Below, in pieces: positions 1 through 52,022 of a DNA stretch of 52,022 nt. The DNA is taken from positions 1 through 52,022 of the forward strand of contig JAIXRY010000003.1 of NCBI GenBank assembly GCA_027484965.1. The letters run 5' to 3'. The notes under the pieces are model-generated. The model saw nothing but the letters and a program-made list of their open reading frames with translations, made no database searches and was not told where the DNA came from. The stretch comes from a bacterium (GTDB taxonomy: Bacteria; Patescibacteriota; Minisyncoccia; Phycocordibacterales; UBA9973). The translations under genes and the position numbers were made by a program. Each line of letters opens with the position of its first letter. Positions within the stretch are counted from its first letter, which is position 1.

Positions 1-54
1 CTCTTTGTATGTATTTCTCTATTATATTTATTTTTCCTAAATCACTTTTATAGC

Positions 55-375
55 TTAGTCTTCCAAACCTTCCAGTGCTTCGTCTACAGATTTTGAAACT
101 GGTCCTGTAGATGGTGCACGCATACCACCCTCTGGTTCATTAATCTTAAGATTTACACGAGCGTTGTGTTTCATTCCAATAACACGAAGAAGTGTACGGA
201 TTGCTTTTGCTGTATTACCTTGGCGTCCAATAATTTTACCCATATCTTCTGGAGCAATAGTAAGAGTTACTAATACCCCCATTTCATCAACAGATCTATC
301 AATCACCACTTTATCTGGATTATCAACGAGTGCTTTTACAATATATTCTAAAAATACTTTATCTTCGTGCTGCAT
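55..375 (-). CDS. khpA: KH-domain RNA-binding protein (KhpA/YlqC family)
   Basis: KH GXXG signature IGRQGNTAKAIRTLL. Lies directly downstream of rpsP as in the conserved rpsP-khpA arrangement. ATG at 375 preferred; the ORF stays open to a TTG at 393. Confidence 0.85.
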   Translation of the reverse strand: MQHEDKVFLEYIVKALVDNPDKVVIDRSVDEMGVLVTLTIAPEDMGKIIGRQGNTAKAIRTLLRVIGMKHNARVNLKINEPEGGMRAPSTGPVSKSVDEALEGLED

Positions 376-461
376 ATAAGAGTTGCTAAACAAAAATTAA
401 TTAAGACAGTGTGTTGACGATACTCACTGTACAAATAGATTATATCTCATTTACAAAAAAT

Positions 462-485
462 AAATCCACTCAATTGAGTGGATTT
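462..485. terminator. Stem-loop AAATCCACTC/AATT/GAGTGGATTT between rpsP and khpA, flanked by A and T runs
   Basis: 10-bp perfect stem read directly. U-tracts are possible on either strand, so it may act as an internal attenuator of the rpsP-khpA transcript. Confidence 0.5.
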
Positions 486-499
486 CTTTTTTGTAAAAA

Positions 500-802
500 T
501 TATTTTTTAACTTCTTTTCTTTTTACTGTTGGACTTTTCTTTGGAAGAACGTTTTTCTTTGTTCCTTCTATAACACCTTGTTTTACGAGGAAGTTATGAA
601 CTGTATCGCTTGCCTGCGCTCCTTGTGAGATCCAGTATTGTACACGTTCTTTTTTGAAAACTACAGTGTCTGATTTTGGTGTGTAAGAACCAACAATCTC
701 TTTAAATTTACCACTTTGTGTGGCGTTTTTTGAATCAGTCAAAACAACCCTGTATGCAGGATCATTTTTGCGACCAATACGTTGTAAGCGAATCATTAAC
801 AT
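500..802 (-). CDS. rpsP: 30S ribosomal protein S16
   Basis: MLMIRLQRIGRKNDPAYRVVL N-terminus is canonical for S16. Start moved to the internal ATG at 802 because the upstream 13 codons of the ORF look non-native. Confidence 0.95.
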   Translation of the reverse strand: MLMIRLQRIGRKNDPAYRVVLTDSKNATQSGKFKEIVGSYTPKSDTVVFKKERVQYWISQGAQASDTVHNFLVKQGVIEGTKKNVLPKKSPTVKRKEVKK

Positions 803-876
803 AAGTAGAGTGATAATACCAAAACTACCAATAAAAAGCAAGTCTTCAGTATTTTAATAGATTCAGTTTTTAACTC

Positions 877-2826
877 ATGAAAAATAATAATGTGTGTTAT
901 AGTGTTATTATTATGGAACAAAAAATATATGAGGGAGTAGTCTTCATAAATACCAAAGGAAACGGCTATGTAAAGACAAAAGAGTTAGATGATAGTATAG
1001 AAATACCAAATCAACATCTTCTTACAAGTCTCCATGGAGACAAGGTTTGCGCGATTGTTACAGGTAAGAATGAATATGGAAATCCTACAGGAGAGATAAC
1101 CGAAATAATATCTCGCTCAAAAGTTGGATTTTCTGGAACACTCGCAAAAGACGAACTTGGATTTTACCTTATTCCAAGTGACCCAAAAATTCATATACAA
1201 ATGAGAATTCCAAATGACGCCCTTCTTGGAGCAGAGCTTGGCGACAAAGTATTTACAACTATTACTCGATGGACAGACCAACAAAGCCTCCCTGTAGGTG
1301 AAGTGCTTCGTGTACTTGGAAAACCTCTTGAGAATAACGCTGAGATGATGGGTATTGCCCTTGAAAAAGGTTTTGATGAAAATTTTCCTAAAGCTGTTTT
1401 AGAAGAAGCGGAAAAATTAAAAGCAGAAGGTATTAGTGGAGATGAATTAAAAATTAGAAAAGATATTAGAGGTATAACAACATTTACTATAGACCCTGCA
1501 GACGCAAAAGACTTTGACGATGCATTGTCTGTTCAATTCTTACCTAATGGAAATATAGAAATTGGTGTTCATATTGCTGATGTATCTCACTATGTACGTC
1601 CAGACACAGAACTCGACAAAGAAGCTGCTAGGCGCGCTACTTCTGTGTATCTTGTAGACCGTACAATACCAATGCTTCCAGAAGTTCTCTCAAATGAACT
1701 CTGTAGTCTAAATCCAAAAGAAGACAAACTTACTTTCAGTGCGATTTTTGAATTAGATGAAAAAGCAAATGTTTTGAATGAGTGGTTTGGTAGAACAATT
1801 ATGCATTCTGATTATCGTTTTACATATGAAAATGCTCAAGAAGTTTTAAATGAAGAGCAAGGGATATATTTCAAGGAATTAAACATTCTAAATACTCTTG
1901 CAAAAAAATTAGAAAAGAAAAGAATGGAAGCAGGCGCTCTTTCTCTCGATCAAGACGAAGTAAAATTCTTACTCGACCAAAACGGTGTTCCAATAAAAGT
2001 TTATAAAAAAGAACGTGGCGACACGAATCACCTTATCGAAGAATTCATGCTTCTTGCAAACAGAAAGGTTGCTGAATTTATTGCCAAAAAATCAGAAAAT
2101 GAAGCAAATGTTTTCGTATATCGTATTCATGATTTACCTGATCAAGACAAGATGGGAGAACTAAAACTATTCTTGAAAAAACTTGGTTTTGAAACACATC
2201 TAAACAAAGACGGAGTAATTCCCTCTCAAGAACTCAATAAAATACTCGAAAAATTAGAAGGAAAAGAAGAAAAAAATACAGTTCACACCGCAGTTATTCG
2301 TTCGATGGCAAAAGCAATATATTCAACAAAAAATATTGGTCACTATGGACTTGCCTTTGAATATTACACTCACTTCACTTCACCTATTCGCCGTTATCCA
2401 GATACTCTTGTACACAGATTACTTGCAATATATCTCGCCGGAGAAAAAGTTCCAGAAGCTATGTGGCACCACTATGATCATATGTGTGATCACTCTTCAA
2501 AACGTGAAAAGGAAGCTGCTGACGCAGAACGTGCTTCTATTAAATATAAACAAGTAGAGTATATGACAACTCGTGTTGGACAAACATTTAATGGGGTTGT
2601 TACAGGAATATCACGTAATGGAATTTTCGTAGAAGACAAAGAATCTAAGTGTGAAGGAATGATAAGACTTAAAGACTTGGGAACAGATTTTTATAACTAT
2701 GATGAAAAAGAAAATTATATAATAGGTACACGTACAAAAAAGATTTTTAAAATTGGAGACAATTTACCAATCAAAGTTGCAGGAGCTAATCTTGAGAAAA
2801 AAATTATTGATTACATACCAGGATAA
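877..2826 (+). CDS. rnr: Ribonuclease R / exoribonuclease II family (RNB domain plus C-terminal S1)
   Basis: RNB motifs DPADAKDFDDALSV and HIADVSHYV, with an S1-like C-terminus (GVVTGISRNGIFVE). Alternative start ATG 913 (MEQKIYEG) is preceded by TGTTATAGT 9 nt upstream. Confidence 0.9.
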   Translation: MKNNNVCYSVIIMEQKIYEGVVFINTKGNGYVKTKELDDSIEIPNQHLLTSLHGDKVCAIVTGKNEYGNPTGEITEIISRSKVGFSGTLAKDELGFYLIPSDPKIHIQMRIPNDALLGAELGDKVFTTITRWTDQQSLPVGEVLRVLGKPLENNAEMMGIALEKGFDENFPKAVLEEAEKLKAEGISGDELKIRKDIRGITTFTIDPADAKDFDDALSVQFLPNGNIEIGVHIADVSHYVRPDTELDKEAARRATSVYLVDRTIPMLPEVLSNELCSLNPKEDKLTFSAIFELDEKANVLNEWFGRTIMHSDYRFTYENAQEVLNEEQGIYFKELNILNTLAKKLEKKRMEAGALSLDQDEVKFLLDQNGVPIKVYKKERGDTNHLIEEFMLLANRKVAEFIAKKSENEANVFVYRIHDLPDQDKMGELKLFLKKLGFETHLNKDGVIPSQELNKILEKLEGKEEKNTVHTAVIRSMAKAIYSTKNIGHYGLAFEYYTHFTSPIRRYPDTLVHRLLAIYLAGEKVPEAMWHHYDHMCDHSSKREKEAADAERASIKYKQVEYMTTRVGQTFNGVVTGISRNGIFVEDKESKCEGMIRLKDLGTDFYNYDEKENYIIGTRTKKIFKIGDNLPIKVAGANLEKKIIDYIPG

Positions 2827-2832
2827 AAAATA

Positions 2833-3903
2833 ATGATGAACGTTAGAACAGAAATTATAGCAATTCTCTGTATCTCGATAGTAGCGGGTGCTTTTTTGGG
2901 TGCGGTTGGTAAACACAAAATAGAAAAAGAAAGAGTTCTTACTGAAGAAAAAAAAGTAGAGAAAAAGATTGGTTCATTCACGTTATCTTTTGTGGGTGAT
3001 ATAGCACCAACAAAAGAATTCCCTGACCTATTCGAGTTCACAAAAGAAGAATTATCAAAACCAGATATAATGATTGGAAATCTAGAAGGAGTAATTACAG
3101 ATAGAGAAAAAAATAAGTGTGGAACAATTATAACAGGAAAATGTTATGCATTTTCTGGTAATGAAGGATTTGTTCAGATATTAAAAAATGCTTCATTTGA
3201 TATGATGAGTTTTGCGAATAATCATTCTTACGACTTTGGCGAAGAAGGATTCATAGATACACTCAAGAATTTGAGTATGTATGACATAGATGCTATTGGT
3301 ACAAAAAATACAATAGTAGAAAAAAAGATTCGCGGAGTAAGTGTTGCTTTTGTTGGATTTTCTACAGGCAAACTCACAAGTGACCTAAATGATGAGAACC
3401 AAGTAAAAAGTCTTGTTGAAAGAGCAAGTATTGGAAACGATTTGGTTGTTGTTATATTCCATGGAGGTGCTGAAGGTATAGGAGCTACACACGTAGAAGG
3501 AGTCAATGAAAAATATTTAGATGAAGAGCGTGGTAATGTTCAAGCTTTTGCAAAACTCGCAATCGACAACGGTGCAGGTCTTGTGCTCGGATCAGGCCCT
3601 CATGTGCTTCGTGGTATGGAATGGTACAAAGGAAAATTGATTGCATATTCAATGGGAAATTTTGCCGGATACAGAACATTTAGCACTGATGGAATTATGG
3701 GTACATCAGGAATACTTACCATTGATATAGAAAATAAAAATGAAATTACAAATGCAAAATTTGTTCCTATTTCAATAAATAAAAATGGTGTACCTACAAT
3801 TGATTGGACAAACACTTCTATATCGCAAATAAATAATCTAAGTAAAGAAGATTTTGGAGATAATGGAATAATGTTTAATGAAAGTGGTAAGGCAATAAAA
3901 TAA
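2833..3903 (+). CDS. CapA/PGA_cap family metallophosphatase-like membrane-anchored protein
   Basis: N-terminal TM helix, then CapA-type motifs (FVGDI, NLEGVIT, FANNHSYDFGEEG, FHGGAEG, GSGPHVLRG, AYSMGNF). Confidence 0.8.
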   Translation: MMNVRTEIIAILCISIVAGAFLGAVGKHKIEKERVLTEEKKVEKKIGSFTLSFVGDIAPTKEFPDLFEFTKEELSKPDIMIGNLEGVITDREKNKCGTIITGKCYAFSGNEGFVQILKNASFDMMSFANNHSYDFGEEGFIDTLKNLSMYDIDAIGTKNTIVEKKIRGVSVAFVGFSTGKLTSDLNDENQVKSLVERASIGNDLVVVIFHGGAEGIGATHVEGVNEKYLDEERGNVQAFAKLAIDNGAGLVLGSGPHVLRGMEWYKGKLIAYSMGNFAGYRTFSTDGIMGTSGILTIDIENKNEITNAKFVPISINKNGVPTIDWTNTSISQINNLSKEDFGDNGIMFNESGKAIK

Positions 3904-3907
3904 ATTA

Positions 3908-3960
3908 GGTTGTAAAAATATAAGAACCCGGATTTGCTTCGCAAATCCGGGTTCTTATAT
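3908..3960. repeat. Copy 1 of a roughly 47-nt repeated element containing a long palindrome (AAGAACCCGGATTTGC/TTC/GCAAATCCGGGTTCTT); bidirectional terminator
   Basis: About 20 bp of stem read directly (3918-3960). Near-identical copy at 5461-5508. Confidence 0.8.
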
Positions 3961-3966
3961 AATATA

Positions 3967-4347
3967 TTACAAACACGACTTTACTTTTTCTATGACAAGA
4001 TCTAATGTTGATTCTGCTTTGACCATATAATATGCTGGATTATCTTTTACAACACTTTCAATAATACTATTATTTGTATTAAAATTAGTTAAAATAATTA
4101 TTGGAACAACTTTACCCCAATCACTATTTTGACGAATTTTTTCCATAACCTCCATACCATTCAAATCTGGCAATCCAATGTCAAGCAAAATAAGATCAGG
4201 TTTTTCGTCTAAAGCCACCTTTAATCCTTCTTCGCCATTTTTTGACTGAAAAACACTAAAGTGTTCATTTTCCAAACGCTTAAAGAGTGCGTTACGAAGA
4301 ACCTCTTCATCTTCTACTAATAATATTTTTTTAGTTATAGTATTCAT
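3967..4347 (-). CDS. Stand-alone response regulator receiver (CheY-like, no output domain)
   Basis: Receiver motifs LLVEDEE and DLILLDIGLPDLNG (acceptor Asp), plus a conserved Lys region. Only 126 aa. Confidence 0.85.
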   Translation of the reverse strand: MNTITKKILLVEDEEVLRNALFKRLENEHFSVFQSKNGEEGLKVALDEKPDLILLDIGLPDLNGMEVMEKIRQNSDWGKVVPIIILTNFNTNNSIIESVVKDNPAYYMVKAESTLDLVIEKVKSCL

Positions 4348-4380
4348 ATATATTAATTATCTCAAAAATATATTGTTTTG

Positions 4381-5427
4381 TTAAGAAAGAGAAGTAAGAG
4401 TTGTGTGACGAATTGGTACAGTAATAAAGAATATTGTGCCATCTTCTTTATTTGATGAATAATCTATTTTTCCACCAATAGTTTCTATAAAAGATTTAAC
4501 AATAAATAGACCTAAACCTCCAATTTCCGTTTCTAAAGCACCATTTACCTGACGAGAATGAGTGAATTTTTTGAACATATGCGCTTTTTGCATATCTGAT
4601 ATTTCTCCACCTTTATTATGAATGGATACAATATAAAAATCTTTATCTTTTTCAATTTTTACAATTATTGGACTGTTCTTTGTTCCATGAATAATACTGT
4701 TATTTATAAGATTTTTTAGAGATTCTCCTAAAAGAATCTTGTCTGTATATATTTTTGTTTCAAGAAGGTCTGTTGTAAATTGTATTTTTTGTCCATTATT
4801 TTCAGCGCGAACATAAAATGTCTTAATAATTTCTTCAATAAATATCTTAAGGTCAATTTCTTCGTTGAAAACAATAATCTTACCTGTTTCAATACGTGCA
4901 CTAGAAAGTAATTTTGAAACTAAATCTATCAATCTATCATTTTCATTGTAAATAGAATAAAAAAGATTTTGATTATTTTCTGATATCTGCCCTTCTGAGA
5001 TAGCAAGATCGAGCGCCCATTTAATACTAGTCAACGGAGTACGAAGCTGATGCGAAGCGGTAGCCAAAAACTCATCCTTTGCCATAGAAAGCTCATTCAT
5101 TTTATTATTATAAGCAATAGCTTCACGATCAAGACCATACTCAATAAACATTAATACAAAAAAAACTACAAACCAAACTCCAAATATAGGTAGCACAGTA
5201 GACGCAACAGAATCAATGTCACGTATCATAAAAATAGTCGCTACAAAACCTAAACAAAACATAGTAATAATATTACTCGTTGTTAAAATCATTACTATTT
5301 TACCAAAAACATTTTTACCAATTTTTCGATAAAAGTATATAGATTGTCTTATTAAAAAAATACTACCCAATAATAAAATAGGCCATCCAACAAAAAGTAT
5401 AATATTGCGTATTATTACCAAAGTCAT
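4381..5427 (-). CDS. Sensor histidine kinase, membrane-embedded sensor (about 4 TM, no periplasmic domain)
   Basis: H-box ATASHQLRTPLTS, N-box LINNSIIHG, G-box GGLGLFIV. The N-terminal 110 aa are almost entirely hydrophobic helices. Confidence 0.85.
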   Translation of the reverse strand: MTLVIIRNIILFVGWPILLLGSIFLIRQSIYFYRKIGKNVFGKIVMILTTSNIITMFCLGFVATIFMIRDIDSVASTVLPIFGVWFVVFFVLMFIEYGLDREAIAYNNKMNELSMAKDEFLATASHQLRTPLTSIKWALDLAISEGQISENNQNLFYSIYNENDRLIDLVSKLLSSARIETGKIIVFNEEIDLKIFIEEIIKTFYVRAENNGQKIQFTTDLLETKIYTDKILLGESLKNLINNSIIHGTKNSPIIVKIEKDKDFYIVSIHNKGGEISDMQKAHMFKKFTHSRQVNGALETEIGGLGLFIVKSFIETIGGKIDYSSNKEDGTIFFITVPIRHTTLTSLS

Positions 5428-5460
5428 ACTTATATAATATCATAAAATTTAAATGATTCT

Positions 5461-5508
5461 GGTGTAAAAAATAAAAGAACCCGGATTTGCTTTGCAAATC
5501 CGGGATTC
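5461..5508. repeat. Copy 2 of the palindromic repeated element (GAACCCGGATTTGC/TTT/GCAAATCCGGG)
   Basis: Same orientation and near-identical sequence to 3908-3954, including the GGTGTAAAAA-ATAA left flank. Confidence 0.8.
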
Positions 5509-5535
5509 GACATTTCTGTCTAACACTTTTTACCT

Positions 5536-6202
5536 CTACGAGGATTGGGTATTATTTTTAGGTGACTGTTCAACAGGTTTTTCCTCAACCTTAGGAGGCA
5601 TTTCTGTCTTCAAGGTGATCTCGGTTGGAATACCAGTAACATCAACTTTCACTTCATGCTTAAAAGTTGTAGGAAAACTATGATCAATATGTCCCTGATG
5701 GTTCATATTCCAATCACGTCCACCTCCACAATTTCCTCCTCGGCAACTATTGCAGTTTCCATTACATCTATAATAATTTCTTCCAGCAATAAGATATCCT
5801 AAAATTCCAAACAAAATTAATCCCAATACAATCACACACCATATAATTCCATTGTCCGATAAAAAAGATGATTGTTGAGGTGTTTGTTGAACAACCACAA
5901 CCGTATCTTTTTTTGCTGGCTCCGTTGGCTGAGTAATAACTCTAGGTCTCGAAGGCATGTAGATTATCCTCGGGCGAGGTTCAGGTCTTTGTAACTCTGG
6001 CCAATTATTAATTATAGTAACTGACGGTTGTTGATCAGGTTGAACTCTAACTGTCGGTTGTTGAATTGGTTGTGGTTCAGGTCCTACAAAAAGGAACTCC
6101 GCGACCAGTATTGTTGATTTGAGCAAAAGTAGAAGTAGAAAATGCTGCTGCGAGGGTTAGTACTCCAAGTACTAACAATCTCATTCTGTTTTTATTGTTC
6201 AT
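5536..6202 (-). CDS. Pro-rich, single-TM, Cys/His-rich protein; signal peptide and body are in different frames (frameshift or sequencing error)
   Basis: ORF 5536-6126 (TTG-initiated in the track) encodes Pro-rich repeats, a TM helix and CNGNCNSCRGGNCGGG. A 41-codon ORF from ATG 6202 (MNNKNRMRLLVLGVLTLAAAFSTSTFAQ...) is a textbook signal peptide but sits in another frame and stops at 6077. Confidence 0.5.
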
Positions 6203-6211
6203 TCTGGGTTT

Positions 6212-6241
6212 ATTATAGCACATTATATATCATTTTGTCAA
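6212..6241 (-). promoter_or_regulatory. Consensus sigma70-type promoter TTGACA-18-TATAAT, 9 nt upstream of ATG 6202
   Basis: Minus strand reads TTGACA (6241-6236) and TATAAT (6217-6212). No SD lies between it and the ATG. Confidence 0.55.
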
Positions 6242-6266
6242 GCACACTTTTACCCTTATTTTCCAA

Positions 6267-6297
6267 TATAAAAACCGTTATTTAAACGGTTTTTATA
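6267..6297. terminator. Intrinsic terminator downstream of smc
   Basis: AAAACCGTT/ATTTA/AACGGTTTT hairpin with flanking A/T runs. Confidence 0.7.
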
Positions 6298-6299
6298 CT

Positions 6300-8531
6300 T
6301 TATTTCGCGTATTGTTCTGCTTCGTCGAATTGTACTGACAGAAGCTTTGATGAGCCGTCTGACCCTACGGTAACCCCGTAGAGGACCTTTGCTCGAGACA
6401 TAGTCTCGCGATTGTGTGTTACAACAATAAGCTCTGAATACTTTGATAGTCTTTCTATCATATCTCCGTACCTTCGAGAGTTCGCTTCATCCAGTGCTGC
6501 ATCTGTCTCATCGAGTACCAGGAATGGTGGTGGATTAACTTGAGATATAGCAAAGAGTAGAGCAATAGATGTAAGAGATCTTTCACCTCCTGAAAGCATT
6601 TGCAAATCTTTTACTTTCTTATGAGGAAGACTTACATGGATTTCAATTCCCTGCTCAATAATAGGATCTGCTTTATCTACATCAGAAATAACTTCTTCAT
6701 CTTCAGAATTTTCTTTTTTGTCTAAAGTTAGAATAGAGAGAAAAGCATTTCCTCCTCCGAACATAGTTGAGAAGAATTCTTGGAATTGAGTATTGATTTT
6801 CTCTACTCCTTGTTTGAATTCGGTCATCAGTGTTGAGCGAAGTTCGGCAATGAGTGTTGTGGTATTCAATATTGCTCCATCTATGTCAGACAATTCTTGC
6901 ATGAGGAATTGATCGCGCTCAAGTGCATTTTGATATTCTATTGTAATCTCATTTCCACCTATAGATCCACTGTCTTCCAATTTTATTTTTAATCTAAATA
7001 TTTTTTGTTTTAGAGTGCTAAGCGCTTCTTCTGTAGATATCAATTCTGCATCTTCTTTTGGAAGAACAGCTGACGGACCAATCAGCACAGAGAGTTCTTT
7101 TATTTCTTGATTAAGCCTTTCTTCGCGGCTTTTTATATCTTCGTGTTTGTGAGTACTGAATCTCAACTCACTTTCAATATCACTCTTTTGTCTTACAAGT
7201 GAGAGATAATTCTTTTCACTTTCAGCAAAATTTGATTCATGTTCTGACTTTTCTTGTTTTATAGAAGCGATAGCACTTTGGATATTTTGTTCACGAGAAA
7301 TTATTTGATTGCGTTCTTGATTGAGCTTAGTAATAGTATCTCTGTGTTCTTGTATAAGTGCACTATTATCAATCACCACATCTTCTTCGATAGTTACAAG
7401 ATTTTGTAGCTTTGATTTTATATGTGAAAGAGCATTTTTCAGTACAGTACTATCGCCTGAGGAAAGCGCTTCGTCTATAGTACTTATTGTATCTTTTGCG
7501 AAAGATACAACTGTATTTCGAGAAATAGGCTTATTATCACCTACATGTTTTCCTTGGTTTTCGAGAACCTGAATCATCCCTTCGAGGCGCCCGATACTGT
7601 GCTCTATATCACTCTTTGCGTGACGGAAACTTGCAAGAGACTTTTCATGTTCTTCGATACGAGGGTCCTGTGCACTAGAGAATCTTTCTTTCATTACTTT
7701 CTCTAGAGAAGATATTTGTTTGTCGATATTTTCTAGAGTTTCTTTTTGTTCCTTTTCAAAATTATGTAATTCGTCTTTTTTGTTTTTTATAAAAGATATT
7801 TCACTCTTCTGATAACTTCCAAAAAGACTTTCCAAATCAGCACGAACAATACTTGCTTGTTCTATTTTCTCAACTTGTTTCTTCAAGAATGCAAGATGAG
7901 GTGCGAGTTCGCGACGCTGAATAGACACTTCTTTCATATTCAAACGTGTCTTCTCAAGCTTCTTTTCTGCTTCACGAATCTTTGTTTGGTAGACCTTTAA
8001 ACCAAGTGCGTCTTCAATCATTACCTTTCTCTCCTTTCCATTTGAAGTAAGAATTCTGTCAGCCGCACCTTGAGAAATAATATGGTGTCCAGATGAGCCA
8101 ATATGTACAGACGCGAGTAAATCAAGCACATCTTTCAATCTAACTTCTGTACCGTTTATAGAATATGTATTTCCTCCATCACGAAACACTTCACGAGTAA
8201 TAACGATTTCATCGAAATCTAAAGAAACTTTTTCTAAATCACTTCCAGAAAAAGAAAATTGCTTTTTACTATTATCAAAAGTAATTGAAACACTCGCGCG
8301 AGAAAGCGCAGGAAGAGATTTTGAACCTTTAAAGATTAGGTCAGCACCAGACTTTGAGCGAAGAGACTTGATAGATTGCTCTCCAAGTACAAAACGAAAA
8401 GCTTCTACAACATTAGACTTTCCAGAACCATTTGGCCCCACAACTCCTATAACAGGCGAATTAAAATAGAGCGTTGATTTCTTCGCAAAAGATTTGAACC
8501 CTGTCATTTCTATCTTTTTGAGCTGATGCAT
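6300..8531 (-). CDS. smc: SMC-family chromosome segregation ATPase, short form (743 aa) without recognisable hinge
   Basis: N-terminal head FKSFA...GPNGSGKSNVVEAFRFVLGEQS. C-terminal signature LSGGERSLTSIALLFA and Walker B FLVLDETDAALD. The middle is heptad-like coiled coil only. Confidence 0.85.
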   Translation of the reverse strand: MHQLKKIEMTGFKSFAKKSTLYFNSPVIGVVGPNGSGKSNVVEAFRFVLGEQSIKSLRSKSGADLIFKGSKSLPALSRASVSITFDNSKKQFSFSGSDLEKVSLDFDEIVITREVFRDGGNTYSINGTEVRLKDVLDLLASVHIGSSGHHIISQGAADRILTSNGKERKVMIEDALGLKVYQTKIREAEKKLEKTRLNMKEVSIQRRELAPHLAFLKKQVEKIEQASIVRADLESLFGSYQKSEISFIKNKKDELHNFEKEQKETLENIDKQISSLEKVMKERFSSAQDPRIEEHEKSLASFRHAKSDIEHSIGRLEGMIQVLENQGKHVGDNKPISRNTVVSFAKDTISTIDEALSSGDSTVLKNALSHIKSKLQNLVTIEEDVVIDNSALIQEHRDTITKLNQERNQIISREQNIQSAIASIKQEKSEHESNFAESEKNYLSLVRQKSDIESELRFSTHKHEDIKSREERLNQEIKELSVLIGPSAVLPKEDAELISTEEALSTLKQKIFRLKIKLEDSGSIGGNEITIEYQNALERDQFLMQELSDIDGAILNTTTLIAELRSTLMTEFKQGVEKINTQFQEFFSTMFGGGNAFLSILTLDKKENSEDEEVISDVDKADPIIEQGIEIHVSLPHKKVKDLQMLSGGERSLTSIALLFAISQVNPPPFLVLDETDAALDEANSRRYGDMIERLSKYSELIVVTHNRETMSRAKVLYGVTVGSDGSSKLLSVQFDEAEQYAK

Positions 8532-8559
8532 TTGTCTATATATTTTAACTTTTTTTATT

Positions 8560-8606
8560 AAATTTACAAAATAAAAACCCTTTGAAGGGTTTTTATTTTG
8601 TAAATT
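8560..8606. terminator. 23-bp-arm perfect palindrome (AAATTTACAAAATAAAAACCCTT/TG/AAGGGTTTTTATTTTGTAAATTT) between rnc and smc
   Basis: Read directly; bidirectional hairpin. Confidence 0.7.
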
Positions 8607-9302
8607 TTAATCCAACCACTTATGTATCACGAGAGCTTCGCGGGCGGCTGATTGTTCGGCTTCTTGTTTTGATTTGCCGCGTCCTACGGATATTTGATTT
8701 TCGCCAAAGAATATACCAACAGTAAATTGTTTATCATGATCAGGACCACTTTCAGAAACAACTTTGTATGCAGGAGTCACACTAAGATATGATTGCGCAC
8801 GTTCTTGCACAAGACTCTTTGCATCGCGCCAAAGTTTCTTTTCGATAATTTCTGCGAGGCGTGGTATGAGAGTGAGTTCTACGAATTTCTTACAAGAATC
8901 ATAACCTTGATCAATATAGAGTGCTCCAAGATATGCTTCATACGTATTCGCAAGTATATATGTACGAGCCTTTCCTGTATCTTTTGCTTCACCTTTTGAG
9001 AGAAGGAGAAAGTCGTTCATATTCCATTCACTTGCAACTTCTGAGATAATTGTCGCATTCACAATAGCAGAACGATACGCAGTGAGTTCCCCTTCGTCTT
9101 CATTTGGAAAACTATTATATAAATGTGAAGTTGTAATCAACTCCAAAACAGCGTCTCCCAAGAATTCGAGACGTTCGTTGTGACCAAGATTACTTCCTGT
9201 TTGTTCGTTGATATATGAACGGTGAGTAAATGCTTGTTCTAGTATTTTTTTATTTGAAAAAACAAATCCTGTTTTTTCTTCGAATTTTGAGAAATCTACC
9301 AT
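8607..9302 (-). CDS. rnc: Ribonuclease III
   Basis: Signature ERLEFLGDAVLE and a C-terminal dsRBD (GPDHDKQFTV...GRGKSKQEAEQSAA). Confidence 0.95.
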   Translation of the reverse strand: MVDFSKFEEKTGFVFSNKKILEQAFTHRSYINEQTGSNLGHNERLEFLGDAVLELITTSHLYNSFPNEDEGELTAYRSAIVNATIISEVASEWNMNDFLLLSKGEAKDTGKARTYILANTYEAYLGALYIDQGYDSCKKFVELTLIPRLAEIIEKKLWRDAKSLVQERAQSYLSVTPAYKVVSESGPDHDKQFTVGIFFGENQISVGRGKSKQEAEQSAAREALVIHKWLD

Positions 9303-9318
9303 AAATAATTAAAAAATA

Positions 9319-10218
9319 TTATTGTTGTGATGTAATAATTTCAGTTGATTTTTCTATAAGACCAACAACATCATCATACATACGAAGTTCTGCAACTTCA
9401 GAAGGAGAAAACCATCTCGCATCATCAAGACCTCCACCAGTACGTAGCGTAAGAGCTTCATAAGGAGCTTCTACCAAGAAATATGTTACTTGTTTGCGGA
9501 GTTTTCCTTTTTCTGGATGAGATGCAACGTATTCGTTTTCACCGAGAGCTTCAACGACTTTTGTTTCTATTCCTACTTCTTCTTTTACAACACGTACAAC
9601 AGCAGTCTCTACAGCTTCAGCTTCTTCCACACCTCCTTTTGAAAGGGTCCAGTATCCAAAAACATCATGCACAAGAGCAAAAGAGAATCCTCCATCATAA
9701 CGCCCAAAAATTACAGCGCCAGCTTTTTTCTCGATAGGAAGTTTTGTAATATCGATAGGCTCATTAGAAACTTGTTTTTTGCCGAATTGTTCTTTTCCTG
9801 GCTCACCAATTTCTTTATACACAGCACCAAGTACTCCATTAATGAATCTACTAGAATTATCACCTCCAAAAGCTTTTGCGAGCTCTATAGCCTCATTAAT
9901 AGCTACTTTAGGTGGAACTTCTGATCTATTACCGAAGAGGAGTTCATAGAGACCAATACGAAGGATATTTCTGTCAGGAACAGCGATTTTTGCTACAGGC
10001 CATTCAGGAGCTGCCTTTGTAATAATATCGTCAATAACTGTACGCTTGCGCAAAACACCATCAAGAAGCATTTCTAGGAATGCATCATCGTTTAAACCAG
10101 GACCAAACTCAACAGTATTTCTTTTGAGCATTTCTTTAGGGTCTCCAGCTTGGCCATTAAAATCCCATTCGAAAAGTGTTTGGAGAACAATTGAACGAGA
10201 GAGATGTCTATTTGCCAT
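9319..10218 (-). CDS. nusB: NusB antitermination factor fused to a C-terminal Nudix hydrolase domain
   Basis: Residues 1-150 are NusB-like (SRSIVLQTLFEWDF, DRNILRIGLYELLF, AINEAIELAKAFG, FINGVLG). Residues from about 165 carry a Nudix box GGVEEAEAVETAVVRVVKEEVGI. Confidence 0.85.
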   Translation of the reverse strand: MANRHLSRSIVLQTLFEWDFNGQAGDPKEMLKRNTVEFGPGLNDDAFLEMLLDGVLRKRTVIDDIITKAAPEWPVAKIAVPDRNILRIGLYELLFGNRSEVPPKVAINEAIELAKAFGGDNSSRFINGVLGAVYKEIGEPGKEQFGKKQVSNEPIDITKLPIEKKAGAVIFGRYDGGFSFALVHDVFGYWTLSKGGVEEAEAVETAVVRVVKEEVGIETKVVEALGENEYVASHPEKGKLRKQVTYFLVEAPYEALTLRTGGGLDDARWFSPSEVAELRMYDDVVGLIEKSTEIITSQQ

Positions 10219-10266
10219 ATGTATGTATTTTTGATTAATGAACTAAAAGAGCTGATAAATAGAATA

Positions 10267-10467
10267 TTATTTCTTTTGTTTCTTTTCGACTTTCTTTACA
10301 ATGTCGATAACTTTTTTACCACGGTATGTCCCTGTTGTAAGAGAAACACGGTGACGAAGACGAGGAGTTTTTGACCCTTCTTCAAGAGTAATAGGCGCAC
10401 CTGTAAGTGCGTGGTGACTACGGCGATTAGCCGTATGTGCATGTGTATGTCTCATTCGTACTGTCAT
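10267..10467 (-). CDS. rpmF: 50S ribosomal protein L32
   Basis: RRSHHAL and RLRHRVSLTTGTYRGKKVI match the L32 pattern (E. coli RRSHDAL...HLRHHITADGYYRGRKVI). Start at internal ATG (MTVRMRH), with TATAGT 9 nt upstream. Confidence 0.9.
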   Translation of the reverse strand: MTVRMRHTHAHTANRRSHHALTGAPITLEEGSKTPRLRHRVSLTTGTYRGKKVIDIVKKVEKKQKK

Positions 10468-10533
10468 AATTCCACTACTATACCTTTTTTGAGGAAAAAA
10501 TGCAACATCATAAATAAACAAAAAACCCCGCCT

Positions 10534-10944
10534 TTAATTATATAAAAGCGAGGTGTGTAGCCAAGGGCTAGAGAGGAAATATCCTATAGTAACTCCTAGG
10601 AGGTATTGCCAACTATTTCTTAAAATATTTCTAGATCTATCTTGATACTGCTGACGATTATGCGTAACATGTTCAGCAAAAGTAAGACCTAAAAGCCACA
10701 GAATTAGAAGATAGAAAGATATTTCAAATATTGGAACCGAAAACTTGAATAAAAAATATCCGATAGCAATTCCAATAATCACTTGCCAGGCATTTCTCCA
10801 AATTCTAGCAACAACATCCCCCGTTCCGTTCCAATAATTCTGACCATTACGAAACAAAAGAGAAATAAAGAGTCCAAGAATCCAGAAGGTGAAAATTATC
10901 ATTAAGATAGTTTCTAATCCGTTTGAGTTTTTTATGAGGTTCAT
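10534..10944 (-). CDS. Hypothetical 4-TM membrane protein with an internal duplication
   Basis: Two halves share RIWRNAWQVIIGIAIGYFL and NILRNSWQYLLGVTIGYFL. No family recognised. Confidence 0.5.
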   Translation of the reverse strand: MNLIKNSNGLETILMIIFTFWILGLFISLLFRNGQNYWNGTGDVVARIWRNAWQVIIGIAIGYFLFKFSVPIFEISFYLLILWLLGLTFAEHVTHNRQQYQDRSRNILRNSWQYLLGVTIGYFLSSPWLHTSLLYN

Positions 10945-10959
10945 AATATAAGGGTTTAA

Positions 10960-10996
10960 TTGTGATCAAAAAGGACATTATCCCCTTTGATCACAA
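10960..10996. other. Long inverted repeat TTGTGATCAAAAAGG/ACATTAT/CCCCTTTGATCACAA in the 5' region of the 10534-10944 gene
   Basis: Stem of about 14 bp read directly. No U-tract follows on the minus strand, so it is not a classical terminator. Confidence 0.4.
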
Positions 10997-11092
10997 CGAA
11001 ACTTTTATGAACCAGATTCAAAGAACTATATACATATTATATACTATTTAAAGATATTTGTCAATAGCATAAATAGATAGGCATTAAACAGC

Positions 11093-11131
11093 AAAAAGAC
11101 CTGGAAAAGCAAAACTTTTCCAGGTCTTTTT
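11093..11131. terminator. Intrinsic terminator (17-bp stem AAAAAGACCTGGAAAAG/CAAAA/CTTTTCCAGGTCTTTTT)
   Basis: Read directly; lies downstream of the 11150-11512 gene. Confidence 0.75.
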
Positions 11132-11149
11132 ATTTTTTATAAATTTTAA

Positions 11150-11512
11150 TTAAGCATTATCTATATCTGCTTTAATTTTATCTATTGCAGAATCTTCAAT
11201 AACAGTATCCAAAACAGAAACGACAGCTTCCAAATCATTCAATTCCTTCTCTACCAAATCCATATCTTCTTTTAGATCCTTTTCTACAGCATCCAATTCT
11301 TCAGACATTTCTTTTGTTGAAGATTCAATCTCTTGCGCATCTTCTGCAGTAAGAATATCAGTGTCAGATTCTATATCAATTTGGATAAGGTCTTTTATTT
11401 GCTCTTTTAATTCTGGAGTGAATTCCCCTTCCAAAAGAGTTAAAATTTCTTCTTTGTGAGCTTCACTAAGTGCACTTGCTTTTACTTTTTCAATAAAATC
11501 TTGTTTATTCAT
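11150..11512 (-). CDS. Hypothetical highly acidic helical protein
   Basis: Clean 120-aa ORF rich in Glu/Asp, tightly coupled to the upstream gene. No family recognised. Confidence 0.5.
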   Translation of the reverse strand: MNKQDFIEKVKASALSEAHKEEILTLLEGEFTPELKEQIKDLIQIDIESDTDILTAEDAQEIESSTKEMSEELDAVEKDLKEDMDLVEKELNDLEAVVSVLDTVIEDSAIDKIKADIDNA

Positions 11513-11523
11513 AAATATAATAG

Positions 11524-12390
11524 TTAAGCGGCTATTGATAACGCGTCAGTAAGTTCCATTTTACTAATCAAAGCTTCTTTTTGCTTTCTAAGATTTTCAG
11601 CCTTTTGCATAGCGCTAGATTCCTTATCTGCAATCTTTTGAATTTCAGCTTCTAAGCGACGCATACGAAGCATGTTCATACTCTTGCGATGATTTTCTTT
11701 AATTTTAGCAACTCTTTCTTGGGCAGATAGAATTGCATTTTCACTAAAAGATTTAACACTTTCATATTTATTCTTAACTCCTTCTTTTGCAGTTTGGAGA
11801 CCTTCAACAGTTTTTTCTTTTGCGTAAAAAGCAGCGTCTTTAGAAAGATTTGCCGTATCCTTTGCAAATTGAGAAATTTGCTCTCCTTTATTTACAACAA
11901 ATTTTTCTACAGAATCATAACCTCTATCCATAGCATCATACCCTTTTACGAGCATGTCACCTGTAGATGAGACTAATTCTGCTCCAGCTCTACCAATATT
12001 TTTTCCTGTAATATTTGCACCCTTATCTGTCCATTCATCAAATTCTTTTACTTTTTCTACTGAATAATCATATCCTTGCTTTGCAAAAACGTCAGACATT
12101 GCAGCACCAGCAACAATATTACCTGTAACTTTTTTTGTATTATTCCAAAAACGTCCAAGCTTTGATGCAAGAGCATTGCCTTTTTTTGCAACAATTTCTT
12201 TAACTTGAGATATCTTTTCACCAACAAGAGCTAAACGTTCACGTCCAACAGCAAGAGGATCCTCTTGTGTATTATTCAACTCAACATTTTCAGCTGATTC
12301 TTGATTTAACTCTTCTACACTCTTAGCTTCTGCAGGTATTGAAACCTCAGGCACCTCTTTTTTACCAAAACTAAATAGTCCCATATACAT
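11524..12390 (-). CDS. Hypothetical coiled-coil / amphipathic-helix-repeat protein
   Basis: 288-aa ORF with Lys/Glu/Ala-rich helical repeats. No family recognised. Confidence 0.5.
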   Translation of the reverse strand: MYMGLFSFGKKEVPEVSIPAEAKSVEELNQESAENVELNNTQEDPLAVGRERLALVGEKISQVKEIVAKKGNALASKLGRFWNNTKKVTGNIVAGAAMSDVFAKQGYDYSVEKVKEFDEWTDKGANITGKNIGRAGAELVSSTGDMLVKGYDAMDRGYDSVEKFVVNKGEQISQFAKDTANLSKDAAFYAKEKTVEGLQTAKEGVKNKYESVKSFSENAILSAQERVAKIKENHRKSMNMLRMRRLEAEIQKIADKESSAMQKAENLRKQKEALISKMELTDALSIAA

Positions 12391-12475
12391 TAATTTAATA
12401 AGAATAAATTTTCCCGACTGTAATAAATTATATAGCTTATACCAATAAAGTAAAGAAATTTAAAGGTATTAATAC

Positions 12476-12504
12476 TTGATATAGACAATATATAGGTGTA
12501 AAAT
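12476..12504 (+). promoter_or_regulatory. Promoter of the thrS leader (TTGATA-17-TAAAAT)
   Basis: Hexamers at 12476-12481 and 12499-12504. The ATG of the leader ORF follows 7 nt later. Confidence 0.55.
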
Positions 12505-12511
12505 AGTATTA

Positions 12512-12589
12512 ATGTCACACATTTTTACAAAAACAACCACAACAACCTTTACTCGATGTCGAGAAAGGCTTGTCTTGGTAATTTCGTAA
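12512..12589 (+). CDS. Thr-rich leader peptide MSHIFTKTTTTTFTRCRERLVLVIS
   Basis: 25-codon ORF translated by hand. 7 of 9 consecutive codons (12527-12553) are Thr. It overlaps alternative RNA pairings and precedes a terminator. Confidence 0.6.
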   Translation: MSHIFTKTTTTTFTRCRERLVLVIS

Positions 12590-12645
12590 GAATCTCCACA
12601 AAGCCAAACCCTTCTCGATATCAAAAAGAGAAGGTTTTTTATTTT
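12546..12645 (+). promoter_or_regulatory. Attenuator: segments 1 (12546-12556), 2 (12559-12568), 3 (12609-12618) and 4 (12628-12634), plus a U-tract
   Basis: 1:2 pairs CCTTTACTCGA with TCGAGAAAGG. 2:3 pairs TCGAGAAAGG with CCCTTCTCGA. 3:4 pairs CCTTCTC with GAGAAGG and is followed by TTTTTTATTTT. Confidence 0.6.
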
Positions 12646-12697
12646 ACCAACACATCAAAAAATGAACATTTTTTAAGGTTACCTAACAGCATAAATA

Positions 12698-12706
12698 TGC
12701 TACAAT
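12698..12706 (+). promoter_or_regulatory. Extended -10 box TGCTACAAT, 6 nt upstream of the thrS ATG
   Basis: Read directly. Same geometry as at several other first genes in this window. Confidence 0.4.
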
Positions 12707-12712
12707 TCCCAT

Positions 12713-14464
12713 ATGCAACAAGAAAACATTGAACATATTCGTCATTCACTTGCCCACCTCTTAGCGGCAGCGGTTTTAAAGCATTTTCCAGACACTAATC
12801 CAACTCTTGGGCCTGCAATTGAAAATGGTTTTTATTATGACTTCGAATTCCAAAACCCTCTAAAAGAAAGTGATTTGGAAAAGATAGAAAATACAATGCG
12901 AGAACTCCTCCCTACTTGGAATACTTTTGCTTGTGAAGAAGTTTCTTATGAAAAAGCAAAGAAGGTTTTTGCTGGTAATAAATACAAGTTGGAACTCATA
13001 GAAGAAATAGAAGCAAAAGGTGAAGCAATCACTTTCTATACTTCTGGAGAATTTACCGATCTTTGTCGTGGAGGTCATGTAGAAGATATGAAAAATATTC
13101 CTAGCGATTGTTTTAAATTAGACAGTCTTGCTGGAGCGTACTGGCGCGGAAGTGAAAAAAATAAAATGCTTACTCGTATTTATGGACTTGCATTTTCTAC
13201 AAAAAAAGAACTCGGTGAATACGTAACAATGCAAGCAGAAGCAGAAAAGCGTGACCACAGAAAAATAGGTCCCGCTCTAAAACTTTTTACTATTTCACAA
13301 CTCGTAGGTTCTGGACTACCACTCTTCCAACCAAAAGGAACTATTTTGCGTAAAGAATTAGAAAATTACCTATGGGACCTACATAAAGACAAAGGATATG
13401 ATCGTGTATGGACACCTCATTTAGCAAAAGAGGATTTGTACAAAGTGTCAGGTCATGCAGGACATTATCTAGATGATATGTTCTCTGTTCATGGAGGAAC
13501 TTCAAAAGAAGATTTTTATGTGAAGCCAATGAACTGTCCTCATCACATGCAAATTTTTGCAGACAATCAATTCTCTTATAGAGATATGCCTGTGCGCTAT
13601 TTCGAACCAGCAACAGTTTATCGTGATGAAAAAACAGGTCAACTATCAGGACTAACTCGCGTACGCGCTCTTACACAAGATGATGGTCACCTTTTCTGTA
13701 GAGTAAGTCAAATAGAAAATGAAATTGCAACAATAGTTGGAATTATCAAAGACTTCTACACTACAATGGGAATGATGGAAGGATACTGGGTAAGACTATC
13801 TGTTCGTGGAGATGACAAAGAAAACTATCTAGGTGAAGATAGTGTTTGGGAAACAGCAGAATCAGCTTTAAAAAATGTTTGTGATTCAGAAAAATTGAAT
13901 TACAGAGTTGGAAAAGGAGAAGCTGCATTTTATGGACCAAAACTAGACTTTATGTTCAAAGACGCTATCGGAAGAGAATGGCAATTAGCAACAGTTCAAT
14001 GTGACTTTAATCTTCCAAAAAGATTTGAACTTTCTTTTATAAATGAAAAAGGAGAAAAAGAACAACCTGTTGTCATACATAGAGCAATATCTGGATCTTT
14101 GGAAAGATTTATAGGGGTTGCAATAGAACATTTTGGCGGTGCATTCCCTACATGGCTTTCACCTGTACAAGTTGCAATTATTCCTGTATCTGAAAAACAC
14201 CTAGATTATGCACACACAGTAAAACATCTTCTTTCTGGATTTTCTATTAGGACAGAATCATTTAATGGAAATGATTCTCTAGGAAAACGCATACGCGAAG
14301 CAAAAATGAATAAAATTCCTTACATTCTTGTAATTGGCGACAAAGAAATTGCAGACAATTCTGTAACGGTAGAGAAACGTGGAAGTGAAGAAAAAGGGAT
14401 TTCTTTACCAATAAATGATTTTGTAACAAAGATAACAAATGAAATCAAAAACAGAAGTCTCTAA
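12713..14464 (+). CDS. thrS: Threonyl-tRNA synthetase lacking the N-terminal TGS domain
   Basis: Starts at the editing-domain HxxxH motif (IRHSLAHLLAAAV) and has CRGGHV. Class II core (FYVKPMNCPHHMQIF, RVRALTQDDGHLF, GSLERFIG) and a C-terminal anticodon-binding domain. Confidence 0.95.
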   Translation: MQQENIEHIRHSLAHLLAAAVLKHFPDTNPTLGPAIENGFYYDFEFQNPLKESDLEKIENTMRELLPTWNTFACEEVSYEKAKKVFAGNKYKLELIEEIEAKGEAITFYTSGEFTDLCRGGHVEDMKNIPSDCFKLDSLAGAYWRGSEKNKMLTRIYGLAFSTKKELGEYVTMQAEAEKRDHRKIGPALKLFTISQLVGSGLPLFQPKGTILRKELENYLWDLHKDKGYDRVWTPHLAKEDLYKVSGHAGHYLDDMFSVHGGTSKEDFYVKPMNCPHHMQIFADNQFSYRDMPVRYFEPATVYRDEKTGQLSGLTRVRALTQDDGHLFCRVSQIENEIATIVGIIKDFYTTMGMMEGYWVRLSVRGDDKENYLGEDSVWETAESALKNVCDSEKLNYRVGKGEAAFYGPKLDFMFKDAIGREWQLATVQCDFNLPKRFELSFINEKGEKEQPVVIHRAISGSLERFIGVAIEHFGGAFPTWLSPVQVAIIPVSEKHLDYAHTVKHLLSGFSIRTESFNGNDSLGKRIREAKMNKIPYILVIGDKEIADNSVTVEKRGSEEKGISLPINDFVTKITNEIKNRSL

Positions 14465-14630
14465 AACAAAAGACACTCGGAAACAAAAACATTTTGTTTC
14501 AATAGAAAAACTTAGTCACTTTCGATGTGGATCATGTGATAAGTGGTGGAGTATTGGAGATTTCGATAAAACAAAAATAAAAGAATTATTTTGTCCTTGG
14601 TGTGGATTGAAAAGCAGTGTGAGAAAATAA
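14439..14630 (+). CDS. Small basic zinc-ribbon protein (CxxC...CxxC)
   Basis: CGSCDKWW...CPWCG. Overlaps the thrS 3' end by 26 nt in another frame and is followed by a terminator. Confidence 0.45.
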   Translation: MKSKTEVSKTKDTRKQKHFVSIEKLSHFRCGSCDKWWSIGDFDKTKIKELFCPWCGLKSSVRK

Positions 14631-14631
14631 T

Positions 14632-14655
14632 AAAAATCCCCTTTTGGGGATTTTT
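14632..14655. terminator. Intrinsic terminator AAAAATCCCC/TTTT/GGGGATTTTT
   Basis: Read directly between convergent genes. Confidence 0.75.
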
Positions 14656-14656
14656 A

Positions 14657-14848
14657 TTATTTCATCATTCCTTTTAGGATTTCTGACATTTCTTTTATGT
14701 CAGCTTCTTTTTGTTTTGCGAGCTTAATCCAAAAAGCTTTTAGTTCTTTTGATTTTGCAAGCTTCTGATATTCTTTAGTAATTCTCCAGTGACTTTTTGA
14801 TTCTTGTGTCATCTGAGTCATCAAGTTATATAAATTATTGTCTTTCAT
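14657..14848 (-). CDS. Hypothetical small helical protein (63 aa)
   Basis: ORF preceded by TGATATAAT (14866-14858) 9 nt upstream of its ATG. No family recognised. Confidence 0.4.
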   Translation of the reverse strand: MKDNNLYNLMTQMTQESKSHWRITKEYQKLAKSKELKAFWIKLAKQKEADIKEMSEILKGMMK

Positions 14849-14891
14849 AATAGTATTATTATATCAATATATTAATAATTAGAACATACAT

Positions 14892-14916
14892 AAAAGGCGC
14901 CCGAAGGGCGCCTTTT
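14892..14916. terminator. GC-rich intrinsic terminator AAAAGGCGCCC/GAA/GGGCGCCTTTT downstream of gyrB
   Basis: Read directly. Confidence 0.8.
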
Positions 14917-14935
14917 ATGTATTGTATATATATAA

Positions 14936-16972
14936 TTAAATATCCAAATTTGCCATTTTTGCGTGAGACTGAATAAATGCTTTACGTGGTGGAACTTCAT
15001 TACCCATCAACATATCAAACACTTTATTTGCCTCTTCTGCATCTTCAACAGCAACTTGTTTCAAAATACGTTTTGTAACATCCATTGTTGTTTCTTGAAG
15101 TTCTTCAGCGTTCATCTCTCCAAGACCTTTGTAACGTTGAATAGAAATTTTTACAGAGCGCTTTCCTTTTATTTCTTCTGCCTCATCAACTTCTTCTTCA
15201 TTTTCTGTTGATTCATCTACTTCTTCTGCTTGTTCATTTCCTACGATTGCAAATTTTTCTTCGTCAGTGAAGGCATAAAATATTTCTTTACCTTTTTTAA
15301 TTTTATATAAAGGTGGCTGAGCAATGTATACATATCCAGCATCTAAAATTGGACGGAAGTAACGGAAAAATAGTGTAAGAATAAGAGTACGAATATGGGC
15401 TCCGTCCACATCAGCATCCGTTGCTAGAATTATTTTGTGATAACGCATTTTTTCTAGATCAAATGTATCCCCAATAGATGCACCCATAGCAACAACCAAA
15501 TTTTTAATTTGTTCACTTCCAAGCATTCTATCAAGACGCGCACGTTCAACGTTCAATATTTTTCCACGGAGTGGAAGTATGGCTTGAGTCTTACGATCAC
15601 GACCCGCTTTAGCTGTACCTCCCGCTGAATCTCCCTCCACAATAAAGAGTTCTGATTCTGCTGCACTCTTTGACTGACAGTCAGCGAGTTTTCCTGGTAG
15701 TGTCATTCCTTCTAGTGCACCTTTACGGAGTATTGAATCTTTTGCGGCTTTTGCTGCTTTTCTAGCACGTAGAGCAAGAACTGCTTTATTAATGATGCCT
15801 TTTGCATTATCTGGATTTTCTTCAAAGAAAGCAGTAAGCGCTTCACCAAATACAGTAGCGACAGCGCCTTGCGCTTCAGTAGAACCGAGTTTTGATTTTG
15901 TTTGACCTTCAAATTGAATTTCACGAAGTTTTACAGACACAACAGCGACAATACCTTCAAGAACATCATCCCCTGTAAATCCACCATCAGCTTCTTTTAG
16001 AATATTATTCTTCTTAGCGTAAGTATTAATTACACGAGTAAGAGCAGTCTTAAATCCTGTGATATGTGTACCTCCTTCTGGAGTGTAAATATTGTTTGCA
16101 AATGGAACAATTTTTGAAGACATATCATCAATATATTGAAATGCAATTTCAACCCCAACTTCATCTTGCCATTTGTCTACATAGAAAATAGTATCTTGAA
16201 CTGCTTTTTGATGCTTTGTATAAAGTTTGACCAAAGACACAAGACCTCCTTCGAAGTAGTATGAAATTGATGGGAGCTCAAGTCCGAGATCTGAAAGCCA
16301 AAATATTTCAGTATCTTTTATTTTTTCAACACATTCACGTGCATCAATAATATGAACACGAAGTTCCTTTACAAGATATGCTTGTTGTTCTAGACGATGA
16401 ATAATTGTATTCCAATCAAATTTTATTTCTTTAAAAATTTCTATATCAGGTTCAAAAGTAATAATAGTTCCATTATTTTTTGTCTTACCAATATTTTTTA
16501 CATTTGCCTTCTTTTTACCTTGTGAATATTCTTGAACATGAATTCCTCCCTCACGGTGAACTTCAGCACGAGTATAGATAGACAAGGCGTTTACAACAGA
16601 AGCACCTACACCATGAAGTCCTCCAGAAACCTTATACCCTTCACCGCCAAATTTTCCTCCAGCATGAAGAGTTGTCATGACTGTTTCAAGAGCAGAAACT
16701 TTTGTCTTAGGGTGAATACCTACAGGAATACCGCGTCCATTATCAACAACACGAATACGATTGCCAGGAAGAAGTACAACTTCAATACGATTACAAAAAC
16801 CTCCCATCGCTTCATCGCGTGAGTTGTCGAAGATTTCCCATATGAGGTGATGGAGTCCTTCTGTACCAGTACCACCAATATACATACCCGGTCTACGACG
16901 TACTGGCTCGAGCCCCTCTAGGACTGAAATATCTTCCGCACCGTAACTTGATTTTTTAGGGGCACTTGCCAT
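14936..16972 (-). CDS. gyrB: DNA gyrase subunit B
   Basis: GHKL ATPase motifs (GLHHLIWEIFDNSRDE, GGLHGVGASVVNALS), Toprim (EGDSAGG, DADVDGAHI) and the C-terminal tail QRYKGLGEMN. Contains an acidic insert, EQAEEVDESTENEEEVDEAEE. Confidence 0.97.
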   Translation of the reverse strand: MASAPKKSSYGAEDISVLEGLEPVRRRPGMYIGGTGTEGLHHLIWEIFDNSRDEAMGGFCNRIEVVLLPGNRIRVVDNGRGIPVGIHPKTKVSALETVMTTLHAGGKFGGEGYKVSGGLHGVGASVVNALSIYTRAEVHREGGIHVQEYSQGKKKANVKNIGKTKNNGTIITFEPDIEIFKEIKFDWNTIIHRLEQQAYLVKELRVHIIDARECVEKIKDTEIFWLSDLGLELPSISYYFEGGLVSLVKLYTKHQKAVQDTIFYVDKWQDEVGVEIAFQYIDDMSSKIVPFANNIYTPEGGTHITGFKTALTRVINTYAKKNNILKEADGGFTGDDVLEGIVAVVSVKLREIQFEGQTKSKLGSTEAQGAVATVFGEALTAFFEENPDNAKGIINKAVLALRARKAAKAAKDSILRKGALEGMTLPGKLADCQSKSAAESELFIVEGDSAGGTAKAGRDRKTQAILPLRGKILNVERARLDRMLGSEQIKNLVVAMGASIGDTFDLEKMRYHKIILATDADVDGAHIRTLILTLFFRYFRPILDAGYVYIAQPPLYKIKKGKEIFYAFTDEEKFAIVGNEQAEEVDESTENEEEVDEAEEIKGKRSVKISIQRYKGLGEMNAEELQETTMDVTKRILKQVAVEDAEEANKVFDMLMGNEVPPRKAFIQSHAKMANLDI

Positions 16973-17061
16973 AAATAATGAATGAAATAAAGGTAAAAAT
17001 ACTATCTAATATGTATAAATTATACCAAATTTTGGACTTATTTCAAAGAGATTTTAATAAT

Positions 17062-17241
17062 TTAAATGTGTATTTTAGCTTGCCAATACAAGTTATTTTC
17101 TTTGTAATATTCTTGAATTGTTTTTAGGTTAATATTATAAAATTCTATTTCTTCTTGAGTTAGAATTTCCATTTTTGAAATCTTTTCATCAACAACCCAC
17201 ATCTTTTTTAATATTTCATTTTTATTTAAATCTTGAATCAT
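17062..17241 (-). CDS. Hypothetical small protein
   Basis: ORF immediately downstream of pheS. The start at MIQDLNK avoids the overlap. No family recognised. Confidence 0.3.
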   Translation of the reverse strand: MIQDLNKNEILKKMWVVDEKISKMEILTQEEIEFYNINLKTIQEYYKENNLYWQAKIHI

Positions 17242-17245
17242 GTGT

Positions 17246-18379
17246 CTAGCGTATTTTTGCTTTATAAACTTCAACTGTCTTTTCTTCCAATTTTTTATGA
17301 AGATTATTTACTTCTTCATCAGTCAGAGTCTTTTCTAGTGAGCGGTATGTTATACGATATGCATAACTCTTATTCCCTTCTCCAAACTTTTCAGCATTTT
17401 CATATTCATCAATAAGAGCCATTTCTTCAGCCAGATCACCAATAACATCACGGACCAAATCAAAGTAATCATTTGGAGTAAAATTTGCCTTCTCTACAAT
17501 AAAAGATATGTCACGAATAACTGCAGGATATTTACTAACCTCTTTGAATTTTTGTCCTAGAATAAGTTGCTTTTTGACACGCTCATCATTTGACCAAAGA
17601 AGTCTAATATCTGGGAGCTCCATACTGATAATTGCGAGACGTTCGAGACCAAAACCGAAAGCCCAACCATTATATCCTTCAAGTCCGAAATTTTTTAGAA
17701 CATCTTTGCGAGGCATTCCTCCACCCATAATCTCAACCCATTTTCCATCAAGCTCAACTTCAATCTGAAGTGATGGGTCTGTATAAGGGAATGTATCATC
17801 TAAGAAACGATATTTCGTTTCTTTTCCAAAAAGTCCTTCCACTATTTCTACAAGAGCTTCTCTCAAATCATCAAGAGTAAGAACTTTTTCAATATCTGGC
17901 ACTAAATATAATCCTCCCATTTGATGGAAGATATTCATATGCTTACGATCAATTTCATCTTTACGATAAACCTTTCCATAACAGATAACACCAAGTGATT
18001 CATTATTTTTTATACGTTCTTGTATATCTCTCTGTCCTAAGTAGTAGTACCACATCACAGTATCGTGAGTTCTAAGAATGTTTTCTTCATCTACATAATA
18101 TGTATCTGATTTACTACGCGCTACATGATCCGGTGCAAAATTAAACAAATCAAAAGAAACTGAAGCAGAAACTATTTCAGGGATTATAATATTATCAAAA
18201 CTTTTCAATATATTTATGCTTTTAGTTTTTTCTACAAGAGAAAATAGAGGGCTTGATTCGGTGCGAGAAAGATCGGACATCGCCAAATATCTTTTTATTC
18301 TGTCTGATTCAGCATCATTTCTTTCTTCAAAATCCTTCAAAATAAGGTCTTGCTTTGTTGTATCTATTCTTATTTCCAT
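17246..18379 (-). CDS. pheS: Phenylalanyl-tRNA synthetase, single-chain type: PheS catalytic core fused to an FDX-ACB anticodon-binding domain
   Basis: Class II motifs GKVYRKDEIDRKHMNIFHQ, FPYTDPSLQIEV and GWAFGFGLERLA. The C-terminal SKYPAVIRDISFIV...YRITYRSLEKTLTDEEVN is an FDX-ACB (PheT B8-like) domain. Confidence 0.9.
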   Translation of the reverse strand: MEIRIDTTKQDLILKDFEERNDAESDRIKRYLAMSDLSRTESSPLFSLVEKTKSINILKSFDNIIIPEIVSASVSFDLFNFAPDHVARSKSDTYYVDEENILRTHDTVMWYYYLGQRDIQERIKNNESLGVICYGKVYRKDEIDRKHMNIFHQMGGLYLVPDIEKVLTLDDLREALVEIVEGLFGKETKYRFLDDTFPYTDPSLQIEVELDGKWVEIMGGGMPRKDVLKNFGLEGYNGWAFGFGLERLAIISMELPDIRLLWSNDERVKKQLILGQKFKEVSKYPAVIRDISFIVEKANFTPNDYFDLVRDVIGDLAEEMALIDEYENAEKFGEGNKSYAYRITYRSLEKTLTDEEVNNLHKKLEEKTVEVYKAKIR

Positions 18380-18385
18380 AAAGCT

Positions 18386-18394
18386 ATTATATCA
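18386..18394 (-). promoter_or_regulatory. Extended -10 TGATATAAT, 6 nt upstream of the pheS ATG
   Basis: Minus strand reads TGATATAAT-AGCTTT-ATG. Confidence 0.45.
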
Positions 18395-18443
18395 AAAAAT
18401 ACCCTTTTTACCAGAAAATATTCTTCGGTGCTATAATTAAAAA

Positions 18444-18536
18444 ATGAACACAAAAACACTTATTTTCTTTATACTTTTATTTATTTTTTTAGGTTTTGTA
18501 ACTGGATTAATTGACAATAAAATTATTAATTTTTAA
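18444..18536 (+). CDS. Candidate 30-aa hydrophobic peptide MNTKTLIFFILLFIFLGFVTGLIDNKIINF
   Basis: Not in the ORF track because it is under 60 aa. Preceded by TGCTATAAT (18429-18437) exactly 6 nt upstream of the ATG. Contains a single predicted TM helix. Confidence 0.3.
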   Translation: MNTKTLIFFILLFIFLGFVTGLIDNKIINF

Positions 18537-21504
18537 ATAATTTACTTCTTTTACAATATTCACATTCATCTCCTTTTCCATATGATTTAAAGTGACATTC
18601 ATTTTCTACCCACTCTCCAGAAGAAAGTGAGTCATTATATTCTTTAATATCGTTTTTTAATAAGTCTATTTTTTCTTGGTCAATGAAAGTTGAATATACT
18701 TTATTTTTATCATCACTATCTGCTTCCAAGAAAAGCAGTCTTGATTGAGAGACTATAGCCCCCTTATCACTTCCTTGTATTAAGTACGAATACATTGCAA
18801 GCTGTCTCATAAGATCAGAAAGTCTTCCATCTTCATCAATCTTCTCTATAGAACTCGAGGTCTTCGACTTGCCTGTTTTGAAATCACTGACAACAATATC
18901 ACCATTAGAAAGTCTTTCTGTTAGGTCTATTTTTCCATACATAGTGAGCAATGGATAATCTTTGTCTTTAATAGTTAAAGAACGTTCGGTCTTAAAATCT
19001 TCTGAAAGATTTTTATAGTAATCTTTTATCCAAGAATTGACCGCCTCAAAGGCATCTTTTTCTAATTTTTTGAAAGAACTGTTTTCTTCACCTCCTTCTT
19101 TCAAAAGTTCAAATTTTATTTTTTCTTTTATTTCTTTATCTGTTGGGAGTGATTTTGATTTTAGAATAAATTCGATTGTCGAATGAACAGCACTACCGAG
19201 AGCAAGGCTTGTTGTTTTTATTTCTGGTAATTTTAGAAAATTTCTAAAATACCATTTCCAAGGACATTCGAAGAAATTATTCAGCATTGTTACAGAAACT
19301 TTTATATCTGTATAATTATTTTTTACTAATTCAACAATATCCAAAACTCCTTTTGAAATTTCTCTATTTTCATTTTGGGTATATATATTTATACCTTCGT
19401 CTTTTATAATTTCTTCAGTTTCTTCTCTTGAGTTTTTTATAAAATTAACAGATGGAATATCTTTTATAATATGTGCAAGTTCGAGATCGTTTCCTGTATA
19501 CCCTTCACTTGCATAAGAAATAGTACAAAATTCTTTTGCACGCGTAATAGCAACATAAAGCTCTCTCTTAGCACTTTCAATGTCTCGAGTCTGCATATGC
19601 TCTTTTATTTTTTCTGGAAGAGTGAAGCCTCCTTTCTTTTCTGACATAAGAACCTCTTCATTCATATGAGCGATCCATACATGGGAATATTCAAGACCTT
19701 TTGACTTGTGGAGTGTCATCACTTCTATTCCTTCGTTTTTACCGAAAGTTGCAAGTTCTATATGGGTACCATAAGAATCAAGTCTATTTATATACTCAAT
19801 AAAATCAACAATACTTGCCTTCTTATGTTTTTCTTCAAACATAGTTGCGAGATGTATAAAACTTCTCACTACTTCAACATTTTTCAAAAGTTCTTCTGTA
19901 TTATTTGACCTATCAACAAAAATCTTATTTCCAACAACACTCACTATATAAGTAATTTTTTCATCAGAAAGAGTATTCACAAAATCTTTTAAAACATTTC
20001 CCCAATCAGATATATCTTTAAACATGGGAAACATGGAGTGCGAATCTGAAGCTCCTATTAAATTTTCTATAAAAATTTCTTTTCCTTTTTGATTTCTCAA
20101 AAAAGTGTGGGCTTCTAAAGTATTTATATTACTCTCACTATCGAGGAGTGATTGTGCAATAAGAATACTATTATTAGGATTTGCAATTATTCCCAAAATT
20201 CTCAAAAATACATCTGTTTGTTTCTGAGAGAAAAGTGAAATACTCTTCCCTGAAGATATAGGTAAGCCTAAGGAAGCAAGCGTTGTTATAGCACTTCTCA
20301 CATGATAGTTCTTAGGAATAAGAATTGCACACTCTTTTGGATTAACACCTTTATCTATCAATTTTTTGAAATAAACACCAGCTCCTAATATTTCATCACG
20401 AGGATATACATACTCATTTAAAGATACAAGAGTTTCACCTTTTTTATTACTGTTTAATTTATCTTTTGTAATAGAACTAGAAAGTAAAGTATCAGCAAGA
20501 GAAAGTATTGGCGCAGTTGAACGATAATTTTCTTTTAAGGTTATCAATTTTGCTTTACCGAACATATGTGCAAATTCTTCAAAATAGGACAGTGAAGCAC
20601 CAGAAAATCCGTATATTAGCTGCCTGTCATCTCCTACAACAAAAATATTTGGTTGTTCAACATCACTCCAAACAGCCTTAAGAAAACTGTTTTGCACATT
20701 ACTTGAGTCTTGATGTTCATCTACAAGAATGTATAAATAATTCTCTCTTATATCATCTCTTACGTCATCGAACTTTTCTGCCAAATCAACAACATATTCA
20801 AGAACATCGTCATAATCCATTAGACACTCTTCTTTCTTTTTTTGTTCGTATAATTTATAAAATTCTACAACTTCTTTTGTACGAGAAAGTGATTCAATCT
20901 TTTTTATGATTTCTTTTTTGAGATTACCTTTTGATTCTCCGCGACTAGATATACTGTCTGGATCTTTTTCTAATTTTACAATTTCACTTTCTACTTCTTC
21001 CAAAAATATTGCAGGTGTAATTCTCTCTCTTTTTAAAATTGAGACTAGCTGATTTATTTCTTTGAAATAAAGAGATGGGTCAGTACGGGGTCTTAAATAT
21101 TCAAAATCATTAGTATGTAAAATATCATCAATTAGAAAGACTTTCTCATCATCAGATAAAAGTGATGGCATTTTTTTGAAATCTAACAATTCATAATATT
21201 TTTCAACCATCGAAATGGCAAAACTATGAAATGTAGAAATCTTAACCTTATAGGCTTCTGTACCTATATAAGACTCAAGACGTGTTCTCATAGCTTCAAC
21301 TCCAGAGTTTGTAAAGGTAAGACACAATATATCTTCTGGTTTAGAGTCTGTATTTTTTAGGATATACGCAATACGAAGAGCGAGTACCTGTGTCTTTCCT
21401 GTTCCAGGACCAGCAACAACCATTACAGGGCCGTCTATAGTCTGTACAGCCTTTTTTTGGTCTATATTGAGGTCTTTATACTTTTCTTCAAATAGTTCAA
21501 ACAT
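18526..21504 (-). CDS. UvrD/PcrA-type SF1 helicase fused to a C-terminal PD-(D/E)XK (Cas4/AddB-like) nuclease with four Cys
   Basis: Walker A GPGTGKTQV, DEHQDS, VGDDRQLIYGF and TLHKSKGLEY. C-terminal FECPWKWYF...DLTE...SDFKTGK...QLAMYSYL...CHFKSYGKGDECEYC. Confidence 0.85.
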   Translation of the reverse strand: MFELFEEKYKDLNIDQKKAVQTIDGPVMVVAGPGTGKTQVLALRIAYILKNTDSKPEDILCLTFTNSGVEAMRTRLESYIGTEAYKVKISTFHSFAISMVEKYYELLDFKKMPSLLSDDEKVFLIDDILHTNDFEYLRPRTDPSLYFKEINQLVSILKRERITPAIFLEEVESEIVKLEKDPDSISSRGESKGNLKKEIIKKIESLSRTKEVVEFYKLYEQKKKEECLMDYDDVLEYVVDLAEKFDDVRDDIRENYLYILVDEHQDSSNVQNSFLKAVWSDVEQPNIFVVGDDRQLIYGFSGASLSYFEEFAHMFGKAKLITLKENYRSTAPILSLADTLLSSSITKDKLNSNKKGETLVSLNEYVYPRDEILGAGVYFKKLIDKGVNPKECAILIPKNYHVRSAITTLASLGLPISSGKSISLFSQKQTDVFLRILGIIANPNNSILIAQSLLDSESNINTLEAHTFLRNQKGKEIFIENLIGASDSHSMFPMFKDISDWGNVLKDFVNTLSDEKITYIVSVVGNKIFVDRSNNTEELLKNVEVVRSFIHLATMFEEKHKKASIVDFIEYINRLDSYGTHIELATFGKNEGIEVMTLHKSKGLEYSHVWIAHMNEEVLMSEKKGGFTLPEKIKEHMQTRDIESAKRELYVAITRAKEFCTISYASEGYTGNDLELAHIIKDIPSVNFIKNSREETEEIIKDEGINIYTQNENREISKGVLDIVELVKNNYTDIKVSVTMLNNFFECPWKWYFRNFLKLPEIKTTSLALGSAVHSTIEFILKSKSLPTDKEIKEKIKFELLKEGGEENSSFKKLEKDAFEAVNSWIKDYYKNLSEDFKTERSLTIKDKDYPLLTMYGKIDLTERLSNGDIVVSDFKTGKSKTSSSIEKIDEDGRLSDLMRQLAMYSYLIQGSDKGAIVSQSRLLFLEADSDDKNKVYSTFIDQEKIDLLKNDIKEYNDSLSSGEWVENECHFKSYGKGDECEYCKRSKLFKN

Positions 21505-21598
21505 AATTTTATTATACCAATTTTACCTATATATTATTTTATTGACTTTTTTTAAAAAAATAGTAATATTGTAAATGGACATTTAAAATAAAATAACA

Positions 21599-21982
21599 AT
21601 GAATGAAAAAAGACGAAGAACTGCAGAAACACACGCTATTCAACAAACTGGAATCGAGAAGATAGATAACTATCTTAAAGAAATGCATAATCTAAAAAAT
21701 ATGCCAGAACAAATTTCACAAGAAGATAATGTTTATATAAACAAAATATTCAGTGAAAAACAACTAACAATCGAGGATTACCAGATTAGAGGACTTAAGT
21801 GCCAGAGATTAAAACTTTCAAAAGAAGAAAGGGTGTTTGCGATTAATTCAGTTTTAAGAGGTTATAAGAAAGTTGAACAGATTACCGAAGAGACTGAACC
21901 TGACAAAGAAATGGTCAAATCTTCAGGTAGAGGTGATAACTGGCTGAAAAACCAACGAGTGTCAGCAGCTCAAACAACCTAA
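21599..21982 (+). CDS. Hypothetical protein (127 aa)
   Basis: Isolated plus-strand ORF followed by a terminator. No family recognised. Confidence 0.4.
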   Translation: MNEKRRRTAETHAIQQTGIEKIDNYLKEMHNLKNMPEQISQEDNVYINKIFSEKQLTIEDYQIRGLKCQRLKLSKEERVFAINSVLRGYKKVEQITEETEPDKEMVKSSGRGDNWLKNQRVSAAQTT

Positions 21983-21983
21983 C

Positions 21984-22010
21984 AAAAACCCCGCATTACT
22001 GCGGGGATTT
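21984..22010. terminator. Bidirectional terminator CCCCGC/ATTACT/GCGGGG with flanking A and T runs
   Basis: Read directly between convergent genes. Confidence 0.7.
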
Positions 22011-22013
22011 ATT

Positions 22014-22532
22014 TTACATATGAGGATTTTCTGTTGGAGATTTTTCTTCTGAAGGAGATTCAGGTTCATGACAATCGCATCCGCAAGAAGAATTACACAC
22101 ACCATCTTCACAAGGACAAGTCCCTTCACAACTTCCATTTTTACATGCACATCCAAGAGCATATTTACCAGGACCAGAAAACACTATGCCGAGAGTGAGG
22201 GCGAGTATTGCAAGATCAAGTTCTGCTTTTTGAAAAGGAGAACCTAATTTTGTTGTAAAAATAGCAACAATCATAATAATGGCAAGTAAAGTACCAAAAA
22301 CACCAGTCCAAAGACCAAGAAGCATCATCGTACCACCGATTACTTCAAGAAGTGCAACAACCCATGCCATAGTAGATGCCATTGGAATACCAATAGAAGC
22401 AAAGAAACTTGCAGTTTGGTCTATTGCACCCAATTTCATAACGCCGTGAGTTATAAAAATAGCAGCAATAACAATACGCATAACCAGAAGTCCTAATGAA
22501 GGATTTTTACAACACCAATTTTTACAGTTCAT
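22014..22532 (-). CDS. DoxX-family membrane protein with a Cys-rich C-terminal tail
   Basis: DoxX-like helices (MRIVIAAIFITHGVMKL...). The tail GCACKNGSCEGTCPCEDGVCNSSCGCDCHEPE has 9 Cys in about 30 aa. ATG 22532 preferred over TTG 22541. Confidence 0.7.
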   Translation of the reverse strand: MNCKNWCCKNPSLGLLVMRIVIAAIFITHGVMKLGAIDQTASFFASIGIPMASTMAWVVALLEVIGGTMMLLGLWTGVFGTLLAIIMIVAIFTTKLGSPFQKAELDLAILALTLGIVFSGPGKYALGCACKNGSCEGTCPCEDGVCNSSCGCDCHEPESPSEEKSPTENPHM

Positions 22533-22589
22533 AACAATCAATAAATTTAATTTTAATAATATAAAAATTATACCATACTAGACAGTGTT

Positions 22590-22850
22590 CTAAGAATTAT
22601 CTTTTCCCCATTGCCATTTTGGCTTCTCCCCTTTTTTATAACAGATAAATACAAAAGTTCCAGTTGAAATAAGAACAACTAGAGACCAAATAATTAAATC
22701 AATTATTGTATTTATTAAAAAATACTGAATTAAATTCCAAAAGAAAAATAAATACACAAAATAGATTAAAAGTACAAGCCATCCTTCTCTTGTTGAAGGA
22801 GTCCAACCCCACCCGTAAGATTTTCTCTTAAACCAAATTTTATTTTCCAT
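22590..22850 (-). CDS. Hypothetical small 2-TM membrane protein
   Basis: 86-aa ORF. TATAAT (22863-22858) lies 7 nt upstream of the ATG. Confidence 0.45.
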   Translation of the reverse strand: MENKIWFKRKSYGWGWTPSTREGWLVLLIYFVYLFFFWNLIQYFLINTIIDLIIWSLVVLISTGTFVFICYKKGEKPKWQWGKDNS

Positions 22851-22865
22851 ATATATTATTATAAT

Positions 22866-22890
22866 ATAAAAAATCCTCCGAAGAGGATTT
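22866..22890 (-). terminator. Terminator AAATCCTC/TTCG/GAGGATTT plus U-tract, overlapping the desaturase stop codon
   Basis: Read directly. Confidence 0.7.
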
Positions 22891-23641
22891 AGAGTGGTTT
22901 TTTGTGTAAAGAAATAATTTTACACAAATGAAGTACAACTAGGACCATGTATGCTAAATCAATTTCAAACCATCTTTTTCCAAAATTTGGACTATTTGGA
23001 AACTTATGGTGATTATTTTGATTTGTCTCACCCAACATAAACCAACCTATTGGCTGATAAACATTTTTTGAACTGTCAGGTGTAGCGAAATTTCTATATC
23101 CAGTCTTATGACCAAACCAATTCACAATAGCGCCTTGAATTGGACCATTTAAAAGTGTTATTGGTAAGAAAAACCAACACCACCAAACTGGAGCAAAAAA
23201 GTAATAGAAGGATACAAACAATCCACCCATAAAAAGTATTGTGAGTATATTGTCTGCAAACTTCTCAAAAGAAAGCCATCTAACATGCTTTATGCTTGCA
23301 TACTCTTCACACAATCTATGTTTACCTTCTCTAATCTGAACAAATTGTTTTTTGGTATCCCACATCATCAAAAAAATATTTTTAAAATTAAGTGGTGAAT
23401 GAGAATCGAGACTGGTGTCACTGTGCTTATGATGATTCAAATGAAAAACAGCATAAGCGTAAGGATTTAAAAACGCAGGTCCTTGAACAAGAAATGTGAC
23501 AACAAAAAAGATTCTCTCAACAAATAAGTTCATGGAGAATTGTTTATGAGTAGCATAACGATGTAAAAAAACGCTATGAAAAAATAGAGAGATAGTCGGG
23601 TGTGCTATAAGCACAACAAAAACGAAGGTTTGTACATTCAT
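22889..23641 (-). CDS. Membrane fatty-acid (acyl-lipid/acyl-CoA type) desaturase
   Basis: Three His boxes in the expected order within a polytopic protein: HRYATH, HLNHHKHSD and NQNNHHKFP. Confidence 0.8.
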   Translation of the reverse strand: MNVQTFVFVVLIAHPTISLFFHSVFLHRYATHKQFSMNLFVERIFFVVTFLVQGPAFLNPYAYAVFHLNHHKHSDTSLDSHSPLNFKNIFLMMWDTKKQFVQIREGKHRLCEEYASIKHVRWLSFEKFADNILTILFMGGLFVSFYYFFAPVWWCWFFLPITLLNGPIQGAIVNWFGHKTGYRNFATPDSSKNVYQPIGWFMLGETNQNNHHKFPNSPNFGKRWFEIDLAYMVLVVLHLCKIISLHKKPL

Positions 23642-23692
23642 AATATTTAGTTTTTAGATTATTTGTATATTAGTATAACAAATAATGAAAAA

Positions 23693-24286
23693 CTAAAGAA
23701 TATCGAATTCTTCAAAAACAGATTGATACAAACCTTTTACTCTGTAGGCTTCTTTTTGATCAAGAGTGAATTCTAGACCATCATGAGCAATTCTATTTCT
23801 AATATAGTTAGCCTCTCTAGCAAATTTTGCAGTTCTAAAATCACTCGGTTCAACATTTTTTAATTTTTCTCCTGTAGTATCACCTTTTATTTTCATTGGA
23901 GCTACCAATTTTTCGAGTATTGTATTGGACTCAATAATTGCCAATCTCCAATCACTTTGTTTTGGAGAATCGAAAAGATCGCAAACATGTAGCCATTGAG
24001 AATTTTTGATTGGATTTTGTTCTTCTTGTTTTTTGATAAATTCGTTTTCTTTTGCTTGAGCTTCTATTTCTTGTTTCATCTCATATAACCTTATCCATGT
24101 ATAGAACAAAATAACAAAAAGAATTAAGACAACAAAAGCTGAAATTACCTTGAGTGTACCTACAAGTTCATTAAATTGAACCCCATTCAAAAACGAAAAG
24201 AAGTGCGAAAAGAAATTATATATTCTCGAGAATACATAATCTAGAGATAAGTATGTTGGTTCAAATTGTGGTACAGGTACTTGCAT
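23693..24286 (-). CDS. Hypothetical TM-anchored protein with a C-terminal helical domain (DUF4145-like pattern)
   Basis: Start at MQVPVPQ just after the gatA stop. One TM helix. The C-terminal ...GEKLKN...ANYIRNRIAHDG resembles DUF4145; weak call. Confidence 0.45.
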   Translation of the reverse strand: MQVPVPQFEPTYLSLDYVFSRIYNFFSHFFSFLNGVQFNELVGTLKVISAFVVLILFVILFYTWIRLYEMKQEIEAQAKENEFIKKQEEQNPIKNSQWLHVCDLFDSPKQSDWRLAIIESNTILEKLVAPMKIKGDTTGEKLKNVEPSDFRTAKFAREANYIRNRIAHDGLEFTLDQKEAYRVKGLYQSVFEEFDIL

Positions 24287-24290
24287 ACTA

Positions 24291-25703
24291 CTATTGTACG
24301 TTTTCTTCGAACTTTTTTGCAACCTCAAAAAGTAGATTCTCTCCAAACATTGGCCCCATGAATTGAATACTGTGTTTTAGATTATTATTTGCGTCACCTG
24401 AAGGAATTGATATTGCAGGAATTCCAGCAATATTTGCAGGTACAGTAAATAGATCTGAGAGTTTCATTGCTATTGGATCATTAGTCTTAGCTCCAATTGA
24501 GAAAGCGAGGAATGGTGATGTTGGTGTTGCAATGACATCAACCGTTTCAAATATGTTTTTATATTCTTTTTGGATTGCTTTTTGAAGAGAAAGTGCTTTT
24601 CCATAGTATGCCTCATAATACCCATGAGAAAGAATATATGTTCCTAAAAGAATTCTTCTTTTCACTTCTTTTCCAAAACCAGATTCACGTGTTTTTTCGT
24701 ATTGGTTTTTTAGATTATTTGAAGGTAAAGACATTCCAAAACGAATACTATCATAGCGAGAAAGATTAGAAGAAGCTTCGGCTGGCATGAGAATATAATA
24801 CACAGCGAGAGCATAAGGTGATAAAGGCAAATCAATATCTACAATTTCATATCCGAGAGATTTTAAAGTTTCGATTGATTTATCAAAGTTTTCTTTAACA
24901 GAATCTTCAATACCCTCACCTGTTACCCAAGATTTTGGTACACCAATTTTCTTTACTTCTTTTTTATTTTCAGTTCTTAAATTTTCAGGAATAGAAGTTG
25001 CATCATTTTTATCGTACTTATTTATAAAATTAAAAAGTGTTTCTGCATCTGCAACATTTTTTGTTATTGGACCAATCTGATCAAGTGATGATGCCATCGC
25101 CATAAGACCATAACGTGACACTGTTCCATATGTAGGCTTCATTCCAACAAGTCCACAGAATGCTGCTGGCTGTCTAATAGATCCTCCAGTATCAGATCCA
25201 AGAGACAGTAATGTACCTCCCATTGAAAGAGAAGCAACAGCTCCACCAGAAGAGCCACCTGGAACCATTTCTTCATTCAAAGGATTTTTAGTAATTCCAT
25301 AAAAACTTGTTTCTGTAGAAGAACCCATAGCAAATTCGTCCATATTTGTTCTACCAAGGAAAATTGCGCCAGCATTTTTTAAAAGATCTACAACTGTTGC
25401 GTTGTATGTCGCTGTATAATTTTCGAGAATCTTTGAACCAGACGATGCTTTATGTCCCAAGAAAAGCATATTATCTTTTAGAGATATAGGTATACCTGTC
25501 ATAATAGTTTCTCTTCCTTCTTCGAACATTTTCTCAGCATTTTTTACTTGTTCATCAATATCAGAATAAACTTCTATATATGCATTGATTGAAGAATTTT
25601 TCTCTTCAATATTTTTTAAGAAAGAATCAACAAGAGCACGAATAGATAGTTCGCCAGATTTTATTTTTTCATGAGTTTCTTTTATTGTATTTGGAATTGT
25701 CAT
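24291..25703 (-). CDS. gatA: Glu/Asp-tRNA amidotransferase subunit A
   Basis: Amidase signature GGSSGGAVASLS and GSDTGGSIRQPAAFCG. Lies downstream of gatC. Confidence 0.95.
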   Translation of the reverse strand: MTIPNTIKETHEKIKSGELSIRALVDSFLKNIEEKNSSINAYIEVYSDIDEQVKNAEKMFEEGRETIMTGIPISLKDNMLFLGHKASSGSKILENYTATYNATVVDLLKNAGAIFLGRTNMDEFAMGSSTETSFYGITKNPLNEEMVPGGSSGGAVASLSMGGTLLSLGSDTGGSIRQPAAFCGLVGMKPTYGTVSRYGLMAMASSLDQIGPITKNVADAETLFNFINKYDKNDATSIPENLRTENKKEVKKIGVPKSWVTGEGIEDSVKENFDKSIETLKSLGYEIVDIDLPLSPYALAVYYILMPAEASSNLSRYDSIRFGMSLPSNNLKNQYEKTRESGFGKEVKRRILLGTYILSHGYYEAYYGKALSLQKAIQKEYKNIFETVDVIATPTSPFLAFSIGAKTNDPIAMKLSDLFTVPANIAGIPAISIPSGDANNNLKHSIQFMGPMFGENLLFEVAKKFEENVQ

Positions 25704-25706
25704 AGA

Positions 25707-25985
25707 TTATAGAATTTTAGGAACCTTAAAATAATTATCTTGTTTATTTGGAGCTTCAGCTAAAAGTACGTCAGTATAAAAACCTGTCTCTATTGGATCT
25801 GTATCTTCTCTAAAATTATTATTAAGTAAAGACTTCTCTGTACCAACATCTCCAATAGGAGCATTTTTAATTTGATCTACATAAGAAAGAACTTGTGCCA
25901 AATCTTTTGCAACACTCTCTGCTTCTTGATCTGTAATACTAATTTTACTTAAATTTGCTAGGTTTTTTACTGTTTCGATATCCAT
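25707..25985 (-). CDS. gatC: Glu/Asp-tRNA amidotransferase subunit C
   Basis: 92-aa GatC-like sequence (VKNLANLSKISITDQEAE...VLSYVDQI) directly upstream of gatA. TGCTATAAT lies 8 nt upstream of the ATG. Confidence 0.9.
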   Translation of the reverse strand: MDIETVKNLANLSKISITDQEAESVAKDLAQVLSYVDQIKNAPIGDVGTEKSLLNNNFREDTDPIETGFYTDVLLAEAPNKQDNYFKVPKIL

Positions 25986-26018
25986 ATATATGTATTATAG
26001 CAAAAAATAAGTTTTTTG

Positions 26019-28550
<2,532 letters not shown>

Positions 28551-28567
<17 letters not shown>

Positions 28568-29192
28568 ATAGTGTTTCAGTAAAAATTTTTGTTTTGTTAG
28601 ATGTTCCGTTTTTCCAGGTAATTGTAGCCACAACGACAAGACTATTACTACCGTCAGGATTATTATATAAAACTATTTTTCTCCTAAAAGAAGTTTTTTC
28701 TATTGCATCAATAAGAGCTAGCGGTTCAATACCATAATAATCCACATTAGATGTTGTGTCTCTGTAAACATTTATATTAGTACATGCAGGAAGTCCATCG
28801 TCGTCATAACCAGAACACCCATAAACTGATTTTGTAAATGCGTCTATTTCGCATCCTAGGCTTTCATTAAAACATACATCATACTTTGATATAAAACCAG
28901 CCCAATCAGTAGAGCCTCTTTGATTAAATTTTTGAAAGATAATACTATCACGATCGTTTCTAATAATATCTACAGCTTCTTGAGCAAGATATGTTGCAAT
29001 AACATCATTTTTTGAATATTGCCCAGAATTTGTAGTTGTACCTGAAAGCGCAAACAGTGCTGTGATAGACATGCTAAAAATAAATATAGCTATCAATGTT
29101 TCAACAAGAGTAAATCCTTGTCCACCAAAATTATGATACCTTGTAGAGGAATTTGAATATGTATATTTATTTTTAAAATTTAAAAATTTCAT
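28551..29192 (-). CDS. Type IV minor pilin / pseudopilin
   Basis: Prepilin motif GQG|FTLVETLIAIFIFS after a leader of about 26 aa. Confidence 0.7.
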
Positions 29193-29195
29193 ATT

Positions 29196-29858
29196 TTAAT
29201 ATTTAAATTGCCTCTGTGACAAAAAAGTTTGGACCCGGAATGCAGAACTTTGATTTTCGACCATTGAAACACCGTCAATGAAAAGATTCACTCCTGGCTG
29301 CCCCTCACTCGTAACTCCTTTTACAGTAAATACGAGATTATACACGTCAATACTTGAAGCTGTAATTGGAGCGCATATCCACACAAAAGAATTTCCTGAC
29401 ACATAATCTTTACTCTCGCAACGCTCAATATAACTATAATCAAGACCTGTTCTTGGGTTATTTGTCTTAGCTATTTGATATCCATATACATCAACAATAC
29501 CCGTAACAGTATTAAGAACTTTAAAAACAAGTCCTGTCCCCGAAGAGCAGTCTGCACCGAATCTTGCTGAAGGAAAATCACTTTCACTGTTTATATCAAT
29601 AGGAATATCTTTATTATTAAGACAAGTATAATCATACCCGAGCCTACTATTTCTTGATAGGTTTTCTATGGCGAAATTAAGATTATCCATAACAGTACGA
29701 GAAGCTTCTGCATTACGAGCTCCAGATTGAGCTGTGACCATAGCAGCTAATCCAGATATAATAACAGCTGTGAAAAGCGTAAGTGAAATCATAAGCTCCA
29801 CCAAAGTAAAAGCTTTTTGTTTTTCATTATTTTTCTTTGTATAAGAAAAATTGTACAT
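29196..29858 (-). CDS. Type IV minor pilin / pseudopilin (Ala at -1)
   Basis: KQKA|FTLVELMISLTLF N-terminal methylation-type motif. Confidence 0.7.
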   Translation of the reverse strand: MYNFSYTKKNNEKQKAFTLVELMISLTLFTAVIISGLAAMVTAQSGARNAEASRTVMDNLNFAIENLSRNSRLGYDYTCLNNKDIPIDINSESDFPSARFGADCSSGTGLVFKVLNTVTGIVDVYGYQIAKTNNPRTGLDYSYIERCESKDYVSGNSFVWICAPITASSIDVYNLVFTVKGVTSEGQPGVNLFIDGVSMVENQSSAFRVQTFLSQRQFKY

Positions 29859-29862
29859 ATAT

Positions 29863-30636
29863 CTATTCTACACTAATGACCCCTGTGTTCCATATAGTAA
29901 TAAATCTTCTCACTCCATCAACAGAAACAACAGAAATTGACACATGCGATATAGGGTTATTTGTAGCAGGATCAAGGTTTGTTGTTTGTCCTGTTGAGAT
30001 ATCTGTGTAAGAGAAAAGTGCATCTTGATTTGGTCTATTGAAAACAATATCAAGCATTCCTTCAAAAACACAGTCGCTATCGTTTAAACAAAGTGCTTCT
30101 ATGCGATCGGTTGTCGTTATTAATATTTCATCAACACATTCTTCTTGTGCAGTAAATATTCTATTACAAGAAGTACCATCATACACATTGTTAGCGTTTA
30201 TTGTTGGATTAGTGGTTTTAAAATCACCAAACAATAAAAAAGTATCTGGATATTGCATATCAAAATGCACCCCATAACCAATGACTGTCTCATTTAAAAG
30301 TGTTGGTTCAGGACTCTGAAAACCAAGAGTGTAACTTTGAGCTTTTCGAATAGTTAGAGCTATATCTTGCGCTAGATTTTTTACAGTAATACTTGTCTCA
30401 AAAGATCTGTAATTAAAAGCTGAAATAGAAGATATAACAGCAAAAATAGCAACAACAACCATTAATTCTACCACTGTAAACCCGGACACTAAATTTGACG
30501 AAACACATCCACGCACTTTGACTTGTGGTCTAGATATAGAAAAACTTAATGTGCTGGTAAACCTCCTCACTAAATTAGTTTTAGAAAAGTTAGTATTAGC
30601 TAATATTATTTTATTTTTTATATCTTTAAAAAACAT
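29863..30636 (-). CDS. Type IV minor pilin / pseudopilin with an unusually long leader
   Basis: VSG|FTVVELMVVVAIFAV motif. ATG 30636 abuts the pilD stop and gives a leader of about 52 aa. An in-frame GTG would give 12 aa. Confidence 0.65.
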   Translation of the reverse strand: MFFKDIKNKIILANTNFSKTNLVRRFTSTLSFSISRPQVKVRGCVSSNLVSGFTVVELMVVVAIFAVISSISAFNYRSFETSITVKNLAQDIALTIRKAQSYTLGFQSPEPTLLNETVIGYGVHFDMQYPDTFLLFGDFKTTNPTINANNVYDGTSCNRIFTAQEECVDEILITTTDRIEALCLNDSDCVFEGMLDIVFNRPNQDALFSYTDISTGQTTNLDPATNNPISHVSISVVSVDGVRRFITIWNTGVISVE

Positions 30637-30638
30637 TT

Positions 30639-31433
30639 TTAAAATGTAAAGAATTTCATTAAAGACGAAAAGTCTAACGAGAAGAAAAATACAATCCATG
30701 AACTTATAAACAAGAATGGGGCAAAAGGAATTTCTGTTTTAAGTCCCCATTTTGTCTTACCAATAAGTATTATAATGATTGAGAAGAGCGCTCCAATCCA
30801 GAAAGAAATAAGAAGTGATGTAAATCCAGCAGAAATTCCAAGTAAAGCACCTATAGACAAAGCTATCTTAGCGTCACCAAACCCCATCCACTTCCCTTTT
30901 GAAACAAAGAATATAATAGCAAAAGGAGACGCTACCAAGAAAGACGCAAGAAGTGTTGGTGCAATACTTTGTGGACCATGCATAATAGCAGCAAGCATAA
31001 CACTCGAAAAGAATGATGCATAAGAAAAAATATCTGGAATAATTTTATGTCTTACATCGTATACAAACATAACAATCCACAAACAAAATATAAATGTAGT
31101 AAGCGTTGTTATTGCAACAAAATTACTTGGATCAACAAAAAATATTCCTGATAATTTGTAAGCTGTTAGTGTAAAAATAATAGCTGTTAGAAATTCAACT
31201 ATTGGATACTGAAAAGAAATTGTATTTTTACAAGTACGACATCTACCTAATTGCGTTATAAAAGAAACGAGAGGTATTAGCTCATACCACTTAAGTGTAG
31301 TACTACAAGAAAAACAAATAGATCTACCTTTTGAAACAGAGCGTCCTGTATTAAACCTACAAATAACAACATTCAAAAAACTTCCAATAACAGTACCTAG
31401 AATTGCAATGAGAAAATAAATTAAAAAGTTCAT
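30639..31433 (-). CDS. pilD: Prepilin peptidase / N-methyltransferase (A24 family)
   Basis: N-terminal CFSC...CRTC zinc motif, polytopic, catalytic GFGDAK region. Confidence 0.9.
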   Translation of the reverse strand: MNFLIYFLIAILGTVIGSFLNVVICRFNTGRSVSKGRSICFSCSTTLKWYELIPLVSFITQLGRCRTCKNTISFQYPIVEFLTAIIFTLTAYKLSGIFFVDPSNFVAITTLTTFIFCLWIVMFVYDVRHKIIPDIFSYASFFSSVMLAAIMHGPQSIAPTLLASFLVASPFAIIFFVSKGKWMGFGDAKIALSIGALLGISAGFTSLLISFWIGALFSIIIILIGKTKWGLKTEIPFAPFLFISSWIVFFFSLDFSSLMKFFTF

Positions 31434-31500
31434 ATATATAGTATACAGTGAATAATGTATAGCGTTAAGTAAATAATGGTAATTATCAATATAAAAACAA

Positions 31501-31525
31501 AAAAATCCCCAAAGGGGATTTTTTT
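31501..31525. terminator. Terminator AAAAATCCCC/AAA/GGGGATTTTT downstream of the second pilin
   Basis: Read directly. Confidence 0.75.
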
Positions 31526-31543
31526 GTTAATCTATAATATAGA

Positions 31544-32026
31544 TTAAGGACAAACAACAGTATTTGCCGCCAAAACTGTTGTTGTTTCTTTTGAAGCACC
31601 TGTTGAATCAACACACGCATAAGTTGGAGTTGAAATACTTCTCAATTTAACTGAAGCCGCCCATCCTGCTGCATTAGCAAAACAGTTAGCAGTAGATGCA
31701 GTTTGAACTGCACCACCTGTAACAATAGTACCAGTACCTGCAGCAGTTGAAGCTGCTTGTATAGCAGAACCAATACCAAATGAACTAGTAGTACAAACAC
31801 CTTGATAACCTGATGTTGATGCAGATGAGTCAATATCACTTGCTATACCAGTGTTTCCGTCAAAATAAATCTCTGCTTGTGCACGAGCATTTGCCAAGTT
31901 TGCTTTAATAGCAGCATCAGCTCCTTTTGTACGAGCACTGTTAAGAGATGCAAGCACTACAGAAGCCAAGATACCAATGATTGCAATAACAACCAAAAGT
32001 TCGATCAATGTAAAACCTTTTTTCAT
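31544..32026 (-). CDS. Type IV pilin (paralog 2)
   Basis: MKKG|[28 protein letters not shown], with a C-terminal Cys pair. Start at 32026 is preceded by TATATT 6 nt upstream; the ORF is open to 32065. Confidence 0.85.
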
Positions 32027-32134
32027 ATATGAAATATACTTTTCGTCCGTCACGTTTTCGGACATTTAACTTACTATTTATTAATAATAGATTAATTATA
32101 TCACTTTTACAGATACTGCAACAATAACATGTGG

Positions 32135-32188
32135 AAAACATTACAAGACAAAACCCCACAAATGTGGGGTTTTGTCTTGTAATGTTTT
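32135..32188. terminator. 25-bp-arm perfect hairpin (AAAACATTACAAGACAAAACCCCAC/AAAT/GTGGGGTTTTGTCTTGTAATGTTTT) between the two pilin genes
   Basis: Read directly. Confidence 0.8.
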
Positions 32189-32202
32189 AATCCAAAAATA
32201 AT

Positions 32203-32706
32203 TTAAGGACAAGCAGTAAATGCTGTTGTAAGAGTCATTGTATCAACGAGCTTTGATATATTATTAGAGTCTACACAGAAAAAATCAACACCAGAAGAAG
32301 CAGATACAAGATTTGTGTCTCTCATTTGAACAGCAGCAGCCCAGTTTGTACCAGTGGCATTAACATAACCATATAGAGTAGAGTTAGCACTTTCAGCTGC
32401 TCTTCTTAACATATCTTGTATACCTAAAGATGATTTAGGAGAAAAAACTCCTGTACCATTAGTAACAGTTCCAGCACCAGTAACAGTAAATGCTATTGCT
32501 GCAGGTGATGCAGCTGACGCACTATATGTAACATTTGTATCAAAATACAAAACACCCTGAGCTCTCGCATTTATCATATTTGATCTTATAGCAGCGTCAG
32601 TTCCTTTTGTACGAGAGCTATTTAAGGAAGCAAGAACAATAGACGCGAGTACGCCGATAATTGCAATAACAACCAAAAGTTCGATCAATGTAAAACCTTT
32701 TTTCAT
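32203..32706 (-). CDS. pilA: Type IV pilin (paralog 1, probable major pilin)
   Basis: MKKG|[28 protein letters not shown], with a C-terminal Cys pair. It has its own upstream TGATATAAT and a strong downstream hairpin. Confidence 0.88.
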   Translation of the reverse strand: MKKGFTLIELLVVIAIIGVLASIVLASLNSSRTKGTDAAIRSNMINARAQGVLYFDTNVTYSASAASPAAIAFTVTGAGTVTNGTGVFSPKSSLGIQDMLRRAAESANSTLYGYVNATGTNWAAAVQMRDTNLVSASSGVDFFCVDSNNISKLVDTMTLTTAFTACP

Positions 32707-32817
32707 AAATTAATAATTTTGTTTCTTAAAAAACTTATCGATAATAACATATAATATTATATCATTAATATTTAACATTACAACATAATAAATATGTTGA
32801 AAAAATTAATAGATAGA

Positions 32818-34023
32818 TTATTTGATACCTCCAGCAATGTTATAAATAGGCATCAAAACAGATGTGAGAAGCATACCCACTCCAAGACCAAGAGCAACAA
32901 TCATAACAGGCTCAATAAGACCTACAAGTGTATCTACAGCATCATCAACTTCACGTTTATAAAAATTCGCAAGCGTTTTCAAGATACTTCCCATAGCACC
33001 TGTCTCTTCACCAACCTTAATCATCTGAACCAACATTTGGGGAACTTCTTTATGATTACCTAGTGCATCAGAAAAAGAATTACCAGACTTTACCTTTTCA
33101 CATGAATTATTAAGAATATCTTGGTATGTATTATTACCTACAACTCCAGCAGTGATTTCGATAGCACGAACAATAGGAATACCAGAAGAAAGCATTGTGT
33201 TCATATTGTCTGATATACGAGCAAGATACACTTTTGTAAAAAGTGGACCAAAAATAGGCACTTTTAATTTTAAGCTATCGATTAAGAGTTTCCCTTTCTT
33301 ACTCTTTAGAGCATAAAATCCTAAAAATACCAGTATTCCAACACCTACAAGAAGATACAGTCCATAATTAACCATCAATTCACTGATAGTCATAACGACT
33401 CTTGTATTCCAAGGAATATCTTGACCTGATTCTTTAATAATTGCAGAGAGTTTTGGAACAATCATAACAAACATAAGTACCATAACCACAACGAAAATAC
33501 CAATAACGAAAGCTGGGTAAATAAGGGCGTTTTTTGTTTTTGCAGCAAGAGCATATTGACGATCAAGATAGTCAGCCAAATACGCAAACGTTTGAGTTAA
33601 TTTCCCAGATTCTTCACCAGACTTCACCATGTTTACATAAAAGTCAGAGAAAATCATCGGATGTTTTGAAAGAGCTTCAGAAATAGAAAGTCCTGATTGA
33701 AGATCACTAACAACAGCCTCCAAATTCTTTTTCATGAGCTTATTTTCAGAGTTAGAAGCGATCAATGAAAAAGCTTTAAGTGCTGAAACTTGTGCCTCGA
33801 ACAATGTTGATATTTGGCGAGACATTATAACAATATCTTTAACAGGTATATGATCAAATAGAGATATTTCTAAAATTGACTTTGGTTTATCAGCAGAAAT
33901 AACAGTAAGAACAATCAATCCTCTTCTTTGAACAGCCGAAATAGCAGAGTCCCGACTTACAGCCTCAACTACTCCGTCTTGTTTCTCACCCTTTTCATTA
34001 ACTGCAGTATAATTAAAATTCAT
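32818..34023 (-). CDS. pilC: Type IV pilus platform protein PilC (GspF family)
   Basis: Two T2SSF repeats and three TM regions; typical GspF/PilC sequence. Confidence 0.92.
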   Translation of the reverse strand: MNFNYTAVNEKGEKQDGVVEAVSRDSAISAVQRRGLIVLTVISADKPKSILEISLFDHIPVKDIVIMSRQISTLFEAQVSALKAFSLIASNSENKLMKKNLEAVVSDLQSGLSISEALSKHPMIFSDFYVNMVKSGEESGKLTQTFAYLADYLDRQYALAAKTKNALIYPAFVIGIFVVVMVLMFVMIVPKLSAIIKESGQDIPWNTRVVMTISELMVNYGLYLLVGVGILVFLGFYALKSKKGKLLIDSLKLKVPIFGPLFTKVYLARISDNMNTMLSSGIPIVRAIEITAGVVGNNTYQDILNNSCEKVKSGNSFSDALGNHKEVPQMLVQMIKVGEETGAMGSILKTLANFYKREVDDAVDTLVGLIEPVMIVALGLGVGMLLTSVLMPIYNIAGGIK

Positions 34024-34030
34024 ATATGAT

Positions 34031-35092
34031 TTACATCATTGATTGAAAAGCTCTAGGATTTGTAGAGTATGCAATAGCAGACTCCATAGTGATTTCACCA
34101 GCACGAACAAGTTCTATGAGAGATCGATTTATATCAACCATCCCCTGTTCAAGACCTGTTTCTATAACAACATCTATTTCATGAGTTCTCTTTTCACGGA
34201 TAAGATTTGCAACAGCATTATTATTTATCAAAAGTTCATAAGCAGGAATTCTTCCTCCAACAATTCTAGGAACAAGTCTTTGTGAAAAGATACCTAGCAA
34301 AGACGCTGCTAACTGAGTACGTATTTGATCTTGTTGTGCTGGTGGAAACGAGTCTATAATACGATCGATTGTTTGAGAGGCGCTGTTTGTATGGAGAGTA
34401 GCAAAAACAAGGTGTCCTGTTTCAGCTGCTGTTACAGCAGCTGCCATAGTCTCATGATTTCTAAGTTCACCAATCAAAATAACATTTGCATCTGAACGAA
34501 ACACTGTCTTAAGTGCATTTTCAAAACTCTCTGTATCTATACCCACATCACGCTGATCAATAATAGATCTTTTTATAGGATAAATATGCTCTACAGGATC
34601 TTCGATAGTAACGATATGGGCAGCCCTCTTTTCATTAATAATATCCACCATTGCTGCAAGTGTTGTTGATTTTCCTTGCCCAACAGGACCTACAACAAGA
34701 AAGAATCCTTGACGAGCAAGAGCGAACTGCTCAAGAATTGGAGGAAGTTTTAGAGATTGTAAAGATTCTATTTCAGGTATGAGTCGCAACGCTACAGAAA
34801 TACCACTCTTTTGATAACAAGCACTTCCACGAAGTCTAAGACCTTTTGGTGTATCAAAAGCAAAATCAAGTTCTTGTTGTGTTAAAAATTTTTTTGTACG
34901 CTCACTTCCGGCCAAAATTTCAATTAGAGAAATCATATTCTCTTTTGTTGGAATTTCTTTTTGTTCTAAAAAAACTAATTCTCCAGAAATACGTATCGCA
35001 GGATATCTACTTGTCGATATATGCAAATCGGAAGCACCTTGAGTGTGCATGTTTTCTATTAAATCAAGAAGGTATTCTTTAGAATCTATCAT
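34031..35092 (-). CDS. pilT: Twitching-motility retraction ATPase PilT
   Basis: Walker A GPVGQGKSTT, Asp box, Walker B ILIGELR, His box ATLHTN. A size of about 350 aa is typical of PilT. Confidence 0.9.
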   Translation of the reverse strand: MIDSKEYLLDLIENMHTQGASDLHISTSRYPAIRISGELVFLEQKEIPTKENMISLIEILAGSERTKKFLTQQELDFAFDTPKGLRLRGSACYQKSGISVALRLIPEIESLQSLKLPPILEQFALARQGFFLVVGPVGQGKSTTLAAMVDIINEKRAAHIVTIEDPVEHIYPIKRSIIDQRDVGIDTESFENALKTVFRSDANVILIGELRNHETMAAAVTAAETGHLVFATLHTNSASQTIDRIIDSFPPAQQDQIRTQLAASLLGIFSQRLVPRIVGGRIPAYELLINNNAVANLIREKRTHEIDVVIETGLEQGMVDINRSLIELVRAGEITMESAIAYSTNPRAFQSMM

Positions 35093-35097
35093 AATTA

Positions 35098-35487
35098 TTA
35101 TTGTTTTGGTTGTGTAATAGAAACAACTCTTGCAACAACCTCAGATGGTGTTGCGTTAGCTTTTACAATATATCCTGAAGCACCAAGAGCTTTACCTTTT
35201 TCAATATCTTCTGTTTGTCCAAGATTTGAAATAATAATCTTGATTGTGTTTGGAATTAATTTTTCTTCATTTATTTTTTCCAAAAGCTCAAAACCATCCA
35301 TAACAGGCATAACAACATCTGTTAATAAAATATCTGGACTTACAGATTGTTTTAATTTCTGAAGCGCAACAGTAGACCCTAAAGCAGTATCAACAATAAA
35401 TCCTGACTGGCTAAATTTTAGCGCATACATGTCAAGGAGAAAGCTGTCATCATCAACAATTAAAATAGTCTTCTTTTTATCTTCCAT
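35098..35487 (-). CDS. CheY-like receiver-only response regulator embedded between pilB and pilT
   Basis: ILIVDDD and DILLTDVVMPVMDG (acceptor Asp), with Lys in YIVKA. Start at MEDKKKT. Confidence 0.8.
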   Translation of the reverse strand: MEDKKKTILIVDDDSFLLDMYALKFSQSGFIVDTALGSTVALQKLKQSVSPDILLTDVVMPVMDGFELLEKINEEKLIPNTIKIIISNLGQTEDIEKGKALGASGYIVKANATPSEVVARVVSITQPKQ

Positions 35488-35531
35488 AATATACCTAGTA
35501 TACCATGATAAGATAATTTTCAAGTGTGAAA

Positions 35532-37265
35532 TTATTCACGGTTATCCCCAAGACCATACACTTCTGAAAGTGGAGTTTCACCTTTTAGAGATTTAAGGAA
35601 TCCATCTTCTCTCATTGTAATCATTCCTTGTTTTCGAGCGAGTTGATATATAGCGTCTTCACCTGGAGATTTTAGGATTAATTCTTGCATATCTCTATCA
35701 ACCTTAAACATTTCATGTACAGCAATACGGCCTCGTGTACCTGAAGGACAGTCTGGAGAGCCTACAGTTTCAAACATTAAATCAGGTAATATTACATCAT
35801 TTTTATATTCTTCTGGTAAATCTTTGAAGTAATTAGTCAATTGTTCACGAATAGCTTCAGACACTGGAACTTCTTTTTTTGAAGTAGGACAAGTATGTCG
35901 AACTAGACGCTGCGCAACAGAAAGGACAAGAGTAGGAGCAATAAGGTAAGGGTCAACTCCCATATCAATAAGACGAGGTACAACCCCTGCAGCATTATTG
36001 GTGTGAAGAGTTGAAAAAACTAAGTGCCCTGTAAGAGAAGCTTGAATAGCTAGTTGCGCAGTTTCTTTATCACGAATCTCTCCAACCAAAATAACATCAG
36101 GGTCTTGACGAAGGATAGAGCGAAGCCCAGAAGCAAATGTATACCCAATTTCAGACATAACTTGTGATTGATTTACAGATGGGATGTTGTATTCAACAGG
36201 ATCTTCCAAAGAAACTACATTCATAGTTTCCCTATCTATCTCATTGAGCATAGAATATAGAGTTGTTGTTTTACCAGAACCTGTTGGACCAGTAATCAAA
36301 ATTAATCCATATGGTCTATTAATAGCATCTCGAACAAGTTTTAGATTTCTATCAGTAAAACCAAGTTCTTCTAATTTTTTAATTCCACGCTCAGAATCCA
36401 AAATACGAAGCACGACCTTTTCTCCAAAATAAGTAGGGAGTGTAGATACACGAAAATCAATTTTACGTCCATCAATTTTTGTAGAAAATGAACCATCTTG
36501 AGGTTTACGTTTTTCGTCGAGGCGTAGCTTTGCAAGAATTTTTATACGAGCCACAACACCATTAAAAGCATTGAGTGGAAGAATCAATGATGTGTGCAGT
36601 GCGCCATCAACACGAAATCGAACATTAACTTTTTCTCCGTTATTTTCAATATGAATATCAGATGCATTTCCTTCGATAGCGTGACGTAAAATAACAGCAA
36701 CGATTTTAATAACAGGAGCATCTTCAACTATTTTATTCTTACCTTCTTTGACATCACTATCACCTGCGTCACTGATAGCATCATTTGCATTTTGAAGTTC
36801 AGTGTCCATTTCTTGAAGAGCTTCGTCAACCTCTCCTGTAATTCCACGATACGCCTTAAGAGCTATTTTAAAATCACTCTCCGAAATAATACATATTTTA
36901 AAAGGAATATCGGCTTTTGCTGTAATAAACTGAATCGCATCTGTCGCTTGAATATTGTCAGGGTCAAGAGTGCCAACAATAAGTATCCCATTTTCAATAG
37001 CTATAGGAGTAAGCTTATATAAGACAGCAGTTTCTTCTGGAATATATTTAAAAATATCAGAAGACATTGATTTTATATTCAAACTTCTTGCAGGTATACC
37101 AAAAAATTCAGACTTCACATCACGAAGTACGGTATCGCTAAGCCCTAAAGAGATAAGAGCGTCTTCAAATGAAATGTTTTTTTCTTCCACAATTGCAGTT
37201 GCGTCAGTTATCATTTCTGGAGAGACTAGTTGTTTTTCTTGGAGTAGATCAATGTATGTTCTCAT
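35532..37265 (-). CDS. pilB: Type IV pilus assembly ATPase PilB (GspE family)
   Basis: N-terminal T2SSE_N domain, Walker A GPTGSGKTTT, Walker B ILVGEIRD, His box STLHTN, and partial tetracysteine region. Confidence 0.92.
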   Translation of the reverse strand: MRTYIDLLQEKQLVSPEMITDATAIVEEKNISFEDALISLGLSDTVLRDVKSEFFGIPARSLNIKSMSSDIFKYIPEETAVLYKLTPIAIENGILIVGTLDPDNIQATDAIQFITAKADIPFKICIISESDFKIALKAYRGITGEVDEALQEMDTELQNANDAISDAGDSDVKEGKNKIVEDAPVIKIVAVILRHAIEGNASDIHIENNGEKVNVRFRVDGALHTSLILPLNAFNGVVARIKILAKLRLDEKRKPQDGSFSTKIDGRKIDFRVSTLPTYFGEKVVLRILDSERGIKKLEELGFTDRNLKLVRDAINRPYGLILITGPTGSGKTTTLYSMLNEIDRETMNVVSLEDPVEYNIPSVNQSQVMSEIGYTFASGLRSILRQDPDVILVGEIRDKETAQLAIQASLTGHLVFSTLHTNNAAGVVPRLIDMGVDPYLIAPTLVLSVAQRLVRHTCPTSKKEVPVSEAIREQLTNYFKDLPEEYKNDVILPDLMFETVGSPDCPSGTRGRIAVHEMFKVDRDMQELILKSPGEDAIYQLARKQGMITMREDGFLKSLKGETPLSEVYGLGDNRE

Positions 37266-37274
37266 ATGTAATAA

Positions 37275-37769
37275 TTATAGACCATTTAACAAACTATCAA
37301 GACTGTCGAGAGTTGGTACTGTCGTATTGGTTGTTTTCTTTTCTGACTGATTAGTAAGTGTTGTTGTATTTTTATTTGTAGTACCTAGTTCTTGATTTGT
37401 TGAAGTGTTAATTGTATTTGTTGTATCAATCAAACTAGCAGTATCTTGTCCTACAGGAGCAAAAGGATTAGGTCTGCCTGCTGGAGCGTCTGTTGGTAAT
37501 ACTGAACCATAATTAACAAGTTTTTGGAATGCTTTACTTTGAATGATTGAGGGATCAAGAGAGATTGTTTTAATACTCTGAAGTAAAGAAACAAACTGTT
37601 GACTTGGATCAGGAGTAGAGGTATCACCATTTACATTAAGAGTGCCTTTAGACATAAGAGGTGTCTGAGTTTTTGCGGAATCTTGAAATTTTGGAATAAC
37701 AACAACAGCAATAGCTATGATTACAAGTATACCTAGGATAATGAGTAATTTTTTAACATTTTTATTCAT
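37275..37769 (-). CDS. PilP-like / hypothetical TM-anchored Thr/Asn-rich protein
   Basis: Position between the PilO-like gene and pilB, with a single TM helix. GRPNPFAPV resembles the R-D-P-F motif of PilP-type proteins. Confidence 0.4.
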   Translation of the reverse strand: MNKNVKKLLIILGILVIIAIAVVVIPKFQDSAKTQTPLMSKGTLNVNGDTSTPDPSQQFVSLLQSIKTISLDPSIIQSKAFQKLVNYGSVLPTDAPAGRPNPFAPVGQDTASLIDTTNTINTSTNQELGTTNKNTTTLTNQSEKKTTNTTVPTLDSLDSLLNGL

Positions 37770-37774
37770 AATTA

Positions 37775-38422
37775 TTAATCTTTAAGCCAATATGTCTTAA
37801 CTGTTACAGTGTATTCATAAACAGAAGTTGGTGTAGATCCTTTTTTAGAATCTTTTTCAGATTCAAGAGATGTAAAAGAAATTGAAGTAACATCAACAAT
37901 ACGTAAACTATTTTCAAGATTTTTCAGAAATTGAAGAAATTGATCATATGGACCTTGTACAGTAAAATTAACACTAAAAACTCCATAGGGCTTAGAATCT
38001 TCTGAAGCAACGCCTAATCTCATAGGTTGAGGAGCTTGAGGTGTCTGTGTATTAGTGTTAGTAGAAGGTTGAGGAGTTACTGTTTTTGCCTTTACACTTT
38101 CTTTTGCATCGTAAGAGACTTTTTTAAACACTAAACCTGAATCTTTGGCTATTTTTTCTATATCGATAACAAGACGAACGTTGTCTACTGTATCAGGGAG
38201 AAGAAGTTTTAGACGTTCTATATCATTTTTTGAAAAAGACTGATAACGTTCATTAATACTATCTCTAGCTTTCTCAAATTGGTTTGAGCTATTTAAAGCT
38301 TGTTCGTAAGTACTTCCTTCATCTTTTAATAATGAAATTTTCTTGTATGTTGGACTAGTGTACACAAAGAACACCGCAAGTGCGATTCCTACCAAGATAA
38401 TTGATCGTATAGTTCCAAACAT
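37775..38422 (-). CDS. PilO-like pilus assembly protein
   Basis: Single N-terminal TM helix, coiled coil and ferredoxin-like C-terminus, positioned after the PilN-like gene. Confidence 0.5.
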   Translation of the reverse strand: MFGTIRSIILVGIALAVFFVYTSPTYKKISLLKDEGSTYEQALNSSNQFEKARDSINERYQSFSKNDIERLKLLLPDTVDNVRLVIDIEKIAKDSGLVFKKVSYDAKESVKAKTVTPQPSTNTNTQTPQAPQPMRLGVASEDSKPYGVFSVNFTVQGPYDQFLQFLKNLENSLRIVDVTSISFTSLESEKDSKKGSTPTSVYEYTVTVKTYWLKD

Positions 38423-38427
38423 ATAAT

Positions 38428-39030
38428 TTATGGTTTTATAGAATTATCTTTGTTAGCATTTTCGACAAAATTTATAAGTGCTGGATCAACGTTAAAATTC
38501 AAATCAAAAGCAAGTTTACCATTAGTATCTAAATTAAGATTAGAAAAAATAGGATCTTGAATTAGTTTATTTTTTGAAAAATTATCAGACTGTAGTGCAA
38601 TAGTCTCATAATTATTGGTAAGACCTGAAAGCGTTACAGTAACAGACCTTCCTGTTTCATCGAACTTGTAACCAAATTTTGTGTATTGAATATTTTTAAG
38701 TGTTAGAGTGCTTAATATTTCAAAAATAGGAGTGGTTGTTATGTGTTGGTTTAAAACAATCTTTGCAGCAGAAAGACGCTTGTCTATATCTTTAAATTCT
38801 TGAAGCGTTTCTGGCTCAAATCTACCCTTAGAAACATCTATGCTTTTCTTTTGAGTTTCCACATTTTTAGCAACATATCCATTATAAAAGTATACTCCTC
38901 CGGCAAGCATTAAAGACAACACAAACAAACCTATAGCAATTATAGATATAAGTCCAAAGGAAGTCTCTTCGCGATATTCTTGCGTAATAGGCTTCTTTGG
39001 TATAAAAGTTGTTTGTGTTGGTAATTCCAT
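38428..39030 (-). CDS. PilN-like pilus assembly protein
   Basis: Short cytoplasmic N-terminus, one TM helix, then a periplasm-like domain. Immediately downstream of pilM with a 1-nt overlap. Confidence 0.5.
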   Translation of the reverse strand: MELPTQTTFIPKKPITQEYREETSFGLISIIAIGLFVLSLMLAGGVYFYNGYVAKNVETQKKSIDVSKGRFEPETLQEFKDIDKRLSAAKIVLNQHITTTPIFEILSTLTLKNIQYTKFGYKFDETGRSVTVTLSGLTNNYETIALQSDNFSKNKLIQDPIFSNLNLDTNGKLAFDLNFNVDPALINFVENANKDNSIKP

Positions 39031-40154
39031 TATGATTCTAATTTACGAAGCGCAATACCTAAAGCGTGAGCAAATTCAGGACCGATACTTTCGAGTGTTG
39101 GAATGAGGAATGCGGGAGCATCTACTTTAATAAAAGGATTTGAAAGAAAAACTTCTGTACTCATAGTGCTAGTTGCTTCTTGCAAAAATCCTTTTAACAA
39201 AGACCCACCACCAATCAAAAATGCTTTCCCAATAGTCTTATTGTTCTTCTTCTCATAGTGTATCATTACATTGTTTGCTTCTGAAAGAATAAAATCTGTG
39301 GAAAGTCTAATTGTACGGGCAAGAGATCCGTCCATAACATCACCAACAAGTCCGTATTGTTTTTTTAATTGTTCTGCACGAGCAAATGGTACTCCTAAAG
39401 AAGTTGCAATATTTTGAGTAATATCTGCTCCACCCTTATTAATAATATGAACTTCCCTAACTACCCCATATTCAACGATTGAAAGTTTTGTTTTAGATGC
39501 ACCAAAATCAAATATCATTACAGGAGACAGTTCATGAACAATCGCTGAACGCACAGCAGAAAATGTTTCTACTTCAAAAAAACTTGAAGGTAAAGACGAT
39601 TGCTTCATAATATTTTGATATCTCTTTAATACTTCATTATGAATAACAACAACCAAAACTTCTGTCGGATTAACAGTAGATCCTCCATCTTCGTCAAGAG
39701 ATGTTGTTTCTCTTTTTGGAATCAAAAACCAATCAAGAGAGACTTCGTCTATAGGTACAGGAATGTATTTTTTTGCTTCGTTTGGAATAACTTCGGACAA
39801 GGTTTTTTCATCAATACTTGCAGGAAGTGTAAGAATAAAAACCAATGAAGATTGAGCTGGTATAGTGGCTACTAATTCTCCACTAACCATTCCAGACTCT
39901 CGAAGTACATCATTGAGCGCGATAGTAAGTGTTTCGGGTACAAGATTGGTAACCTTACCAACATCACTTTGGCCATAAGGACCGAGAGCAATCGTTCCGT
40001 ATGTTTCAAGAATAGCACGAGAACCGTCTCTACGAAGTTGAACTACTTTTATACCAGAAGTTCCAATATCAACACCAATAACACTTCCTTTCAAAGAAGT
40101 CCCTCCGAGAGCTGAACTAAAAAAAGATTTTATTTTGTTAAGTATTTCATCCAT
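39030..40154 (-). CDS. pilM: Type IV pilus assembly protein PilM (actin-like ATPase fold)
   Basis: GVDIGTSGIKVVQL and FDFGASKTKLS phosphate motifs. Start at MDEILNK (40154) because TGATATAAT (40176-40168) lies 13 nt upstream and overlaps the longer ORF start. Confidence 0.85.
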   Translation of the reverse strand: MDEILNKIKSFFSSALGGTSLKGSVIGVDIGTSGIKVVQLRRDGSRAILETYGTIALGPYGQSDVGKVTNLVPETLTIALNDVLRESGMVSGELVATIPAQSSLVFILTLPASIDEKTLSEVIPNEAKKYIPVPIDEVSLDWFLIPKRETTSLDEDGGSTVNPTEVLVVVIHNEVLKRYQNIMKQSSLPSSFFEVETFSAVRSAIVHELSPVMIFDFGASKTKLSIVEYGVVREVHIINKGGADITQNIATSLGVPFARAEQLKKQYGLVGDVMDGSLARTIRLSTDFILSEANNVMIHYEKKNNKTIGKAFLIGGGSLLKGFLQEATSTMSTEVFLSNPFIKVDAPAFLIPTLESIGPEFAHALGIALRKLES

Positions 40155-40163
40155 AGTGTATAA

Positions 40164-40182
40164 ATAAATTATATCATACAAT
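40164..40182. promoter_or_regulatory. Overlapping back-to-back -10 boxes for pilM (TGATATAAT, minus) and comF (TACAAT 40177-40182, plus, 6 nt before ATG 40189)
   Basis: Read directly on both strands. Confidence 0.4.
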
Positions 40183-40188
40183 ATATAT

Positions 40189-40845
40189 ATGAACCTGTGG
40201 GCAAATATCCTAGATATAATCTACCCTAACTCTTGTGTTTCTTGCCGAGAAAGAGGTGCTAGAGTATGCCAAAAATGCCTTCATTTACTTAATAAATCCA
40301 AGGAACACGAATCTAAAAGAATTTACACTATTTTTGATTATAAAAATCCTATTATTAGAAAAATACTACTTGAACACAAATACAAAAACAAACACGGCGC
40401 CATAGAACCATTAATTCCCATTATCGTAGACGAACTTATAGAAATTTTTTCTGAAAAATTTGGATTAATAAATATAGAAAATATATACATCACCGAAATT
40501 CCAATGTCACAGAAAAGAATCAAAGCTCGAGATATAAATCATGGAAAAATACTTGCTCTCAAAATAGCACAAGAATGCAAAAAAAGAGGTTTTAATATAA
40601 CTCAAAAATCTTTGTTAGTAAAAAATTTTGAGACAACACCACAAGCTCAAATAAAAAATAAGAAAAATCGATTAGAAAATATAAAAGGTAGTTTTGGTTT
40701 ATTGAAAAATATAGATAAAAAAATATCATCAACAACAATTATTATTGATGATATTTCTACAACAGGAGCAACACTTCTTGAAGCGGAGAAAATATTACGC
40801 AAAGACGGTTACAAAAAAATTTTACTACTATCTATTGCTCATTAG
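40189..40845 (+). CDS. comFC: ComF-family phosphoribosyltransferase-like competence protein (ComFC)
   Basis: N-terminal CVSC...CQKC zinc finger and the PRT motif IIIDDISTTGATL. Confidence 0.8.
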   Translation: MNLWANILDIIYPNSCVSCRERGARVCQKCLHLLNKSKEHESKRIYTIFDYKNPIIRKILLEHKYKNKHGAIEPLIPIIVDELIEIFSEKFGLINIENIYITEIPMSQKRIKARDINHGKILALKIAQECKKRGFNITQKSLLVKNFETTPQAQIKNKKNRLENIKGSFGLLKNIDKKISSTTIIIDDISTTGATLLEAEKILRKDGYKKILLLSIAH

Positions 40846-41014
40846 CATTAAAAGCTGCAACAGAAGCATTCCCTCCTAACTGATCTTCCATTTCTCCAGC
40901 AACAAAAGCTTCTAATTTTTTAGACATAAACCAAAAAATTAAAACTATAGATAAAATAATAAGCCCAATAATGGCAGCATTTGATGCTTTGCCAGAGTTA
41001 TATAATTTCTTCAT
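40832..41014 (-). CDS. Hypothetical small single-TM protein (60 aa)
   Basis: ORF with a TM helix. TACAAT (41028-41023) lies 8 nt upstream of the ATG. Confidence 0.35.
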   Translation of the reverse strand: MKKLYNSGKASNAAIIGLIILSIVLIFWFMSKKLEAFVAGEMEDQLGGNASVAAFNANEQ

Positions 41015-41061
41015 ACGTACTTATTGTACGCTCTTTTTATTAAAAACTCTTGTGCAAAAGT

Positions 41062-41433
41062 CTATAAAAATATTTTTGGAATAAATATAACAAGTCCAAT
41101 AACAAGTGCTACAACACTAGAAATAAGCACAGCTCCAGCTGCAACATCTTTTGTGTCTTTTGCATATGGATGATAATTGGGAGAAGTAAGATCTATATCT
41201 ATTTCTATGGCAGTATTAAAAGCCTCACTTACTAACACTAATCCAATAACAGAGATTATTGATGTCCATTCGGAAATACTTATATTATAATAAATACCCA
41301 AAAACAGAGTCACTAAGGTTGCTACTATATGTATCCAGAAATTTTCTTGAGTTTGAAGAATGAGAGATATTCCTCTTGTTGCATGAGTAAAGCTTTTTGC
41401 TCTTCTAATAATATTAAAATCTTTTTTCTTCAT
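41062..41433 (-). CDS. dgkA: Diacylglycerol / undecaprenol kinase (DgkA family)
   Basis: About 120 aa with 3 TM helices and motifs [15 protein letters not shown] and KD.AAGAVL. Confidence 0.8.
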
Positions 41434-41791
41434 ATTGTTTTCCAGGAATAAATTTCATTGATATAGAATTCACGCAATGTCTCAAATCTTTTTCTGTTAA
41501 ACCTTCTCCTACAAACAAGTGACCTAGATGTCCTCCGCATTTTGAACAAGTAATTTCTGTTCTTAATCCATCAGAATCAAGACTTTTATGTATTGCTCCT
41601 AGTATTTCATCATCAAAACTAGGCCATCCACAAGTCGATTCAAATTTATCTTTTGAATTATAGAGAGGTGCTTCACACTGTCTACAAACATAAATACCTG
41701 TTTCTTTATTGTTTACATATTCTCCTATAAAAGGTGCTTCTGTCCCCTTTTCTAAGATAACTCTTTTTTCTTCTGGTGTGAGTGTATTCAT
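41414..41791 (-). CDS. msrB: Peptide methionine (R)-S-oxide reductase MsrB
   Basis: SelR motifs [21 protein letters not shown] and RHCVNS. TAAAAT lies 6 nt upstream of the ATG. Confidence 0.93.
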
Positions 41792-41834
41792 GGAGTCATT
41801 TTACGTTTTATTTTTTACAGGCGCAAATAATTAA

Positions 41835-42461
41835 TTATTTTAATAAATTAAATAATTTTGTATCTACAATTTTTTCACCAGAATCATCTGTAAAAAGTAT
41901 TCTCAAACTTATTTTATCAACACAAACCACATTCTCCCATTTTATGTCTTTTAATATATTGGAAGAATTTTCAATATCGTTCATTTCAGCAACTGTCATA
42001 TGAGGAATAAATTCATCTTTACAAAACGGGTACCCGTAAGTTTTTGCATAAAACAACTCTCTTTCTGAATAAAATTCAGCCTTTTCAATGTATTTGCTTT
42101 TTAACATACCTTCTCGAAGAGGATTTAGCAGATCAATAATTTTATTTTGTAAATATTCAATCTCTGGTGTTTTTTTAAAAACAACAGAGATAAATTTTGA
42201 TTTAATATTTAATCTCTCTGGTAATAAATTTATTATTGAAATATTTTCTGAGATATCTTTTATAATATTTTCTATAATATACATATTGTGTTCTGGGAAA
42301 TTAGCATTATATAAAGATATGTGAGCATAATTTTTAACTCCTTCTTCAATTTTTTTTATAGAAAAATTTTTAATTAAATTTTCATTTAATTTTAAAACAC
42401 AATCTTCTGTTTTATATTCTGGTATTAATGTTATTGATATAAATAATTTTTTTGTTTCCAT
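41835..42461 (-). CDS. 2H phosphoesterase superfamily protein (LigT-like)
   Basis: Two H-x-S/T motifs at appropriate spacing (YAHISLYN and IPHMTVAE). Weak overall call. Confidence 0.45.
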   Translation of the reverse strand: METKKLFISITLIPEYKTEDCVLKLNENLIKNFSIKKIEEGVKNYAHISLYNANFPEHNMYIIENIIKDISENISIINLLPERLNIKSKFISVVFKKTPEIEYLQNKIIDLLNPLREGMLKSKYIEKAEFYSERELFYAKTYGYPFCKDEFIPHMTVAEMNDIENSSNILKDIKWENVVCVDKISLRILFTDDSGEKIVDTKLFNLLK

Positions 42462-42473
42462 AATTTATTTAAT

Positions 42474-43073
42474 TTATATTCTTTTATATTTTTTAATAAG
42501 AAAATGTGCAGATACAAATAATATTGAAAACACAATAATTAAAAATATAACCAGCATAGAATTTTTTCCTAAAAACTTTTCAATTAAATTTCCAGCATAG
42601 ACACCTACAAAAGCCCACAATATTGACCCAATAAAGCTAAAGAGAATGTACTTACGAATATTAACACCACGAGCCGCGGCAATAATAGAAGGTGTTGAAC
42701 GAATTACAGGAATGAGTTTTCCAAAAATAGTAATAATCATTATATGTCTATCAAACAAATCCCAATTCTTTTGATGTTTTTCATTTTCAATAATTTTGCG
42801 AACCCAACTTATATTTTTGAATTTCTTTCCAATAAAAAACCCAACCATATCTCCACCAAAACTACTTAACCCTATTAAAAAAATAGTGCCAAATAAAGGT
42901 AGGATACCTTGATTAACTAGAGTTCCCGCAAATATAGAAATAGTACCCCCTGGTAAAATAGAACCTATAACAGGAAGTCCTTCAAAAAAAGAAGTTAGGG
43001 ATATTATAAATAATTGAAGCCCTATAGGTACAGAGATTAAAAAATCTGTAATTGCAGTAGAAAATGATTCCAT
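42474..43073 (-). CDS. DedA / SNARE-associated family membrane protein
   Basis: Typical DedA pattern (FFEGLPVIGSILPGG...GDMVGFFIGKKF...RSTPSIIAAARG). Confidence 0.8.
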   Translation of the reverse strand: MESFSTAITDFLISVPIGLQLFIISLTSFFEGLPVIGSILPGGTISIFAGTLVNQGILPLFGTIFLIGLSSFGGDMVGFFIGKKFKNISWVRKIIENEKHQKNWDLFDRHIMIITIFGKLIPVIRSTPSIIAAARGVNIRKYILFSFIGSILWAFVGVYAGNLIEKFLGKNSMLVIFLIIVFSILFVSAHFLIKKYKRI

Positions 43074-43206
43074 ATAATTTAGTTTATCATATAATACATA
43101 TATATTTAAAATTCTATCGATGCGAGTTGATAGCCATCTATGTTACTAGAGACCATTATAAGACATATTTATAATACTTTATATTTTATATAGATAACTA
43201 ATCTAT

Positions 43207-44994
43207 CTAGTAATATGAGAAAGTGTTGTTTTTAGAGACAACTCCTGCAGATGTTGGAGAAAAGTTTTTAGGATTATCACTTTTATAAGCTGACCGGTCG
43301 ATAGAAACAATCGGAAGATCGGAATCCCCAAGAGCTTTACCTTCTTCATCATTGTGTCCATGAATAACTAGATTCACCCCGAGAGTCTTCAGTTTTTCTT
43401 TTATGTCCCGCTTTTGTTCATTAGAAAGACTTTGATCTTCTGAAAAATTTATCCGTGACTGACTACTTGTTGAAATAAAGAAATCTCGAATCTTATTGAA
43501 GTTATCTATTTGAGCAAGACTTAACTCATCTTGTCTATCATCAACATAAGCCGACAAACAATGTGTGTAAAAAGCATTTATATTTTTTATTGCTTCACCA
43601 ATATTACCGCTAGAGTTTGTATTTTTAAATATAATCTCAGTCATATCTTTCGTTAGATTTGTGTGAACATATAAAGTATCATCATACATCGAAATAAGCT
43701 TTTGCTGCTTAATTGATTCAAGAATTTTTGGATTCGAAGATTTTAAACTCTCTTTTATTTGAGTTCTATTTTCCAATATTTTTGCTCCGATTAAATTTTG
43801 GACTGTTTTAGGTAAAAATTCACTTACAGAAAGAACCTCTTCTATAGAAGTAGAGTCATTTATATTTTCAAAAAAAATAGATTTTTTCTTTAAGCTTTCT
43901 ATTGTATTAATCCACTGATTAATATCATTTTTATTAAAAGACCCATCAGGAGATTGCATTATTCGCAAAGTTTTTTCTTTCCTTTTTATTGTCTCTTGTA
44001 AATCATTTAAAATAGAATCTTTTTTATTAATAACTTCAGAAATTATAAGAGTCCTTTCTTTCTCAGGAAGAAAACTTGCGAGTTCAAGATTGCCTGAATA
44101 TTGATTCAATCTTTTTTGCATATCTACATCAACAGAAACACCGAACTCTGTAGAAAAGCCAGTAAGTACTGCATTGAACATATTTTCATGATTACCAGAA
44201 AGCCAAGTAACATCTCCACTTTTAATTTGCGCTTGTTCTTTTAGTTTTAATAATGATTCATAAATCTTAAGTCCTTCAGGTGTTCTGTCTCCAAGTATAT
44301 CCCCTACAAATACCACCTTCTTATCATTCCCCTTCCAGACAAGTTCTCCATTCTCAGAAGAAACTAAATCTCGATTCAATAAATGTTCAACAAACCCCAA
44401 ATAAGAACCATTCAGGTCACCAATCGCTTCTTGATCATGTTTTCTTTCAATCTCTGGAAGAGAAATTGTTCTTTCTAATAGTATTTCTTGACCTATAAAT
44501 TCTTCAGATTTTTCCTGTAGTGCATCATGATGAATTACATCTTCTTTAGAAGACTCTTTAGGAACACCTATTTCTTCGCGGATTTTTTCTATTTGTTCTT
44601 TTTCTTGTGATTCTCTATCAAGTTGTTGTTCAGCTTTTTCCCATTCGGATTCACTAAAGTAAAGGATGGCAGTTCTAATCCTTTGGTTTTTTATATTTTC
44701 ATCCTCATTTACACTAAGTGTTCGTTTTATTAAAAATTCTTCGAGAATTGGAAAAGGAAGAGGTTTGTTTTTATTATCTCTACAAGAGGAAGGGACCGCC
44801 TCATAAAATTTTTGTTTTATACTATTATAAATAGCGCCATCTACAGTAACTCCTTGTAAAATATTTTCTATTGTTTCTGATCCGTTTTTAATTCGATCAA
44901 AATACTCCTCAGTTTTTCCGGAGAATAATTCATTATTTTGTTGCAGTTTTTTATCACCTTCAAACTTTTCATTTTGATTCATATACTGGCTCAT
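43207..44994 (-). CDS. PPP/ApaH-like metallophosphoesterase with a large helical insertion and an unknown N-terminal region
   Basis: Motifs GDLNGS (His replaced by Asn), GDILGDR, GNHE and HGH in order. About 250 aa separate GNHE from HGH. Confidence 0.6.
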   Translation of the reverse strand: MSQYMNQNEKFEGDKKLQQNNELFSGKTEEYFDRIKNGSETIENILQGVTVDGAIYNSIKQKFYEAVPSSCRDNKNKPLPFPILEEFLIKRTLSVNEDENIKNQRIRTAILYFSESEWEKAEQQLDRESQEKEQIEKIREEIGVPKESSKEDVIHHDALQEKSEEFIGQEILLERTISLPEIERKHDQEAIGDLNGSYLGFVEHLLNRDLVSSENGELVWKGNDKKVVFVGDILGDRTPEGLKIYESLLKLKEQAQIKSGDVTWLSGNHENMFNAVLTGFSTEFGVSVDVDMQKRLNQYSGNLELASFLPEKERTLIISEVINKKDSILNDLQETIKRKEKTLRIMQSPDGSFNKNDINQWINTIESLKKKSIFFENINDSTSIEEVLSVSEFLPKTVQNLIGAKILENRTQIKESLKSSNPKILESIKQQKLISMYDDTLYVHTNLTKDMTEIIFKNTNSSGNIGEAIKNINAFYTHCLSAYVDDRQDELSLAQIDNFNKIRDFFISTSSQSRINFSEDQSLSNEQKRDIKEKLKTLGVNLVIHGHNDEEGKALGDSDLPIVSIDRSAYKSDNPKNFSPTSAGVVSKNNTFSYY

Positions 44995-45030
44995 TATAGC
45001 TAATTTTACATGAAATATAAATCGATCACT

Positions 45031-45099
45031 TTATAACTCTTCAAAATACTTGAGAAATGAATATTTTCCACTGCCAGTATTTTGCGGAGGTGGGTTCAT
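45031..45099 (-). CDS. Candidate 22-codon upstream ORF MNPPPQNTGSGKYSFLKYFEEL with an AAGGAG SD
   Basis: AAGGAG lies 10 nt upstream of the ATG. Belongs to repeated leader element A. In frame with the downstream 595-aa ORF, separated by a single TAA. Confidence 0.3.
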   Translation of the reverse strand: MNPPPQNTGSGKYSFLKYFEEL

Positions 45100-45145
45100 A
45101 GTCGCTTCGCTCCTTAAACTACACTCTCGCAAATTATAGTCGTAC
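45082..45145 (-). repeat. Leader element copy A (about 39/48 identical to 51605-51652, plus a shared GTACGA block)
   Basis: Aligned by eye. Covers the 5' UTR, the AAGGAG and the first 8 codons of the short ORF. Confidence 0.6.
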
Positions 45146-45162
45146 AAGCATTCCTTAATTTG

Positions 45163-45249
45163 CGGAGGATGTGAGATTCGAACTCACGGGCCGAATTACC
45201 AGCCGACGGTTTAGTAAACCGTTGATTTAAACCACTCATCCAATCCTCC
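45163..45249 (-). tRNA. Type II (long variable arm) Ser-like tRNA with anticodon ACU (hand fold)
   Basis: Acceptor GGAGGAT/ATCCTCC, D-stem GAT/ATC, anticodon arm ACGGT-TTACTAA-ACCGT, long variable arm, T-arm GTGAG-TTCGAAT-CTCAC, discriminator G. No encoded CCA. Confidence 0.7.
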
Positions 45250-45341
45250 GTATATTTAAATATTATAAAGATAATAACATAAAATTAATACAAAATAAAC
45301 CTTATAAAATTATTATAAAATGTGCTATATTTTAACGTATT

Positions 45342-45428
45342 GGAGCCGTGTCAGAGCGGTCTAACGTACCTCTTTGCTAAAGAGGCAGGGTGTAAAAAAC
45401 CTCGGGAGTTCGAATCTCCCCGGCTCCG
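45342..45428 (+). tRNA. tRNA-Ser (anticodon GCU), type II; the D-stem pairs poorly in my fold
   Basis: Acceptor GGAGCCG/CGGCTCC, anticodon arm CCTCT-TTGCTAA-AGAGG, long variable arm, T-arm GGGAG-TTCGAAT-CTCCC, discriminator G. Confidence 0.8.
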
Positions 45429-45502
45429 CAATTTAAAAATAATACAATATAGATTCTAAATAATGGTCCAAGCGTTAGACTAAAAGTAATGCAAAAAAAT
45501 TA

Positions 45503-46183
45503 TCATTTTTCAATCTCTTCTAAAACAGCATCTAGTAAATTATCTTCTATAATTTTTGCATACCCTTCTTTGTTTGGATGAATACGATCCTCTAGCATCA
45601 AATCTGAATTCAAGAAAACACTACTCACAACAAAAGGTACCAGTGGTAAGTTGTATTTTTTGGACAAGCTTTCGTAAACAGCATCAAATTCTTTTTTATA
45701 TGTAAATCCAGCATTAAGTGGTGACTGTATTTTTAATAGTAATATTTTTGGTTTATTTTGAGCACTTTGTAATATTTGAATAGTGCTCTCCATATTTTTT
45801 TTAACTTCTTCTACAGGAAGAGCTCTTAAGGCATCGTTCCCTCCAATACCCCAGATAACCATATCTGCATTTTGTTCTTTAATAAAATTAGCTCGTTCAT
45901 TATTACCTTTAGTAGTTTCTCCACTAATTCCGGCATTTATAACATTCACTTCTAAACCTTTTGTTTTTAGTCTTTCTTCTAGTTGTGCTGGATAGCTCTC
46001 ATATAAAGGCAACCCATAGCCAGCCGTCAAACTATCACCAAAAGCTACTATAGTATATGCAGACTCATTATTATTGGTTTTTAGTACAGTATTTTTTTTG
46101 TCAGGACGAAGGTAGAAAAACCATATTAAAAATAATACTAGAAATAAAAACCCAAAAAATGAAATAATTTTAACGTTCTTCAT
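45503..46183 (-). CDS. SGNH/GDSL hydrolase (TesA/arylesterase-like), N-terminally membrane-anchored
   Basis: Block I FGDSLTAGYG, block III GGNDAL, block V DRIHPN. Confidence 0.85.
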   Translation of the reverse strand: MKNVKIISFFGFLFLVLFLIWFFYLRPDKKNTVLKTNNNESAYTIVAFGDSLTAGYGLPLYESYPAQLEERLKTKGLEVNVINAGISGETTKGNNERANFIKEQNADMVIWGIGGNDALRALPVEEVKKNMESTIQILQSAQNKPKILLLKIQSPLNAGFTYKKEFDAVYESLSKKYNLPLVPFVVSSVFLNSDLMLEDRIHPNKEGYAKIIEDNLLDAVLEEIEK

Positions 46184-48656
46184 AAGATAATAATTCTCTT
46201 AATGGTTTTTTGTCACTGCGCCATAGTACTTTAGCTAAAATAAATACAAATAACACTATAAAACATATAGTAATAACAAGCTCTATATCATAAAAAACTA
46301 TAGTTTTAATTTTAAAGAAATATTTCGTAATAAACAAGCTTGCTAGTATTGCAGTAAAATAACCCAAGATACTACTAAGTAATGTGTTGGAAATAGATTC
46401 TATATAGTAAGATTTTTCAATAAAAGTATTTCTTGCACCCAGAGCCATGAGCTGAGCACTTTGTTTTCTTCTGGCTGCAAAAGAAGAGATAATCAGTGTG
46501 ATTATTAAAAATGAAGACAAAATCAAAGGTGGTAAAGATATTATATATATTATAATAAGCAATCCTCCAATCAAATTTTCTGCAAAATTCGCTATTTCTT
46601 TTGTGTCTATTGTAGAGATGTTTTGGAAATTTTGTGCTAAATAATTTATAAGTGTATTTTTTTCTTCATCCTCCAAGTAAGTATATCCAAAAAAAGTAGC
46701 TGGATACTTTTCTAAATCAGTAGGATTAAAAACAAAATAGAAAAACGGTAAGCCGCTTCTGGAGTCTGATTCTCTTATACTTGTAACAGTACTTTTTATT
46801 TCAAAACCAGATACAGAGAAAACCACAACAGAACCTAGTTTAATATTTGATCTATCAGCGAATTCTTTTTCTACTGAAACTTCATTAATTTCTCCATTAA
46901 GCCAATCTCCTTTCACCACCTTTTCGTTTGCTAGCAAATCTGAACGGTAAGTCAGATTGTATTCTCTACCCAATTCTCTACTAACAGAACCATCAGAAAG
47001 TGCTATTGATTTTTGAATATCAATATTGTCTATAGATAAAATTCGAGCTCCTACATTAGGAAAAAGTACAACTTCTTTAAAATTCTCTTTTATAGCTTCT
47101 ATTTGAGATTTTTGAATATCGACAATATACGTAGAAGGCAATTTATCCCCTAGGTCGGCTTTAATAAAAGTTGTTAGAGTGGATTGCAACAGAATAAGCA
47201 AAGACATCGAAGTTAACGCGACATACAGTGAAGTCAGAGACACAACACCAAAAAGTCCGTCAGAAAACTTAAATGCTATCAAACTACGAAATAAGAATGT
47301 AAATTTATTTCTTTTTTTATATATAAATAAAATCAAATAATAAAAAATTATAGCCAGGACAAGATAAATAAGAATAATAGACAAGATACTCAAAAATCCA
47401 TAAAAGAAACTTTCTAGCAAAAAGATAGAAATAATAATAAGAGGTATCAGACTAGATAAAGTAATAATAATAAAGTTAATAAAAGTTTTTTTACTTTTTT
47501 TCTCTTGACCTCCAGAAAGTAACATCTTTGGATTAAGACTCATCAAATTTCTCAAACTTGGAATAAAAGAAGCGAATGAAATACCAAAAACAATAAGCAC
47601 TGTAAAAATACCAGGCAAAAACAGCCCTACAGAAGGAAGAACGAGGTCGAAGTTCTTAGTGATTTCATCTAAAATAAAATTAAAAAATAAAACCGACAAG
47701 ACTCCTCCAATCAGAGTTGATAGGATTAAAGTATATAATAATGAAAAAGATAGAGTGGTGGCTAATTTGTTTTTATTAAAACCAATAGAAAGCAATACTG
47801 CAAAACTTTTTCGCATAATAGTTAAGAAGTACACCATCCCTGCGTAAATGTTTACAGCAGACAAAACACAAGACAACAAAACCACTAGTACCAAAAATTG
47901 TTTTACCAAAGACAGCCCTTCAATTAAACCAGACTCTGTTATACCCGATATTTCTATTTTGACTTTACTATCACGAGCTCTAGAAATAATTTCATTTAAA
48001 GTAGCATTATCAGCACTTTCTATTGAATATACGTATGTATATTCAGAGCGTAATAAAGCCTTATCAATACCCGCCCTTTCAAATCCTTCTTTACTAATAA
48101 CCACCTTCGGTAAAAAATTAAATCCTGATAGTAAGTTTTTACTATCTTTACTTATTATCCCAGCCACAACAAAAGGTATATTTGCATAAACAACCTCTTC
48201 TCCTTTTTTTACATTCAACTTTGTAGCTGCATTTGTGTCTATATATATTTCATTATTTTTTGGAGTTCGAAAAGAATCATTTTCAATAGTTAACCCTCCA
48301 TAAACTGGATAATTAGAATCTACTACCGTTAATGATACTGGAGTATTTGAAGCTTCTTTGATTAAGATACCAGAAAAATCATACTGACTAGAGTAATCTA
48401 AAATAGTTATATCTTTACCTAAAATTTGATCGAGCTTGCTTTGTGTTAGCTCATAGTTAGACTCAATAGAAATATCTCCACCAATTAATTCTTTATTCTT
48501 TTCTTCTAAAAAGACAGCACTAGAATTAGTAAAAAGTAGCACAGTAAGAACTACGAGAGTAGTAAACGTGAGAGACAAAAAAGGCAAAACAAATTTCCTC
48601 CATTCTCTAAATAGAATACGAAAACTGTATGTAAATATTGTTTTTAAATTATACAC
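46170..48656 (-). CDS. FtsX-family ABC transporter permease, double-FtsX (YbbP-like, 828 aa)
   Basis: Two repeats, each an extracytoplasmic domain followed by a 3-4 TM FtsX module. Overlaps the ATPase gene upstream. Confidence 0.8.
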   Translation of the reverse strand: MYNLKTIFTYSFRILFREWRKFVLPFLSLTFTTLVVLTVLLFTNSSAVFLEEKNKELIGGDISIESNYELTQSKLDQILGKDITILDYSSQYDFSGILIKEASNTPVSLTVVDSNYPVYGGLTIENDSFRTPKNNEIYIDTNAATKLNVKKGEEVVYANIPFVVAGIISKDSKNLLSGFNFLPKVVISKEGFERAGIDKALLRSEYTYVYSIESADNATLNEIISRARDSKVKIEISGITESGLIEGLSLVKQFLVLVVLLSCVLSAVNIYAGMVYFLTIMRKSFAVLLSIGFNKNKLATTLSFSLLYTLILSTLIGGVLSVLFFNFILDEITKNFDLVLPSVGLFLPGIFTVLIVFGISFASFIPSLRNLMSLNPKMLLSGGQEKKSKKTFINFIIITLSSLIPLIIISIFLLESFFYGFLSILSIILIYLVLAIIFYYLILFIYKKRNKFTFLFRSLIAFKFSDGLFGVVSLTSLYVALTSMSLLILLQSTLTTFIKADLGDKLPSTYIVDIQKSQIEAIKENFKEVVLFPNVGARILSIDNIDIQKSIALSDGSVSRELGREYNLTYRSDLLANEKVVKGDWLNGEINEVSVEKEFADRSNIKLGSVVVFSVSGFEIKSTVTSIRESDSRSGLPFFYFVFNPTDLEKYPATFFGYTYLEDEEKNTLINYLAQNFQNISTIDTKEIANFAENLIGGLLIIIYIISLPPLILSSFLIITLIISSFAARRKQSAQLMALGARNTFIEKSYYIESISNTLLSSILGYFTAILASLFITKYFFKIKTIVFYDIELVITICFIVLFVFILAKVLWRSDKKPLRELLSYEER

Positions 48657-49344
48657 TTGTTTTTTCTTGTAAATTTTTATCTTTTAATTCTATTATCCTA
48701 TCCATTTTTTCGGCTATACTCATATCATGAGTAATAACAATAAGTGTTTTAGAGAGTTTACTTACCTCTTTTAAGAGAAGATCAAAAACCATCTCCCCTG
48801 TTTTCCTGTCGAGACTTCCAGTCGGTTCATCTGCTAAAATAATATCTGTATTTGAAGCTAAAGCTCGAGCAATAGCAACTCTTTGTTTTTCCCCTCCTGA
48901 TAAAGTGCTAGGGAAAGAGTCTTTACGCCCACTAAGACCTACTTCTTCTAATAAATTATTTGCAGTACTTTTTATCTCTATATCTGAGATATTACCTCTT
49001 ATATCAAGAGGTGCTCTAATATTTTCATATGCAGTAAAAGGACTAATTAATTCAAAAGATTGAAATATTATCGAAACCTCACGATTACGGTAATCAGAAA
49101 GTTCTTTTTCTGAAAGATTATTTATTTGTATATCTTTTACAAATATTTCTCCTTCAGTAGGTTTATCTAGACCCGCCAACAAAGACAGAAGTGTTGATTT
49201 TCCACTACCAGAAGCACCTACAATGGCTATTTTTTCTCCGTGCCTTATTTCAAGGTCTGTATTCTCAAAAATAACAAGAGGTGCACCATTATCCGTAAAC
49301 TCTTTTTTTAATTTTTTTATCTTTATAATTATATCTTTTTGCAT
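48649..49344 (-). CDS. ABC transporter ATP-binding protein (LolD/YbbA-like)
   Basis: Walker A GASGSGKST, signature LSGGEKQRVAIARAL, Walker B ILADEPTGSLD. TGGTATTAT lies 7 nt upstream of the ATG. Confidence 0.95.
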   Translation of the reverse strand: MQKDIIIKIKKLKKEFTDNGAPLVIFENTDLEIRHGEKIAIVGASGSGKSTLLSLLAGLDKPTEGEIFVKDIQINNLSEKELSDYRNREVSIIFQSFELISPFTAYENIRAPLDIRGNISDIEIKSTANNLLEEVGLSGRKDSFPSTLSGGEKQRVAIARALASNTDIILADEPTGSLDRKTGEMVFDLLLKEVSKLSKTLIVITHDMSIAEKMDRIIELKDKNLQEKTSV

Positions 49345-49572
49345 TGTATCTATAATACCATTTTTAAGCTATTTTAAATAAAATTAGTCGTTTAGAAATA
49401 CAAACTCTAAAATAACACCCAAATATCATTACAGTGTATTACTCCTCTGGCATTTAATTAGTACAGCCAAAAAACAAAGATCTATTGCGCGACTATATTT
49501 ATGATAATGTGGTTCAAGCTGAATAAAGTTGGCCATGAACACATCTCCACAACAAATACGCTTACTACAAAA

Positions 49573-49595
49573 TAAAAAAAACACCATTTGGTGTT
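49573..49595 (-). terminator. Terminator AACACC/AAAT/GGTGTT plus a U-tract downstream of the 49618-50139 gene
   Basis: Read directly (minus-strand sense). Confidence 0.65.
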
Positions 49596-49617
49596 CTTTA
49601 TTTTTTATAATTTTTTC

Positions 49618-50139
49618 CTATTTATTATTCCCTCTAACTTTATCAATCACCCATTTTATACCAATATGTTCTGCAACTCTATATGATTTCATAAGCATAA
49701 GTCCAAGAAGTAATAGTAATGGGTTTGTACTTACTGTTCCTGCAAATAGATAGTTGAAATTCATAAAGACCCCAGACCAAGCAGCAAGTCTTGTGAACAA
49801 ACCAAGTATCAATGCAATACCTACAAGTATTTCACCATAAACCACAAAGTATGAAATAACTTCTGCATTTGGAAGAAATACATTCGTAATAAGCCATCCA
49901 TACCATTCTGAAACATTTGGATGTTCACCTACCATCTTTGCAAGTGCACCGTTGAGAAATCCTGTTACAGCCACACCTGCTTGTGGACCCGTCCAAACAG
50001 CTTCTCCAAACTTATGCCATCCTGCAATAAGCCATTCATATCCAACATAAACCCTAACAAACAACCAGATAATACTCGAGCGTTTATCGTGTGTAAAAAA
50101 ATTAATAAACTTATACCACCACAAATTTAAAGCTTTCAT
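49618..50139 (-). CDS. DoxX/DoxD-like membrane protein
   Basis: 4-TM protein with a DoxD-like pattern (LFVRVYVGYEWLIAGWHKF, EILVGIALILGLFTRLAA). Confidence 0.55.
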   Translation of the reverse strand: MKALNLWWYKFINFFTHDKRSSIIWLFVRVYVGYEWLIAGWHKFGEAVWTGPQAGVAVTGFLNGALAKMVGEHPNVSEWYGWLITNVFLPNAEVISYFVVYGEILVGIALILGLFTRLAAWSGVFMNFNYLFAGTVSTNPLLLLLGLMLMKSYRVAEHIGIKWVIDKVRGNNK

Positions 50140-50238
50140 AAAATAAAAAATAATTAATAGTATGTACCCTGCAATAAATATTTAACTAGTACTACCTATA
50201 GTATACGCCTAAAAAATCTATAAATAATACAGAAATGT

Positions 50239-51483
50239 TTATAAACTATTTTTAAATAAAACGGACTTTGATTTTGGTATATATTTACCTATCAAAAATA
50301 TTACAATACCTGTTGCGATACCTATAATTGTATCTTTATATATACATATAATTACAACCAAAATTGTTGTAATTAATTCTTTTTTATTATGTTTTGAAGC
50401 ATTTATAAGATATTCAGTCTCAACTAATTGATATGCTACAAAAGTAAGTATTGCAGATATTACAGATATAGGTATATATGTAAAATATTTTAAAAAAATA
50501 AAAGATATTAATATAATACAAAAAGCATTTATCATTCCAGACACTTTATGATCTGCACCACTTTTAATATTAAGAGATGTTCTAGCAAGAGCGGCAGTTG
50601 CCGGAATACCACCAAAAATACCAGACGCAATATTTGCTAATCCTAGTCCAAAAATTTCTTTTTTAGGATTATGAATCGTACTCGTTGCTTTGTCTGCCAC
50701 AGCTGCAGATATACCTGTTTCAATAATAGCAACAAGAGCAACACCAAGTGCAGGTACTAGTAAATATGGTTCAAAAAACAAAGTAGTACTCTCTGCTAAT
50801 TTAGGAGATATAACAGTAAATACTTCCCCAAGAGTCTTTATGTGTACAGGTATAAGCTCTTTAACAGACAGAAAACCAAGCAATATTCCAAAAGGAGAAA
50901 GAGTTATTGCTCCAGGAAATTTTGGAGTTTTCTTTTTAAGAATAAAGAGAAGAGTTAAAAATATAAAAAAGACAAAGAAAGTTACAAGATCTATTTTATC
51001 AAGATTAGTAAAATAATATATTATTTTATCAAACTGATGTTTTATATTATCTGGAGTAGATATCCCAAGAGCTCCACCTAGCTGTGTGGCAGCAATAGTA
51101 ATGGCAACCCCAATAGTAAAACCTTGAACTGTATGTTCTGGAATATGTTTTATATATTTTTCCAATCTAAATCTCCACGCAATTAAAATAAAAATACCTG
51201 AAACAATAGCAAGCATTGGAAGAGATTTTGCGCCATGCAAAAGAGCGTAAGAAGCAAGTAGACCAGACAAAGCACCTGTAGGACCAACAATATTATAATG
51301 ACTACCACCGAACAATGCAGCAAAAAAACCTGCCCATATAGCTGTAATTATACCCATGGTTGGAGTAGCGTTTGAAGCAACGGCCAGAGACACAGATAGA
51401 GGTAAAGAGACGAGCGAAACAGTAAGTCCAGACTTCCAATTATTCTTCATTTTTTCAGACAAATATATAATGTGTTTTTTCAT
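50239..51483 (-). CDS. SulP-family anion transporter, transmembrane core only (no STAS domain)
   Basis: SulP N-terminal pattern GLTVSLVSLPLSVSLAVASNATPTMGIITAIWAGFFAALFGGSHYNIVGPTGA. The 414-aa product ends right after the last TM helix. Confidence 0.8.
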   Translation of the reverse strand: MKKHIIYLSEKMKNNWKSGLTVSLVSLPLSVSLAVASNATPTMGIITAIWAGFFAALFGGSHYNIVGPTGALSGLLASYALLHGAKSLPMLAIVSGIFILIAWRFRLEKYIKHIPEHTVQGFTIGVAITIAATQLGGALGISTPDNIKHQFDKIIYYFTNLDKIDLVTFFVFFIFLTLLFILKKKTPKFPGAITLSPFGILLGFLSVKELIPVHIKTLGEVFTVISPKLAESTTLFFEPYLLVPALGVALVAIIETGISAAVADKATSTIHNPKKEIFGLGLANIASGIFGGIPATAALARTSLNIKSGADHKVSGMINAFCIILISFIFLKYFTYIPISVISAILTFVAYQLVETEYLINASKHNKKELITTILVVIICIYKDTIIGIATGIVIFLIGKYIPKSKSVLFKNSL

Positions 51484-51575
51484 AAAAAATATTTAAAAAT
51501 AGAGATTAATTTTATCAAAAAAAATAAAATATAAATACTTTACAAAACACAAATAGTGGTTTGTTGAAAAAATAT

Positions 51576-51601
51576 AAAACCCTCAAAAATTAGAGGGTTT
51601 T
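51576..51601 (-). terminator. Intrinsic terminator AAAACCCTC/TAATTTTT/GAGGGTTTT plus a U-tract, overlapping the end of a 10-codon ORF
   Basis: Read directly. The 5' arm is the last three sense codons of the short ORF, and its stop codon sits in the loop. Confidence 0.7.
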
Positions 51602-51622
51602 ATATTGCGAAAGTGGATTCAT
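51590..51622 (-). CDS. Candidate 10-codon ORF MNPLSQYKTL with an AAGGAG SD (leader element copy B)
   Basis: AAGGAG lies 10 nt upstream of the ATG. Paralogous at the nucleotide level to the 45031-45099 leader. Confidence 0.3.
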   Translation of the reverse strand: MNPLSQYKTL

Positions 51623-51658
51623 AGTTGCTTTACTCCTTGAACTATACTCACGTCGTAC
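51605..51658 (-). repeat. Leader element copy B
   Basis: About 39/48 identity to 45082-45129, plus the shared GTACGA block. Confidence 0.6.
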
Positions 51659-51731
51659 TTGCTTCGTGTTCACTCTCTGGCTTAGTTTGAGCCTGTGGTA
51701 AACCAATACAAGAGTAATGATTTTAAAAAAC

Positions 51732-51998
51732 TTAAAAATCAAAAAATTCACCTAGTATTGACTTGCGTTTGTGTGTACCTCCTATATAATCATCACGATC
51801 GTATTTTTTATTATTCTGAATGTCATTTTGAGAATTTCTAACTTGCTCTTGAGTTGGTTGTTGAGCGCTGGCTTTCTCAATTAATTTATCTAGTTCTCCG
51901 CGGTCTAACCAAACACCACGGCATTGCGGACAATAATCAATTTCTACACCTTGTCTTTCAGATAATAATAGTTGTGTATTGTCATTTGGACATTTCAT
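51732..51998 (-). CDS. Zinc-ribbon (zf-TFIIB-like) domain protein
   Basis: MKCPNDNTQL...CPQCRGVWLDRGELDKLIE is the TFIIB-type zinc-ribbon pattern. TAATAT lies 6 nt upstream of the ATG. Confidence 0.6.
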   Translation of the reverse strand: MKCPNDNTQLLLSERQGVEIDYCPQCRGVWLDRGELDKLIEKASAQQPTQEQVRNSQNDIQNNKKYDRDDYIGGTHKRKSILGEFFDF

Positions 51999-52022
51999 AT
52001 TTTTATATTAATTAATTTATAA

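Follow-up and report, generated by a model that had tools for sequence, protein, structure and literature searches.

The threonine--tRNA ligase gene thrS in the window, i.e. the whole 52,022-nt stretch of DNA that was analyzed, is preceded by a short open reading frame rich in threonine codons and by RNA segments that can adopt mutually exclusive hairpins. We regard it as reasonably probable, judging from these sequence features, that this region acts as a ribosome-mediated leader-peptide attenuator, which would sense charged tRNA-Thr and gate the read-through of transcripts from a distal promoter (P1) into thrS. The element is probably functional. The original prediction of attenuation in the manner of thrL and pheM holds with respect to the anatomy of the locus and the predicted switch; conservation of the element within the clade was not found, and its novelty had been overstated.

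The Leader Reading Frame and Its Threonine Codons

A divergent intergenic region of 322 nt lies between a minus-strand gene (11524-12390) and thrS (12713-14464). By its ThrRS homologues, which their sources name Paceibacterota or Nomurabacteria, the organism belongs to Patescibacteria. The features of the region and of the gene that it precedes are the following:

12476-12504, plus strand: promoter P1 (-35 TTGATA at 12476-12481, 17-nt spacer, -10 TAAAAT at 12499-12504)
12512-12589, plus strand: leader ORF of 25 codons, peptide MSHIFTKTTTTTFTRCRERLVLVIS (ATG at 12512, stop at 12587-12589)
12521-12593, plus strand: long 1:2 hairpin (anti-antiterminator), -22.1 kcal/mol, apex CUCG-AUGU-CGAG at 12552-12563
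12527-12553, plus strand: regulatory codon run with seven Thr in nine codons (four ACA, two ACC, one ACT)
12555-12568, plus strand: segment 2, 5' arm of the antiterminator, GAUGUCGAGAAAGG (from the pair list and the shuffle test)
12609-12622, plus strand: segment 3, 3' arm of the antiterminator, overlapping the terminator 5' arm and the first six loop nucleotides
12610-12634, plus strand: terminator hairpin, CCTTCTC (12610-12616) with GAGAAGG (12628-12634), 7 bp, 11-nt loop, -9.9 kcal/mol
12635-12645, plus strand: U-tract of the intrinsic terminator, TTTTTTATTTT (read from the sequence)
12698-12706, plus strand: proximal promoter P2, extended -10 TGCTACAAT, 6 nt upstream of the thrS ATG at 12713
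12713-14464, plus strand: thrS, threonine--tRNA ligase, 583 aa, with tRNA_SAD, tRNA-synt_2b and HGTP_anticodon domains

The P1 coordinates and spacer, the 25-codon ORF at 12512 with its seven Thr codons in nine, and the separate extended -10 box 6 nt before the thrS ATG had all been correctly predicted, and P1 reached 10 of 12 matches in a promoter scan. Since 7 nt lie between the end of the P1 -10 box and the leader ATG, the P1 transcript is probably leaderless or nearly so. A Shine-Dalgarno-like motif was found in two of the 47 window ORFs of at least 120 aa, and many of these ORFs have a TAnnnT box 6-12 nt before their ATG. The leader ORF (TAAAAT, 7 nt, ATG) and thrS (TGCTACAAT, 6 nt, ATG) both match this genome-typical gene-start layout. 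Hence, the leader ORF would need no ribosome-binding site in a genome largely devoid of Shine-Dalgarno sequences, and thrS on a long read-through transcript would, for the same reason, be in the position of any internal operon gene. As in typical attenuators, the short leader ORF follows closely on a promoter, has a plausible start, and precedes the gene presumed to be regulated.

The Thr codons of the leader start at positions 12527, 12533, 12536, 12539, 12542, 12545 and 12551. Seven Thr codons among nine, in any frame, occurred in one of 300,000 random 322-nt sequences with the dinucleotide make-up of the window (P of about 3 × 10−6). The run is the densest of its kind across all six frames of the 52-kb window, and the leader is the sole short ATG-initiated ORF in it with so strong a Thr run (at least six of seven residues identical and Thr). 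No other leader-type ORF was found in the window, the region upstream of a pheS-like gene included. Directly downstream of the run lies thrS, the one gene whose substrate is Thr, so that the codon cluster specifies the amino acid of the gene presumed to be regulated. The window genes use ACA 232, ACT 201, ACC 23 and ACG 18 times; the rare codon ACC (23 of 474) is used twice in the leader, both times within paired positions of the 1:2 hairpin. Part of the run is a low-complexity repeat of the CAA type, and slippage could have helped to create it; the Thr frame is the only frame of the repeat that is opened by a start codon.

Predicted Mutually Exclusive RNA Structures

The RNA from 12510 to 12650 has a predicted folding energy of -32.7 kcal/mol, as compared with -17.4 ± 3.0 kcal/mol for dinucleotide shuffles (z = -5.06), and none of the 200 shuffles equaled it. 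Its most stable fold combines a long imperfect hairpin (12521-12593) with the terminator hairpin downstream. The 5' arm of the long hairpin is the Thr-codon run itself. Segments 1 (12546-12556), 2 (12559-12568) and 3 (12609-12618) of the original prediction lie where it had placed them, as do the terminator CCTTCTC/GAGAAGG and its U-run. Its 1:2 hairpin exists as well, but is only the tip of the long imperfect hairpin, and its 2:3 pairing at nine of ten positions turned out to be understated. The antiterminator has 11 contiguous pairs (12555-12565 with 12612-12622) that reach into the terminator loop, and it is extended by pairing of 12567-68 with 12609-10 and by further pairs. When the upstream 54 nt were shuffled 20,000 times with their dinucleotides preserved, 0.1% of the shuffles could form an uninterrupted 11-bp helix with 12609-12627 (P = 0.001).

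The intrinsic terminator lies between the leader ORF and thrS, the place it would occupy in an attenuator. Its stem contains G and C but is modest (7 bp, -9.9 kcal/mol), and its loop is unusually long (11 nt) since the antiterminator uses six of the loop nucleotides. A simple terminator scan did not list it on the plus strand because the loop exceeds the 3-8 nt allowed by the rule of that scan. A terminator serving the minus strand was considered and rejected, since no minus-strand gene has its end at this hairpin and the tail that follows it on the minus strand is poor. The region as a whole contains an antiterminator that excludes the terminator, together with an upstream segment that can sequester the antiterminator strand.

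A Predicted Ribosome-Dependent Switch

To mimic a ribosome, pairing was forbidden in the 5' part of the transcript, and the best terminator-bearing structure was compared with the best structure in which 12612-12618 pair upstream. The terminator is favored by 2.9 kcal/mol in the unmasked RNA (-32.7 versus -29.8 kcal/mol). Masks ending at 12530-12555, which approximate the 3' edge of a ribosome with its A site on the Thr codons at 12533-12542, favor the antiterminator by 0.4-5.2 kcal/mol, and masks ending at 12558-12564 favor the terminator by 3-9 kcal/mol. The energy gaps between the two states are small (0.4-5 kcal/mol). A ribosome stalled at the last two Thr codons (12545 and 12551) would, according to these folds, cover segment 2, and termination would be favored.

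In these in silico folds, the position of the ribosome on the regulatory codons sets the RNA structure, as the original prediction had anticipated when it proposed constrained folding of 1:2 plus 3:4 against 2:3. The modeled states behave as ribosome-mediated attenuation demands: segment 2 becomes free when the stall falls in the first part or the middle of the Thr run, and the terminator is restored in the model when the ribosome goes on to the stop codon or when there is no translation at all.

The analysis shows which features the sequence has, how improbable they are, and that a ribosome-footprint mask switches the thermodynamic balance. The transcription start, leader translation, stalling, actual termination or read-through, and how strong P1 and P2 are relative to each other are inferred, and the mechanism proposed is the following. 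The P1 transcript would begin at or beside the leader ATG and would be translated without a Shine-Dalgarno sequence, as most genes here apparently are. When Thr-tRNA is plentiful, the ribosome would pass the Thr codons and proceed to the stop codon at 12587, leaving segment 2 unavailable; without initiation at the leader, formation of the long 1:2 hairpin would have the same consequence for segment 2. In either case segment 3 would pair with segment 4, and RNA polymerase would stop near 12640, at the U-tract. A shortage of Thr-tRNA would stall the ribosome with its A site on a codon in 12533-12542, so that it covers segment 1 and spares segment 2. The freed segment 2 (12555-12568) could then pair with 12609-12622, the terminator would not form, and transcription would continue into thrS. 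This read-through would add to basal transcription from P2.

A Strain-Specific Insert Upstream of an Older Promoter

Five relatives (L081-L084, L165) have a ThrRS that is 94-96% identical to that of the window, with about 91% nucleotide identity in thrS. In all of them, a small membrane-protein gene and a short promoter region that ends in ...TTTTGTAGTACAATTAAAGTCTATG lie, in this order, between rpmF and thrS, and the leader ORF and terminator are absent from all five. The check on conservation that the original prediction had proposed thus went against it, and neither conservation nor covariation in relatives, traits that would support an attenuator without defining it, is seen at this locus. 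Comparison with the five relatives delimits an insert in the window:

11069-12697: strain-specific insert of about 1.65 kb, borders approximate
11093-11131: bidirectional terminator within the insert
11150-11512, minus strand: orphan gene
11524-12390, minus strand: orphan gene, 288 aa

The insert also carries the promoter of both orphan genes and the unit made up of P1, leader and attenuator. The 288-aa protein matched only itself among 5.8 billion proteins, neither insert gene gave a Pfam match above threshold, and a blastn search with 11041-12720 against 165 loci yielded no match. The insert is also present in two independent assemblies from other sequencing runs (L166, L167), whose sequence matches the window at 100% identity from 12380 to 12760; this shows the arrangement to be real and speaks against an assembly chimera. 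The only other copies of the element are these identical contigs of the same strain, which offer no variation. The divergence of thrS from its relatives is even along the gene, which speaks against a recombination tract within it.

Since rpmF and thrS adjoin each other directly, in divergent orientation, in more distant relatives, the insert is the derived state. The relatives without the leader have the TACAAT box of P2 too, so P2 is ancestral. By this sequence comparison, the clade did not have the element ancestrally; it was gained recently in the lineage of this strain, which added the attenuator upstream of the older P2. Because it sits in a strain-specific insert and the ancestral P2 has been kept, it would control at most a part of thrS transcription, and it may add little to thrS expression.

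This history lends itself to a different reading, in which the attenuator was imported with the 1.65-kb insert, or is decaying, and is not wired to thrS, which would run essentially from P2; the copy in a donor lineage possibly regulated thrS, and here the unit would merely terminate. Its location in a strain-specific and derived insert next to two orphan genes fits this well, as does an ancestral P2 whose TACAAT box conforms to the usual promoter-to-ATG layout of the genome. Neutral decay, however, would not be expected to leave the ORF, the Thr run, the four segments and the U-tract intact with balanced energetics. Moreover, no barrier to read-through lies between the terminator and thrS, and the even divergence of thrS gives no sign of a recently imported tract reaching into the gene. 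We therefore judge an unwired attenuator to be unlikely.

Other Readings of the Leader

A free-standing small gene, for either a peptide of 25 residues or a small RNA roughly 130 nt long, would make the adjacency to thrS a coincidence. Promoter, ORF and terminator do form a complete unit with a strongly structured fold, and this unit was co-acquired with orphan genes. Such a gene would leave unexplained why a Thr-codon run stands beside thrS and why the region after this run has an 11-bp complementarity to the terminator arm and loop (P = 0.001); furthermore, the peptide has neither homologues nor recognizable features, and no Rfam small-RNA family matches. Taken together, these points make a free-standing gene quite improbable, and we prefer a leader-peptide attenuator that acts on thrS.

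At gathering thresholds, the only Rfam match in the whole window was a tRNA, and a tRNA scan found no tRNA-like gene in the attenuator region. With E values of up to 10, the segment 12300-12800 gave only generic sub-threshold matches (a PyrR-site attenuator with 20 bits against a threshold of 54 bits, and miRNA hairpins). The T-box riboswitch (RF00230) was among the matches neither in the window at the gathering threshold nor in 12300-12800 at E ≤ 10, and the enterobacterial Thr operon leader (Thr_leader) was likewise missing from the latter. A leader that senses a ligand or a protein, be it a T-box-like element for uncharged tRNA-Thr or a structure that imitates the anticodon arm of tRNA-Thr and binds ThrRS, is very improbable here: thrS is controlled in both ways, in Firmicutes and E. 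coli respectively, ACC could serve as a specifier with UGGU (12575-12578) pairing with the tRNA 3' end, and the apical loop AUGU contains UGU, but permissive filters at E ≤ 10 retrieved no T-box, the conserved T-box sequence is absent, the leader is too short for a Stem I, and the two predicted loops (4 and 11 nt; an anticodon-like apical loop would have seven) are separated from the downstream thrS ATG by more than 70 nt, too far for the structure to compete with ribosome binding in the manner of the E. coli operator.

A Conserved Threonine Leader in Gracilibacteria

A scan of genome contigs by ThrRS alignment yielded at least 80 thrS loci that were screened for Thr-rich upstream ORFs, and a metagenome scan with a clade-specific N-terminal motif yielded at least 80 thrS loci of the Paceibacteria type; both scans represent a sample and no census. 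Among the roughly 160 thrS loci listed, a Thr-rich upstream ORF was absent from all but one (L001). None of the 80 listed metagenome loci of the Paceibacteria type has a Thr-run ORF, and the one Paceibacteria relative among the listed matches of the genome scan, with a ThrRS that is 67% identical, lacks a leader.

The thrS gene of the exceptional locus contains 11 in-frame TGA codons, which points to the use of translation table 25 (of the Gracilibacteria/Absconditabacteria type), though the record is labeled Peribacteria. The ORF MLALLETTTTTLLGEIL precedes this gene, together with a promoter-like site and a U-tract terminator of 12 bp, and the complementarity of segments 2 and 3 is perfect over 11 bp (GAGAGAUUUUG with CAAAAUCUCUC). 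Together with L168-L171, L174 and L175, L001 forms a Gracilibacteria family whose ThrRS proteins are 79-100% identical among themselves and show 54% best-segment identity to the window ThrRS in the scan that found them. The element is kept in the same place in relatives of L001 with ThrRS identities of 89, 84, 81 and 79%, and is absent from those at 73%. The leader peptides of the relatives are:

L168: MLALLETSTTPTLTGGIL
L169-L171: MLALLETSTTTTLNGGVL
L174: MLAQLETTTPISLF
L175: MLAQLETTTITPLF

The Gracilibacteria peptides follow the pattern MLA(L/Q)LETTT... and contain three to five Thr residues. The leaders vary by an in-frame 3-nt indel, by synonymous changes in Glu and Thr codons, and by variant terminators, and antiterminator helices of 9-12 bp are present in four of the five distinct loci (L001 included). 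An RNAalifold alignment of the five distinct sequences, which have register shifts, showed one compensatory pair and several G-U transitions; with so few sequences and such shifts, this covariation is too little for a statistical claim, and the support for the element comes from the conserved ORF, Thr codons and helices. Judged by these sequences, the Gracilibacteria thrS leader is evidently a conserved and selected element. Searched against Rfam, the L001 element gave only sub-threshold matches (PyrR, Phe_leader).

The existence of a conserved Gracilibacteria design on the same gene makes the window copy more credible as a functional device. No sequence similarity was found between the Gracilibacteria and window leaders, and the Gracilibacteria element points to a convergent origin of the design. 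We tentatively raise the possibility that Thr-sensing attenuators had at least two independent origins on thrS within the Candidate Phyla Radiation: one gave the conserved Gracilibacteria element, and the other, a very recent one, gave the copy of a Paceibacteria strain, in which the device would have arrived or formed in an insert of orphan DNA in front of an older promoter. If this is true, the Paceibacteria copy works on a leaderless, Shine-Dalgarno-free leader transcript, and a coupling device can be born and lost quickly and can work in tiny symbiotic bacteria that are unable to make amino acids.

Comparison with Known Systems

Patescibacteria (the Candidate Phyla Radiation) have tiny genomes and mostly lack amino acid synthesis, and to our knowledge almost nothing has been established about their gene regulation. 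If the window element works, these bacteria would monitor tRNA charging by the classical coupling of ribosome and RNA polymerase, and would do so on leaderless, Shine-Dalgarno-free messages. Such devices would, moreover, come and go as fast as strains diverge and arise convergently more than once, as in the window and in Gracilibacteria. The element would also add thrS, as a clear-cut case, to the few synthetase genes known to be under leader-peptide control instead of T-box control or autoregulation.

Control of thrS is exerted by a T-box in Firmicutes and by the ThrRS operator in E. coli. Both act on the gene that the window element would control and respond to the physiological signal proposed for it (Thr-tRNA charging or ThrRS level). 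They use other sensors, and the window element has neither a T-box motif nor an anticodon-arm mimic beside the start codon. The E. coli thrL leader, in which Thr and Ile codons are mixed, controls Thr biosynthesis (thrABC). It shares with the window a Thr-codon-rich leader peptide, a terminator and an antiterminator; the window element differs in having a synthetase as its target, in a codon run without Ile, and in lacking a match to the Rfam Thr_leader family at E ≤ 10.

The novelty implied by the original prediction for an attenuator on a synthetase gene was too great, as pheST, trpS, leuS, the hisS paralogue and a proposed thrS case precede it. Leader-peptide attenuators have been established or predicted on E. 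coli pheST and on Streptomyces trpS and leuS (PMC1262725). A paralogue of hisS in Bacillus is another such case, and such attenuators have been argued to emerge repeatedly and to move between genes (PMC2965389). In S. lividans, leaderless leader ORFs precede leuS, trpS, alaS and thrS, the one before thrS having two Thr codons and no clear terminator (PMC8079986). Several of the synthetase leader-peptide attenuators sit on leaderless transcripts (PMC1262725, PMC2965389, PMC8079986). No literature that combines the Candidate Phyla Radiation with leader-peptide attenuation was found.

The pheM/pheST system of E. coli has the same anatomy as the window element, with an attenuator before a synthetase gene, a run of cognate codons, and four segments with 1:2, 2:3 and 3:4 pairings. 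The window leader is, however, unrelated in sequence and specifies Thr rather than Phe, it probably lies on a leaderless transcript in a host without Shine-Dalgarno usage, and a second promoter stands between its terminator and the gene. The Streptomyces trpS, leuS, alaS and thrS leaders, including the proposed S. lividans 'thrL', resemble it as short leaderless ORFs before synthetase genes (PMC1262725, PMC8079986), in a phylum different from that of the window; the Streptomyces thrL has two Thr codons and no clear intrinsic terminator, whereas the window leader has seven Thr in nine codons, a canonical terminator with a U-tract, and an explicit antiterminator. The His leader of the Bacillus hisS paralogue/hisZ is likewise a lineage-restricted leader-peptide attenuator on a synthetase-type gene, where it replaces a T-box (PMC2965389), and differs in amino acid and phylum.

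The Gracilibacteria thrS leader shares with the window its target gene, its logic, a Thr run (of three to five), a terminator with a U-tract, and an antiterminator of 9-12 bp in four of five loci; unlike the window copy, it is conserved in its clade, is found in organisms that read UGA as sense, and has a much stronger terminator (up to 12 bp). As an example of a known mechanism, the window element is of textbook quality; neither for its gene nor for its phylum is a clear description of this mechanism known. Because the mechanism itself is textbook knowledge, the gain concerns its distribution and evolution and not its principle.

Genomic context of thrS

Immediately 5' of thrS, the window carries an insert specific to this strain, about 1.65 kb long (11069-12697, approximate borders), in which two orphan genes lie. 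One of them encodes an acidic, coiled-coil-like product of 120 aa, the other a protein of 288 aa that has no homologues. The left end of the insert is marked by the following element:

11093-11131, both strands: strong, bidirectional intrinsic terminator with a stem of 17-19 bp

In relatives, the rpmF-thrS interval holds different small membrane-protein genes, and this interval is a variable hotspot. To the left of the insert lies a near-perfect inverted repeat of 15 bp (TTGTGATCAAAAAGG...CCTTTGATCACAA; 10950-10997), flanked by a minus-strand promoter (11064-11036; score 12/12) and a small membrane-protein gene (10534-10944). This repeat, which is kept in the five closest relatives (L081-L084 and L165), may serve as an operator or form a hairpin in a 5' UTR.

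At the other end of thrS, a zinc-ribbon-like ORF of 63 aa (14439-14630) overlaps the 3' end of the synthetase gene by 26 nt. The close relatives differ from one another 3' of thrS, and some possess a pilin-like N_methyl gene there.

Gene-start signals and tRNA genes

Across the whole window, Shine-Dalgarno motifs precede just two of the 47 genes (ORFs of at least 120 aa), and in many cases a TAnnnT box resembling a -10 element lies just 6-12 nt 5' of the ATG, which suggests that leaderless or near-leaderless mRNAs are widespread in this genome. Two divergent tRNA-Ser genes are present at 45162-45429, with the anticodons ACT and GCT according to ARAGORN; only the minus-strand gene of this pair reaches the Rfam gathering score. 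A serine tRNA with an ACT anticodon would be unusual.

Thr leaders of Gracilibacteria-type genomes

A conserved family of elements, each made up of a Thr leader peptide, an antiterminator and a terminator, lies 5' of thrS in Gracilibacteria-type genomes that have in-frame TGA sense codons; Rfam holds no family for it. Members include:

L001, 2866-2971: Thr leader family member
L168, 1075-1183: Thr leader family member
L169, 1078-1183: Thr leader family member
L174, 1067-1181: Thr leader family member
L175, 1062-1175: Thr leader family member

The use of TGA as an in-frame sense codon was shown for the thrS gene of L001, which contains 11 such codons, although this locus is labelled Peribacteria.

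What the first reader, a model, noticed from the sequence alone, without database searches (positions are those of the whole stretch)
17246..18379. Mitochondrial-type single-chain PheRS: PheS catalytic core fused to the FDX-ACB anticodon-binding domain, with no adjacent pheT
The 377-aa product has the class II PheS core (GKVYRKDEIDRKHMNIFHQ, FPYTDPSLQIEV, GWAFGFGLERLA). It lacks the long N-terminal coiled-coil arm of bacterial PheS. From about residue 285 (SKYPAVIRDISFIV ... YRITYRSLEKTLTDEEVN) it continues into a ferredoxin-fold anticodon-binding domain, which in bacteria is the C-terminal B8 domain of the beta subunit PheT. A core plus FDX-ACB in one chain is the architecture of monomeric mitochondrial PheRS (FARS2/Msf1). 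From memory, the linker (PDIRLLWSNDERVKKQ) and the DYFDLVRDVIGDL segment also resemble FARS2. Canonical bacterial PheRS is an (alpha-beta)2 heterotetramer encoded by adjacent pheS-pheT. Here the downstream genes are a 60-aa ORF and gyrB. If the genome has no pheT, this is a bacterial monomeric PheRS without the PheT editing site, which bears on genome reduction and on the origin of the organellar enzyme.
Basis: partly seen in the sequence, partly recalled or inferred. Interest (0 to 1): 0.7.

Follow-up and report, generated by a model that had tools for sequence, protein, structure and literature searches.

The report
Single-chain mitochondrial-type PheRS in CPR bacteria
An ultra-small (CPR/Patescibacteria) bacterium makes its phenylalanine-charging enzyme as one chain built like the mitochondrial enzyme, and this gene sits exactly where related bacteria keep the usual two-gene version, which gives the mitochondrial enzyme a bacterial sister group.

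Summary
ORF 17246-18379 (-) encodes a 377-aa protein with a class II PheS core (aa 38-271) plus a C-terminal FDX-ACB domain (aa 282-377). It has no PheS N-terminal arm, and the window holds no pheT. Its best sequence and fold matches are human mitochondrial PheRS (E 6e-61; TM 0.75 to 3CMQ).

The host is a Paceibacteria (Nomurabacteria-like) CPR bacterium, and orthologs occur in at least seven named Paceibacteria lineages and in a code-25 CPR contig. Trees of both domains show one fusion event. A bacterial clade (100% bootstrap) is sister to the clade holding the named eukaryotic organellar enzymes (97%). It is neither nested in eukaryotes nor inside ordinary bacterial PheS.

I could not scan a whole genome for pheT. 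However, other CPR lineages carry canonical pheS-pheT in the same slot (UvrD/PD-(D/E)XK helicase - PheRS - gyrB - nusG - rplK). That arrangement was absent from all 78 non-CPR reference loci, which argues for replacement in place. The gene is as conserved as gyrB.

All catalytic residues are invariant. The carboxylate thought to bind the substrate amino group has moved from motif 2 to the THxT loop with exception-free covariation (117:126:0:0).

Best reading: the cell's sole, editing-free monomeric PheRS (confidence about 0.8). I found no published description.

The parts
17246..18379 (-). Gene for the 377-aa single-chain PheRS (stop codon 17246-17248)
   Evidence: ORF listing; Pfam tRNA-synt_2d + FDX-ACB; best PDB match is human mtPheRS
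18269..18379 (-). Short N-terminal helical region (aa 1-37); there is no long coiled-coil arm and no PF02912 domain
   Evidence: No Pfam hit in this region; the AF2 model shows helices 8-19 and 23-33; canonical CPR PheS proteins carry PF02912
17567..18268 (-). Class IIc catalytic core (aa 38-271)
   Evidence: PF01409, E 2.8e-51; coordinates verified by translation
18059..18070 (-). THDT loop (aa 104-107). Asp106 (18062-18064) replaces the usual Thr and is the relocated carboxylate
   Evidence: Motif alignment; covariation with position 155 in 243 sequences, 117 D/G, 126 non-D/D, none with both or neither
17912..17974 (-). Motif 2, KVYRKDEIDRKHMNIFHQMGG (aa 136-156). Arg139 and Gln153 are invariant; Gly155 (17915-17917) stands where canonical and organellar enzymes have Glu or Asp
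17771..17791 (-). FPYTDPS (aa 197-203), counterpart of the FPF(T) Phe-ring pocket. The second aromatic residue is Tyr in the Nomurabacteria-type and code-25 sequences
   Evidence: Y 131: F 112 among 243 clade-A sequences
17633..17668 (-). Motif 3, GWAFGFGLERLA (aa 238-249), with the specificity Ala240 and Arg247, both invariant
17537..17566 (-). Inter-domain linker (aa 272-281), following the PDIRLLWSxDERVKKQ segment shared with FARS2
   Evidence: Residue-by-residue alignment to human mtPheRS
17249..17536 (-). FDX-ACB (ferredoxin-fold anticodon-binding) domain, aa 282-377
   Evidence: PF03147, E 9e-22, model positions 1-94 of 94; monophyletic with organellar FDX-ACB against PheT B8, 97%
14936..16972 (-). 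gyrB, the downstream neighbour and part of the conserved CPR PheRS-gyrB block
   Evidence: Translation; GyrB domains in the orthologous loci; 55-56% identical to the GyrB next to canonical pheT in L201 and L129
18526..21504 (-). UvrD-type helicase with a C-terminal PD-(D/E)XK nuclease (992 aa), the upstream neighbour and part of the conserved block
   Evidence: Pfam; full-length homologs lie upstream of canonical pheS-pheT in CPR loci L156 and L201
12713..14464 (+). thrS (ThrRS), linked to this neighbourhood in the Nomurabacteria-type genomes
   Evidence: Translation; syntenic in L001 and L240

Best explanation
This gene encodes the organism's working phenylalanyl-tRNA synthetase. It is a single-chain enzyme with the same architecture and fold as mitochondrial PheRS (FARS2/Msf1).

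How it most likely works. The class IIc core activates Phe with ATP through motif-2 Arg139, Gln153, the FP(Y)T aromatic pocket, Ala240 and motif-3 Arg247. In this Nomurabacteria-type subgroup the substrate's alpha-amino group is probably held by Asp106 in the THDT loop, replacing the usual motif-2 Glu/Asp, which here is Gly155. The C-terminal FDX-ACB domain, which in ordinary bacteria is the last domain (B8) of PheT, reads the tRNA-Phe anticodon. This presumably follows a hinge opening from the closed state that the model adopts, as in human mtPheRS. The enzyme has no B3/B4 editing domain, so it would not proofread Tyr- or m-Tyr-tRNA-Phe in cis.

Evolution. In the lineage leading to the class Paceibacteria this one gene replaced pheS-pheT in place, immediately upstream of gyrB. 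The fusion arose once and is shared with the organellar enzymes, and the bacterial clade is their sister group.

Shown here: the architecture, the fold, conservation of the catalytic residues, the covariation, the phylogenetic position, the shared chromosomal slot, and the strong sequence constraint. Inferred: Phe specificity, the monomeric state, sole-PheRS status, lack of editing, and the mechanistic role of Asp106.
For: Domains: PF01409 + PF03147, with no PF02912.

Closest solved relatives: human mtPheRS by sequence (E 6e-61, against 1e-30 for bacterial alpha chains) and by fold. The AF2 model has pLDDT 88.6 and pTM 0.81. Foldseek gives E about 1e-30 and TM 0.75/0.70 over the whole chain to 3CMQ/5MGU, while bacterial alpha chains match the core only (TMq about 0.5).

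Curated HMMs: pheS_mito is the top NCBIfam hit (248 bits), and CPR relative P0121 passes its cutoff (264 against 258).

Constraint: 73% identity to the ortholog in the finished 808-kb Nomurabacteria genome CP064958.1, against GyrB 76%, ThrRS 55% and the helicase 47%. More than 100 homologs at 68-94% identity are about 376-380 aa long.

Active site: Arg139, Gln153, Ala240 and Arg247 are invariant in 243 family members. The carboxylate covariation is 117 D106/G155, 126 non-D/D155, none with both or neither.

Distribution: Nomura-, Taylor-, Wolfe-, Staskawicz-, Nealson- and Portnoybacteria, Paceibacterota and a code-25 CPR contig.

Positional replacement. Canonical pheS-pheT sits in the same block in other CPR lineages:
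- L201: helicase ... pheS-pheT-gyrB-...-nusG-rplK-dCMP deaminase-...-thyX
- L156: helicase-RmuC-x-pheS-pheT
- L157 and L242: RmuC ... pheS-pheT ... gyrB-...-gyrA
- L129: pheS-pheT ... gyrB

Fused loci:
- window and L240: helicase-(pilin-like in L240)-PheRS-gyrB
- L001: helicase ... PheRS-x-gyrB
- L158 and L244: PheRS-gyrB-...-nusG-rplK-dCMP deaminase ... gatB

Background: in 80 GTDB pheS-pheT loci (1.36 Mb), only the Patescibacteria one (L201) has gyrB or this helicase within 10 kb, so none of the 78 non-CPR loci does. Among 80 metagenome pheS-pheT loci only L129, which is CPR, has gyrB nearby.

No canonical pheS or pheT was found in 186.6 kb from nine Paceibacteria loci.

Phylogeny (NJ): fused family 100% against 23 canonical PheS, bacterial clade A 100%, clade B 97%; FDX-ACB of the fused family 97% against PheT B8.
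Against: No complete Paceibacteria genome could be searched for pheT, for a second pheS, or for an archaeal-type PheRS. Absence therefore rests on synteny and on about 190 kb of sampled DNA.

The reference-genome scan sampled only 600 pheT loci and caught just two CPR genomes, so it gives no statistical weight on absence from Paceibacteria.

The window protein scores below every curated NCBIfam cutoff: pheS_mito 248 against 258.35, SrmL 233 against 300, pheS 156 against 237. NCBI names these proteins 'hypothetical protein'.

The key motif-2 carboxylate is missing in this subgroup, and its replacement by Asp106 is inferred from covariation, not measured in the model. The covariation could also reflect a single ancestral event.

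Two of the seven fused loci are not next to gyrB (L159, L243). The helicases in fused and canonical loci are only 24-25% identical.

The trees are neighbour-joining with simple distances, because no maximum-likelihood software was available. No tRNA-Phe gene is in the window. No biochemical data exist.
Confidence: 0.8

Rival explanations
1. It is an accessory paralog. The genome also carries canonical pheS-pheT (or an archaeal-type PheRS) elsewhere, and this single-chain protein is a second PheRS, for example a stress- or antibiotic-resistant isoform.
For: The whole genome was not searched. Other CPR lineages do have canonical pheS-pheT (PMC5370408). An Oligoflexia MAG, which is not a reduced genome, carries a clade-A copy that may be an extra gene there. 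NCBIfam holds a related family of 'mystery' PheS-like ligases.
Against: The fused gene sits in the very slot that holds pheS-pheT in other CPR lineages. It is as conserved as gyrB. It is present across the class in genomes of roughly 0.8 Mb (contigs of 785-829 kb carry it), where a redundant aaRS is unlikely to persist. No canonical gene was found in 186.6 kb of Paceibacteria DNA.
Confidence: 0.1
2. It is a PheS-derived ligase with a changed job, such as another amino acid, a non-tRNA acceptor, or an SrmL-like 'mystery ligase' role, and is not a housekeeping PheRS.
For: The motif-2 Glu/Asp is replaced by Gly, FPF by FPY, and the HTS..Q loop by HDTVMW. The SrmL model scores 233 bits, close to pheS_mito at 248, and neither cutoff is reached.
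Against: The SrmL cutoff (300) is missed by 67 bits, and none of 10 relatives reaches it. No protein named SrmL appears among the closest relatives. The specificity Ala240, the aromatic pocket, both class II arginines and Gln153 are invariant, and exactly one carboxylate is always kept. The intact anticodon-binding domain is retained and conserved. The housekeeping neighbourhood and positional replacement of pheS-pheT also argue against it. If this were not PheRS the cell would still need one, and none was seen.
Confidence: 0.07
3. It is a recent acquisition from a eukaryote or giant virus, or eukaryotic contamination of the assembly.
For: The nearest characterised relatives are eukaryotic organellar enzymes. 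One member of the sister clade lies on a huge-phage or giant-virus contig.
Against: The gene is embedded in conserved bacterial synteny in at least six independent assemblies, including a finished chromosome. The bacterial clade is deep (about 50% identity between its subclades) and reciprocally monophyletic with the organellar/viral clade, not nested in it (100% and 97%). The window's G+C is even, 27-37% in 2-kb steps, with 34% over the gene.
Confidence: 0.03

Closest known systems
Mitochondrial/organellar monomeric PheRS (human FARS2, yeast Msf1; 'PheRS-M' in AARS Online, PMC11580382; NCBIfam TIGR00469 pheS_mito; PDB 3CMQ, 3TUP)
   Same: One chain made of a class IIc core plus a C-terminal FDX-ACB domain. 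It has no N-terminal coiled coil and no B3/B4 editing domain. They share the linker motif PDIR(L/I)(L/F)W..DER and the GWAFG(L/F)GLERLA motif 3. It is the best sequence match (E 6e-61) and the best fold match (TM 0.75/0.70). Both domains form one clade with it.
   Different: The host is a bacterium and the gene is chromosomal in a housekeeping block. There is no targeting peptide and no core insertion of the kind that splits the human alignment into two stretches. The clade is a sister to the organellar clade, not nested in it. This subgroup has Gly at the motif-2 Glu/Asp position, Asp in the THxT loop and FPY in place of FPF. It scores 10 bits below the TIGR00469 cutoff.
Canonical bacterial (alpha-beta)2 PheRS, PheS + PheT (TIGR00468/TIGR00472; for example E. 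coli, T. thermophilus 1PYS)
   Same: The core is homologous to PheS (about 33% identity to E. coli PheS) and the FDX-ACB domain is homologous to the PheT B8 domain. The presumed reaction is the same. The chromosomal slot is the same as that of CPR pheS-pheT.
   Different: One gene in place of two. It lacks PF02912, B1-B5, the editing site and the catalytic-like beta module. It scores 156 bits against a cutoff of 237 on TIGR00468. It is separated from 23 canonical PheS sequences, four of them from CPR, with 100% bootstrap.
NCBIfam NF051887 'PheS-related mystery ligase SrmL'
   Same: A PheS-related family whose 349-position model spans both the core and the C-terminal domain of the window protein (aa 67-365, 233 bits).
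   Different: The cutoff of 300 bits is not reached by the window protein or by any of 10 relatives tested. I found no literature on SrmL, and I did not see its members, taxa or gene context.
Single-chain PheRS genes on huge-phage or giant-virus contigs (P0166 on a 494-kb contig; possibly LR745206.1)
   Same: The same two-domain architecture at about 340-370 aa.
   Different: P0166 belongs to clade B with the organellar enzymes, not to the bacterial clade. Its context is viral: terminase, homing endonuclease and T4 RNA ligase.

Membership tests
Monomeric mitochondrial-type PheRS (PheRS-M) | Class IIc PheS-type catalytic core with motifs 2 and 3 | tested here: met
   PF01409, E 2.8e-51; motif-2 Arg, FHQ, GWAFG and ER invariant in 243 homologs
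Monomeric mitochondrial-type PheRS (PheRS-M) | FDX-ACB anticodon-binding domain fused to the C-terminus of the same chain | tested here: met
   PF03147, E 9e-22, full model length; clusters with organellar FDX-ACB against PheT B8, 97%
Monomeric mitochondrial-type PheRS (PheRS-M) | No PheS N-terminal coiled-coil arm and no PheT B1-B7 or editing modules | tested here: met
   No PF02912, PF03483 or PF03484 hit; the protein is only 377 aa
Monomeric mitochondrial-type PheRS (PheRS-M) | Fold superposes on solved mtPheRS over both domains | tested here: met
   Foldseek E about 1e-30, TM 0.75/0.70 to 3CMQ/5MGU; model pLDDT 88.6
Monomeric mitochondrial-type PheRS (PheRS-M) | Shares common ancestry with the organellar enzymes, apart from canonical PheS | tested here: met
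   Fused family 100% against 23 canonical PheS; sister to, not nested in, the organellar clade
Monomeric mitochondrial-type PheRS (PheRS-M) | Reaches the curated TIGR00469 (pheS_mito) cutoff | tested here: not met
   248.0 bits against a cutoff of 258.35; CPR relative P0121 does pass with 264.3
Monomeric mitochondrial-type PheRS (PheRS-M) | Works without a beta subunit, as a monomer and the sole PheRS of its compartment | tested here: inconclusive
   No pheT in the window or in 186.6 kb of Paceibacteria loci. The gene occupies the pheS-pheT slot. A whole genome could not be searched and the oligomeric state is not testable here.
Monomeric mitochondrial-type PheRS (PheRS-M) | Charges tRNA-Phe with phenylalanine | not testable with these tools
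   Only inferred, from conserved pocket residues
Monomeric mitochondrial-type PheRS (PheRS-M) | Nuclear-encoded eukaryotic protein imported into an organelle | tested here: not met
   Bacterial chromosomal gene in conserved CPR synteny
Canonical bacterial PheS (TIGR00468) | Reaches the curated cutoff, has the PF02912 N-terminal domain and is partnered by an adjacent pheT | tested here: not met
   155.8 bits against a cutoff of 237.45; no PF02912; no pheT nearby
SrmL, PheS-related mystery ligase (NF051887) | Reaches the curated cutoff of 300 bits | tested here: not met
   233 bits; 194-274 bits in 10 relatives

The most novel reading that the evidence does not exclude
The single-chain PheRS was invented in bacteria, not in eukaryotes. 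The Paceibacteria/CPR clade would then be the surviving bacterial lineage of the enzyme that early eukaryotes, directly or through viruses, recruited for their organelles. In that case the odd, non-alphaproteobacterial mitochondrial PheRS has an identifiable bacterial source, and a whole bacterial class translates Phe codons with no PheRS editing at all.
Probability: 0.3. Interest if true: 0.85.

Novelty: new member of a known kind. Interest (0 to 1): 0.66.

Why it matters
PheRS is the textbook exception among aminoacyl-tRNA synthetases. It is a heterotetramer everywhere except in organelles, and to my knowledge the origin of the monomeric organellar form has not been traced to a specific bacterial source.

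A deep, class-wide bacterial clade with the same fused architecture, sister to the organellar enzymes, makes that origin testable with proper phylogenetics. That the gene sits in the former pheS-pheT slot gives a clean case of a two-gene essential enzyme replaced in place by a one-gene version during genome streamlining.

It also predicts that a large part of the CPR lacks PheRS proofreading against Tyr and m-Tyr. The relocated active-site carboxylate is a natural experiment in class II active-site plasticity.

On the practical side, NCBI labels these proteins 'hypothetical'. Any marker set that scores completeness with the pheS (TIGR00468) and pheT (TIGR00472) models would count both as missing in these genomes.

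Tried and rejected
1. Literature. Nine full-text searches found no description of a bacterial single-chain PheRS and nothing on SrmL. They covered SrmL, monomeric/mitochondrial-type/single-subunit PheRS, and pheT or TIGR00472 combined with CPR, Patescibacteria or Parcubacteria. The AARS Online and NAR 2023 main texts list PheRS-M only with FARS2/3CMQ. The Minisyncoccus genome paper says nothing on aaRS.

2. Obtaining a CPR PheT probe.
- A motif scan and a profile scan of IMG/VR gave only non-CPR PheTs.
- The Mukai 2017 supplement is not held as text.
- Three short, B2-less, low-GC PheTs from the metagenome scan looked CPR-like. Two turned out to be low-GC Proteobacteria, with pheT-ihfA-merR order and PheS 52-62% identical to E. 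coli (L110, L119). The third is unidentified (L122). L121 is from Ignavibacteriaceae.
- L129 was finally confirmed as Patescibacteria by exact-sequence look-up.

3. Testing pheT absence genome-wide. The search for related loci evaluates only the first 600 pattern matches. Matching contig lengths between PheT hits and contigs carrying the fused gene gave no overlap, which is weak evidence. Walking along CP064958.1 was not feasible within the look-up cap.

4. A homology between the 556-aa gene after pheT in L129 and the 566-aa gene after the fused gene in L001 was tested and not found.

5. The idea that the fused core derives from CPR canonical PheS was rejected, because canonical CPR PheS groups with other canonical PheS. 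The weak attachment of the fused family near Tissierellaceae/Anaerococcus (68%) is not trustworthy.

6. Deposited phage genomes gave one weak full-length match (LR745206.1, 25% identity). The rest were ordinary pheS fragments.
Full report
OBSERVATION. The window is an AT-rich bacterial contig, with G+C of 27-37% in 2-kb steps. Pfam finds the class II PheS core (PF01409, aa 38-271, E 2.8e-51) followed by a complete FDX-ACB domain (PF03147, aa 282-377, E 9e-22). It does not find the PheS N-terminal domain. Against PDB sequences the best matches are the human mitochondrial PheRS entries (E 6e-61), far ahead of bacterial PheS alpha chains (1e-30), and PheT chains match only the last 90-100 residues. 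An AlphaFold2 model (pLDDT 88.6, pTM 0.81) superposes over its whole length on human mtPheRS in the closed state (3CMQ/5MGU, E about 1e-30, TM 0.75/0.70). Bacterial alpha chains cover only the core. One correction: the '60-aa ORF' is antisense to the gene's 3' end. A 70-aa same-strand ORF between PheRS and gyrB has no family hit and is absent from the closest relative.

ORGANISM AND DISTRIBUTION. The closest homologs (68-94% identity, about 376-380 aa) are named Candidatus Nomurabacteria, Taylorbacteria, Paceibacterota or 'Patescibacteria group'. NCBI calls them 'hypothetical protein' and JGI calls them 'PheRS alpha chain'. A second search adds Wolfe-, Staskawicz-, Nealson- and Portnoybacteria. 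A relative on contigs L004/L005 has 13 in-frame TGA codons aligned to conserved Gly positions, which indicates genetic code 25 and therefore a Gracilibacteria/Absconditabacteria-type CPR bacterium. The enzyme is thus spread across the class Paceibacteria and present in at least one more CPR lineage. The window's other genes fit a CPR bacterium: thrS, gyrB, ligA, gatCA, RNase R, SMC, RNase III, a NusB-NUDIX fusion and a type IV pilus cluster.

IS IT A REAL PheRS? The curated NCBIfam models leave it unassigned: pheS_mito 248 bits (cutoff 258), 'PheS-related mystery ligase SrmL' 233 (cutoff 300) and pheS 156 (cutoff 237). CPR relative P0121 passes pheS_mito (264), and none of ten relatives reaches the SrmL cutoff. 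In an alignment of 243 family members the motif-2 Arg, the FHQ Gln, the specificity Ala of GWAFG and the motif-3 Arg are invariant.

The window's subgroup lacks the motif-2 carboxylate (FHQ-M-G-G, where canonical and organellar enzymes have FHQ-x-E/D-G). From my own knowledge of the T. thermophilus and human structures, that residue helps hold the substrate's alpha-amino group. The same sequences have Asp in place of Thr in the RTH-T-T/S loop. The two positions covary without exception: 117 sequences have Asp106 with Gly155, 126 have a non-acidic residue with Asp155, and none has both or neither. I read this as a relocation of the carboxylate within the pocket, which means continued selection on amino-acid binding. 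It may trace to a single ancestral event, and the geometry was not measured. The gene is 73% identical to its ortholog in the finished 808-kb Nomurabacteria genome CP064958.1. That is as conserved as GyrB (76%) and far more than ThrRS (55%) or the neighbouring helicase (47%).

IS THERE A pheT? None is in the window. pheT is not lost CPR-wide. Mukai et al. mention CPR PheRS-beta proteins (PMC5370408), and I recovered a canonical CPR pair. Contig L129 matches NCBI proteins MEK7447593/4, 'phenylalanine--tRNA ligase subunit alpha/beta [Patescibacteria group bacterium]'. Relatives of that PheT include 'candidate division WS5', about forty 935-985-aa 'Patescibacteria group' PheTs with an inserted NlpC/P60 domain, and then Chloroflexota and Bacillota at about 40%. 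It returned two CPR PheT loci (an unnamed Patescibacteria genome, L201, and Berkelbacteria, L216), too few for a statistical statement. Canonical probes (three CPR PheTs, one CPR PheS, both E. coli subunits) hit only the fused gene in 186.6 kb from nine Paceibacteria loci.

POSITIONAL REPLACEMENT. The informative result is synteny.

Canonical CPR loci:
- L201: UvrD/PD-(D/E)XK helicase ... small ORF - pheS - pheT - gyrB - ... - nusG - rplK - dCMP deaminase - ... - thyX
- L156: helicase - RmuC - small ORF - pheS - pheT
- L157 and L242: RmuC ... pheS - pheT ... gyrB - ... - gyrA
- L129: pheS - pheT ... gyrB

Fused loci:
- window: helicase - PheRS - gyrB ... thrS
- L240, the closest relative: the same order with a pilin-like gene inserted
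- L001 (CP064958.1): helicase ... PheRS - x - gyrB ... thrS
- L158 (Staskawiczbacteria) and L244 (Nealsonbacteria): PheRS - gyrB - ... - nusG - rplK - dCMP deaminase - ... - gatB
- L159 and L243 differ

The L156 and L201 helicases align end to end with the window's (24-25% identity over more than 800 aa, E 1e-53 to 1e-57) and share its architecture. As background, among 80 reference-genome pheS-pheT loci (1.36 Mb) only L201 has gyrB or this helicase within 10 kb, so none of the 78 non-CPR loci does. Among 80 metagenome pheS-pheT loci only L129 has gyrB nearby. The fused gene therefore occupies the ancestral CPR PheRS slot. I read this as in-place displacement of pheS-pheT, which makes a hidden second PheRS unlikely without excluding it.

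PHYLOGENY. An exhaustive search of 1.84 billion cluster representatives finds only 204 clusters at E<=1e-30. Of the 150 best, which are the ones listed, nearly all full-length proteins have both domains. Named members include a fern, a locust and Vitrella and an Oligoflexia MAG. One unnamed member of about 350 aa lies on a 494-kb contig with a terminase, a homing endonuclease and T4 RNA ligase, which suggests a huge phage or giant virus.

Neighbour-joining trees of the core (198 columns, 200 bootstraps) were built with 23 canonical PheS sequences, including four from CPR. They give:
- fused family monophyletic, 100%;
- bacterial clade A (Paceibacteria, code-25 CPR, Oligoflexia group), 100%;
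- clade B (the named eukaryotic organellar enzymes, one viral and many unnamed metagenomic sequences), 97%;
- the Oligoflexia group nested within Paceibacteria, 92%, which suggests transfer out of CPR;
- canonical CPR PheS not allied with the fused family (an earlier tree agrees).

The FDX-ACB domains of the fused family are monophyletic against PheT B8 domains at 97%. The fusion therefore happened once, before the CPR and organellar clades split. The direction of transfer is unresolved. These are distance trees and need ML confirmation.

MECHANISM. Most likely this is a monomeric class IIc synthetase. The core makes Phe-AMP, the FDX-ACB domain binds the tRNA-Phe anticodon after a hinge opening (the model is in the closed form of apo mtPheRS), and Phe is transferred to A76. 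There is no editing domain. Shown here: architecture, fold, residue conservation, covariation, phylogeny, synteny and constraint. Inferred: substrate specificity, monomer state, sole-PheRS status, lack of proofreading and the role of Asp106.

NOVELTY AND VERDICT. The kind of enzyme is known (PheRS-M). Generic models (Pfam, TIGR00469) already touch these proteins, and JGI labels them PheRS alpha. I found no paper that describes a bacterial single-chain PheRS (nine searches). NCBI leaves the proteins 'hypothetical', and AARS Online lists PheRS-M only with FARS2. I file it as a new member of a known kind, with an unusual active-site variant and real evolutionary interest. My confidence that it is the cell's functional and sole PheRS is about 0.8. 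The decisive test, an HMM or tblastn search of the finished genomes named above, is simple but was outside the reach of these tools.

Noticed in passing
L156:10001-12838; L157:10001-12952 (and about 40 proteins): Canonical PheT proteins of some Patescibacteria are 935-985 aa long because an NlpC/P60 (PF00877) cell-wall peptidase domain is inserted between the B3_4 editing domain and the B5 domain. This is an odd addition to an aaRS beta subunit.
   Followed up: partly
L006:10001-11104 (494-kb JGI contig Ga0210003_1000004): A 367-aa single-chain PheRS of the organellar/viral clade lies beside a GluRS/GlnRS-type synthetase, Terminase_6N, a NUMOD homing endonuclease, T4 RNA ligase and PNKP. The contig is probably a huge phage or giant virus that encodes its own one-gene PheRS. 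The 635-kb phage record LR745206.1 has a weak full-length match.
   Followed up: partly
L004:9463-10833; L005:154-1524: The fused PheRS gene on this 32% G+C contig has 13 in-frame TGA codons that align to conserved Gly positions. This indicates genetic code 25 (Gracilibacteria/Absconditabacteria). The gene caller had read them as Trp (code 4).
   Followed up: yes
L007:10001-11245 (Oligoflexia MAG GCA_019694465.1, contig JAIBBV010000034.1): An Oligoflexia MAG (50% G+C, ordinary metabolic neighbours) carries a fused PheRS that nests inside the Paceibacteria diversity (92% bootstrap). This could be transfer from CPR to a non-CPR bacterium, or a binning error. Whether that genome also has pheS-pheT is unknown.
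   Followed up: partly
window 9319-10218 (-): A NusB domain and a NUDIX hydrolase domain are fused in one 299-aa protein. The same fusion is present in the closest relative (L240:17864-18763).
   Followed up: no
window about 28058-40181 (-): A large type IV pilus cluster: several pilin-like genes with N-terminal methylation motifs, prepilin peptidase (A24), PilC-like T2SSF, two T2SSE ATPases, a response regulator and PilM/PilO.
   Followed up: no
window 45162-45249 (-) and 45342-45429 (+): Two divergently oriented tRNA-Ser genes lie 92 nt apart (ARAGORN anticodons written act and gct). Rfam at gathering threshold reports only the first. The window holds no tRNA-Phe.
   Followed up: no
window 17062-17274 (-) and 17233-17415 (+): The 273-nt PheRS-gyrB spacer holds a 70-aa ORF with no family hit. 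The closest relative has only a 136-nt spacer and no called gene there, so the ORF is probably not a gene.
   Followed up: yes
L201:8458-8886; L156:8606-8977; L129:7227-7601: A small conserved protein of about 123-143 aa with no Pfam hit on record (L156) sits directly upstream of pheS in canonical CPR loci (34-42% identity between loci). No counterpart was detected in the fused loci I compared.
   Followed up: no
window 43207-44994 (-), 11524-12390 (-), 5536-6126 (-): Several sizeable ORFs (595, 288 and 196 aa) have no Pfam match.
   Followed up: no
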